Virus record (IMG/VR): IMGVR_UViG_2823679482_000007
Location: 2,113 to 66,112 of that record
Direction: 5' to 3' (one strand)
DNA length: 64,000 nt
From: a virus
Lineage: Duplodnaviria; Caudoviricetes
Within the stretch, counting starts at the first letter, position 1, and each line of letters opens with the position of its first letter. Below are positions 1 to 64,000 of this stretch, in pieces. The position numbers were made by a program, and so were the translations under genes. The notes below the pieces were generated by a model, which did no database searches, was not told where the DNA came from, and worked only from the letters and a program-made list of their open reading frames with translations.

Positions 1-1
1 G

Positions 2-322
2 GATCATTACCGCGAACTCGTCGATGACGAGTGCCTGATGGCCTTGCCGCAGCCGCCCTACGTCTTCGGCGGCGCTCAAGCGATCGAAGCGGTCGCGAAC
101 ACACCCCGTTGGTCCGGCGTCGAATTCAACGATGGCCGGATCGCGCGTCCCCAGGAAGGCCTGATCGTCATCGCCTACTCCGTGAAAGCCTCACGGGGCG
201 AAGAGACCTACGAGGCCCATTGCACCTCGACCTACCGCCGGCTGTCGCACGAGGAATGGCGGGTGGTCCAGCACCAGCAGACGCCGCGCATTCTCGCCCC
301 CGTCGTTGACGAGAAGCGCTGA
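2..322 (+). CDS. DUF4440/SnoaL (NTF2-like) protein, 5'-truncated; host chromosome flank
   Basis: Frame is open from base 2 (DHYRELVDDECLMALP...). C-terminus STYRR...WRVVQHQQTP is typical of DUF4440. Confidence 0.7.
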   Translation, partial: DHYRELVDDECLMALPQPPYVFGGAQAIEAVANTPRWSGVEFNDGRIARPQEGLIVIAYSVKASRGEETYEAHCTSTYRRLSHEEWRVVQHQQTPRILAPVVDEKR

Positions 323-617
323 GGCAGCGGTCACGTGAGAGCGGTCGCCGATGACGACTCGCGTCGCGATCAAGGGCCGAGCACATCGTGAAAGGGAGCC
401 GCCTCGGAAGACCGGGCGGCTCTCGCTCTTATAAAGGCGGCGCAAGGCCAATGCGCAGAACGCCCTTCAAGCGAGCGCACGCGCGACGCGGGGGCTATTC
501 AGCAAGGCCGGTCGGGCGGATCACACACGATCGGCCCTGCGCAGCCGTCGCTCTCGCGGTCATTCCAGCGCACCGTAAAGTGCGGAAACCGCAGGCTTCC
601 GAGAGCTTGGAAGAGTT

Positions 618-665
618 TGGCTCCCCCAGCCGGCATTGAACCTGCGACAAAGCGATGAACAGTCG
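618..665 (-). repeat. Degenerate 3' half of tRNA-Asn (outer att site of the older decayed element)
   Basis: Minus strand cgactgttcatcgctttgtcgcaggttcaatgccggctgggggagcca aligns with 4468-4515, with substitutions in the anticodon loop and T-arm. The same flanking ggggtg follows on +. Confidence 0.85.
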
Positions 666-849
666 GGGTGGAGTGGCTGACTTTTTTGAGAGACGGCAAC
701 ACGGAGAGGATGATTCGCTGAGGCGAGATTCACCCTGCGGTGATATCCAGTGTCGCTTGCGCGCGATCGCCGGGATAGGCTGGCGGCAAGGCTGAACTCC
801 AATGACTCGCACTCTGCCGGGACCTCCTTCAAGCAAAAGGTCTGCCACG

Positions 850-1074
850 ATGACCCGCAAGCTACCTGCTGATCCGCTGACGTACGTAGCGGTCCGAGAG
901 GCCGCGGTCAGGCGGGCCGCCGTCGGGGCACTCGCAGTTGGAGCATTGGCCGTTGGAGCGCTTGCCGTAGGGGCTTTCGCGATCGGGCGGCTGTCGATCG
1001 GGCGAGCCCGGATCAGCCGCTTAGAGATCGGCGAGCTTACGGTCGATCGGCTTCGCATTCGACGGGAGGAGTGA
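850..1074 (+). CDS. Small protein with GAL(A/F)(V/I) pentapeptide repeats
   Basis: AVGALAVGALAVGALAVGAFAIGRLSIGRARI, encoded by imperfect 15-bp tandem repeats at about 924-1015. Confidence 0.7.
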   Translation: MTRKLPADPLTYVAVREAAVRRAAVGALAVGALAVGALAVGAFAIGRLSIGRARISRLEIGELTVDRLRIRREE

Positions 1075-1358
1075 CGCCACTCTCTGTGGGTGAATGGAGC
1101 CCCTGAAACTATCGGCGCTGGCACGTGCTATCTTCTGCGCGCACCGGGCCGGTGCAACTCTTCTTACCTCCGACCGGCGAGGTTGAGGGAACCGGCGGCT
1201 TCTATGTCGGTGGGCTGAGTTCGATCTGGCGCAGGAGCGGTGGGGGTTGTGATCAGGTTGGCTGTTCCGCAGCTGAAATGCGCTTGGTCTAGTCGAAGCA
1301 CCCACACGACAGAAAGAGACCAGTTGTACGATCCTGGTGTGACGGGAAGATTCGGCCA

Positions 1359-2426
1359 ATGAGACTGCGCCACTTTTTCAAGAAGCTTTGGCCATCTTTA
1401 TTCAAACGTCAAATGCCAGGATTTGATGAGACATATTACCTCAAATGTTATCCCTCTGTGCGTCATTTTACTGGCACCCCACTGCAGCACTATCTCCAAC
1501 ACGGGTGGAAGGACGGATGCGATCCGAGTGCAGGCTTCAGCAGCAATGGGTATCTCGCAGCCAATCCTGAAGTTGCTGTGAGCGGGCTCAGCCCCCTAGC
1601 TCATTTTTTGAGTCAGGGTTTAGCTGAGGGCCGAGTGGGTTGGCAGAAAAGCGCGCCACTAAGTAAAGATATATCGACAGACCAAGGAATTTCAAAAGAA
1701 TGGTTTTTTGAGAATAATACGGGACTACCCTTGATATTTATGTACTGGGAAAGTTCTGTGATGCCGAAGCCGCCATCGGCAACTTATTGGCAAAAAATTT
1801 ATCCAAACTTCAAGGTCTTCACAGAACAAGATGTCACCCCGTTGCTGCCAAAAAATTTTGTCGATCTTTTTCAACTGATCAGATTTCCAGCCGCAAAATC
1901 AGATATAGCCAGGATATTTTTGCTTCAAGAGTATGGTGGGCTGTACGTTGATGCTCACGTTGGACCAGCTTCTCCATCGCATCTCTTAATGACGCTTAGC
2001 CGCCTTGCGGGATGCAGCGTCATGCTGTTCGGCAGAAAATGGAAAATGGATGAAGACGCAGATTTTCTTGATTTAATGAACACCATAATAGCTGCGCGGC
2101 AAGGCGCTCCCGAACTCGCTATAATCGCCAATCGGCTGGTCGCTAACGTTTGGCAGCAAAGGCACAAAGAGGATGCCACCTCAGAATATACGCCATACGA
2201 CCTACACTATCTGACAGGAACGTGGTTACTGGTCGAAGCTTTTCTGGAAATACCGGCGTTAACTCCAAAAATAAAGCCGGAATTTTCTGGAAAACTGGCT
2301 GTAAACATACTGGACAATCCCGAGCATCCAGGCTTCGAGTTGTATAAATTTCAAAATTACCGCCAGATCGGAAACCATTGGAGCGAACGTCAGCGTTACG
2401 AGCGTTTTTTTCGAGATAAAGAATAA
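1359..2426 (+). CDS. Glycosyltransferase, GT32/DXD sugar-binding type, with N-terminal FD..YYL..YP...PL.HY repeat
   Basis: AAKSDIARIFLLQEYGGLYVDAH matches the GT32/Och1 core (D..R...L...GG.Y.D.D-like). Low GC. Confidence 0.75.
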   Translation: MRLRHFFKKLWPSLFKRQMPGFDETYYLKCYPSVRHFTGTPLQHYLQHGWKDGCDPSAGFSSNGYLAANPEVAVSGLSPLAHFLSQGLAEGRVGWQKSAPLSKDISTDQGISKEWFFENNTGLPLIFMYWESSVMPKPPSATYWQKIYPNFKVFTEQDVTPLLPKNFVDLFQLIRFPAAKSDIARIFLLQEYGGLYVDAHVGPASPSHLLMTLSRLAGCSVMLFGRKWKMDEDADFLDLMNTIIAARQGAPELAIIANRLVANVWQQRHKEDATSEYTPYDLHYLTGTWLLVEAFLEIPALTPKIKPEFSGKLAVNILDNPEHPGFELYKFQNYRQIGNHWSERQRYERFFRDKE

Positions 2427-2595
2427 CATCTGCCTGGCAGGCTTGCCGGCAATGAACGCCTCTCGCTCAGCGACGCGACAACGCAGCTGACGTTGCTGCT
2501 AAACACGAAGACTCCTCCGCGGCTGATGTAAGGTCTGTTATAGCATGATCGAGTTGCGGCGTCTGACATCTTTCACTTTCGAACGAGAAAGCGTG

Positions 2596-2869
2596 ATGCT
2601 GTCGGATGTGGTGGACTGAGTTAGAACCCTTGATTCTGGCCTGTCGTCCGAAGGCCCAAACTTCGTCTAAGGAACTTCGGCGTACGGCCTCCGTGCTCCT
2701 CTACCGGCGTCGGAACAGGCCCACGTTGCGGGCCGCCCCCGAGGAAATAAAGCCCTGGTGGCAAGCCGCACGGATCTTCATCCGCTGGGCGCGCGCTGGG
2801 ATGTGTAAGCGGCTGCTCGACCGCGCCCACGGGCCGCGCTTGATGGGGCTAGGGGCTAACGCACTCTAG
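2596..2869 (+). pseudogene. IS5-family transposase N-terminal remnant (frameshifted)
   Basis: MLSDV/WWTELEPLILACRPKAQT..ELRRT...PEEIKPWWQAARIFIRWARAG resembles rhizobial IS5 orfA. Frameshift near 2606; the DDE part is missing. Confidence 0.7.
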
Positions 2870-2972
2870 GTTCGTCGATAGCCTCGCAGACCGCGTACCG
2901 GAGGGAGCCCGTGCGACTCCCGCCTGACATTCTCACTTTGAAGACAATGATCGGATCTGCCTCGGTACGGCC

Positions 2973-3275
2973 TCAATGCAGATATTGGGGGCTTGGCGCG
3001 TCGAGATGCGCACTGATCGTCACTTCCAAGACGTTGAGCTTTAGGCGCAGTTGAAGAATGGTCGGCGCAACCAAGTCTGGATCAACGCCATCGATTGCCA
3101 CCTCATGAAGCTCGGTAAGCAATCGATAGATCTCGACCAAATCGTCATCGGATATCAGGTGAAAACCGTCCTGCCTCAGCGCATTATGCGCCCTCACCAG
3201 CGCGAGCACCCGTTCAACGAGAAGGTCCAAATCGGCGAAAACGATGAGTGTCTCTGTTGCTTTTTTGAGATCCAT
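2973..3275 (-). CDS. Hypothetical helical protein (100 aa)
   Basis: ORF track; amphipathic-helix composition; no recognisable motif. Confidence 0.5.
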   Translation of the reverse strand: MDLKKATETLIVFADLDLLVERVLALVRAHNALRQDGFHLISDDDLVEIYRLLTELHEVAIDGVDPDLVAPTILQLRLKLNVLEVTISAHLDAPSPQYLH

Positions 3276-3681
3276 AATTCCACGGCTGGCGACGCATTTC
3301 TGCGAGACTCAACCGTCGTCAACGCGGGTCACGAAGAGTTATGGAAGGCCGCAGGCGCCGTTAAATATGATTTCAGGATGTACCGATCTACAAAATCAAC
3401 ACAGATCCGTCCGTGCGATGACGCACCTCAGATAAATTAGGCAAATACAAACTCAAAGCAAATAGTTGTCCGAGCTAATATTCAATCAAAGACCGGGAAA
3501 TTACTTCATATAACTTGATCCGACCAGATTTCAAAACATACTCGGCATTCTCTGCTACGCGTTTATCGAACTGGCCCACCGACTCGTTCGAACCCGTCGA
3601 GCGCTTGCGACTGCACGTCTTGCCCACGAGAGAGCGCGACCAGCGATCCGAGCACTCGATCAGAGCCTCACGCAGGAGAGA

Positions 3682-3990
3682 ATGACCTAGTTCGTCGTGT
3701 TCGACTTAGACGGGTCCTTGGCCCTCAGCGAGCACCGGGCGCAGGTCCTGAATCGTCCCGGCAAGGAGAAGAACTGGCGCGGATCTTACGCGGCTTGCGA
3801 CCGGGACGAGCCCTGCACCCGATCGTTCGCACGCCGCTGGCGCTCCACAACACCGGCGCCGACGTCGAGATTTGGTCCAGCCGATCCGACGAGGTGAAGG
3901 ACAAGACGACAGCTTGGCTTGCTGATCCTGGACTGGGACACATCCCGATTCGAACGCGCCCGCGGGCGACCGCTGGCCCAGGTGTTCGAG
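3682..3990 (+). pseudogene. Phage HAD-family phosphatase (PNK 3'-phosphatase-like) pseudogene
   Basis: SD aggag, then ATG ACC TAG (premature stop), then FVVFDLDGSLA (HAD motif I). Frameshifted continuation ..IWSSRSDEVKDKTTAWL (motif II-like). Confidence 0.7.
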
Positions 3991-4009
3991 GATTGCGCAT
4001 CCATGGTGG

Positions 4010-4401
4010 CCCGGATGACGTCGGAATCGAACGGCAACGAGGTCGCCGTGCACGATCTCAGCCACGACCCCGAACGGCTCGCCGAGATGCTGCCGGCCGG
4101 CGCTGGTCCCTGGTCATCGACGAAGGCCCCCGGCCTCCCGCGGCGGCGCTCGCGCTTCAGCCGCACTTACTGCGAACTGGCGCGTGCCTCCGGCTGCCCG
4201 GACGGCATCTGGAACATGGACAGCAGGGCAGGGTCGATGAGTGAGGCTTGCGAGGCTGGGGCGGTGCCGGACAACGTGATGCGCACCGCGACGCCCACGC
4301 CGATATCGACGAAAATGCTCAAAAACCGCGGATTGATGATTCCGTCGGTCCGCGCGGCCGAGCTACGAACGGCGCGGCGAAAGGCGAAGCTCGGCGGCTG
4401 A
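4010..4401 (+). pseudogene. C-terminal remnant of a tyrosine integrase, paralog of 62798-64000
   Basis: TSESNGNEVAVHDLSH...GIWNMDSRAG...ELRTARRKAK aligns with TSKSNGNEVAEHDLSH...GIWNMDSRAG...ELRTARRKAK. Catalytic Tyr lost (MLKNRG vs MLYNRG). Confidence 0.9.
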
Positions 4402-4467
4402 AAACGACCGGGGAACAACGGCAGCAACACGCCTCTGCCGTAGATCCGCTATGTGCTTGAGAGATTT

Positions 4468-4515
4468 TGGCTCCCCGAGCAGGACTCGAACCTGCGACAA
4501 AGCGATTAACAGTCG
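4468..4515 (-). repeat. att site: duplicated 3' half of tRNA-Asn(GTT), left boundary of the prophage
   Basis: Minus strand cga-CTGTTAA-tcgc tttgtc gcagg-ttcgagt-cctgc tcgggga-g-cca gives anticodon loop, T-arm, acceptor 3' strand and CCA. The 5' half (D-arm) is absent. Confidence 0.92.
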
Positions 4516-4547
4516 GGGTGATGTGATTGATTCCATTGGATGACGTT

Positions 4548-4592
4548 ACCGCGGGGAGGGGCTTACGCTCTTACGGAAATCTCCCCGCGGTG
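4548..4592. other. Inverted repeat next to att with two internal direct repeats (cttacgct/cttacgga); possible terminator or integrase arm sites
   Basis: accgcggggag...ctccccgcggt 11-bp arms, about 30 bp from the att core. Confidence 0.35.
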
Positions 4593-4637
4593 ACCGGCAG
4601 GCTCGCCCGTTCCGGCGCCACGGGATAGGCTCGGAAA

Positions 4638-4904
4638 ATGGCTGATTCCTCCCCCACCGTCGGCGAACTCTTCAAGGCCAACGTCGCCACCCACGACGAT
4701 CTGAACGCGCTGATTGATGCCGTTCTCGCCGGCCGGATGAATGTGCAGGAGGAACTCGCCGAGGGCTACACGCTCGACGTGGCAGCCGCCGTGAAGGCAA
4801 ACGCCTTCGCTACCGCTGTTTTGCGCGACAAGACGAGCACGACTGGTGCTAGGCGCACCGCCACCCGCACAGCGATCCTGCTGGCGCGTGCGCAGAAGGC
4901 GTGA
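4638..4904 (+). CDS. Hypothetical protein (88 aa)
   Basis: ORF with high-GC3 codon usage and a plausible RBS. Confidence 0.6.
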   Translation: MADSSPTVGELFKANVATHDDLNALIDAVLAGRMNVQEELAEGYTLDVAAAVKANAFATAVLRDKTSTTGARRTATRTAILLARAQKA

Positions 4905-5150
4905 GGAAGACAAGCCGGTAAGCCTGAGGCAACCCGGCTGCCCTATGCCGTCGGCCCCGCCATCAGCCGGCAGCCGTGATGCTCCTTCCCGAACTCGCGC
5001 CCGATCATCTCCCGCCTCAGGCTGCCGAGTGGCGGAAAGCCTCCGGCGCCATGCGCCCCAACTCGTCGCCGTGCCGATATCTGGGCGCGACCGCCTGGGC
5101 GAACGCCCGATGACACTCTCAACGTCTGAAAAGGGTCTCAAGCCAACTAG

Positions 5151-6482
5151 TTAGGCATACGCAACCGGCAACTCGCCGACCTGCGTCGTGTAGCGCGGCG
5201 TGCGCATCTCGAACTTGGTCGTCCAGGCCCGCCGCTGCTGTGCGAGCCCGGCCCGCGCCGGCACCACGCTGCCGCGGCCGAAGCGAGCGTTGCATGCGTC
5301 CATCGCGTCCATGAGCCGGCCGGCCCGCTCGCGGTCGAGCCGGCCGATCAGCGCGCGTTGCGACGCCGCCAGCGGCACGAGGTCGACCGTCACGACGCCG
5401 GCCTTCGAGTAGCGCCAGGGCGGGCTGCCCTGCTCGCGCCAGGTGCGGGCCACGCCGTGCAGCGCCGCCGGGATCAGCGCCAGCGTGTCGTTGGTCGCCT
5501 CCGGCAGCGTCACCACCGTGGAGACCGAGCGCATCGGCTCGCCGCGATCGTGCTCGGTCGTATGATAGAAAACGGTGATGTGGTCGGTACCAAGGCCTTC
5601 GCGCCGCAGCTTCTCGCCGAGCCGCGTCGCGTGGGCGGCAACCGCCTGCTCCAATTCGGCGCGCTCCGTCACCCGGCCGGAGAAAGAGCGCGTCACGGCG
5701 CAGCCCTTGCGGCGGGCCGGCACGAGCTCAAGCCCCAGGCAGGATACGCCGCGCAGCTCGTGAATCATGCGCTCACCCACCACGGTCAGCGCCTTGCGTA
5801 CCGGTCGCGGATCGATGTCGCGCAGGTCTGCCACCGTGTCGATGCCCATGGCCTCCAGCTTCGGCAGCGAGGCACGGCCAACGCCCCATAGCTCGCCGAC
5901 GTGGATCCGGCAGAGCCAGTGCTCGTAGGCCGTCGGGTCGGTCAGGTCGCAGACGCCTTCAAGCTCCGGCACCGTCTTAGCGATGTGGTTGGCGAGCTTG
6001 GCGAGCGTCTTGGTCGGGCCGATGCCGACGCAGGTCGGGATGCCGGTCCAGGCTCGCACCGTGGCGCGGATGTCCCTGGCGAGCGCGACGCGGTCGCGGC
6101 GCACGAAGGCGGTCAGGTCCAGGAAGCTCTCGTCGATCGAGTAGATTTCCACGTCAGGCGTGGCGTCACGGTAGATCGCGTTGATGCGCGCCGACATGTC
6201 CCCGTAGAGGGTGTAGTTCGACGAGAACACGCGCACGCCTTGGCGCTCGCAGAGCCCGCGGATCTTGAAGTAGGGGTCGCCCATCTTGATCCCGAGCGCC
6301 TTGGCCTCAGGGGTGCGGGCGATCGCGCAGCCGTCGTTATTCGAGAGCACGATCACTGGCACGCGGGCGAGCTTGGCGTCGAACACGCGCTCGCACGAGC
6401 AGTAGAAGCTGTTGCCGTCGATCAACGCCAGGGCGCGACCGCCGCCGATCCGGTCGCGTTGGCGCGCCTCGGCGTTGCTCAT
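5151..6482 (-). CDS. umuC: Y-family error-prone DNA polymerase (Pol V catalytic subunit-like)
   Basis: [45 protein letters not shown]-terminal ..RTPRYTT. Confidence 0.95.
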
Positions 6483-6946
6483 CGGCCTTGGCCCGCGCGG
6501 GAGACGTGCCAGCGGACCGTGAAGCGCACCACGCCCCAGACATCGACTTCCGCCAGCTCCTGCAGCCCGTAGACGGGGAGGTCCGCGTTGTCGAAGGCGA
6601 GGCGCGCCGTGTTGCCCTCGACCACCATGCGCTTGATCGACATCTCGCCGTCGACCGCCGCCACGACGACGCTGCCGTGCGCAGATTTGAGGCTGCGATC
6701 GACGCAGGCGAGATCTCCGTCGAAGATCCCGGCATCCCGCATCGAATCGCCGGCGATACGCCAGAGGAAGGTGGCCGGCGGGTTCGGCACCAGCCAGCGC
6801 GGCAGCTCAAGCGCGCCTTCCAGGAAGTCGTCTGCAGGGGAGGGGAAGCCTGCGCAGAGCGCTTGGCCCATCAGCGGCACACGAACTGTGGAAAAACCCT
6901 CCTGCGGTAGCTCTGCGACCGTGTGCAGCCTCAACCGAGCCCCCAT
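6479..6946 (-). CDS. umuD: UmuD-like S24 peptidase
   Basis: [12 protein letters not shown] cleavage region, GDSM (Ser) and SIKR (Lys); 4-bp overlap with umuC. Confidence 0.93.
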
Positions 6947-6954
6947 CTGAGTTA

Positions 6955-6969
6955 GAACAGAGAGAGAAC
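6955..6969. promoter_or_regulatory. Alphaproteobacterial LexA (SOS) box
   Basis: GAAC-agagaga-GAAC, a perfect GAAC-N7-GAAC; 9 bp upstream of umuD and in the divergent intergenic region. Confidence 0.9.
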
Positions 6970-7058
6970 AAACAGCAGGCGTGCGGCCGGTTCAATCGAA
7001 TCAACGTGCCAAGCTCTGCTGGTCGTTTCGGCCTGTGGATAATGGGGACGGAGGGGTG

Positions 7059-7325
7059 ATGACGATGTCGCAGGAGCGCTGCCACTTCCACTGCACGGAC
7101 GGCCTGGATGTCGTCTTCGATCTGCAAGGCCGAGCGGTCGCCGAGGAGGATCTGCGCCCGGTCTGCGCGAGCGTGGCGGCCGAGGTGATGCAGGGTTGTG
7201 CCGCCCCGGTCGACTGGTCAGCCTGGATCGTCGACGTGCACGACGCCCATGGTCAGCACGTGATGACGTTCGGCTTCGACGAGATTGCGAACGAGGTGGG
7301 CGTGCTAGCGGCATTGGCCGCCTGA
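7059..7325 (+). CDS. DUF6894-like small protein
   Basis: CHFHCTDG...DLQG...W.VDVHDAHGQHV pattern. Confidence 0.7.
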   Translation: MTMSQERCHFHCTDGLDVVFDLQGRAVAEEDLRPVCASVAAEVMQGCAAPVDWSAWIVDVHDAHGQHVMTFGFDEIANEVGVLAALAA

Positions 7326-7334
7326 GGAGAACAC

Positions 7335-7589
7335 ATGGCCATGAAAACGACCTTCCTCGTGCAAACCTTCGTGCTCAAGCGGAAGCGGCTTGTCCCCGGA
7401 GACCGGCAGGTTTCGACGACGAGCAGTGCAGCGCTGAAACGGGCCGAGGCCATGGCCGCCCGCATGCCGGGCACGGCCGCCTTGCAGATCGTAGCCGACG
7501 ACGAAACGGGTGAACTGGAGAGCGCGACGATCCTCGGGCAATTCGGTGAGGTGCCGGACGATTTCGCCGAGAGCTTGCAGGCGGCCTGA
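7335..7589 (+). CDS. Small hypothetical protein, paralog of 56150-56404
   Basis: SD gaggag; shares VQTFV, A..AEA, G(T/S)AA and FG.VP with 56150-56404. Confidence 0.75.
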   Translation: MAMKTTFLVQTFVLKRKRLVPGDRQVSTTSSAALKRAEAMAARMPGTAALQIVADDETGELESATILGQFGEVPDDFAESLQAA

Positions 7590-7591
7590 CC

Positions 7592-7804
7592 ATGCGCACC
7601 ATCGTCGAACTCGACAACGGCAGCGCCGCGGCGATCAGCGACGGCGGCAAGGATCTGGCCGACCTGCTGGCCCGCGCGCTCATGACGGGAAGCGATGCGG
7701 CTTGGGACAAGCTGCGACCCTACGGGATCAGCCGAATCGTCAAGCGTCACCCGACCAAGCATGCGAAGATCGTCGTCGGAGGACGCGAGATCGCAGTCCG
7801 GTAG
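7592..7804 (+). CDS. Hypothetical protein (70 aa)
   Basis: Follows 7335-7589 closely; its first about 15 codons recur as a remnant at 11485-11535. Confidence 0.6.
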   Translation: MRTIVELDNGSAAAISDGGKDLADLLARALMTGSDAAWDKLRPYGISRIVKRHPTKHAKIVVGGREIAVR

Positions 7805-7808
7805 GCCG

Positions 7809-8075
7809 ATGGCGGGGACCACCGAACGATCCGCCGCCGAGATCCGCGGCTTACTCCGGTTCGAGCAGGGTCCCGGTCTGGACGAGGCGGCAGTGCGTGA
7901 GATCTACGAAGCCGTCGGGGAGCAGGTTGCGGAGGCCGGCGTCGGCGACGACGACCGCACGGCCGAGCTGCAGAAGCCGATGCTCGCGGCGGCTAAATCC
8001 AGTCCGCTAAGTTTTGCCAACTGGCCCAGCCAAGGCGAATTCAAGGCGCGGCAGATCTTGCGACTTATCGTATGA
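7809..8075 (+). CDS. Hypothetical protein, C-terminus probably replaced at the GC drop near 7990
   Basis: MAGTTERSAAEIRGLLRF...; abrupt composition change. Confidence 0.5.
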   Translation: MAGTTERSAAEIRGLLRFEQGPGLDEAAVREIYEAVGEQVAEAGVGDDDRTAELQKPMLAAAKSSPLSFANWPSQGEFKARQILRLIV

Positions 8076-8258
8076 AAGATCGAGGTTTGCCGATAAAAGT
8101 AGCTGGCCAAAAGCGACAAACAGAATGTGTGGCTCTTCGAATCGTCCGATGCGAGTGGCCTCGACCTGTCGCAGCGACCCGGCCGTGTAGGTTTCCAACC
8201 TCCATTTCGGCGCAATTGATGCGTCAAGTCGCGAAGGATCCTCATCGCGAAGAGTCTC

Positions 8259-9059
8259 ATGCCCGCCAATTCCCCGGCTCGATCCGCGCCGCACACTCAG
8301 AGTTACATCGACGTTTACCTGCGGGTGCTCAGCGCGCTGATGCTGCGCGACATGCGCAGCCGCTTTGGCGGCAACTACTGGGGCTACCTTGCGCAGGTGC
8401 TCTGGCCATGCGCACATCTAGCGATCATAGTAGGGGCAATGACTTTTCGCGGCATGAAATCGCCAATGGGCGACGATATCATGGTGTTCGTTGCGTCCGG
8501 GGCACTTCCAGCACTCGCTTTCCAGTACATCTCGCGCGAGGTGATGAAGGGGTACTTGGTACACAAGCCTTTGACGTATTTCCCACAAGTAAAAAAGTTC
8601 GACACCGTCGTTGCACGGATACTTGTAGAAATAGTGAACAGCTTCATGGGGTTGATGCTTATTTTTCTTGTCCTAATTTGTTTCGGCTCTGATCCGATTC
8701 CAAACGATATAACAACGTCGATTTTAGGGTATCTAGCTGCGATTGGATTAGGCATTGGGCTAGGCACCATCAATGTAGGAATATGCTCTGTTTTTCCCGG
8801 ATGGACGATTGGATACATACTGGTCACATTGACTGTTTATATAACCAGCGGGGTCTACTTCATGGCATGTTATATGCCAGAGCAAATATATTCATTAATG
8901 AAGTGGAACCCTGTAACGCAAATCATAGAATGGGTCCGACTTGGATATGACCCGACGCTTCCTGTCGAAGTTGACTACTTATACGTGTTCGGATGGATAT
9001 TCGGAAGTCTCACTATCGGCTTGCTGTTGGAAAGGTATGTCGTCCGGGCGCAACAATAG
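8259..9059 (+). CDS. ABC-2 type capsular polysaccharide export permease (KpsM/CtrC-like), orphan
   Basis: ALMLRDMRSRFGGNYWGYL, six hydrophobic segments, LMKWNPVTQIIEWVR. No ATPase (KpsT) or KpsE in the window. Confidence 0.88.
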   Translation: MPANSPARSAPHTQSYIDVYLRVLSALMLRDMRSRFGGNYWGYLAQVLWPCAHLAIIVGAMTFRGMKSPMGDDIMVFVASGALPALAFQYISREVMKGYLVHKPLTYFPQVKKFDTVVARILVEIVNSFMGLMLIFLVLICFGSDPIPNDITTSILGYLAAIGLGIGLGTINVGICSVFPGWTIGYILVTLTVYITSGVYFMACYMPEQIYSLMKWNPVTQIIEWVRLGYDPTLPVEVDYLYVFGWIFGSLTIGLLLERYVVRAQQ

Positions 9060-9119
9060 CAGCTGGGAGGTGAAAGCCCCACAGCAGCAAATGCGGTGGG
9101 GCAGTTGCGCTGGAACTGC

Positions 9120-10505
9120 TTAAGATCTGCCTCCTCGGTGGGGGCTATATTCGCCCCCGACATCTCCGACCGATCCCCAGCTAGCAGCTTGCTTGAGTTC
9201 TTCCATGTAGGCCCGCATTATTGAAAGCTTATCCGCTCCACCCCAAAAGTGCGCAAGCCCCCTAGGCGGAGCAAGTGGCTTCTCGCCGTGACCGACGAAG
9301 CTCATTCTGTCGGTAAAAGCGCCGGAGACCTTCCCCCGTTTTGCTAAAACGTAGTTGGCACAAGCTTGATCAAACCAGTGAAGTGAGAGGCGACCGCCAT
9401 CGGCCAGTGTTGCATACCGCACCATCACCTCACCGATTGTCAGTAAATCTATGCGGTGATCTTTCGTATTTGGCACGCCGATCGTTCCCGAGTTGAAGCC
9501 GAGAAATCCATCCGCGTCAAATTGAGGATCCTGTTCGACTAGTTGGCTGCCGACCGATGGTGTTGATTTGAGCGTTGCATTTGTTTCGTGAGCTACGAAG
9601 ATTTTGTCACTAAGAAGCAGCTCTACCAGCTTGTCATCGAAGTTGGCATCAAACATCACATCTGTATCGAGGTACAGGAGAGGCTGAAAGTCGTTAGCTT
9701 GTGGCCACTCGGCTATCCTATATCTCTGAAGGCAATATTCAAAAGTCTCATCTGCCCTGATGGTCCAAACCATTATATTGTTATGAAAGTCGGCTGGCAC
9801 AACGGATAGCACCGCGTCACGCGCCATGTCAGTGATGATCAAGAAATTTACATCAGGTCCGTGGAAGAGCCGCCATGACTCCATGCTAACAACGGCCATT
9901 TCAAGATATTTCTTCGAACCAAAAGAAACATAGTAGATAAGCGGCTTGTATAGCTTAATTTCCTCCGCCAACCAACCACACTGGAAAATGATCAGTGTAT
10001 TTTTATTATTTGGATCACAACAAACTGGGAAGATCGAACGTAAATCAAGATCGAAATCACCGACCTTTGCATGGAAATCATTTGTGAAAACGATGTTACT
10101 TTTGCTGATTCGCTCAGACGTTCTTGTCACAACCCAATCGTTTCGAGCAAGATTGAGGAGGAGATCGACTTCGGCTTCCGTCAGAAGAAGGAACTCTTCC
10201 CATCCTCCCGCAGAAAAGGCATGCCAGTCTACTTCGCTACTCGGCCACGCCCTCAGATAACGGCTTGCTCGTTCTAGTGAAACCGTTCGCGAGTTAGGAA
10301 AACGTTTAACTGTGTACCTGTCTGGCGAGAATACGGAAATGTCATTGCGACCTTGAAGGTAGATGATATCTAGCCCTTCAAGTTCGCAGCTTACTAAATC
10401 ACGTTTATTATCAATTTCACTAAGAAAAACAGTATGAAGGCGCCCGTCGATTGGTGACCGCGCTACAAAACTACCGTGATACGTAAGGAGATATACATGT
10501 TGCAT
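9120..10505 (-). CDS. GT8-like glycosyltransferase with an N-terminal fascin/beta-trefoil-like segment
   Basis: LLYLDTDV (DxD), FNSG, WFDQACANY, AHFWG..K. N-terminal YLRAWPSSEVDW...GGWEEF is fascin-like. Low GC. Confidence 0.7.
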   Translation of the reverse strand: MQHVYLLTYHGSFVARSPIDGRLHTVFLSEIDNKRDLVSCELEGLDIIYLQGRNDISVFSPDRYTVKRFPNSRTVSLERASRYLRAWPSSEVDWHAFSAGGWEEFLLLTEAEVDLLLNLARNDWVVTRTSERISKSNIVFTNDFHAKVGDFDLDLRSIFPVCCDPNNKNTLIIFQCGWLAEEIKLYKPLIYYVSFGSKKYLEMAVVSMESWRLFHGPDVNFLIITDMARDAVLSVVPADFHNNIMVWTIRADETFEYCLQRYRIAEWPQANDFQPLLYLDTDVMFDANFDDKLVELLLSDKIFVAHETNATLKSTPSVGSQLVEQDPQFDADGFLGFNSGTIGVPNTKDHRIDLLTIGEVMVRYATLADGGRLSLHWFDQACANYVLAKRGKVSGAFTDRMSFVGHGEKPLAPPRGLAHFWGGADKLSIMRAYMEELKQAASWGSVGDVGGEYSPHRGGRS

Positions 10506-10872
10506 AACGTTTTTGCCGGGCTGGTCGCGTCGCGGAAGTTCGGGTCCCGTACCTACGGCAGGCGTCACATATTAGAAAGAGACAATGATCAAGGAGCTTG
10601 AGGCGGCCCTGCATGCGCTCGTGAACGCTCGCGTCCGGGTGATCATCCTATATGACGATTTTGCCGACAGGTACGATTGCCTGAGTGCGTCCACCGACGC
10701 CATCGCGGCGATCGGCGCTTATCCGTCAGTCAACGTGTGCATCGAGAACAGCGCAGCGCCGGATCTTTGGGCGGACCTCTCGGCACAGGCCGCCTCACCA
10801 TTCATGCGCACGCGGCACTCGTTCGGTTTGCTTGGCTTTGCGCCAGGGAAGAGACACGAAGGAGCCCCTAAA

Positions 10873-11383
10873 GCCGAAGCCCCGGGGGGCGGTGTGTGGA
10901 CGGGTGTAGATAGCGGAGATCAGCCGGGTGGGTGCCCGGTGATCGCCTGGATCATCTCCCGGTGGGTGGTGGCCGTCTCCTCGCACATCGAGGTCACGAG
11001 GTCGTCGATGCGGCGCTCCATGTGGGTGATGACGTCGCCGGTCATGTAGGTACGCGCGACTTCGACCTTGAAGTTGTGCAAGGCCTCGTTCTGGGCCGCG
11101 ACCTGGATCCTCACGGCCGCCACGTTGATGGTCAGCGGCGAGACGGCTGCAGCGGTCCCGCCTTTTATCTTCCCAAAAGCTCAATCGGCGAGCTTCCCCA
11201 GGCTGACGAGGAAGAACGCAAGCGCGAACACTTTCACCAATGCGATGGGCCGGCGGCGAGGAACGAGGTACCCTTTGTGCAGCCCTACCGCGCGAACATC
11301 TTCTTGACACCGAGCAACACGATCAGCCCGAAGCCGGCCCGGATGATTGTCTGTTGGATTTGAAGGTAGGCGCCGGGTATGGC
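10873..11383 (-). repeat. Degenerate copy of lysis-cassette segment 16880-17401 (pseudogenes of the two distal membrane genes)
   Basis: Colinear similarity over about 510 bp, e.g. gcgacttcgaccttgaagttgtgcaaggcctcgttctg identical; indels destroy the N-terminus. Confidence 0.92.
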
Positions 11384-11622
11384 TGGGTGATCCAGTTTGT
11401 CGCCAACCCCGAGAACAGCCCCGGCCTGAAGTGCGGGGCGACTCGGATCGCCATCGTTCTTGCATGCATGCAAAAGGCTTGAGCATGCGCACCACCGTCG
11501 AGATTGACAACGGCAGAACCGCAGCACGTTCAGACTCGGCCAACAAACGCAAGTGGCAGATTCTTCGTCGTTTGTTACGTTCCTACCGCGTGCACTACGA
11601 AGCGATAAGGCATGGTGGCGTT

Positions 11623-12708
11623 ATGGCGATTGTGACGGACAACTTCAACATAACTGCCCAGGGGTCAGGACAGCTCGTCGCTCAAATACGATTATCCATA
11701 AACAATGAGAGCAAGACTGTTACGGAAGCTTCGGGCAGTATTTATGGACAATCAATTAGCGGGCTTTCAAGCTATCTAAATGCAAGTAATACAGTTTATG
11801 AACAGTTCTGGTTTGGGCAGCTAGGTCGAGTCGAATTTTACTACAATTTCGAAAGCGTGAGTGTATCCGCCGGAGGCCTGCAATATAATGTTGTTGGATC
11901 GTTGCAGCCGCCGAATATGGTTGCCACTGTGACCGGCTCAGATGGCTCGCAGACGAGCGGCATAAGCACATCGCAGCTCTTCAGTCGCTCATTGATTCCA
12001 CCGATTTGCTTCGCGACCGGCACCCTGATCCGTACGAGCCGAGGCGAGGTTGCGGTCGAAAATCTGGCGGCCGGCGATTGTGCTGTCACTGCCTCTGGCG
12101 AGCTGCGCTCAATCACATGGATCGGCCATCGCCACATTACGAGTGCCGGCCTAGTCCTACCCTTCAACCAGCAGCCGGTTCGCGTCCGCGCTGGCGCTTT
12201 CGGCCATGGCCTGCCCCTGCGTGATCTCTACCTCTCGCCCGGCCACCCGGTGCTCGTCGGCGCTGACGCCGACAATGAGGGCGGCGTATTGGTGCCTATC
12301 ATGTGCCTTGAGAACGGCACGAGCATCAGAAGGGAGACACGCTCGAGTGTCACCTACTGGCACGTCGAACTCGATGCGCACGACATTCTTCTTGCCGAAG
12401 GCCTTCCGGCTGAGAGCTACATCGACGGCGGCGACCGCACCTTCTTCGAGCAGGTCTCCGACCTTGCGCTTCACAATCCGGACTTTGTCACTCCGAACTG
12501 GAGCGGTCGCTGCCGCCCGGTCGCGGTGGACGGTTCGATGGTAGTGGCCGAGCGAGGACGCCTAGATGCAGCGTTCGCCAGCTCGCTGGCCGCTCAGTGC
12601 TACTGGGACCTTTCGGCTCAATCCATCTCAACAGCACCAATGTGGGGCGCTGATATGCTGCCGGATTGGCCAGGGGCGCAGGTGACGCCTCTTGATCCGA
12701 CGTGCTAG
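11623..12708 (+). CDS. Hint-domain (Hint_2/BIL-type) protein with an about 128-aa beta-rich N-terminal domain
   Basis: ICFATGTLIRT..GEVAVENL..GD, LSPGHPV, TYWHVELDAHDILLAEGLPAESY. Confidence 0.9.
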   Translation: MAIVTDNFNITAQGSGQLVAQIRLSINNESKTVTEASGSIYGQSISGLSSYLNASNTVYEQFWFGQLGRVEFYYNFESVSVSAGGLQYNVVGSLQPPNMVATVTGSDGSQTSGISTSQLFSRSLIPPICFATGTLIRTSRGEVAVENLAAGDCAVTASGELRSITWIGHRHITSAGLVLPFNQQPVRVRAGAFGHGLPLRDLYLSPGHPVLVGADADNEGGVLVPIMCLENGTSIRRETRSSVTYWHVELDAHDILLAEGLPAESYIDGGDRTFFEQVSDLALHNPDFVTPNWSGRCRPVAVDGSMVVAERGRLDAAFASSLAAQCYWDLSAQSISTAPMWGADMLPDWPGAQVTPLDPTC

Positions 12709-12915
12709 CTCAGCCCAGCAATCAGGAGGCTTTGCTATGCAGCCGATATCCGCTCAGCGCGCGAGTCATAACGCCGGGCATCAAGCTCGGCACTAGCCAT
12801 AGCCATGGAGAAGTTCGTCGCGCGAGGTCCGGCCCGAGACCATCTCTAGGCTGAGTGTTGCTGGAAATGCGACTTGCGCTCACATGAGCAGATAAAACGG
12901 TTTCAAGGTTCCAAC

Positions 12916-14292
12916 ATGCCGAAGTACCAACACGCCATTCTGAACACCTCTCGCTGGGAGAGTGAGACTATCGTTGAGTGGCTTCAATACTACATTTCAT
13001 TGGGCTTCGATCATGCGTACATATACTGTAATGACGACGACCCGGTCGAGATGTATGAGAAGCTACAGCCCTATATTGAGTGCACAAACCCTTTTGTAAC
13101 ATTTCACCATGTTCCGTTTCAAGGGCAACAACCAGCTTGCTGGATCCATTTTCTCGAAAATTATAAGCACGAAACCGAATGGTTTTTGTTTATTGATGCG
13201 GATGAATTTCTAGCGCTGAAACCACACAATAGCATTAAGAACTTTATGAAGGAATTCGAACGAGACTTCGACTGTATCCACTTCAACTGGATCTGGTTTG
13301 GCCCTGAGAACTTCGAAGAAAGACCTAAAGGCAGCACGTTGCTACAGTTCACTCACCGCGAGGATGAGCGGCGGCAGATGAACTACTTTACCAAAACAAT
13401 CAATCGTAGCGCCGCAATCGATCCGCGCAAGATCGGGCGCCCCCCCATCGACATGCTCAACCATCGCTGGCCGCCGACGATTTCGGCGAGCCTACGGGAA
13501 GCCAACGTCCTCGGCGAGCCCATGGCGGAGTTCATGTCGAACTTCCCTGCGTCGGCCGAAATGTTTATGTCAGATATCGGACGTCGCGAGAGTATCGTCG
13601 CAAAAGCTGTACTTTACCATTATCTATTTCGGTCGAAGAAGGACTTTCAGAGACGCGTGGAGCGCGGTACGTTGGGTGCCTACTATTTCCAGCCAATGTG
13701 GGGCACGCTCCCCAGCCGACAGGAGGAGTTCGCCGGCTTCCTGGGCGGCCTCGCAGCGCGCGAAGATCTCTACCTGCACGACTACTGGCAAGGACAGGTT
13801 GATACGCTCCGCGATCGCGCCAGAGCAACCTCCATTGTCAGGCCGCATGGCGGCGTGAACCTCGCACGCTCGGCGCGCGCGACCCAGAGTTCGATCTGCC
13901 AGTGGTCGAAAGGACAGACGATCGAGGAGGACGCGCGTGGAGCGATCAGCGGCGTCATCACCGGCGCCGACGGGTTTCATACTCAGCACGAGCCGAATCC
14001 CTGGTGGATCGCCGACCTTGGGTCGGTTTCCGCCCTTGAGGAAATACGGGTCTTCAATTCGCTGAAGGACCCCGGCATGGCAGCGCGCGCCTACCCGCTC
14101 GTCATCGACACCTCTCTCGACGGGCAAAATTGGGAGCGTCTGTTTTTTAACAACGGAAACTCCCCCTACGGAGGGGCCGACGGCCACCCGCTGATCGTTC
14201 GGGCAAATTGCGAAGCCCGTTACGTCAAGTTATGGCTTGCATCGACAGACTTCTTCCACCTGGACGAAATTGAAATTTACGGCCGCAATTGA
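12916..14292 (+). CDS. GT2/GT92-like glycosyltransferase with a C-terminal discoidin (F5/8C) domain
   Basis: IVEWLQYYISLGFDHAYIYCND, WFLFIDADEFL, LYHY. C-terminal ARATQSS..FHT..EPNPWW.ADLG..EIRVFN..LDEIEIYG. Confidence 0.85.
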   Translation: MPKYQHAILNTSRWESETIVEWLQYYISLGFDHAYIYCNDDDPVEMYEKLQPYIECTNPFVTFHHVPFQGQQPACWIHFLENYKHETEWFLFIDADEFLALKPHNSIKNFMKEFERDFDCIHFNWIWFGPENFEERPKGSTLLQFTHREDERRQMNYFTKTINRSAAIDPRKIGRPPIDMLNHRWPPTISASLREANVLGEPMAEFMSNFPASAEMFMSDIGRRESIVAKAVLYHYLFRSKKDFQRRVERGTLGAYYFQPMWGTLPSRQEEFAGFLGGLAAREDLYLHDYWQGQVDTLRDRARATSIVRPHGGVNLARSARATQSSICQWSKGQTIEEDARGAISGVITGADGFHTQHEPNPWWIADLGSVSALEEIRVFNSLKDPGMAARAYPLVIDTSLDGQNWERLFFNNGNSPYGGADGHPLIVRANCEARYVKLWLASTDFFHLDEIEIYGRN

Positions 14293-14387
14293 ACGGCTGA
14301 CTTAAATATGAAGCGACATCGTGAATAAAATTGCAATTCTAGGGCCCGCCGCGCTTGTCGCGGCGGGTACTGGATCATAGTCGCTTG

Positions 14388-15215
14388 CTAGTATGAGCGC
14401 AGCATCTCAATATCGTGCGCTCGGCAGCAATCTCGGAACAAATCAATTTTCTCGGCTGGAATGAACGCATAATTCCAGCCTTTGTCAGGCACAATGATTT
14501 TCGTGTGTATCACCACGTCCGGTCGCATGCGGAAAGGAATGTACTCAAGCCCTTCCATCATTTTAGATAGATTGAACAAAGTTTTGTAGGCTCCGCTCAA
14601 AACTTCTGCGAACACGATGGGCCGGTCCTCAGCGAGAGTGTTGGTCGCCCCGCGTAAGAATGCTGCTTCGTGACCTTCGATGTCAGCCTTCACAATTGCC
14701 AGCTTCCGGGACAGCTTCAAGCTATCAAGTGTCCGAATTGGCACCTCGATCGTATTCGCGGCCGTCTTGAAATCAGCTTCCAACGACGCGCTCGTTTCGA
14801 GCAGGCCATGCCCAGGATCCGGAAGATGTAGCGCGGCAGTTCCCTCAGTATCGCTTAGGGCGCACTCGTTTAGCTCAACCTGATGAGAAACTCCGTTTAG
14901 GCGGAGGTTCTCAATAAGGACACTGCGCGCCTCGGGGAGAGGCTCAAAGGCGTACACATGTGCATTGCCTTTAGTCTTTGCCGCCAAGACTGAATATATG
15001 CCGATGTTCCCACCAACGTCGCAGAGGGACCCCTCTGTTCTGGCCACTGCTGCCATCAGCAGGATTGGGAGTGGCGTCTCATAGATGCCTGCCGCAAGGC
15101 TCTCGACGGATAGAATTGTACCAGGATGTTCTGTAAGCTTAATTTCTCGACCCGCAAATGAAAAACTATAATGATCTACGCGACCATCTCGTTCATGTCT
15201 TGTGTAATTCGACAT
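14388..15215 (-). CDS. FkbM-family SAM methyltransferase
   Basis: CDVGGNIGIYS, VYAFEP, ALSDTEG, VKADIEGHEAAFLRGA. Confidence 0.9.
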   Translation of the reverse strand: MSNYTRHERDGRVDHYSFSFAGREIKLTEHPGTILSVESLAAGIYETPLPILLMAAVARTEGSLCDVGGNIGIYSVLAAKTKGNAHVYAFEPLPEARSVLIENLRLNGVSHQVELNECALSDTEGTAALHLPDPGHGLLETSASLEADFKTAANTIEVPIRTLDSLKLSRKLAIVKADIEGHEAAFLRGATNTLAEDRPIVFAEVLSGAYKTLFNLSKMMEGLEYIPFRMRPDVVIHTKIIVPDKGWNYAFIPAEKIDLFRDCCRAHDIEMLRSY

Positions 15216-15294
15216 ATCTAAGGCCTCAAAATTTTTAGATCGGCTGCGTTCTACCTGCCGCCGCCGCGGTGAGCAAGCAAGGTGATCCTAACCC

Positions 15295-16737
15295 CTACCA
15301 ATCGGATAGCGGAACACGTTTCCATTTGTTCGTCGCCACGCACCGAAATTCGAAGCTTTGATTCCAGGCCCGCTGGCCGACCCGGCATGGTGAATCCGAT
15401 TTTGCTGGCGCGGCGGAAGCGGTCTCTGTGATCCGTGGGGTAGTTAGGCTGCCATCGGGCGCCACGCTCCAGCCTAAGCCGGCGATTTGGGCTGATGAGT
15501 AGTCTCCCTGGAGTAGGATACCCGTTGGCGCGGCCGATCCATCTCGGATGGCAGCTAAGCTTTTTTTGCCGCTGATGTTGATAGACACAGGGCTGCCAGA
15601 GGTATCCTCGATCGCGGCGGAGGAGCGTACGCCGTTAATTTGAATGGCACGCGGACCGCTCGCGCCTAGCACCAAATCGGCAATCGTCTTCTTGCCCGCA
15701 GTCTGCAAAGTCGTAGGGCTGGCTGTCACGTCCTGGATCGTTGCGATTGAGTGAGGTCCGCCTCCGATTCCTGAGGAGCCGAAACCGAGGCCGATCGGTG
15801 AGGCGGTGTCTATCTCAATCGCTGACTGAGAGGCGACTTTGTCCCCGTTGATCCTAAGTGCCCAAATCGCAGAATAACCGGTTGTTGAAGAGCCGTCCCC
15901 GGTGATCTGAATGCCGTGTGTAACTTGGGCATTTCCCGCCAGCCCAACACGAATAGCGGTACAGTCCGTCACGCCCAGGGCACAGTCGTGACCGCTATTG
16001 TTAGCGTAGTCAAACTCCACACCTGGAAAGAAATTACCAAGCTTCGGCTTCGTATTTATGTGGTAATTGAATGCGGCTCCCCAAGCGGAACCAGCCCCGT
16101 CTACGACATTCGTTTCAAAATATGAACCAACTTTGGCGTTGATAGCGGCGTCGTTGATCCAATCCCATTTTACCGTGCCATCTGTGACAGTGAACGGGAG
16201 GCGATCTGGGCGGGATCCTGGCAGTTTTGTTGAGGCTGAAGTTGTTCCTGGTTGTTTTGCTCGGTAAACAGCATTGCCGACGGCAACGTTGTCTCCAGCC
16301 TCATAGCGGGTATTTGGCTTATATTGCGTCGTATATCCGGTCCCGATTGTTGTAGTGACTGCTAGGGTTTGCTCTTGCGCCTGCCCGTCGTCCCTGGTTG
16401 ACGCGGACAAGAGCAGAGAAGTTCTTTGGTGGTCTAAAAATTCTGGCTGCATAGATCCAGAAGATGGACCGTTAATGCACGATAAAGCGGGACAGAACGA
16501 GATCCGATTTCCGGCCCCTAACACAATGGCATTAGGGTTCTTCGTGGCAGCGAGCGACTTATCTAACCCTTGTGCTTCCTTGATTAGAAATGTGCGGGGC
16601 GGGTCTTGATCGACCCGTAAGGCTCCTAGAGGTGCGTTGTCGTTTGCTGAGTCTAAGCCTCGCTCGGTCTTGAGCAATGGCTGAGCCAGGGACGCAAAGG
16701 GCAGTATAGCTAGGACGACCAAAGCGGGAAGGCGCAT
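15295..16737 (-). CDS. Signal-peptide-bearing fibre/receptor-binding-like protein; paralog of 19386-20900
   Basis: MRLPALVVLAILPFASLA signal; CBM5/12-like YKPNTRYEAGD..VYRA..GTT..DGTVKW; C-terminal PCRVGQRAW..FRCVATNKWKRVPLSDW phage-fibre-type tail. Confidence 0.65.
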   Translation of the reverse strand: MRLPALVVLAILPFASLAQPLLKTERGLDSANDNAPLGALRVDQDPPRTFLIKEAQGLDKSLAATKNPNAIVLGAGNRISFCPALSCINGPSSGSMQPEFLDHQRTSLLLSASTRDDGQAQEQTLAVTTTIGTGYTTQYKPNTRYEAGDNVAVGNAVYRAKQPGTTSASTKLPGSRPDRLPFTVTDGTVKWDWINDAAINAKVGSYFETNVVDGAGSAWGAAFNYHINTKPKLGNFFPGVEFDYANNSGHDCALGVTDCTAIRVGLAGNAQVTHGIQITGDGSSTTGYSAIWALRINGDKVASQSAIEIDTASPIGLGFGSSGIGGGPHSIATIQDVTASPTTLQTAGKKTIADLVLGASGPRAIQINGVRSSAAIEDTSGSPVSINISGKKSLAAIRDGSAAPTGILLQGDYSSAQIAGLGWSVAPDGSLTTPRITETASAAPAKSDSPCRVGQRAWNQSFEFRCVATNKWKRVPLSDW

Positions 16738-16863
16738 CGCTTCAACCCCATAGGTGGCAGCAAGAGGGCCGGAGGCTTAGCAGGAGTCCGTCAAGGCCAG
16801 GAGTTTTTTTGGTGAGCTCAACCAACCACACGAGCTAAGCGCCAACGCGAGCGTCTTCTCGAC

Positions 16864-16894
16864 AAAAAATAACCCCGGGGCCGAAGCCCCGGGG
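16864..16894 (-). terminator. Intrinsic terminator of the lysis operon
   Basis: Minus strand ccccggggc-TTCG-gccccgggg-ttatttttt. Confidence 0.85.
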
Positions 16895-17401
16895 CGGTGC
16901 GTGGACAGGTGTGAATAGCGGGGATCAGTCGGCCCGGCGCCCGGTGATCGCCTGGAGCATCTCCCGGCGGGTGGCGGCCATTTCCTCTCGCATCGAGGTC
17001 AGGAGGTCGTCGATGCGGCGCTCCATTCGGGTGATGACATCGCCGGTCACGTAGGTTCGGGCGACTTCGACCTTGAAGTTGTGCAAGGCCTCGTTCTGCG
17101 CCGCGACCTGAATCTTCACCGCCGCCATGTCGATCGTCAGAGGGGACACGGCGGCTGCGGTTCCGCCCTTCACCTTGCTGGCGAGCCAATCGACGCCCTT
17201 CAGGAGCGTGACAACGAACAGGGCGAACCCGATCACCTGCACCCAGGTGATCGGGCCGGGCGCGAGGAACGAGGTGTCCATAGTGGTATCCTTTGCGCGG
17301 CCCTACCGCGCGAACGTCTTCTTGACGCCGAGCAGCCCGATCAGGCCGACGCCGGCCCAGATGATCGTCTGCTGGATCTGGAGGTAGGCGCCCGGCATGG
17401 C
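16880..17401 (-). repeat. Intact copy of the repeat with 10873-11383
   Basis: Same colinear alignment as 10873-11383. Confidence 0.92.
16925..17281 (-). CDS. Lysis-cassette membrane protein (1 TM plus coiled coil; holin/spanin-like)
   Basis: WVQVIGFALFVVTLL TM, then heptad-rich tail; position after the endolysin. Confidence 0.65.
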   Translation of the reverse strand: MDTSFLAPGPITWVQVIGFALFVVTLLKGVDWLASKVKGGTAAAVSPLTIDMAAVKIQVAAQNEALHNFKVEVARTYVTGDVITRMERRIDDLLTSMREEMAATRREMLQAITGRRAD

Positions 17402-17716
17402 TGCGATCCGCCACGATCCGACTTCGTGCCCCGGCCACGGGAAGCAATCGAAGGTGACGGCGCCGAAGTGGGTGATCGCGACCGCGAACGCAAGCGGCAT
17501 CATCCAGGCCGTGAGCAGGGAGGCCCGGTCCGCGTTGCGCGCTGCCGCTACCTGCTGCTGGGCGACGATCCACGCCTGGAACATCTGAGCGCTGGTAGCG
17601 ACGTCGGCGCCGACGTCTGCCTGATGCCGGGCGAGATCGGTGTCGGCCCGCTTGTTGGCGACGTCGAGGAGCTTGCCGGCTAGCCCAGGCAGAACCGAGA
17701 GGATCACGCCCCACAT
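17303..17716 (-). CDS. Holin-like membrane protein
   Basis: Hydrophobic segments, basic C-terminus GLLGVKKTFAR, ATGA-type coupling. Confidence 0.65.
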   Translation of the reverse strand: MWGVILSVLPGLAGKLLDVANKRADTDLARHQADVGADVATSAQMFQAWIVAQQQVAAARNADRASLLTAWMMPLAFAVAITHFGAVTFDCFPWPGHEVGSWRIAAMPGAYLQIQQTIIWAGVGLIGLLGVKKTFAR

Positions 17717-17982
17717 CAGCGCGGCCCGCCCGTCGGGTCGGCCGGCGGCTTGCGCAGGCGCGCCTTCACGATCGGCGCGACAAGGCGCGCGACCGCGAGC
17801 CAGCCGGCCGCGCGTACGCCCCAGCCCTCCGGCAGAAGCGGGGACCAATCGACACCGGCCGTCGCGTTGAGCAGGTCGGGCACGAGATCGATGGAGGCGA
17901 GTGCGGCCGAGGCTGCGTAGACCTTGTAGCCGCGCATAGCGGCGATGCAGCGCCGAGCACGGCGGCGAAGAGCGGGGAGCAT
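17716..17982 (-). CDS. Small membrane protein (holin candidate)
   Basis: Start overlaps the endolysin stop; two hydrophobic stretches. Confidence 0.6.
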   Translation of the reverse strand: MLPALRRRARRCIAAMRGYKVYAASAALASIDLVPDLLNATAGVDWSPLLPEGWGVRAAGWLAVARLVAPIVKARLRKPPADPTGGPR

Positions 17983-18638
17983 TAGGCGGCCTTTCCGGTG
18001 AGGGTGGCGGCGAGCCGCGCGAAGAAGCCGGGCTTGGAGGAGGCGGGAGAGCTCACCGCAGTCGGGATCACCGAATGCCCGGCCGCGCGCAGGGCATCGA
18101 CCATGGAGCCGCACTCGCCCGCGATCAGCTCGTCCTTGTCCGTACCGTTGATGATGCGACGGGCGCCAACGGGCTCGTACCGGCCGCCGCCGAAGTAATC
18201 CGCCAGCTTCTTGCCGGTGAACCAGCCCTCGACCATGCCGTAGAAGAGGATGGCGGCCGCCACGTCGAGGCGCATGGCGAGCTTCGGCGTCTTCACCATG
18301 TCCTCGTTGGCCCGCAGGTAGCCGAGTTGCCGGAGTCGCTGGGTCGCCTTGGCGTAGTTCTCCTCCCACGTGAGCTGCACGAAGCCGCGTCCCCAGAAGC
18401 CGGTTGAGCCGTAGGCGCGCCCCTTCCCGCGGCCGTATTCCTCGATCGGCTGCATAGTGCGTGCCGTCTCGTGGAAAGTGGTGGCCAGCGCGTAGCCGAG
18501 CGACGTGGTGCCAAGCAGCGATGGGGCGGCGTCCAAGATCGCATCCATACCGGCAACCTGAGAAGCCTTCAGCCGCCCGCCGAATAGGGATGCGCGCACG
18601 GCCGCATAGAAGGCGGCGCGGTTCAGGCTCGCGGCCAT
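17982..18638 (-). CDS. Endolysin, GH19 (lysozyme-like) family
   Basis: YALATTFHETA..M.PIEEYG, FWGRGFVQLTWEENY, ARRIING. Confidence 0.88.
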   Translation of the reverse strand: MAASLNRAAFYAAVRASLFGGRLKASQVAGMDAILDAAPSLLGTTSLGYALATTFHETARTMQPIEEYGRGKGRAYGSTGFWGRGFVQLTWEENYAKATQRLRQLGYLRANEDMVKTPKLAMRLDVAAAILFYGMVEGWFTGKKLADYFGGGRYEPVGARRIINGTDKDELIAGECGSMVDALRAAGHSVIPTAVSSPASSKPGFFARLAATLTGKAA

Positions 18639-19105
18639 CGTGGTCTCCGAATTGTGGGGTGGACGAGTTATTGACCGGCCCTAGATCCGACGCCCGTGAA
18701 AGGGTCGAAAGCTCGCCGGATCAGCGGCTTAGCAGGTGGACTAAGTTTGACTGGGTTTTGACCGACTAGGCCGGCGTGGGTCAGAGGCGGGAGACGCACA
18801 CCTGGGCGAGCCCGTGACGCGCAACGGCGCCATGTCACATGGCATGGTCAGCACCATCACGAGGACAGGACATCGACACGCTGACAAAATCGTAGGAAGA
18901 GACAGAGGTTGACGCCGTTGGTGCGGCTGCGATCAAAAGGACTGGGAAACGTCGTGGCAGGTGCAGCGAGCCGCATTCGCCCGTCAGTGACGCTGACCGA
19001 TTGCACGGCTCGACACGCAGCCGCGTTTCGTTACTGTCGATGAAACCTCACTCATTACCTTCAGTAGTAAGACTTGGCTATTTCTCCAAGCTTTAAGGAA
19101 TATAC

Positions 19106-19360
19106 ATGACGTCAAACATAATATCGGCTGCACGTGGAATTGGCGAGCACTGCAAGATCTACACTCTGAAAGAAAGTGGGATTGAGCGACGCGTTACGGT
19201 TTACGACTATGAAGCCGCAGCTCTAGAAGCGTATTTGGCACCGAAGATGCCAGGGAGCGAAGAGGTGAGGCCAGATACTGAATCCACCCCTCCGATCGAA
19301 GCCAGGAGAGCGCCGCGTTTTCGAACCCGGCAACCATTCGGAATACCTGGTTTAGAGTGA
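19106..19360 (+). CDS. Hypothetical moron on the opposite strand (84 aa)
   Basis: SD taaggaa, AT-rich upstream region, lower GC. Confidence 0.55.
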   Translation: MTSNIISAARGIGEHCKIYTLKESGIERRVTVYDYEAAALEAYLAPKMPGSEEVRPDTESTPPIEARRAPRFRTRQPFGIPGLE

Positions 19361-19385
19361 TTGCAGGAGGAACGGTTAAGGGGCT

Positions 19386-20900
19386 TCAATGCGCGACCCA
19401 AGCTGAGCCGGTGCAGAGCGCCAGTGCGGTCTCAGCCCCTCCGCCTGTCGCGATCAGTTGGCGGTACGTCGGGCTCGCCGCGAGATCAGTCACGACGACA
19501 ACGCTGCCCTTCGAGCCGGCGACGCACGGGAAAAGTCCGGCCACGGTATACTGTGCCGGCTTGAGAGCGCCCTGATTGACGGTCAGGCCGGTCCCCACGG
19601 TGGCCGTGCCATTCACGATCGCCCCGGCCGACGTGACTACGCCCGTGGGATTGACGGTCCAGCCCTGACCTTGGACCTGAAAGCCGGAGTAGGCGCCCTG
19701 GAGCTGCAGTCCGACGGCAGACGAACCTACGTGCCGGAAGCCTACGCTGGCACCGCCATAACTGTTGAAGCTGATCGCAGAGTTTGACCCGTCTGTGAAC
19801 GCGGAACCGGCATGGTAGCCCTGGTTCATGTAGCCGTTTGTGCTGCCCGTTCCGTCCAGAATGGTGTTGTCTCGAACCAGCGTCGCGCCACCGAAGATCA
19901 TGCCGTTGATAAGGGATGTCGAGTCGCTCGGCGGGCTATACTGCCCGATCGAGATCGCAGACGAAGAGCGATGCGGCCCACCCGTAAATATTTGCAAAGC
20001 GGTTGCGACAGGACCAACGGGGCCACCGGCGTAATCGCCCCAGTAATTTACGAGATCAAGCTCCATGGTATAAGCATTTTTCTTCAACCCCCCGCCTGCA
20101 ATCTGGTGCGCCATTGCGGATGACCACATGGCGCCTGAGTTGGCCTCCTGATAGGTGAAAACTCCAAGGTTCGTCTTGCCGCCGTTGCCGGGTGCGAAAT
20201 TCGGCTCGTAACGCCACGTAACGCCGCCATCAACGATGGTATCGCCTGTACCGGTTGGGCCCGCACCGGACGCCGCAGTTGTACCGTAATAAGTCGTTGA
20301 GCCGTTCTTCTCCTTGACACGATACATCTTCCCGCCGTCGTTGAGGCAGGATCCGAATTCTGGATAAAACTTACTTCTCTGGCAGCCGGTCGGAAAGCCA
20401 GCATTGTTCCTCATGTTGAAGATATTGCCGTACTCGCCATGGTTCTCGTCTCCGGTCGAGGTGATGTACCGCGCCATGCCGCAGCGCGTGAGATCGGTCC
20501 CCGCAGGATGAAACGGTCCGACGACAGGTTCACATTTCAAGCTTTGGTCGTTTGTAATCCACGTGCCGCTATAAGGCGTGTTTGGCCCGAACATCGTCAC
20601 GGTGCCGTCGGCCTCAAGCACGGGTCCGATCGAGGCGTCGGGGCCCCTGTTGGCTGCGCCGAACGCGCCGGTCATCAGCTTGCGCGGTTGGAGGTTCCAC
20701 TCTTTCGACGCCGCATCGATGCAGCCAAGCGGCACCATTGTGTTGCCGGTACGCTCCTTCACCGCGAACTGCGGACACGAACCGGAGTTTTGGAGGCCGA
20801 TCTCCGGCATGGTGTAGATCTGCGCAGAAGCGGGCTCGGCCCCAACGCAGCCTGCTGCTACCGCCAACACGGCGAGGGCCGCGCGGAACGAACGGATCAT
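19386..20900 (-). CDS. Tail fibre/receptor-binding-like protein with an apparent signal peptide
   Basis: In the tail operon; MIRSFRAALAVLAVAAGCVGAEPASAQ; homologous to 15295-16737 (GAYSGFQVQGQGWTVNPTG vs GDYSSAQIAGLGWSVAPDG). Confidence 0.65.
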   Translation of the reverse strand: MIRSFRAALAVLAVAAGCVGAEPASAQIYTMPEIGLQNSGSCPQFAVKERTGNTMVPLGCIDAASKEWNLQPRKLMTGAFGAANRGPDASIGPVLEADGTVTMFGPNTPYSGTWITNDQSLKCEPVVGPFHPAGTDLTRCGMARYITSTGDENHGEYGNIFNMRNNAGFPTGCQRSKFYPEFGSCLNDGGKMYRVKEKNGSTTYYGTTAASGAGPTGTGDTIVDGGVTWRYEPNFAPGNGGKTNLGVFTYQEANSGAMWSSAMAHQIAGGGLKKNAYTMELDLVNYWGDYAGGPVGPVATALQIFTGGPHRSSSAISIGQYSPPSDSTSLINGMIFGGATLVRDNTILDGTGSTNGYMNQGYHAGSAFTDGSNSAISFNSYGGASVGFRHVGSSAVGLQLQGAYSGFQVQGQGWTVNPTGVVTSAGAIVNGTATVGTGLTVNQGALKPAQYTVAGLFPCVAGSKGSVVVVTDLAASPTYRQLIATGGGAETALALCTGSAWVAH

Positions 20901-20911
20901 GGGAAGAACCT

Positions 20912-21271
20912 TCACTTCGGCTGGAGAGCGGCGGCGGCGAGCAGGTTTTCGATCTGCGCGTCCGAAAGGGATAGGGTCGCCTGGACGAAGACGAGCAGGG
21001 CGCAGCCGGGCGTGATGACGGCTGTCGTCCGATAGGCGCGATTGACGGAATTACTCACGTCGGAGGGAACAGCGTCTCGCACCGTGGCCGAGGCACCGGG
21101 AAAGGCGCTCTCGAGCGCGGCGTAGAACTGACCGGCCGTGAGCGTGTCGTCGCCGCCGCTGGCCGCTACAACATCGAGTGTTACAGCGGTGCCTTGACGG
21201 CCGACCTTCACGGTGCCCGTGGGCGACCGGACATCGATCGGGAACGTCGGGCGGATCGAATAGCTCGGCAT
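20912..21271 (-). CDS. Tail-associated hypothetical protein
   Basis: Tail operon position; C-terminal LSLSDAQIENLLAAAA seen in phage fibre-assembly proteins. Confidence 0.6.
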   Translation of the reverse strand: MPSYSIRPTFPIDVRSPTGTVKVGRQGTAVTLDVVAASGGDDTLTAGQFYAALESAFPGASATVRDAVPSDVSNSVNRAYRTTAVITPGCALLVFVQATLSLSDAQIENLLAAAALQPK

Positions 21272-21283
21272 GGCGGGACGTCC

Positions 21284-21667
21284 TCAGGCGAATTCGACCG
21301 GCTCGCAGAAGACCTCTTCCGTCTCCGGGCCGATGGTGACGAAGATCCGCGCGTCGTAGAGGCCGGGCGGCACGTCGAGCAGCGACCCGGCGGGGAACAC
21401 CGCCTCGACCAGGCCAGGGTTCGAGACGATGAGCGTGCCGGATGCGAGCGAGGCCGCGAGCACCGGAAGCGGCTCCCGACCATCGCAGCCGCGATACGGC
21501 GCCCGCGGCGTCACCTCGAGCGCGACCTCGGAGCAGGTCGAAAAATCGACCAAGCCAGCGTCCGTGATATCCAGACGCCCGCGGGCGTCGGCGGCACGAA
21601 AGACGTGCCGGAAGCGCCACTGCCCGCGCCGGGGGATCGCGCCGAGCGTGTTCATGAAGGACGGCAT
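21284..21667 (-). CDS. Tail-associated Ig/BppU-like protein
   Basis: Beta-strand pattern, PPGLYDARI; operon position. Confidence 0.5.
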   Translation of the reverse strand: MPSFMNTLGAIPRRGQWRFRHVFRAADARGRLDITDAGLVDFSTCSEVALEVTPRAPYRGCDGREPLPVLAASLASGTLIVSNPGLVEAVFPAGSLLDVPPGLYDARIFVTIGPETEEVFCEPVEFA

Positions 21668-21671
21668 AGGT

Positions 21672-22898
21672 CTACAGCTTCAGATAGAAGGTGCCGAGCC
21701 GGGTCGGCGGGAGGTTCGACACCGGCAGTCCACCGCCTGGGTTCGAGATGCCGAAGCCGAAAACCTTCGCATTCGGCGGGGCGGTCAGGTCGTTCTTCAG
21801 ACCCTTTTGCAGGTTGATCACAGGGGCCGAGCCTGCCGCTGTGCTGATCGAGGCCGTCGCAAGTTCCTCGTGCGTGATGTACGTGTGCGCCGGGTAATCG
21901 ATGGTCACGGAGCCGCCTGGAAGTGCGGCCGGCAGGTTCTTGTTGGACAGGCTGATCAGGGAATCGCCGCCGATCTGGCCGGGTGCCTGCGCATCGCCCA
22001 GCGCCGAGAACCGTGCTCCCGAGACGGTGCCGGTCGAGCCCGCCGCCGCAGCCTGCGAGAGCGTGATCGTGGTACCGTTGATATCCGTGATCGTGGTACC
22101 GGCCGAAATGCCGGTGGCAATCACCGTCATGCCGATGGCGAGCCGAGCAGAGTTGAACACCGTCGCCGTGGTCGAGCCGGCGGAGAGCGTGAGATCCATG
22201 ATCGCCTGAAGCCGTCCGGCCGGGCTCGATCCCATGTCATCAAGGCCGGCCTGCATGAGCCCCTGCATGGTCGGGATGACGATTTGCTTGCCGGCGGAGA
22301 AGTCACTCGAAGCCGAAGTGCCACGCCCGCCGACCACGGACGCCACCGTGTCTGGGAAGGTGTTCCAGAGGTAGGAGAACGCGGCCGCCGCATTGGCTGA
22401 AGCGAGTTCCGTCGCGCCCGACCCAGCGCCACCCAGCGTGCGCCCGTTCATACGCACCCAGCCGGGCAGGATCCCGGCGTCCATGCGCCATTTTACATCA
22501 CCGGTCGCGGCGATCGCGGTTGGATCCACGGTTCCGCCGCCTCCGCCGCCGCCCGTGGTCGGAGGCACGGTGCCGAGGCCGTCGTCTCGCCACAGCACTT
22601 CACCGTAGGGCCCGCGAACCTCTTCGGCGTAGAGCACGACCGGCAGGTAAACCCGAGGGAATCGCCCGGTACCATCGGCTTTTACCGGTTGGGCGAGCGG
22701 CCTGGTCAGTGCGGCATCGGAGTAGACCGCGAGCGGCGTCGTCGTCCCGGCTGCGAAGAAGGCGACGTTCGGCACGAGCAGGGGCCGGCCCGAGGCGTCG
22801 AGGATCTGCTGGCGCGACTTCGGCCACGACTCGGCGGCCGAGGCAGCCGAGATCAGGCCGAGCGCGAGAACGAGCCCGGCGGCGAACGATCGATGCAT
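21672..22898 (-). CDS. Tail fibre/spike with a P22-type virion-binding N-terminal domain
   Basis: QILDASGRPL...FFAAGTTTPLAVYSD...PVKADGTGRFP.VYL; GDVK..GWVRMNGRTLG collar-like motif; preceded by a signal-like MHRSFAAGLVLALGLISAASA. Confidence 0.75.
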   Translation of the reverse strand: MHRSFAAGLVLALGLISAASAAESWPKSRQQILDASGRPLLVPNVAFFAAGTTTPLAVYSDAALTRPLAQPVKADGTGRFPRVYLPVVLYAEEVRGPYGEVLWRDDGLGTVPPTTGGGGGGGTVDPTAIAATGDVKWRMDAGILPGWVRMNGRTLGGAGSGATELASANAAAAFSYLWNTFPDTVASVVGGRGTSASSDFSAGKQIVIPTMQGLMQAGLDDMGSSPAGRLQAIMDLTLSAGSTTATVFNSARLAIGMTVIATGISAGTTITDINGTTITLSQAAAAGSTGTVSGARFSALGDAQAPGQIGGDSLISLSNKNLPAALPGGSVTIDYPAHTYITHEELATASISTAAGSAPVINLQKGLKNDLTAPPNAKVFGFGISNPGGGLPVSNLPPTRLGTFYLKL

Positions 22899-22919
22899 GT
22901 GGGGGAGCCTGAAACGACG

Positions 22920-22943
22920 AAGCCCCGCACGGGGGCGGGGCTT
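22920..22943. terminator. Hairpin (terminator-like) upstream of the tail-fibre gene
   Basis: aagccccgc-acgggg-gcggggctt; weak U-tract. Confidence 0.55.
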
Positions 22944-22987
22944 GTCAGGGCCAGCGCGTAGAGCGCGGCACGGTGATCAAATCGCGG

Positions 22988-23007
22988 GTTTTGCCTCAGG
23001 GGTCAAG
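22988..23007 (-). promoter_or_regulatory. Late-promoter motif, copy 1
   Basis: CTTGACCCCTGAGGCAAAAC; 19/20 match to the consensus of the three copies. Confidence 0.7.
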
Positions 23008-23043
23008 GGGCGATGGCTGGCGGCGACGCGCGGCCGTGCTACG

Positions 23044-23418
23044 GTGCCGCCTGTGCCCTCGTCCCCGTCGCAGCGGTTCTGGTGTCTCGCGCAGCTGGCG
23101 TTCATCGCGGCGCTAACCTACGGCATGTCGGTGCCGCCCGAGGGCAACCCTGCGCCGATCAATCCCGCGCAGGTCGTGGTGAGCTTCGGCGTCTCGGTGA
23201 TCATGGCGGCCTTCTTCACCGCCCTGGCCACGCGGCTATGGGACCGCGCGCACCTTAAGCTGAAGAGCCTCACGGGCGTCGCGGTCCCCGCCGCCGGCAC
23301 CGCGTGCGCCGAGCACCACGAGGCGGTTCAGCAGCGCGATCGTGTCGGCGCCCGGCTTGGCGTTCGCGACATCCGCAAGACGCCGTCCTCCCTCTGGCGT
23401 GGTCAGCAGCGCGGCTAA
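23044..23418 (+). CDS. Two-TM membrane protein antisense to the tail operon (sieA-like position)
   Basis: FWCLAQLAFIAALTYGM and VVVSFGVSVIMAAFFTALA; GC3-rich codons; start uncertain; overlaps the 3' end of 23236-26526. Confidence 0.55.
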   Translation: MPPVPSSPSQRFWCLAQLAFIAALTYGMSVPPEGNPAPINPAQVVVSFGVSVIMAAFFTALATRLWDRAHLKLKSLTGVAVPAAGTACAEHHEAVQQRDRVGARLGVRDIRKTPSSLWRGQQRG

Positions 23419-26400
23419 GCGCTCGAGGTTCCGACCGGCCTGCCAATCCTCGAAGGACTGCGCGATTCGCTTCGGGAGATTAAAGCCGCCGGTTGCCGCC
23501 GCCTTCCCGGCTTCGGCGCCGAGGCTCCCCTTCTTCATCTCCGCCAGCGCCTCCGTGTTGAAGGAGGTCCGCGAGCCGACGCCCTGACGGGTGCCGGTGG
23601 CCTCGAAGATGTCCAGCAGGCGGGAGAACCCGGCGGCGATCCGCTCGCCATCGGGCAAGGCTCGGATCGCGGCGAAGACGTTCTCGCCGGCCAGATCGTT
23701 GCCCCGGATCGCCGCGGCGAATTTCGCCCCGCCGGCTTGGTTGGCACCGCTGTGGAGATCCTTCGTCTTTGCCGCGAACTCGGTCCCAAGATAGGTCCGG
23801 ACGAGCTCGCGCGCGGCCAACGAGTTGCTCCGCGAGATCGCGCCGACGGCGGCCCCGACATCGGCCGCCGAGCCCTCGACAGGCTTGGTCGGGAACAGTG
23901 TGTCGATCGCGCGCTTCACGTCCGGCCGTTCGGCGATCCGGCCCAGCGGTGAGCGCTCCACGGCCTCACGACCCTGATGCGCGAGGACGAGGCGCTGAAG
24001 CCGTCCGCGCGCCTCCGGGAGGAGGGCGAGCAGGTCCTCGTTCTGACGCATCGCGGCACGGATGCGTTCGGCCGTCGCGCCGCCCTGGCCGCTCACACCA
24101 TCGAGGATGCGCGTCACCTCGCGGGCCTCGAAGGCATTGCGGGCCGCGGGTGTGGCGTTGGCCAGGAACTCGCGCGCTGCGGTCGCGCCTTCGAGATGGG
24201 TCGGCACCTGCTCCGACGGCGTGGCCATGCGGCGGGTCAGCGGATCGCGCTGCGTCACCCGGCCGAGCGGCGCGTTGCCGGCAAACGGCTCCAGGGGGCG
24301 GCTGTTGGCTGCGAAGTTCGCGTCTGCCGTCGCCACCTCGGGCGCCGCTTTCAGCTGCTCGTCGAGCGTGGAGCGCACTGCCTGCAGGTCGCGCACCTTC
24401 GTGTCATCACCATCCGCCTGTGCTCGATTGATCCGCTGGTCGAGCCGCTCGCGGGCATGCAGAAGCCCTTCGATCGACAGGTCGGTCTCACGGACGCCCG
24501 ACACCGGATCGGCGCCGTATTCCATGAAGTCCCGGCGCACCTGCTCCAACTCGGTGCGGACATCGCCCTTGGCGGTCCGCGCCTGCCGATCGATCGCGTC
24601 GAAAGCGGCCTGCGGGTTCACCTGCCCGAAGCGCGGCGCGGAGATCTCCTCCGTCACTGTCGTCGGCACCATGCGGGAGGAGGGGTCGCTCGCGGGCTCC
24701 TTCGAGGCCATCACGACGCGCTCATAAGCGCTGAGCGGGTCGGACTCGTCACCGCGCATCAGCGCCGCGGCCGCCCGGTCGAGCGTGCCCTTATCGACCG
24801 TCTTAGGATCGACGCCTGCCTCGGTCAGCGCGCGGCGAATGTCGGTCGTCGCCTGGCTCGCGGAGGCCTGGAACTCATCGCGCATTGCGCCGAACCCGGA
24901 CCGGTCCTCATAACCCTGCCAGTCCCACGGATAAGTGCGACGGCCGCGGGCTTCCTGCTCCAGGAGGCTGATCAACTCGTCGTGGATATTGCGCTCCATC
25001 CCGCCGCCAACGTCTGGCGGCAGATAGCCCTCCTCGATCAGGCGGGTGCGCCAGAAGTTGTCGATTCCCTTCCCGTTCTCCTGGACGAGGTTGGCAACGC
25101 CGGGCTGCCGGAAGCGGTCGAGCCCGGCCGCCTTCACGTCTCCGCGCTCAAGGCCGATTCCGCCATTCTCGGCGATGAAGCGAGCGAGCGACTTCGTGCC
25201 CGGCTGAAGGGCCGGCGCCTCCGGTCGCGTCGGTGCCATCGAGCCGATGGTGTCCGGTCCGCGCGGCGGTGGGTCGTAACGCAGGGGGCCGCCAGCGCCG
25301 TTGTCGAGCGTCTGGAGCATCGGCTCGCCGGGCCGCTCCACAGTCACCGTGCGGTCGATGCCGATGCGCTCCTCGGCAGCGCGGGCGGCGGCATAGTCGC
25401 GGGCCGCCTGTTCGGACCGGACTGTCTCGCGGGCATCGGCGATGCCGCGCATCTCGCGCTGGATCACCTGCCCGGCCTGGTCCGGGGAGACGCGCGGGCC
25501 GGCCGCCTGCGTGGCGCGGATGACGGACTGCCCTTCGGGTGTGGCGGCCACCGCATTGCGCGCTGCGGCCTGGACCGCCTCACCGGTGCGGGCGGAGGAG
25601 GGCGAAGCCGGCGCGATCGCGTCGAGTCCTGCCTGTCCGGCCGCGTCGATCTGGCCGGGGCGGGCAGCGAAGAACTCGGAGAGCCCGCCTTGTCCCTCAA
25701 CGACGCGCTGGAGGTCGCCGAGGCGGCGCGGGCCCACGACCTGCTGCAGGGCTTCCGCCCAGGTCAGGGCGACGCCACGGCCGGCCGCATCATCCATGAG
25801 TGAGCGCACCGCCGTGACCTCGTCGGGCGAGATCTCGCCGGCGCCTGCGTCGAACAGGCGCTCGGCCGTACCGGGGCGACGCGTGAAGGCCTGCGCGGCG
25901 CCACCCGCCACGCCGCCGGCGAGGCGCGCCACGGGCTCGGCCGCGGTGCCCTCCGTGATCTGCCCCGCCGTCTCGGAAGCGACGGCCGGCAGAAGAGCGT
26001 TGCGCGCCGCCGTGGCGACAGTCTTGCCCGCGCCGGGCACGAACTCGGCCACCGTGCGCGCATACTCGCCGGCCGTGGTCTGGGGCTCGTAGAGCTTGCC
26101 TGTCGCGGCTTCGAGGGCGCTGATCGCGGTCTGGCCCGGCATCGGCAGCTCGGACGGCGAGGGGAGCGCGCCCTTCACGGTGGCGCGCGCCTCGGCGGCC
26201 TCGGCTTCCGACAGCGGGGCCTTACCGGCGAGGCTTCGTGCGCCCTTGGCCACCTTGTCGGTCAGATAGCCGATGCCTGCCTCGGCCAACCCGAGCACGG
26301 TCTGGGGCAGATCCGGCAGGCCTGCGGCACCGCGGATGATGCCGGCGCCGGCCGACTGGACGACATCGCCGACCACCGAGGGCGCCCCGGTGGCGGGCTT

Positions 26401-26526
26401 GCCACCCTTGGACGCGTCGCCCTCGTCGAACTGGTCGAAGAAGTTGCCGCCGCCTGAGGCCGGGCCGGTCGGGCCGGCGGCCTTCGGAGCCGCCGGCTCA
26501 TCGAACTGGTCGAAGTAGTTCGCCAT
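23236..26526 (-). CDS. Large DNA ejection/transfer protein (P22 gp16-like position)
   Basis: 1096 aa, Ala/Gly-rich, N-terminal NYFDQFD repeats; last of three ejection genes. Confidence 0.75.
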   Translation of the reverse strand: MANYFDQFDEPAAPKAAGPTGPASGGGNFFDQFDEGDASKGGKPATGAPSVVGDVVQSAGAGIIRGAAGLPDLPQTVLGLAEAGIGYLTDKVAKGARSLAGKAPLSEAEAAEARATVKGALPSPSELPMPGQTAISALEAATGKLYEPQTTAGEYARTVAEFVPGAGKTVATAARNALLPAVASETAGQITEGTAAEPVARLAGGVAGGAAQAFTRRPGTAERLFDAGAGEISPDEVTAVRSLMDDAAGRGVALTWAEALQQVVGPRRLGDLQRVVEGQGGLSEFFAARPGQIDAAGQAGLDAIAPASPSSARTGEAVQAAARNAVAATPEGQSVIRATQAAGPRVSPDQAGQVIQREMRGIADARETVRSEQAARDYAAARAAEERIGIDRTVTVERPGEPMLQTLDNGAGGPLRYDPPPRGPDTIGSMAPTRPEAPALQPGTKSLARFIAENGGIGLERGDVKAAGLDRFRQPGVANLVQENGKGIDNFWRTRLIEEGYLPPDVGGGMERNIHDELISLLEQEARGRRTYPWDWQGYEDRSGFGAMRDEFQASASQATTDIRRALTEAGVDPKTVDKGTLDRAAAALMRGDESDPLSAYERVVMASKEPASDPSSRMVPTTVTEEISAPRFGQVNPQAAFDAIDRQARTAKGDVRTELEQVRRDFMEYGADPVSGVRETDLSIEGLLHARERLDQRINRAQADGDDTKVRDLQAVRSTLDEQLKAAPEVATADANFAANSRPLEPFAGNAPLGRVTQRDPLTRRMATPSEQVPTHLEGATAAREFLANATPAARNAFEAREVTRILDGVSGQGGATAERIRAAMRQNEDLLALLPEARGRLQRLVLAHQGREAVERSPLGRIAERPDVKRAIDTLFPTKPVEGSAADVGAAVGAISRSNSLAARELVRTYLGTEFAAKTKDLHSGANQAGGAKFAAAIRGNDLAGENVFAAIRALPDGERIAAGFSRLLDIFEATGTRQGVGSRTSFNTEALAEMKKGSLGAEAGKAAATGGFNLPKRIAQSFEDWQAGRNLERLAALLTTPEGGRRLADVANAKPGADTIALLNRLVVLGARGAGGGDRDAREALQLKVRAVP

Positions 26527-26531
26527 CAGGA

Positions 26532-45529: not shown

Positions 45530-46232
45530 TTCGGGGTCTATCTCGTGAAGGGCCGCTGTTTATGCTGGTATCGCATCCATCGGATCCGCCGGTAAGGATA
45601 AGTGGGTTGGTCCTACCACGCCGTTACCTAGCATCGTTGAGATTGGCTCTAACGGCCACGGTCGAACGATGGCTCACATCCTTTGGTGCTTGGCGCGCCA
45701 GACTACCCCTTCGAGATGCGTGTGCGCGGTGACGCGAATCGACACTTTGCGGCCTACCCTCTTCTTCCCGCCGAGCCCACGAGAACAGTCTGGATGCCAG
45801 CACTTACAGGGTAGCGGCGGCGATGAAAGCCCGCGGGAGGCTGGAGAAAGAGTATCCGGGCCCGGGTGCATTCCTTATCGGAGGCATTCTTGCTTCATGC
45901 ACTTAGTGAAACGAAAGGACTTCCGCGAGCCGTTTTTGCGCTCTTTGTCGCAAAATTGGGTTGCATCTTTGAACGTATGCAGTGTATTTTTTGGCTGACG
46001 TGGTAATATTTCCATTATACCGATTGATCCATCTATATACCAGCTCGCCTCGTCAAGTATTCCCATGCAATGCTCAGCATAAGCAGTAATTTCCTCAGGG
46101 GCATGGGGGACCACCGCGCGAGCCGCGTATGCCTCATTTTTTTAGGCAGTCATTTTCTGCTTTTTGATCTTATCTGCATTCGAAAGATTATCACTGTCGC
46201 AGCGGCGCCAAACAAAGCTTATACACAACCGA

Positions 46233-46547
46233 TCAGTGCCTGCCATTGGGAATAAGTCGTACGAACTCATTCCTCAGAACCCCTTTGCTGAGTACGCCGA
46301 AGACTTCTTCGGGTTTGATCCCAGATCCAATCAGGAACCGGAGGAACCGTGCCGCCGTCGGCGGCACCTCTCGCCCGCCCGGCCCTTCCTCGGTGCACCA
46401 CCTTCGGACGGTGCGCCCGTCAACGCCGAGCAGCCGAGCGCCCCCGGCCTGGGCGGGGCCGAGGGCTTCCATGGCCTCTCTCATCTGGGCGGCGCTCATC
46501 GCGTCCGCTGTGCTGCGGACGCTTCCAAGGTCAGACATGGGACTCAC
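46233..46547 (-). CDS. HTH DNA-binding protein
   Basis: AQAGGARLLGVDGRTVRRW helix-turn-helix; VPPTAARFLRFL. Confidence 0.7.
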   Translation of the reverse strand: MSPMSDLGSVRSTADAMSAAQMREAMEALGPAQAGGARLLGVDGRTVRRWCTEEGPGGREVPPTAARFLRFLIGSGIKPEEVFGVLSKGVLRNEFVRLIPNGRH

Positions 46548-46606
46548 TCCAAGTGGAAGTCCTATTCAGTCAAGACTTACAACGGCCATTGGTCCTACTT
46601 TACTCA

Positions 46607-47266
46607 CTACTCCCGCGTCGTCCGAATGTGCTGTCGATCCGCCCCGGTCGCGGTGTAGAGCGCCTCGGTCAGATCCTTCAGCCGCTCCCGGAAGCGGGCG
46701 CCCACCTTGTTGATCTGCGCCTCGGTGGCTCCGATCCCGGCATAGGTGGAGAAGCTGTGCCCCTCGACGAGGAAGCGCTTCAGTACCGCGATACCTGTCC
46801 AACCGATGGCGGCGGCGATCCGGTCGTTGAAGGCGACGACCTTTGCGGCGTCGTTGAGCGCGTAGATGATCGACAGCTCGTGCGCGACGGTCTGGTCCCG
46901 CGAGCCCGACGGGTCGAAGCCGCGCCGGCCCATGCGGGCACCGGCCTGCTTCTCCCAGGCCTCCTGACACAGCCGCCCGACGAGGAACTCGGCTTCGGTC
47001 AGGCGCCCGGTCGAGCGCTCCCGCGCCAGCACATCGACGTGCCGGTTCACGGTGACGGCGATGCGCTCGTTCGCATTGTACGGGCAGGGCACCACGCGAT
47101 TGCCCGGCACCACCGCGCGATCACGGGCGAGGCGCGGGGCAGGACGACGCGAGGAAACCGCGCGGCGGCTCTTCTTGCTAGCGGAGATCGAGATAGACGA
47201 AGTGGCGACGGACACGAGCCAGACCTCGGAAGGAGCGCAACCGGTCTGGGCGCTCGGTAGGATCAT
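46607..47266 (-). CDS. DUF6456-like protein; candidate late-gene regulator
   Basis: L...GRLTEAEFL.GR...W..., C-terminal G.S.S.YAG HTH-like; occupies the lambdoid Q position at the end of the early right operon. Confidence 0.6.
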   Translation of the reverse strand: MILPSAQTGCAPSEVWLVSVATSSISISASKKSRRAVSSRRPAPRLARDRAVVPGNRVVPCPYNANERIAVTVNRHVDVLARERSTGRLTEAEFLVGRLCQEAWEKQAGARMGRRGFDPSGSRDQTVAHELSIIYALNDAAKVVAFNDRIAAAIGWTGIAVLKRFLVEGHSFSTYAGIGATEAQINKVGARFRERLKDLTEALYTATGADRQHIRTTRE

Positions 47267-47513
47267 GGGTCGATTTTCCGTTTCCTCACAGTCAAGAGGA
47301 ATATTAACGCCGCGTCACTGCTTCAGGTCGCAATTTTTGCCGAAGCGCTCTGCTTGCCTGGGGCACGACCACCGCGACCTTCAACCGCCGACAGCCGCGG
47401 CCCACTGAAACGGCAGCATTGACCTGAATATGCAACTAGACTGAGATGTTTGACGTTAACGCCAAATTATAGAAATCAAACATAATAAGACTCCATGCCG
47501 TCGCGTAATTGCT

Positions 47514-47876
47514 ATGCTCGAAATACAAAATCGCGCCTCTGAGCGGACCAATGTAAATTGGATCTCAATCATACGCTTGCCCAATGGTGCAGAGGTGCCT
47601 TGCTCGATAAAGGATGTATCTTCGTCGGGAATGAAAGTGGCATTGCCGTCGGACGTAGCGATACCCGATACATTCAACATTCGAGTCGTCGGTCGGGATC
47701 TGATCTTTAACGTGCAGCAGGCTTGGCGCCGAGGCCACTTCGTCGGGCTGACCATATTGAAAATCGGTAAGCTGCCTGCGCCTAAGCAGGAGCCTGACCC
47801 TGGTGCCGCAGTTGGCACGAACACGTCTGACTACAAGCGCATCGGTGCCCGCCGGAACTTCCGCTCTCGCGATTAG
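47514..47876 (+). CDS. Stand-alone PilZ domain protein (c-di-GMP receptor)
   Basis: RASER (RxxxR) and DVSSSG (D/NxSxxG); WRRGHFVGL; opposite strand, AT-rich upstream. Confidence 0.88.
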   Translation: MLEIQNRASERTNVNWISIIRLPNGAEVPCSIKDVSSSGMKVALPSDVAIPDTFNIRVVGRDLIFNVQQAWRRGHFVGLTILKIGKLPAPKQEPDPGAAVGTNTSDYKRIGARRNFRSRD

Positions 47877-47885
47877 CTCAGGCAA

Positions 47886-48296
47886 TCAACCTGATGCCGC
47901 AGTGCCGGGGCGTACCTGATTTTTCGCCGCAGCGATGCGCTCGCAGGCCTTGATGCGGCGCCGGTCGAAGGTGGCGCGCGACCACCTGGTGCGCCGGCAG
48001 AACTCGGCGATCGATCCGCCGACTTCCCCGTGCGTCGCCATCGAGCGCGCCCAGAGGAGCACTACCTGCCGATCCTCGCTCTTGTCGCCGAGCACGGTGC
48101 CGGAGAAGGCGACGATGTCGAAGGTCGCGTCTGGCACGTCGCCGGCCGCCGCTTGGAGGGTGTTGCCGCGCGGGGCATAGATCGGCGTCGAAGGCATCGC
48201 GCGGAAGGCCGCCTTCAGCCAGCGCTCCACGTCCGCGCGGGTCCAAGGGACAGCGGGAGGCTGTGGCGGGTCAGGTCCTTCCGGCAATGCGAGCAT
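47886..48296 (-). CDS. DUF6362-like phage protein
   Basis: WTRADVERWLKAAFR...VLLWA...SRATFDRRR..A. Confidence 0.55.
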   Translation of the reverse strand: MLALPEGPDPPQPPAVPWTRADVERWLKAAFRAMPSTPIYAPRGNTLQAAAGDVPDATFDIVAFSGTVLGDKSEDRQVVLLWARSMATHGEVGGSIAEFCRRTRWSRATFDRRRIKACERIAAAKNQVRPGTAASG

Positions 48297-48760
48297 CAGG
48301 TTCCGGCTGTGATTCCCTTACCGGCCTTCGCCGGCCATTTCCGGCGCCGATGCGGCAGGCCGGAGGAACGGGCGATTTCCGATCGGCGCTCCGAGTAGCT
48401 CGGTGCCACCATGGGATAGTCTGCCGGCAAGCCGTAGCGGGCACGGTAGCTGTCGGGATCGAACCCATGCCGACGAAGGTGCCGCTTCAGCATCATGTAC
48501 GGCGCGCCGTCGATGAACGAGATCAATCCCTCGGGCGAAATCGATCGCCTGATTTGTGTAGCCGTTGGCCCCTGATCCTTCGGCGCCGCATGAGCTTCCG
48601 GTTCCGCCTTCAATCCAGCCAGCGCCGAGTATGTCCCCTGAATAAGTCCAGGCAAATCGGCCGCACCCAACGTATGGTTTCGCACGTAGGCCGAAGCAAC
48701 CATGATCGTTAGATCGATAGGCGTAGTCGAAATAACGAACGAATATGAGTTTCTAATCAA
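48296..48760 (-). CDS. mucR: MucR/Ros-family nucleoid-associated regulator (Cys-less finger)
   Basis: IMVASAYVRNH..AADLPGLI..Y.AL, IRRSISPEGLISFIDG.PY..LKRHL, YRARYGLPADYPMVAPSYSERRSEIA. Confidence 0.92.
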   Translation of the reverse strand: MIRNSYSFVISTTPIDLTIMVASAYVRNHTLGAADLPGLIQGTYSALAGLKAEPEAHAAPKDQGPTATQIRRSISPEGLISFIDGAPYMMLKRHLRRHGFDPDSYRARYGLPADYPMVAPSYSERRSEIARSSGLPHRRRKWPAKAGKGITAGT

Positions 48761-48866
48761 AGTTGTACTCCTATTTTCCCGTGACCATCAATTAGAACCT
48801 TAGATATCTTGCGCAAATATTATCTATCCCCCGAACGGGGGCGTCCTACGTCGAGAGGAGGCACGC

Positions 48867-49289
48867 TCATCTCCCGAACATCCAGATCGGCATGCATTCG
48901 GCGGGGGTGGTCAGGGGCCGGTGATCGACGACGACAGAGCCGCCGATGCGATCGAGTTGGATCTCGCGCTCGCACAGGGCGATGCAGCGGCGCGGATAGA
49001 CGGTGACCATCGTGCCGGTGCAGTCGGCGCGTGAGGCGCCCGCAAGCCGGTGGACGCCGAACAGCGCTTCCGTGCTCCATCCGAACTCGGCGGCGGCCTC
49101 GCCCCAATCGTCGAGGAAGGCGAGCATCGCCTTCCGGAGAGAGCGCCAGACGCCGGAGCGTCCGGCCGGACCCCGCTCGGTCCAGATCATGCCGGGGCAG
49201 GGCACTTGGTCGTCCGGCAAGCTGAGCACGCCGGCCCGCCAGGAGGCGACGAGGCGGGCGGAATCGGTGAGAGCGAGGGCGGCGCTCAT
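48867..49289 (-). CDS. Hypothetical phage protein
   Basis: FLDDWG..A...GWS...LFG motif; coupled to the upstream gene. Confidence 0.6.
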   Translation of the reverse strand: MSAALALTDSARLVASWRAGVLSLPDDQVPCPGMIWTERGPAGRSGVWRSLRKAMLAFLDDWGEAAAEFGWSTEALFGVHRLAGASRADCTGTMVTVYPRRCIALCEREIQLDRIGGSVVVDHRPLTTPAECMPIWMFGR

Positions 49290-50032
49290 GCTACCCGCTC
49301 CTTCTGGGCCGACGCCTTGGCATTGAGCCGCGCGTGGAGCTGCGCGAGCGAGCCGACGGCGACCTCGCGGAACTTGGCGCCGTGCTCGTGCAGCACGTCC
49401 TCGCGCGCCGCAGCGACGGCTTCCGGCGTCGGACGAGGGCGACCCGGCTCCATCTCGCCTCCCCGGTTCAGCCACGCCGCCGCCGCGGCCTGGACTTTGG
49501 CCCGGTCCTCGTCCGACGGCGGCACGTAGACCTCCGCCTCGAGGATCTGCCGGATGTGGACGAGTTTCGCCCGCAGAGGGATCAGCCCTTGCCGGGCCTC
49601 GTCCGCGAATTGCGCTGGCGACGGGCGCCAAGCCGGGTCCCAACGCAGGATCGTCGTCTTGTCGCGAAACCGGCTGGCGGCGGCCTGGATGACCGCCAGC
49701 GGCAGTCCTTCCAGCGCCTCGACGTACTCGGCGACGAGGAGCGCGTTCTCGGCACCGCCACGGCCGCGCCCCTGCTCGAACCCGAGCAGGATGCGGGCGA
49801 CCACCGTATCGACGTGAGCCCGCACCCGGCAGGGCTTCAACTCGGCCTCAACCCGCTCGGCGACGGCGGATAGCGCTCGACGCTCGGCTGTCGTAGCCGC
49901 CTTGTCCTGCGGCACGCAGAACCGCGTCGGCTGGCCGTCCACCGGAACCAGCCTGCCACGGAGTTCCGTAATCCGATCCTCGGCTTGCGCCAGCATCGGG
50001 GTCGTTAGCGTCGATGGAAGGCGGCTCGACAT
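49286..50032 (-). CDS. Replication accessory (helicase-loader/P-like) protein
   Basis: Y.EAL..LPL..I..A..RF....W.PSPAQF; follows the initiator. Confidence 0.6.
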   Translation of the reverse strand: MSSRLPSTLTTPMLAQAEDRITELRGRLVPVDGQPTRFCVPQDKAATTAERRALSAVAERVEAELKPCRVRAHVDTVVARILLGFEQGRGRGGAENALLVAEYVEALEGLPLAVIQAAASRFRDKTTILRWDPAWRPSPAQFADEARQGLIPLRAKLVHIRQILEAEVYVPPSDEDRAKVQAAAAAWLNRGGEMEPGRPRPTPEAVAAAREDVLHEHGAKFREVAVGSLAQLHARLNAKASAQKERVA

Positions 50033-50810
50033 CGAAGGCTCCCGTCAGGGATTGCTCGTAATTGCGGATGATGTGGGCGGCTAAGCCGGTGGGGGCGGAG
50101 GAGCCCGGCGGCCCGCGGTGGCCTCCGGGCAGAGGCGCGCGGCTGCCAGGATCAGCCGTGCGGTAGGGCGAGCGGCACCATCGCCGCCACGAGGCGCGCC
50201 AGTCGGCGGAGCGGGTATCGTTCGCGAGGCAGGTATCAACGAACTGCGCGGCCTCGCGCCGGATCGCTTCACGGCTGACGCCTTCGGTGATCGCTGCGTC
50301 GATATCCCTGGCGTCAGGCTGCCAGTCGGGATCGATCGGCGTTTTCACGACCTGGTCGCGCGGGGAGAGGGCCCCATGATCCGAACGAAGTGAGGATCTT
50401 ATAGGGTTAGGGTTAGGAGCTTTTCGCTGGGTTAAGCTGTCGGAACCCGTTGGGTTATCCGGATCGTTGTTTTCCAACGACTTAGGACGGCCGCCGTGCT
50501 TCCCATTGAGCCGCGCAGCATCAGCACGTTTGCTGACGATGTCCCGCTCTTGTGTGAGCCGCTTCTGCGTCCAGAACCCGTCGCGCAGGGTCCAGAACTC
50601 CATGACGGCGGGCTTCACCCGGCTCCAAGTGCGACGGTCAACACGGGCCCAGCGGGCGAGCTTGTCGTCGTCGTCGGGCAGCCGGCACTCGGGGGAACGC
50701 CAAGCCACCATCAGCAGCATCAGGTACGCGCCGGTCTGCTGAGCGTTCAGATGCCCGGTGTCCGCGATGAACGCGTCGGTGAAGAGGGGGAGGGAGGGAA
50801 AGGCGCTCAT
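49848..50810 (-). CDS. Replication initiator, DUF1376/YdaU family
   Basis: PSLPLFTDAFIADTGHL....GAYLMLLM.AW...LPDDD..LAR; C-terminal PDWQP...F.D...DW.ASWRRW. Confidence 0.85.
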   Translation of the reverse strand: MSAFPSLPLFTDAFIADTGHLNAQQTGAYLMLLMVAWRSPECRLPDDDDKLARWARVDRRTWSRVKPAVMEFWTLRDGFWTQKRLTQERDIVSKRADAARLNGKHGGRPKSLENNDPDNPTGSDSLTQRKAPNPNPIRSSLRSDHGALSPRDQVVKTPIDPDWQPDARDIDAAITEGVSREAIRREAAQFVDTCLANDTRSADWRASWRRWCRSPYRTADPGSRAPLPGGHRGPPGSSAPTGLAAHIIRNYEQSLTGAFDVEPPSIDANDPDAGASRGSDYGTPWQAGSGGRPADAVLRAAGQGGYDSRASSAIRRRRAG

Positions 50811-51244
50811 AATGACAGGCTCCCGGCCTGTTGCCGCCAATCGATCTCGTCGGTGTTCCCCTTGCCGAGATTGCAGTCGGCGCAGAGGACCTGGAGGTTC
50901 GAGAGGGTGAAGGCGAGATCCGGCCGGCGGGAGCGCGGCCGGATGTGATCGACTTGAAGCGGGCGCCCAGGAGCAGGGCCCGCGCCGCAGCACTCGCAGA
51001 CGCCGCGGCTACGGCGCAGGGCTTGGTAGCGGACGACCCGCCACGCATCGGAATCGTAGAAGCTATCCGGCCGGGGGCGGCGAGCGGCCACGACCGCCAG
51101 TGCGCGCGGGCTGGGCGCCCCTGCCATCCTGACAGCGTGCGGGGCCGTGCGGGCGCCGCGCTTGCCTGCGCAGGTTACGTTCGGCGGTGAGCCGCACTTC
51201 GGGCAGGTGACGAGGAGGGCAAGGCGGCGGCGATCTGATCCCAT
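50807..51244 (-). CDS. HNH endonuclease with an N-terminal zinc-finger
   Basis: CECCG..LQVDHIRPR...SNLQVLCADCNLGK. Confidence 0.88.
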   Translation of the reverse strand: MGSDRRRLALLVTCPKCGSPPNVTCAGKRGARTAPHAVRMAGAPSPRALAVVAARRPRPDSFYDSDAWRVVRYQALRRSRGVCECCGAGPAPGRPLQVDHIRPRSRRPDLAFTLSNLQVLCADCNLGKGNTDEIDWRQQAGSLSL

Positions 51245-51248
51245 CGCC

Positions 51249-51857
51249 CTACTCCGCAGCCAGCAGCATCGGCGCGGGCTCGGCCGGCGTCGGATCGAAC
51301 TTGGTCGCTTGGTTGCCGAAGGTGTCCCAGCCCGGCCGGGAGGCACGAGCGAACACCTCCAGGAAAGGGCCGGGGATCCGAGCCTCGATTTCCTCGTGCA
51401 GGTTCGGCGGCTTGCGGGAGTGCTCTCGCCGCGGCGTCATCCAGACGCCGGAGAACGGGTTGCCCTTGATGCTGTGCGGACGCCCAGCCTTGAGGATCAC
51501 CACGTATTCGGCGTTCCCCATGACCTCGAAGCCGGTGCCGCGGGCGACCGACGAGGCATAGACGAACAGTCCCGGCTCCGTTGGCCAGAGCTTGATCCAG
51601 GGGATGGCCGACGAGTAGCGGAGCCGCCACGCACGGGCGATCTCGGGGATGCGGTGCAGGAGCGGCGCGGTGATCCAGAGGAACACGCGCCCGCCCTCGG
51701 GGCGCAGCAGGTCGCGCATCGGCAGCGCCTTCACCTCGGCGAGCGTCATGCGGTCGTAGTGCTGCGGGCGGCTCTTGGTGCCGCCAGAGAAACGCCACGG
51801 CGGATCGATGACGACCGCCTCGTAATGGCGCTGTGGGAGGCCGACGAAGGGGCTCAT
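51249..51857 (-). CDS. MT-A70 family adenine methyltransferase
   Basis: IDPPW, FLWIT, REHSRKP, LEVFAR..RPGWDTFGNQ. Confidence 0.92.
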   Translation of the reverse strand: MSPFVGLPQRHYEAVVIDPPWRFSGGTKSRPQHYDRMTLAEVKALPMRDLLRPEGGRVFLWITAPLLHRIPEIARAWRLRYSSAIPWIKLWPTEPGLFVYASSVARGTGFEVMGNAEYVVILKAGRPHSIKGNPFSGVWMTPRREHSRKPPNLHEEIEARIPGPFLEVFARASRPGWDTFGNQATKFDPTPAEPAPMLLAAE

Positions 51858-52210
51858 GCCGCGAGCCTCCGCGCCTGCGGGCGGACGATGCGCCACTGCT
51901 CCAGCACTGCGATCGGCTCATCCCGGCTGCGGGTCAGCACGCAGGGGATGCCGAGGCGCTCGCAGCGCTCCCGGAAGGTGGCCTGCACATCGCTGTCGAC
52001 GCCGCGCGTAGTCTTCAGTTCGATGAAGCCGACGCGGACGAGGCCGCCCAGCACCAGGAGGTCGGAGAGGCCAGCGGTCAGGCCGGCTTGCCCGAGGGCG
52101 CCCGCGTTCGGGATCGCGGCGACGAGCGTGTCCGGCAGGCCGAGCGCCTCCCAATGCTCGATAACGGCGGCCTGGATGGCGGACTCGCGGATGACGGGGC
52201 GGCGGGCCAT
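51854..52210 (-). CDS. VRR-NUC domain nuclease
   Basis: ESAIQ..., AGLSDLLVL, FIELKT..G..S..Q..F. Confidence 0.8.
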   Translation of the reverse strand: MARRPVIRESAIQAAVIEHWEALGLPDTLVAAIPNAGALGQAGLTAGLSDLLVLGGLVRVGFIELKTTRGVDSDVQATFRERCERLGIPCVLTRSRDEPIAVLEQWRIVRPQARRLAA

Positions 52211-52213
52211 GGT

Positions 52214-52735
52214 TCAGCGCCGCGCCGCGATCGCGTCTTCGATATCGGTCTGCCGCGGGATCTGGATCGACATGCGCATGCCATCCCGCTCGAAGGACGC
52301 GACCGTGCCCTTCTTCCTCTCTGCATCCGTCACCGGGACCGGCGTGCCGAGCGCCTGCACTGCCTTACGCATCGACGGAGCGGACGCAGCACGGCGGGCA
52401 ACGGCATCCACCCTGCCGCGGCCGAAATCGCGCTCAGCAGCAGCGCGCCCGAGCGGCGTGTCCGCCAGCATGCCGAGCGCCTGCATGTAGAGTTCGAGGA
52501 TCGCCTCCTCTTCCATGCGCTCGTCGTAATCGCGCTTGCGCATGGCGATGATCTTGCGAATGACCTTCGTGTCGAAGCCGTTCGCCTTGGCTTCCGCGTA
52601 GACGTCCTTCACGTCGCCCGCGATACCGGCCTTCTCTTCTTCGAGCCGTTCAATACGCTCGATGATGGTTTTCAGTTGATCCGCAGCAACCGAGGACGGA
52701 TCGACTTGCGGGGCGGGCGCACCTCTGGCATTCAT
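52214..52735 (-). CDS. GapR-like (DUF2312/UPF0335) nucleoid protein with a C-terminal extension
   Basis: [45 protein letters not shown]. Confidence 0.92.
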
Positions 52736-52805
52736 TTGGCTCACCTTTGAATCGGCTGTGACACCGCCCGGCACCCGCTCCCCAGCAGGCCGGGCGGTTC
52801 GCGTT

Positions 52806-53114
52806 TCAGGGGGTCTGCGGGTAGCCGCTCGACCGGTACGGGCCGGGCCGGTCATCGACGACGCGACCGCGGAAGACGCCGGGGCCGTCAGGGGCCGGAA
52901 GGTCCGTGGACGGTAGATCCGTCGCCGCACCGGCCCGCAGGCGCTCCTCGGCCTGCGTCAGCCCGATCAGCGCGTACCGCCGGCAGTTCACGAGGCTCCT
53001 CGCCGCCGGAGTTGCATGGTCCCGCAGCAGGTCGTTCCGACGCACGATCTCGGTGCGCACGGTGTCGATCAGGTCGGCGAGGCCGGCATCGGTCAGGTCG
53101 GCGAGGGCGCTCAT
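52806..53114 (-). CDS. Hypothetical protein
   Basis: Operon position; SALADL/AGLADL repeat. Confidence 0.55.
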
Positions 53115-53116
53115 GG

Positions 53117-53464
53117 TCAGGCGACCTGCACAGCGTCGTGCTGGCCGCGGGCTGCAGCCGCTTCGTCGGCAAGCCGCTCGCGGAGCAGGTAGCCCTCGAA
53201 GGCCCAGATCTTCTCGCGGGCGTTCTTCCGCGCGATCTGGCGGCCGATCACCTCGTCGAAGTTCTCGACGCTGGCCGAGGCGCTCTCACCGGTGACGTTG
53301 AAGCCGTTGCGCAGAGTGAGTGCGCAGACCGTCAGCGTCGTGCCAGGGAAGACATGGTAGGCTTCGGCCACGATGCATGCATCGATCGCGGCAGGCGTCA
53401 GGCGCGGGGCGTTGAGCCCCTTCGCCTTCAGCTCGGCTTCCAAGTTGATTTCGTCTTGCGACAT
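53117..53464 (-). CDS. Gp49/Sf6-gp66 family protein
   Basis: PRLTP..ID..I....YH.F.GTT.TVC.LTL.NGF.V.GESAS.S.ENFD..IGR.IAR.NA..KIW..EGYLL. Confidence 0.85.
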   Translation of the reverse strand: MSQDEINLEAELKAKGLNAPRLTPAAIDACIVAEAYHVFPGTTLTVCALTLRNGFNVTGESASASVENFDEVIGRQIARKNAREKIWAFEGYLLRERLADEAAAARGQHDAVQVA

Positions 53465-53487
53465 GCTTCTCTCCTCTCGCTCAGCGG

Positions 53488-54009
53488 CTACGGCCGCGGC
53501 TCCATCGCCCCGAACAGGGGCAGCTCGGTCAGGTCACCCGAGGCCTTCGCGCGGAGGCGAGGCGCTGCAGCAGGCGACGCGACAGGTGCTGATGCGGGCG
53601 CGACTCGCGCACTGACCGCAGGCGCTTCCGCAGCCGACGGCGATCCGCCCAGGCGCGCAGACGTCGGGCGATCTCCTCGAAGAGCCGCATCCAGTTCCCT
53701 CCGGAGTTTTTGGTTCTCGGCCTCGATGGCGTCGGTGCCGTCGGCAATGTGCTTGCAGAGCCGCTCGTAGGCGGCGCGGATGTTGAGCGCGTCGTGCAGG
53801 CCGACCGTCACGTCCGGGGCGCGTCCGAGCACCTTCCGGATCCAGGTCGGCGAGCGCCCGAGTTTCGAGCCGAGGGACTCGTAGGCGCGCATCCGCGAGC
53901 CCAGCGTCCGCTCTTTCACAGCGATGATGGACGCGAGATCCGGACGGATCTGCTCCAATGCTTGTTCGGCCGTCATCATTGCGCGGCCACTCCCCGACTT
54001 TGACCGCAT
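53488..54009 (-). CDS. HTH-containing early regulator (cII position)
   Basis: AYESLGSKLGRSPTWIRKVLG; SD ggaggg. Confidence 0.6.
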   Translation of the reverse strand: MRSKSGSGRAMMTAEQALEQIRPDLASIIAVKERTLGSRMRAYESLGSKLGRSPTWIRKVLGRAPDVTVGLHDALNIRAAYERLCKHIADGTDAIEAENQKLRRELDAALRGDRPTSARLGGSPSAAEAPAVSARVAPASAPVASPAAAPRLRAKASGDLTELPLFGAMEPRP

Positions 54010-55069
54010 TCGGTCAGCCCTCCGTGCTTCAAGAAGATCGAAGCAACGGAGCGCGTCAGATGCGGGAGGTGAGAGGAAGACGCAGGTACGCAGACAGGTG
54101 CGCGACGGCCGACAGCTTGCAGGCGGAGGCGGGCGCGCGAGTAGAAAAGACGACACAGGAGAAGGACCGCTCCCGCGGGAACGGGAGCGGCCAAGTCCTT
54201 GGGAGGAACCCCCGTCACGGGGGCGTCGGCCGCGGGGCGGCGGCGGACTTCGGAGGCGCCGCGGGAACGGCGCGAGGGGAGAGCGCGACGGGCATTCGGG
54301 GGCTTAAGCGCACCCGCCGCGCACGGGAGGCCAAAGCTGCCCGATGGGATAACGAAAACTTGATAGGGAACAGGTTTGTATGTCGTGAGATTATTTACCT
54401 CTGCGGCGTTTGCTGACGTGGCTTTATAAAAGCAGGATACGATCCAACAAATGGCCTGCAGGTATTTGAGAGAATTGTTCTCGTCTATCGCCGAAATGCG
54501 TATAACTGCTACGTACGAAGAAAAAGAGCAGATGTATATTTTTCTAGACGATCTGCTTCGACGGGCAAAGACGGCATCTGCCGACAAAGTTTCAATCAAA
54601 GCTATCGAAGAAACGCACAGAGTTGCGGGCCTCATCGTCTCGGCGGATCGACCGGACAGCCGCGTGCACTGAGAAAGAACGCTCACGACGCGATCCTTCC
54701 AGCGAGCCAGCACAGACCAGCCGGGGCCGCATCGACCACGCCGACAGCGAGCGAGAACGAGCAGCCGATGGCCGAGGCGCGGGCGAACCCGGCCAGGGCG
54801 ACGACGGTGAATGCGGTTGCGAGCGCGGCCATGTCAGGCGCTCCCCGCGATCGGGAGCAGCCACAGAGCCAGCACGCCGCGAGGGGACGCGATGCGCCAG
54901 CCTTCGACACCAGCGCAGCCGCAGGACCCGAAGAACACGACGAGCATCGAGCCGTCGTCTTTGAACCGGGCACGGACGCGGATGCGCGCTGGACGACCGG
55001 TAAGATCGGGGCGCGGACCAACGCCGGAGCACGGCGTGGGCTGAGAGGGCTGGGCGTCGAGGGCGCGCA

Positions 55070-55327
55070 TCAGGCGGCGACCTCGGGCTGAGGAGTAGGC
55101 GCCGGGCGCTGCACCTCCGCAGGCCAGACCGCATCCGGGGGCCAATTGTCGGAGAACCACTGCAAGGTTCTCGCAAGGCGCTTCACGCCGATATCGCACT
55201 CGCCGGACCGGAGTTCGGCGAGGCGAGAACTGTCCTGGAGGGCCCGCTTCGAGACCGTAGTCTGAGGCACGCCGCAGGCCGCGCCGTAGGCGTCAGCTAT
55301 CGCCAGAAGTGAGGAGATGCCCGTCAT
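55070..55327 (-). CDS. cro: Cro-like repressor
   Basis: Divergent from cI; TTVSKRALQDSSRLAELRSG...LQWFSDNWP.DA.WP. Confidence 0.8.
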   Translation of the reverse strand: MTGISSLLAIADAYGAACGVPQTTVSKRALQDSSRLAELRSGECDIGVKRLARTLQWFSDNWPPDAVWPAEVQRPAPTPQPEVAA

Positions 55328-55339
55328 GGGCCAAGAGGT

Positions 55340-55413
55340 AGGGTATAAATACCCCATCGGTCAAGGGGAGACATACCCCTCTCCACCGGCCATAGCGGGG
55401 GTAATAGTACCCC
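55340..55413. promoter_or_regulatory. Right operator: three 16-bp sites GGGGTA-N4-TACCCC
   Basis: 55340 AGGGTATAAATACCCC; 55364 AGGGGAGACATACCCC; 55398 GGGGTAATAGTACCCC (perfect). TTGACC on the minus strand at 55364-55359. Confidence 0.82.
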
Positions 55414-55415
55414 GC

Positions 55416-56153
55416 ATGGAACGCCCCTTCGTCCACCGCATCCGAGAACGGCTTGAGGCGACCGGCAAATCGGTTCGCAAGGCGGCCCTTGATGCTGGTC
55501 TGAGCGAAACCGCGCTGAAGGATCTGCTCGCCAACGAGAAGCAGTGGCCGAAGCTCGACACGCTTCAGAAGCTCGCCGTCTCTCTCGAGACCGATCCGGC
55601 TTGGCTGGCGTTTGGCGGTGATGACGTGGTCGAAGAGGCGAGGGCCGCCAGCGCGGCGATGCCGCCGGCCTCCCTTCCGGTCGTGGGAGAAGTGGCGGCA
55701 GGCCGCTGGCTTGAGGCCGATGATCATGTGGACGTGCCGCCCTACGATCCGGTCCCGGTCCAGCCGGACGCGCGATGGCCTGTTGAGGCTCAGTACGGCC
55801 TGATGGTGCGCGGCACCTCGCTCAACCGCGTAGCCCTAGATGGCGACATCCTCGCCTGCGTAGACGCGATCGCGGCGCGCTATCGTCCTCGGGAAGATGA
55901 CCTCGTGATCGTCGAGATGCGCCGGAACGCAGGCCTGCTGCGGCAGATGACGGCCAAGCGCTATATGCGGCTCAGCACGCATATCGAGCTGTGGCCCGAT
56001 TCGGATGATCCGCGCTGGCAGACCCCCATCATCATCCCGCATCCTGAAGACGGCTTGTCCTCGGCCGTCGAAGACGAGGACGGCCGGATCGAGGTGAGGA
56101 TCAAGGCTATGGTGACGTGGATTCACCGACCGATGCAGCGCCGCGGGCGCTAG
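55416..56153 (+). CDS. cI: CI-type repressor (HTH plus S24 autopeptidase)
   Basis: HTH SVRKAALDAGLSETALKDL..PKLDTLQKLA; VAAG cleavage site, GTSL (Ser), TAKR (Lys). Confidence 0.93.
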   Translation: MERPFVHRIRERLEATGKSVRKAALDAGLSETALKDLLANEKQWPKLDTLQKLAVSLETDPAWLAFGGDDVVEEARAASAAMPPASLPVVGEVAAGRWLEADDHVDVPPYDPVPVQPDARWPVEAQYGLMVRGTSLNRVALDGDILACVDAIAARYRPREDDLVIVEMRRNAGLLRQMTAKRYMRLSTHIELWPDSDDPRWQTPIIIPHPEDGLSSAVEDEDGRIEVRIKAMVTWIHRPMQRRGR

Positions 56154-56404
56154 AACGGTAGCTGATCCGACACCCCCGGCGGCACGGCCCCAAACACCGC
56201 GAAGGTGATTGCCTCGCCTTCGTCGAACTCACCGCCGCCGCGCCGCAGGAAGGCCGCCGACCCGGCCGCATAGCCCTGCTCTACCCGGGCTTCCGCATAC
56301 CGCCGCGCCTCGTCGGCATCCTTGCACTGCGTGAACCGCCCCTGGGCCAGCTTGCCCTTTCCATCTCGAACGAAGGTCTGCACGCCGTAAAGATCGCTCG
56401 CCAT
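56150..56404 (-). CDS. LexA-boxed small protein convergent on cI; paralog of 7335-7589
   Basis: MASDLYGVQTFVRDG...FGAVPP; its stop overlaps the cI stop (CTAG 56150-56153). Confidence 0.75.
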   Translation of the reverse strand: MASDLYGVQTFVRDGKGKLAQGRFTQCKDADEARRYAEARVEQGYAAGSAAFLRRGGGEFDEGEAITFAVFGAVPPGVSDQLPF

Positions 56405-56452
56405 GAGTCGGTGGGTTCCTGATGGGGTAGCCCTATCGGAGTGTGGACGAGA

Positions 56453-56467
56453 GAACATTGCAAGAAC
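56453..56467. promoter_or_regulatory. Alphaproteobacterial LexA box
   Basis: GAAC-attgcaa-GAAC, perfect; 49 bp upstream of ATG 56404 on the minus strand. Confidence 0.88.
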
Positions 56468-56516
56468 AGAAGTCAGTGGCCTGTGGACGAATGTGGAAGG
56501 ATTTGCGCCCCACTTC

Positions 56517-56569
56517 GGGGTAAATATCCTCCAGCGGTCTTGACGGGGTAAAAATACCCGATCTATGAT
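56517..56569 (+). promoter_or_regulatory. PL-like promoter with two operator sites
   Basis: GGGGTAAATATCCTCC (56517) and GGGGTAAAAATACCCG (56545); TTGACG-18nt-TATGAT. Confidence 0.78.
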
Positions 56570-56587
56570 CCTTCATCGCCCCCAGCG

Positions 56588-57891
56588 ATGGAGCCTCTGG
56601 TGCCCCACCCCGCCGATTACTGGATCGACCGCCTCGACGGCGCCTTCGCCATCTTCTCTGCCTCTGGCACCGAGCTTGAGGGCATCGAGAGCCGCGGCGA
56701 CGCGCAGAACCACGTCCTCGACCTTATCGAGCGCGACCGCGTCGCGGCCCAGGAGGAGCGCGCCGCGCAGGACGACTTCGAGGCCCAGCAGTTCGCCGAG
56801 GCCGCGTGATGATCGCGTTCCTCAACTCCCTCCCGCCGCTCCAGGCTGTCGCGGTCCTGGCCTTCGGGCCCGGCACCTGCGCCGTCGGCCTCGCCTTCTG
56901 CCTGTACGAGGCCGGCCGTTTGGTCCGCCTCGCGATCACAGGGCGGCTGTGATGGCGGCTCCGACCCATCCCGATCCCTGCGGCGCCCGCTGCGAGACGG
57001 CCGACGCGCTGCGCGCCCTGCGCAACCTGCTCGAAGCCGCTGCGAACGAGGCCGCCCGCATCCGCGCAGGCGCCGCCCTCGGCAACGCCGACCGCTTTCA
57101 GGTCATCGAGGCTGTCGATCTCGGCCGCGATGCGCTGGCGCTCGCCGGCATCCTCGGCGCCGTGCCGGCCGCGGCGACCGACGCCGATCCCTCCCTCACC
57201 ACCGATTCCCGCGAGGCAGCATGAGCGCGCTCTCGAATGTCGTCTGGGTGGTCGTCTTCGCCCTGCCGCTGATCGTCATCGGCATCGGGGCTCACATGGC
57301 CGGCGCCGACCGCCGCCCCCACCGGAAGGGCCGTGGCCGTGGCTGAGCGCATCCCCTACCGCCTCACCGTCGAGCGCACCGACGACGGCCCGCGCCTCGT
57401 CGCGATCGGACCCGACGGCGAGCGCGCCGCCGAGTTCGATATGGACCGGGAAGGCGCCCGCACAATCGCTGGCGCCCTGCTCGCCGCGACCGGCGACGCC
57501 TTCGAGCGGACCCTCACGACGGAGGCCGCCCGTGGTTGAGCGCACCCCCGAGCAGCAGGCGTTCGCCGACCTGTTCCTGTCCCTCGGCGTTCGCCTCCCG
57601 CTGCGTGTCGGCGGGTTGCTCGGCCGCGAGATCCGTGACGCCGACGGGCACACGCTCCTGATCGTCGTGCCGACCCGCAGCCAGTCCGACGACCGCGCCA
57701 GAGCGCTCGCGATCGTGAGTGCTGCGAACGCCGGCACCGGCACGCCCGACCACGAGGCCGCCCCGCTCCCGGTGCTGCGCCCTCTCACGGCCGACGTGAT
57801 CCGGGCCGCGTCCGACCCCTTCGACCCCGAACACCTGATCGCCGTGGCGCGAGCCGCCCGGATCGCCCGTCGCACGAATGCCGCGGAGTGA
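56588..57891 (+). other. Run of six small coupled early genes (56588-56809, 56809-56952, 56952-57224, 57221-57346, about 57340-57539, about 57532-57891), two of them membrane peptides
   Basis: Stop/start overlaps, GC3-rich, C-terminal AA/AAE typical of these phage genes. Confidence 0.65.
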
Positions 57892-58619
57892 CCCCCATGG
57901 AGATGATCGACAAGGCCGGGATGCGGCCGACCGTGCGCATCCATCACGACCTCTATCAGGGCACAGAGGAGTGGCTCGCCGCCCGCTGCGGTATGCTCAC
58001 CGCCAGCGAGATGGGGCTGATCATCACCCCCACGACGTTCAAGGCCGCAAAGAACGAGAAGGAGCGCGCACACCTTTACGAGCTGCTCGCCCAGCGCATC
58101 AGCGGCTACGTCGAGCCGCACTTCGTCAGCTTCGACATGATGCGCGGCCACGAAGACGAGATCGAGGCGCTCGCCCTCTACGCGAAGCACTTCGCCCCGA
58201 CCGAGGCCGTCGGCTTCGTCACCAACGACAAATGGGGCTTCACCATCGGCTATTCGCCCGACGCCTTCGTCGGCGCCGACGGCCTGGTCGAGACCAAATC
58301 CCGCCGGCAGAAGTACCAGATCGAGACCTTCGTCGTTCACGTCCTCGCGGAGACGATCCCCGCCGATTACGTGATCCAGATCCAGACCGGGCTCCTCGTC
58401 AGCGAGCGGTCGTGGTGTGACCTGATCTCGTATTCGGGCGGACTGCCGCTGGCCCGCATCCGCGCGTACCCCGACCCGAAGATCCAATCCGCGATCGTCG
58501 AGGCGGCCGAGGGGTTCGAGACCCGGCTGGAAGAGGCCCGCGCCAAGTACCTCGAAGCCATCGAGAAGGCGGGCAACATCCCGACCGTGCGCCGCGTCGA
58601 GGGGGAGATCCTCGCGTGA
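57888..58619 (+). CDS. YqaJ/lambda-exonuclease family nuclease
   Basis: QGTEEWLAARCG.LTASE, MMRGHE.E, GYSPDAFVG..GLVETKS, QIQTGL. Confidence 0.9.
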   Translation: MTPMEMIDKAGMRPTVRIHHDLYQGTEEWLAARCGMLTASEMGLIITPTTFKAAKNEKERAHLYELLAQRISGYVEPHFVSFDMMRGHEDEIEALALYAKHFAPTEAVGFVTNDKWGFTIGYSPDAFVGADGLVETKSRRQKYQIETFVVHVLAETIPADYVIQIQTGLLVSERSWCDLISYSGGLPLARIRAYPDPKIQSAIVEAAEGFETRLEEARAKYLEAIEKAGNIPTVRRVEGEILA

Positions 58620-59167
58620 TGGCCGAGATCTGGAGACCCGTCGTCGGCTTCTCGGAGTACGAAGTCAGCGACCTCGGGCGCGTTCGTCGCTGCCGGCCCG
58701 GTGCCCGCAACCACAAATGCGCAGTCCTGCGCCAGTGGGTCGGCAACCACCAGTATCTGACCATCGGGCTTACCCTCGGCGGCAAGATCTACCGTCGCCT
58801 CGTTCATCGCCTCGTCTGCGAGGCGTTCCACGGCCCGGCCCCCTCGACGGGGCATCAGGTGGCGCACGGCGACGGCACGCGCCGGAACAACCGGGCGGAC
58901 AACGTCCGGTGGGCGACCCGCGCAGAGAACATGGGCGACTGCCTGAAACATGGCACCCGCGCCACCGGGCGTCGCCACGGGCGAACGACGAAGCCGGAGC
59001 GCACGCCGCGCGGCACGCGTCACGGACACGCGAAGCTCAATGAAGCCGTCGTCATCGCAATCCGAGCGGAGAACAACCGCTCTGGAAGAGCAATAGCCGC
59101 CGAATACGGCGTCTGCCCCGCAACAATATCCCTGATCCGGACGGGCAAGATCTGGAGACATCTATGA
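58616..59167 (+). CDS. NUMOD4-HNH homing endonuclease
   Basis: EIWRPVVGFSEYEVSDLGRVR; VHRLVCEAF.G...VAH.DG...NNRADNVRW. Confidence 0.92.
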   Translation: MMAEIWRPVVGFSEYEVSDLGRVRRCRPGARNHKCAVLRQWVGNHQYLTIGLTLGGKIYRRLVHRLVCEAFHGPAPSTGHQVAHGDGTRRNNRADNVRWATRAENMGDCLKHGTRATGRRHGRTTKPERTPRGTRHGHAKLNEAVVIAIRAENNRSGRAIAAEYGVCPATISLIRTGKIWRHL

Positions 59168-59811
59168 CCGATCTAAGCCTGACCATCGCTCCCCGATCAG
59201 ACCAGCTCAACGCCGACGACCTGATCGGCGGCCCCCGCACCATCAGAGTCACGCGCGTCTCGCCGATGCGCGAGCCCGACCAACCGATCGCGATCTTCTT
59301 CGAGGGCGACAACGGCAAGCCCTACAAGCCCGGCAAGTCCATGCGGCGCGTGCTCGTGCGCGTGTGGGGCGTTGACGGGGCCGCCTACGCCGGCCGCCGG
59401 ATGACGCTCTACCGTGACGACTCCGTGATGTTCGGCGGCGTCGCCGTCGGCGGCATTCGCATCAGCCACATGTCGGACATCAGCGAGAGCGTGACGCTTC
59501 CGCTCACGGTGACCCGCGCCAGCCGCAAGCCCTTCACGGTCCGACCGCTTCCGGCCGAGCGCGCCCCGAGCGGCAGCAAGCCGACCGGCGAGGACACGCG
59601 GACCAAGCTCCTCCGCATCGCCCGCGAGAAGGCCGCCCTTGGTGCCGCCGATCTCGATGACTGGCTCGGCAAGTTGAAGCCCGATCACCGCGCCATGGTG
59701 GACGAGATCGAGGCCGAACTGCGCGACCGCGCGGCCGAGGCCGACGACCGCCTGCCGCCGGATGACGAGAGCTTCCAGGGATTCGCTCCTGCCGACGAGG
59801 AGGTCGCCTGA
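59164..59811 (+). CDS. Putative recombination (ssDNA-binding/annealing) partner of the exonuclease
   Basis: DQLNADDL.GGP.TI, KPYKP.KSMRRVL..VWG, FGG..VGGIRISH; syntenic with the YqaJ gene. Confidence 0.6.
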   Translation: MTDLSLTIAPRSDQLNADDLIGGPRTIRVTRVSPMREPDQPIAIFFEGDNGKPYKPGKSMRRVLVRVWGVDGAAYAGRRMTLYRDDSVMFGGVAVGGIRISHMSDISESVTLPLTVTRASRKPFTVRPLPAERAPSGSKPTGEDTRTKLLRIAREKAALGAADLDDWLGKLKPDHRAMVDEIEAELRDRAAEADDRLPPDDESFQGFAPADEEVA

Positions 59812-59812
59812 C

Positions 59813-60361
59813 ATGGCCGCGTCCCCCCAGCCCACCGACCCGCGCAACGCGCACGAGGCGCACGCGCGCATCCGCGCCATCCAGCAGCGCCAGGACGAAG
59901 CGGCCCGGCGTCGCCTCGAACAGACAGGCGACCGCGAGGCGGCCGAAGCCGTCGCCCGTGCCGAGGCCGAGGTCATCAGCCTGCGGACGAAGCTGCAGGA
60001 GGAGCGTCACGAGAACGAGGCGCTTCGCCAACGGCTCCGGGCTCTGCACGAGACCCTGGTGAGCCGACTCACCCTGCCGCCCGAGTGGGGGCTTAGCCCG
60101 CAGGAAACCGCGCTTCTTCTCGCGGTCCGCCGCGCCGGGCATCGCGTGCTGACGAAGCGCCAAGCCTTGGCCGCACTGTTTCCGGACGACGCAGATGCTC
60201 GGCATCCCGGATCGGCCACCATGACGATGGCCAGGCTCCGGCGCCGTCTGGCGGCCGCAGGGGTTTCGGTCACGATCGAGACCCACGAGCGGCGGGGTTA
60301 TCGGATGTCCCCGAGCAGCCTCGCTGTCGTCGATGCCGCGGTGACGGGTGCACCCGCATGA
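59813..60361 (+). CDS. Coiled-coil plus winged-helix DNA-binding protein
   Basis: LSPQE..LL, ..RLRRRL...IETH..RGYR (OmpR-like wHTH). Confidence 0.7.
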   Translation: MAASPQPTDPRNAHEAHARIRAIQQRQDEAARRRLEQTGDREAAEAVARAEAEVISLRTKLQEERHENEALRQRLRALHETLVSRLTLPPEWGLSPQETALLLAVRRAGHRVLTKRQALAALFPDDADARHPGSATMTMARLRRRLAAAGVSVTIETHERRGYRMSPSSLAVVDAAVTGAPA

Positions 60362-60810
60362 GCGCCCCCGTCATCTACTGCGCCGATTGCGGCACCGAGT
60401 GCGAGCGCGTCACCGGTCGCGAGGCCGGCGCCCGCGAGCCCGACCTGATCGACGCCCAGGTCTGGGCCTGCCCGTTCTGCCCCGATGCGTGGGCCCCGAG
60501 CGCGGCCGATGGTTCGGCGGTCGGGCTCCCGGCCGGCGAGGAGACCCGCAACGCCCGCGCCCTGCTGCGCGAGCGCCAGGTCGAGCGGCTGATCACCGAG
60601 GCCCTGCGCGACGTCCCGAACGGCCGGACCATCGCCGAGGAGCGCGTCGCCGCCTTCCTCGCGCACGAACTGCGCCTGCCGATCGATGAGGCGGCGATCG
60701 AGCGCCTCAACATCGAATGGTGCCGCCGTGCGTGGCGGGCGCTCCAGGGCGCCTCCTACGCCGACGCTGTCCGGCACGCCCAGACCTTCCGCCCAAGGAA
60801 AGCCGCCTGA
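60358..60810 (+). CDS. Zinc-finger protein (DUF3268-like)
   Basis: CADCG...WACPFCPDAW...G.PA..E.R.AR. Confidence 0.7.
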   Translation: MSAPVIYCADCGTECERVTGREAGAREPDLIDAQVWACPFCPDAWAPSAADGSAVGLPAGEETRNARALLRERQVERLITEALRDVPNGRTIAEERVAAFLAHELRLPIDEAAIERLNIEWCRRAWRALQGASYADAVRHAQTFRPRKAA

Positions 60811-61276
60811 TGCGCCCGCTCATCATCGACAGCTTCGCGATCAGCGATACTCAGCGCGCCTCCCGCAGCACCCGCCGGGCTTCCTGCTCAAACACCGTGT
60901 GCCGAACTGAGGCCGGACCATCGGTTGGCGCATCCCTGCCTTCTTCGCGCACGCAGCGGAGGAAGCGCTGCCGGCTGAACCCAAACGGACGAAGACTGGT
61001 GATGAGCGCGCGCAGCACGAGGCGCACGGCTTGCTCGCGCTCTTCGGCGACGGCGAGGCGCGCTTTTAGAGCCTCCAACTCACTCGGGGCTTCCGGCAAC
61101 AGCATCGGCAGCCCTGATCGCTTGTCACCAACCACCCTGATTCTCCATGGTTTTGCGTCAGGCTTTTGGCTCGCGGATCGGCTGTTGTCGATCGGAACAC
61201 AGGCACACCCGGACGTTTTCCGCGCCGCCCGGCCGCCGCCGTCGACATGCCCCTGTTCACCGTCGCCGCGGAGTGA
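60810..61276 (+). pseudogene. Remnant of a DNA cytosine methyltransferase gene (N-terminal 10 codons plus C-terminal tail) replaced by an inverted gene
   Basis: MRPLIIDSFA is the start of C5-MTase motif I, broken before GxGG; tail ..VDMPLFTVAAE* at 61274. Confidence 0.5.
60851..61135 (-). CDS. Small helical protein inserted on the opposite strand
   Basis: MLLPEAPSELEALKARLAVAEEREQAVRLVL...; GC3-rich. Confidence 0.6.
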   Translation of the reverse strand: MVGDKRSGLPMLLPEAPSELEALKARLAVAEEREQAVRLVLRALITSLRPFGFSRQRFLRCVREEGRDAPTDGPASVRHTVFEQEARRVLREAR

Positions 61277-61279
61277 GCC

Positions 61280-61669
61280 ATGCGACTGCTGACCAACGGA
61301 ACGACACGCCTTGTGCTGGTGATCGGGTGCTACGCTCTCAAGATCCCGCGCAGCCAGACGGGCCGCCGCTGCAACGCCCTTGAGGTTGAGATCTGGCGCG
61401 AGTCCTCGGCAGAGCGGCGGGCGATCCTCTGCCCGGTTCTCGCAGCCCTGCCCGGCGGCTGGCTCGTCGTCATGGCAGCGGCGGAGCCAATCAGCGCAGC
61501 CGAGGCGGAAGCGCTCTTAGAAGGCTGGGGCTTCCCGGATTGGGATTATGTGCCCGGCGGCCGGAGCGAGCCCTTCGAGTACAAGGCATCAGACTGGGGC
61601 CGCCTCTCCGGCAAGCTCGTCGCCGTCGATTATTCGGCCCCCGCCCTCGACCAGGATGAGGAGGGCTGA
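61280..61669 (+). CDS. Minimal protein-kinase-like fold protein
   Basis: GTTR.V...ALKIP (beta3 Lys), N.LE (alphaC Glu), EYKASDWG (catalytic-loop-like), VAVDY (DFG-like). Confidence 0.5.
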   Translation: MRLLTNGTTRLVLVIGCYALKIPRSQTGRRCNALEVEIWRESSAERRAILCPVLAALPGGWLVVMAAAEPISAAEAEALLEGWGFPDWDYVPGGRSEPFEYKASDWGRLSGKLVAVDYSAPALDQDEEG

Positions 61670-61671
61670 TC

Positions 61672-62100
61672 GTGGTCGCCTATAGCTTCAAGAAACGGTT
61701 CGGCCCGCCGATCCTCGCCGGCACGAAGGCGCAGACGATCCGCGCCGACCGGAAGCGCCATGCCCGCCAGGGCGAGGAGCTTCAGCTCTACACAGGGATG
61801 CGGACGAAGCATTGCCGGCTCCTCGGCCGCCCGACCTGCCTCTCCGTCATGCCGGTGCGACTGTGCTTCTCCGAACGCAGCGCGACGGAGCTTTTCGCGG
61901 TGGGCGGCGAGCTGCTGAGCCCGGCCCGGATGAACGCCTTCGCCCGCGAAGACGGCTTCGAGAGCGTCGAGGACATGGCCCGGTTTTGGTGGGCCGAGCA
62001 CCCGCCGGAGAAGGGCGACCGCATCGCCTTCGAGGGCGTGCTGATCCGCTGGCAACCGCTCGACGTCGCCCCCGTCCTTCCCACCGCCGCAGCCGAGTGA
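61672..62100 (+). CDS. ASCH/PUA-like protein
   Basis: FKKRF..PILAGTK.QTIR..R, LQLYTGMRT, FAR.DGF. Confidence 0.75.
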   Translation: MVAYSFKKRFGPPILAGTKAQTIRADRKRHARQGEELQLYTGMRTKHCRLLGRPTCLSVMPVRLCFSERSATELFAVGGELLSPARMNAFAREDGFESVEDMARFWWAEHPPEKGDRIAFEGVLIRWQPLDVAPVLPTAAAE

Positions 62101-62105
62101 CCGCC

Positions 62106-62537
62106 ATGGCCTACGCCGAGACCACAAAGGTGCCGATCGCGCAGAGCCGCGCCGAGATCGAGAAGTTGCTGAAGGCGGCCAAGGCGACGCGCGTCATCAC
62201 CATGGACGATTACCTCGAAGCGATCGTCATGTTCATGCTCGCCGGCCGGCTCATCAAGATCGTGGTGCCGATCGCCGGCAACGCGAACGACCAAGTGCGC
62301 CGGTCCCGCTGGCGCGCCCTTCTGCTCACCATCAAGGCGAAGCGCGAGGCGATCGAGAACGGCATTGAGACCGTCGAGCAGGCCTTCTTGAGCCACGTCG
62401 TTCTGCCCGACGGGCGCACCATGAGCCAATGGGCCGAGCCCGCGCTGCAACTCGCCTACGACAGGGGCGAGATGCCGAGCGACCCGTTGCGGTTGCCCGC
62501 GCCGTCCACCACCACCGCACGAGGTCCCCGTGGGTAG
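62106..62537 (+). CDS. Conserved phage hypothetical protein
   Basis: YAE.T.VP..QSR.EIEKLL, WRALLL.IKAK.EA.E.GIE..EQAFL.H.VLPDG.T. Confidence 0.7.
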   Translation: MAYAETTKVPIAQSRAEIEKLLKAAKATRVITMDDYLEAIVMFMLAGRLIKIVVPIAGNANDQVRRSRWRALLLTIKAKREAIENGIETVEQAFLSHVVLPDGRTMSQWAEPALQLAYDRGEMPSDPLRLPAPSTTTARGPRG

Positions 62538-62835
62538 CGCTCGCACCTCGGCTCCGGCCCAGGAGCCATCCTGCCTGTATCCCGATGAGGCTGAACTCGC
62601 GCGCGTCGTGCTCGGCCCGAAGCGCGCGAAGGCGTGGGGCGGTCTCGCCGCCGTCCTCGAGCGCAGCGGCCTGCCGAAGGTCGACCCGATGATGGGCGGT
62701 CGCTACTGGCCCGCCGTCCGAGAATTTCTGGACCGCTACCACCATACCGGCGACCATGCCTCCACCCGGCACCAGGGCCGGAGGGAGGAGGGTGTCCATG
62801 CCAGCGGAGCACGAGTTGCACGCGCCCGGTCTTAA
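62530..62835 (+). CDS. Putative excisionase (RDF)
   Basis: GLPKVDPMMGGRYWPAV..FLD winged-helix-like; overlaps the integrase start. Confidence 0.6.
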   Translation: MGSARTSAPAQEPSCLYPDEAELARVVLGPKRAKAWGGLAAVLERSGLPKVDPMMGGRYWPAVREFLDRYHHTGDHASTRHQGRREEGVHASGARVARARS

Positions 62836-64000
62836 GCGGATGAAGCGCCACAACGGGCGCGTCGATCTCTATTGGGTGGCCGACGAGAAGCTCGCCGCCA
62901 AAGGGTTTACGCCGAAGACGGTTCGCCTATTCGGGGAGTGGCCATCGCAGGAGATCGCCTCGCGCTGCGCGATCCTCCAGGCCGAGATGCTGGAATGGGC
63001 CGCCGGCCGCGAGCCAGGTCGCAACGCATTCGCGCTCGGCACCATCGGGTGGATCTGCCGCGCCTTCGAGACTGACGCCGATTCGCCCATCCACGAGCGT
63101 CGTCGCGACACCCGCGTCTTCTACGGCAAATATATCCGCCACCTGGTCGAAGCCGCCGGCGACGAGCACATGGCCGACATCATCGGCCGCGATGTGCGCC
63201 GGTGGCACCGGACTTGGACGGACGAGATAGGCGAGCGCGGCGCCTACGCCTGCATCCAGACGCTCCGCCGCGTCGTGAACTATGGGTGCGAGCTTCGAGA
63301 CCGCGACGCGATCGAATTGGCCACCGTGCTGTCGAAGACGACGTTCCGGCAGCCGCGCGCCCGCAAGCTCAGGCCGAGTCACGAGATGATCGTCGCTCTG
63401 CGCCTCGCCGCCCACGACGCAGGCAGGCCGAGCATCGCGCTCGCCGTGACGCTCCAGTTCGAGCTCGGGCTGCGCCAGAAGGACGTGATCGGCGAATGGG
63501 ATCGGCCCGACGCAGAGGCACGTGCCCGAATCGCCGGCGCCATCACGGACGGCGCCTGGGTCTGGGATTGGGGCCTCGTCTGGAATCACATCGACGGGAC
63601 GATCTTGCGCAAGCCGACGTCGAAGTCGAACGGCAACGAGGTCGCCGAGCACGATCTCAGCCACTACCCCGAACTGCTCGCCGAGCTGCCCCCACGCGGG
63701 GTTGGGCCCCTGGTGCTCGATGAACGCTCCGGTCTCCCTTGGAGGCGTTCGCACTTCAGTCGCACCTTCCGCGAGATCGCTCGGGCCTGCGGCTGGCCCG
63801 ACGGCATCTGGAACATGGATAGCAGGGCAGGGGCGGTCAGCGAAGCCTTCGAAGCAGGCGCTGCACCGGCCGACGTGATGCGGACCGCTACGCACACGCA
63901 GATGTCGACGACGATGCTCTACAACCGGGGATCGGTGGTTCAGTCGGGTCGCGTGGCCGAGCTACGAACGGCGCGGCGGAAGGCGAAGCCTGCAGACTGA
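62798..64000 (+). CDS. int: Prophage tyrosine integrase
   Basis: FELGLRQKD (R), TSKS (K), NMDSRAG (R), THT..TMLY (H, Y); ends at the window edge with TGA. Confidence 0.93.
   Translation: MPAEHELHAPGLKRMKRHNGRVDLYWVADEKLAAKGFTPKTVRLFGEWPSQEIASRCAILQAEMLEWAAGREPGRNAFALGTIGWICRAFETDADSPIHERRRDTRVFYGKYIRHLVEAAGDEHMADIIGRDVRRWHRTWTDEIGERGAYACIQTLRRVVNYGCELRDRDAIELATVLSKTTFRQPRARKLRPSHEMIVALRLAAHDAGRPSIALAVTLQFELGLRQKDVIGEWDRPDAEARARIAGAITDGAWVWDWGLVWNHIDGTILRKPTSKSNGNEVAEHDLSHYPELLAELPPRGVGPLVLDERSGLPWRRSHFSRTFREIARACGWPDGIWNMDSRAGAVSEAFEAGAAPADVMRTATHTQMSTTMLYNRGSVVQSGRVAELRTARRKAKPAD

Follow-up and report, generated by a model that had tools for sequence, protein, structure and literature searches.

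RESULTS

Layout of the record and position of the family genes

The stretch of DNA analyzed here, hereafter the window, is 64,000 nucleotides long and corresponds to bases 2113-66112 of a 66-kb record that is classed in IMG/VR as a provirus. Judged by the genes it carries, only part of the window is phage, and the left 14-17 kb are host DNA. A P22-like prophage occupies positions 17985..64000, running from an endolysin gene (17985-18638) at its left end to an integrase gene (62756-63997) at its right end and carrying genes for the coat (32523-33779), portal (36620-39163), large terminase (39295-40548), and a YqaJ exonuclease (57888-58619), together with tail, ejection, replication, and regulation genes. 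Its left border falls between about 14.4 and 18 kb, and a tRNA search of the 64-kb window found none. The host flank holds genes for glycosyltransferases, an ABC-2 permease, and a Hint-domain protein, as well as umuDC (5151-6946).

Two open reading frames (ORFs) of 84 aa each, at 7335-7589 on the plus strand (copy 1) and at 56150-56404 on the minus strand (copy 2), are present as quoted in a preliminary description of this DNA, which took them for members of an unnamed SOS-linked family occurring twice in one phage. The placement in one phage did not hold, as only copy 2 is located in the prophage; copy 1 lies approximately 10 kb outside it and is therefore not a phage gene. Moreover, a third copy, 82% identical to copy 1, is located at L003 1333-1581, in the 2.1-kb part of the record lying before the window. 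As the sequence reads, the family has three copies in the record, one of them phage-borne (copy 2) and two chromosomal (copies 1 and 3).

Copy 1 and its micro-operon beside umuDC

Copy 1 (7335..7589, plus strand) stands second in a compact chromosomal micro-operon that is divergent from umuD (6479-6946, minus strand; Peptidase_S24, 75 bits), with umuC (5151-6482, minus strand; IMS, 127 bits, plus IMS_C and DUF4113) beside the latter. The micro-operon opens with a DUF6894 gene (7065..7325, plus strand, with its start at 7059 or 7065; PF21834, 27.3 bits), the stop codon of which overlaps the ribosome-binding site of copy 1. Copy 1 is followed by a 70-aa ORF (7592..7804, plus strand) that starts 2 nt past the copy 1 stop and matched no known family in Pfam, PHROG, or NCBIfam, and then by an 88-aa ORF (7809..8075, plus strand), which, as read from the ORF positions, is probably the fourth gene. 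A perfect match to GAAC-N7-GAAC (GTTC-N7-GTTC), the definition of the alphaproteobacterial LexA box given in PMC3323433, lies at 6955-6969 (GAACAGAGAGAGAAC), 9 nt from where umuD starts. The copy 1 ATG lies 366 nt downstream of this box, with the DUF6894 gene standing between the two. This box is common to umuD and the divergent micro-operon, although it could serve umuD alone, given the 366-nt distance to copy 1.

The close homologues of copy 1, 353 in number, all belong to Methylobacterium or Methylorubrum where they are named, and its matches in plasmid records were restricted to chromids and megaplasmids. Among the best 80 of 218 confirmed relatives, which constitute our Methylobacterium/Methylorubrum set, a divergent UmuD neighbor was present at 21 loci when at least 80% coverage was required (26 by clustering), and a DUF6894 gene lay upstream on the same strand at 27. 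RNA runs matched 6-7% of the sampled words, and the contigs they provided all came from relatives with 90-95% identity. A 323-nt RNA-library contig bridges copy 1 and the ORF after it in one such relative, which is not proof of transcription.

Copy 2 in the immunity region of the prophage

Copy 2 (56150..56404 including the stop codon, minus strand, with its ATG at 56404) encodes an 84-aa protein ending in ...SDQLPF. A longer form starting at 56458 is unlikely because the 33 homologues that were found are 84-85 aa in length. The gene converges on that of a CI-like repressor (55317..56153, plus strand; HTH_3 and Peptidase_S24, phrog_4), and the two stop codons overlap in the tetranucleotide CTAG. 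The Peptidase_S24 domain of the repressor scored 25.1 bits against a cut-off of 23.3, and its Ala-Gly, Ser, and Lys motifs were recognized by eye. Three operator-like sites of the form GGGTA-N4-TACCC (55341..55412) lie in the intergenic region that separates the CI gene from the divergent gene on the Cro side, and a fourth (56546-56559) overlaps a promoter-like site of the early-left operon, TTGACG-18-TATGAT (56540..56569, plus strand), to which copy 2 stands back-to-back. These four matches in the window compare with 0.44 expected, and none of 100 shuffles reached four. Scanning 56050-56650 for a terminator-like site, albeit crudely, found none. A perfect LexA box (GTTCTTGCAATGTTC on the strand of the gene) is located at 56453-56467, 49 nt upstream of the copy 2 ATG.

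No match to copy 2 was obtained among 50,697 isolated-phage records, and its family was found on seven viral contigs, with a second, distant prophage group contributing family members on a further five. By eye, an HTH-type gene of repressor size converges on the family gene at 4/6 loci of the first group and at 4/5 of the second, and at 3/6 loci of the first group the family gene is followed by an 89-aa gene with CxxC pairs. The single-protein queries P0173 and P0154 retrieved no viral relatives.

Copy 3 likewise has a perfect LexA box, at L003 1213-1227, 120 nt upstream of the gene. The preliminary description had mentioned two perfect boxes, each near one copy; both are present, but the window has a third perfect match, at 43732-43746 inside an HsdM-like ORF, which is probably due to chance. 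By number alone, the three perfect boxes in the window are not significant (1.66 expected; 24 of 100 shuffles reach three).

Homology of the copies and extent of the family

Plain pairwise comparison gave weak similarity between copies 1 and 2, with BLASTP reporting nothing at E<=100 and 6 of 2000 shuffles attaining the Smith-Waterman score of 44 (z 4.3). Aligning the two families by hhalign, with an input alignment of 21 sequences for each, returned 93.5% probability and an E value of 2.2e-7 over 80 of 84 columns. The alignment of the two copies asserted earlier is thus borne out at the level of family profiles and not of single sequences. Our search of 1.84 billion representatives with a joint profile of both copies, as had been proposed in the preliminary description, revealed 454 clusters at E<=1e-3, mostly of 80-88 aa, and the members formed one continuum in an alignment of 99. 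On these comparisons, copies 1 and 2 are remote homologues, or paralogues, despite their weak pairwise similarity, and belong to a family with a length of about 80-90 residues.

Neither copy matched Pfam (E<=1), PHROGs, or NCBIfam, and 12 diverse family members gave no match in the family libraries. Among 128 representatives compared with Pfam, 127 were without a match, the remaining one showing a sub-threshold match to DUF2188. A profile search of PDB sequences produced nothing below E 0.1, the ESM Atlas returned unnamed clusters only, and the named database entries, from Bradyrhizobium, Tardiphaga, Bosea, Devosia, Rhizobium, and others, are all designated "hypothetical protein." A full-text literature search, judged largely on abstracts, found no account of the family. 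By these searches, the family is undescribed and has no Pfam, NCBIfam, or PHROG model.

Family members were detected in 55 of 301 evenly drawn Rhizobiales genomes (E<=1e-5), often with several copies and in some genomes with as many as seven, and in only 6 of 301 genomes of a class-level sample. Within these samples, the family is spread through the Rhizobiales, in soil and plant bacteria. The order sample used below combined 30 loci with 58 further regions to give 88 family ORFs, leaving out one match at a contig start and locus L179, which had no ORF hit at the threshold. Most of the 299 neighboring ORFs scanned in this sample are unrelated housekeeping genes, whereas proteins with an S24 domain occur beside the family gene at 8/88 loci (one UmuD-like, seven with or near HTH domains), and Ku, SRAP, SSB, and UvrD appear as single or double cases. 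The family gene therefore stands alone at most loci, and S24 proteins are clearly over-represented among its neighbors.

LexA boxes upstream of family members

In the Methylobacterium/Methylorubrum set, a perfect box was present within 500 nt upstream of the family gene at 38 of 80 loci. All 38 boxes are in the GAAC orientation relative to that gene, and they fall into two distance classes, -363 to -381, with the DUF6894 gene in between, and -67 to -153. Elsewhere in these loci there were 14 hits in 423,643 nt, corresponding to 0.017 per 500 nt. The 42 loci without a perfect box make up a recognizable orthologue group. Likewise, in the order sample, a perfect box was found within 500 nt of 46/88 members and within 150 nt of 36/88, mostly at -30 to -82, against a background of 9 hits in 290,282 nt (chance about 1.5%). 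Neighboring genes that share no upstream region with a family gene served as a control, and only 4/193 of them had a box in the 200 nt upstream (Fisher p 6e-17). The enrichment of GAAC-N7-GAAC upstream of homologues, which had been suggested earlier as a check on the SOS assignment, is therefore pronounced. One-mismatch boxes were considered as a rescue of the box-less half and rejected: among the box-less members, they occurred in 5/52, compared with 0.08 expected per 150 nt, and were not enriched.

On a quick tree of the family, the presence or absence of a box required 11 changes, compared with 30 when the labels were shuffled, and none of 500 shuffles gave a number as low; the box-bearing members group into several well-supported clades at scattered places in the tree. 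Copies 1 and 3 pair as sisters beside the box-less Methylobacterium orthologues, and copy 2 sits on a long branch of uncertain placement. At viral loci the box was a constant feature. Six contigs of the copy 2 type have it at the same position as in the window (perfect in one, with one mismatch in five); the seventh, L186, was left out of this alignment, having a different context and a perfect box 305 nt upstream. In the second prophage group, it stands at -57 or -60 in 5/5 contigs (perfect in four, with one mismatch in one), so that a box with at most one mismatch is present at 11/11 viral loci when both groups are taken together.

By this comparison, a LexA operator precedes roughly every second family gene, including all three copies of the record, and the genes so placed should be LexA-repressed and induced by DNA damage. 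The link between the unnamed family and the SOS response, as originally claimed, is strongly supported by these operators for this record and for approximately half of the family (boxes within 500 nt upstream in 38/80 and 46/88 members, and within 150 nt in 36/88 versus 4/193 neighboring genes). The members without a perfect box, 42/88 and 42/80, indicate that the family is not purely SOS, and its description as a dedicated damage family was an overstatement.

Fold and sequence features

Confident AlphaFold models were obtained, with a pLDDT of 88.6 for copy 1 and 83.5 for copy 2. The two AF2 models have the same topology, consisting of two long strands, a helix, two strands, and a short C-terminal helix or tail; that of copy 1 reads strand-strand-helix-strand-strand-helix. 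Structure prediction, another check named in the preliminary description, thus agrees with the kinship of the two copies. They also have the same weak best neighbors in the PDB, namely the T4 Dmd antitoxin (5hy3_B; Z 4.5, rmsd 2.6, and 55 aligned residues for copy 1; Z 5.2, rmsd 2.4, and 56 aligned residues for copy 2) and a subdomain of topoisomerase III (Z 5.0 for copy 1 and 4.6 for copy 2). The best hit of Foldseek against the PDB had an E value of 0.4, a BFVD fold search reached 5.7e-3 with uncharacterized proteins only, and a wide VIA-align search ended at Z 5.0-5.2, with no convincing fold match among them.

The conserved positions comprise VQxF (strand 1), the hairpin Gly, A..R.AE (helix), GAxAF (strand 3), and FGxVP, which comes after strand 4 and before an acidic and hydrophobic tail. 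The family proteins have a median pI of 4.8-5.3 and are thus acidic, and their tail is negative. Among 112 diverse representatives of 70-95 aa, 24 terminate in [LIVM]-P-[FYW], usually as D-x-L/I-P-F. Copy 2 and all of its relatives terminate in this way too, with no variation at D80, P83, or F84 and hardly any at L82, and the last four residues of the copy 2 model are of low confidence, in keeping with a free tail. The C terminus of copies 1 and 3, ...DDFAESLQAA (...VPDDFAESLQAA), is not SSB-like, whereas the SSBs of the host end in ...DLDDDIPF and an SSB encoded beside one family member in ...DSDIPF.

DISCUSSION

Our analysis confirmed the earlier observation in part, in that the copies and their boxes are real and one copy lies outside the phage, and it supports part of the interpretation, namely an SOS-linked family, but not its occurrence twice in one phage. 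The best explanation for the family, to which we give about an even chance, is that these SOS-linked remote paralogues act as DinI/ImpC-like modulators of the axis formed by RecA*, SSB, and S24 autocleavage. Copy 1 is a host gene whose micro-operon has one LexA box in common with the divergent umuDC, and copy 2, a prophage gene between the repressor and the early-left promoter, would be transcribed toward cI from its own LexA-controlled promoter. The family protein itself may be a small binding modulator of the RecA*/SSB/S24-autocleavage axis, which would adjust UmuD processing in host cells and, for the prophage, the moment at which CI is inactivated. A division inhibitor, which had also been envisaged, was considered in the form of a SulA- or SidA-like role and provisionally set aside, there being no membrane segment and no similarity.

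Several other readings bear on the same evidence, and those concerning SSB tails, an antirepressor, a DdrR-like factor, and antisense transcription are not mutually exclusive with the modulator proposed above. The C terminus of copy 2 raises the idea that the prophage subfamily mimics the tail of SSB, with D-x-[LIVM]-P-F-COOH competing with SSB for its partners or docking on them and thereby altering RecA loading and prophage induction. The near-invariance of that terminus in the copy 2 family, its recurrence in 24/112 representatives, the matching ends of the host and neighboring SSBs, the low model confidence of the last four residues, and the co-occurrence of the tail and an upstream LexA box in 11/11 members on viral contigs all fit this idea. 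Nevertheless, we consider it unlikely, as the tail is confined to a subfamily and missing from copies 1 and 3, position -4 is variable where SSB has Asp, and a resemblance over five residues may be due to chance. The position of copy 2, adjoining cI and under a LexA box, in an arrangement that recurs in two prophage groups, would also suit a LexA-controlled antirepressor that inactivates the adjoining CI in the manner of Tum of phage 186 or GfoA/GftA of the Gifsy prophages, and the known LexA-controlled antirepressors described in PMC3121763 are small. A pure antirepressor role fits poorly, however, because the family consists mainly of chromosomal genes that stand alone, away from any repressor, and because the CI protein carries a Peptidase_S24 domain with the Ala-Gly, Ser, and Lys motifs seen by eye, and hence should cleave itself unaided; the extra 89-aa gene in 3/6 related prophage loci could, moreover, be the antirepressor instead. 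We regard this role as improbable. The same convergent arrangement could mean that the copy 2 transcript matters as much as its protein, with SOS-induced transcription running antisense into cI and lowering CI synthesis. The overlapping stop codons, the terminator scan of 56050-56650, and the convergence on a CI-like gene at 4/6 and 4/5 loci point in this direction, but the scan was crude, and the good conservation of the copy 2 protein, together with its confidently predicted fold, places the coding function under selection. We give the antisense effect only a slim chance of being right.

At the chromosomal end, the family protein might be an accessory factor of UmuD or Pol V, comparable to DdrR, which in Acinetobacter is encoded divergently from umuDAb and is described in PMC11332147 as a corepressor helping UmuDAb to bind DNA. 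A divergent umuD with a common box was observed at 21/80 Methylobacterium loci and also at L122; on the other hand, umuD adjoins only a minority of the members outside Methylobacterium, and it adjoins neither copy 2 nor copy 3, so we hold such a role to be distinctly improbable. That the SOS link is incidental, with the boxes serving umuD or the early-left promoter and the family being a generic small protein unrelated to DNA damage, could be argued from the copy 1 box, which is beside umuD and far from copy 1, and from the half of the family without a box. This is very improbable indeed, considering that 36/88 members have their own perfect box, mostly 30-82 nt upstream and in many unrelated contexts, that neighboring genes with non-overlapping upstream regions have one in only 4/193 cases, and that box-bearing members form several well-supported clades. 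Finally, a joint reading would combine the modulator with the SSB-like tail: the prophage branch would be an SOS-induced decoy of the SSB tip that reshapes RecA filaments and the timing of CI cleavage and induction, the chromosomal branch would gate UmuD processing with the same body, and the family as a whole would represent an unrecognized class of SOS feedback modulators replacing DinI in the Rhizobiales. We offer this as a speculation that is quite unlikely to be correct in all its parts.

Alphaproteobacterial SOS regulons still include numerous genes that are induced by damage but have no assigned role, and comparative support for LexA control of the present family is about as strong as sequence alone allows. 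Finding its binding partner would open to testing the tuning of the mutagenic polymerase, the sensing of SOS by prophages, and the use of the SSB-tail hub by phages.

Among the known systems, the T4 Dmd antitoxin resembles the family models as a small strand-strand-helix-strand phage protein that acts by protein binding, although Z values near 5 also arise from common arrangements, the identity is 7-9%, and the family has no toxin neighbor. The likeness to the SSB tip (...DDDIPF) is limited to the copy 2 subfamily, which ends in an acidic residue, x, and [LIVM]-P-F-COOH; the body differs, being strand-strand-helix-strand-strand rather than an OB fold and having no PF00436 match. DdrR is likewise small, restricted to one lineage, and divergent from a umuD-type gene via a common operator, an arrangement that copy 1 fits. 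Compared with it by description, the present family is far wider than one genus, and its presumed repressor is LexA, not UmuDAb. Tum (186), AntC (N15), and GfoA/GftA (Gifsy) share with copy 2 the condition of a prophage gene with its own LexA box that couples induction to SOS, as outlined in PMC3121763, but the phage repressors in those systems are uncleaved whereas the CI here has an S24 domain, and the present family is mostly chromosomal.

The closest parallel in setting is with DinI and ImpC. Neither copy matches PF06183 of DinI in Pfam (E<=1), DinI was not among the matches listed by Foldseek or VIA-align for the models of the copies, and the order of secondary-structure elements in these models presumably differs from that of DinI. 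On this showing, the family protein would work like DinI rather than belong to its family. ImpC precedes the umuDC-like impAB genes in the impCAB arrangement. DinI is an acidic, LexA-controlled protein of approximately 80 aa that, according to PMC9926225, binds in the groove of the RecA filament alongside LexA, UmuD, and lambda CI. As reported in PMC3121763, LexA-controlled operons of the Gifsy prophages begin with a dinI homologue, a DinI-like part forms half of Tum, and deletion of the Gifsy dinI homologues had no measurable effect on induction, so that even the analogue's own role is unclear. In our survey, PF06183 was found in 0/201 sampled Rhizobiales genomes while the Escherichia coli control was found, so that the niche of DinI looks vacant in this order. 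Like DinI and ImpC, the proteins of the present family are about 80 aa long, acidic, and, as suggested by their boxes, LexA-controlled, and they occupy the three niches that DinI and ImpC fill in enterobacteria, namely that of an SOS gene on the chromosome, that of a neighbor to umuDC-type operons, and that of the first gene in LexA-controlled prophage operons, on which grounds we propose them as functional analogues.

DISCUSSION

Ahead of the window, the record bases carry a third copy of the SOS-linked family (1333-1581 of L003, the locus that includes the preceding 2.1 kb), which is 82% identical to copy 1 and has a perfect GAACGAAAATAGAAC box 120 nt upstream (L003 1213-1227). Directly 3' of this copy lies a 91-aa ORF that, in 18 related loci, is again positioned 3' of the family gene. 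About 14-17 kb of this IMG/VR "provirus" record, within window 1-17900, is host DNA, and the host portion of the window encodes umuDC, glycosyltransferases, an ABC-2 permease, and a Hint-domain protein. The left prophage border lies somewhere between about 14.4 and 18 kb of the window, and no tRNA was found within the window.

Within the P22-like prophage, GGGTA-N4-TACCC occurs at four sites in the window against 0.44 expected, three of them (55341-55412) in the intergenic region that separates cI from the divergent cro-side gene, the fourth (56546-56559) over the early-left promoter; these are probable CI operators. The prophage also carries an ankyrin-repeat protein gene (35130-36098) between the scaffold and portal genes, as well as a 307-aa tyrosine recombinase and a truncated HsdM-like methylase fragment (41684-43836) between the terminase and replication modules, a segment that looks like an inserted moron island. 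Its genes for a Ros/MucR regulator (48299-48760), an MT-A70 methyltransferase (51252-51896), and a GapR-like DNA-binding protein (52217-52930) are homologous to those for cell-cycle and chromosome factors of alphaproteobacteria.

A DUF6894 gene is repeatedly found 5' of family members on the same strand: in the window (7065-7325), where it is translationally coupled to copy 1, in two further loci (L125 and L164), and in 27 Methylobacterium loci. Its product may be a partner of the family protein. In a Bradyrhizobium-type group of the order sample (L093, L095, L096, L099, and L101), the family gene keeps synteny with DUF465 genes, a GGDEF protein, and purE, and a LexA box lies ~300-346 nt 5' of it, with a small nameless gene in between; this gene pair is a further predicted two-gene SOS operon. 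In locus L143, a family member and a gene for a CI-like S24 repressor are directly followed by a DarT-Macro (DarTG) pair (L143 2302-4010).

In prophages related to that of copy 2, the family gene is followed, ahead of the convergent repressor, by a gene whose 89-aa product contains two CxxC pairs (3262-3531, 3264-3533, and 3256-3525 in viral contigs L182, L183, and L185, respectively), which is absent from the window. This order of family gene and 89-aa gene is reminiscent of the dinI-antirepressor order of Gifsy phages.
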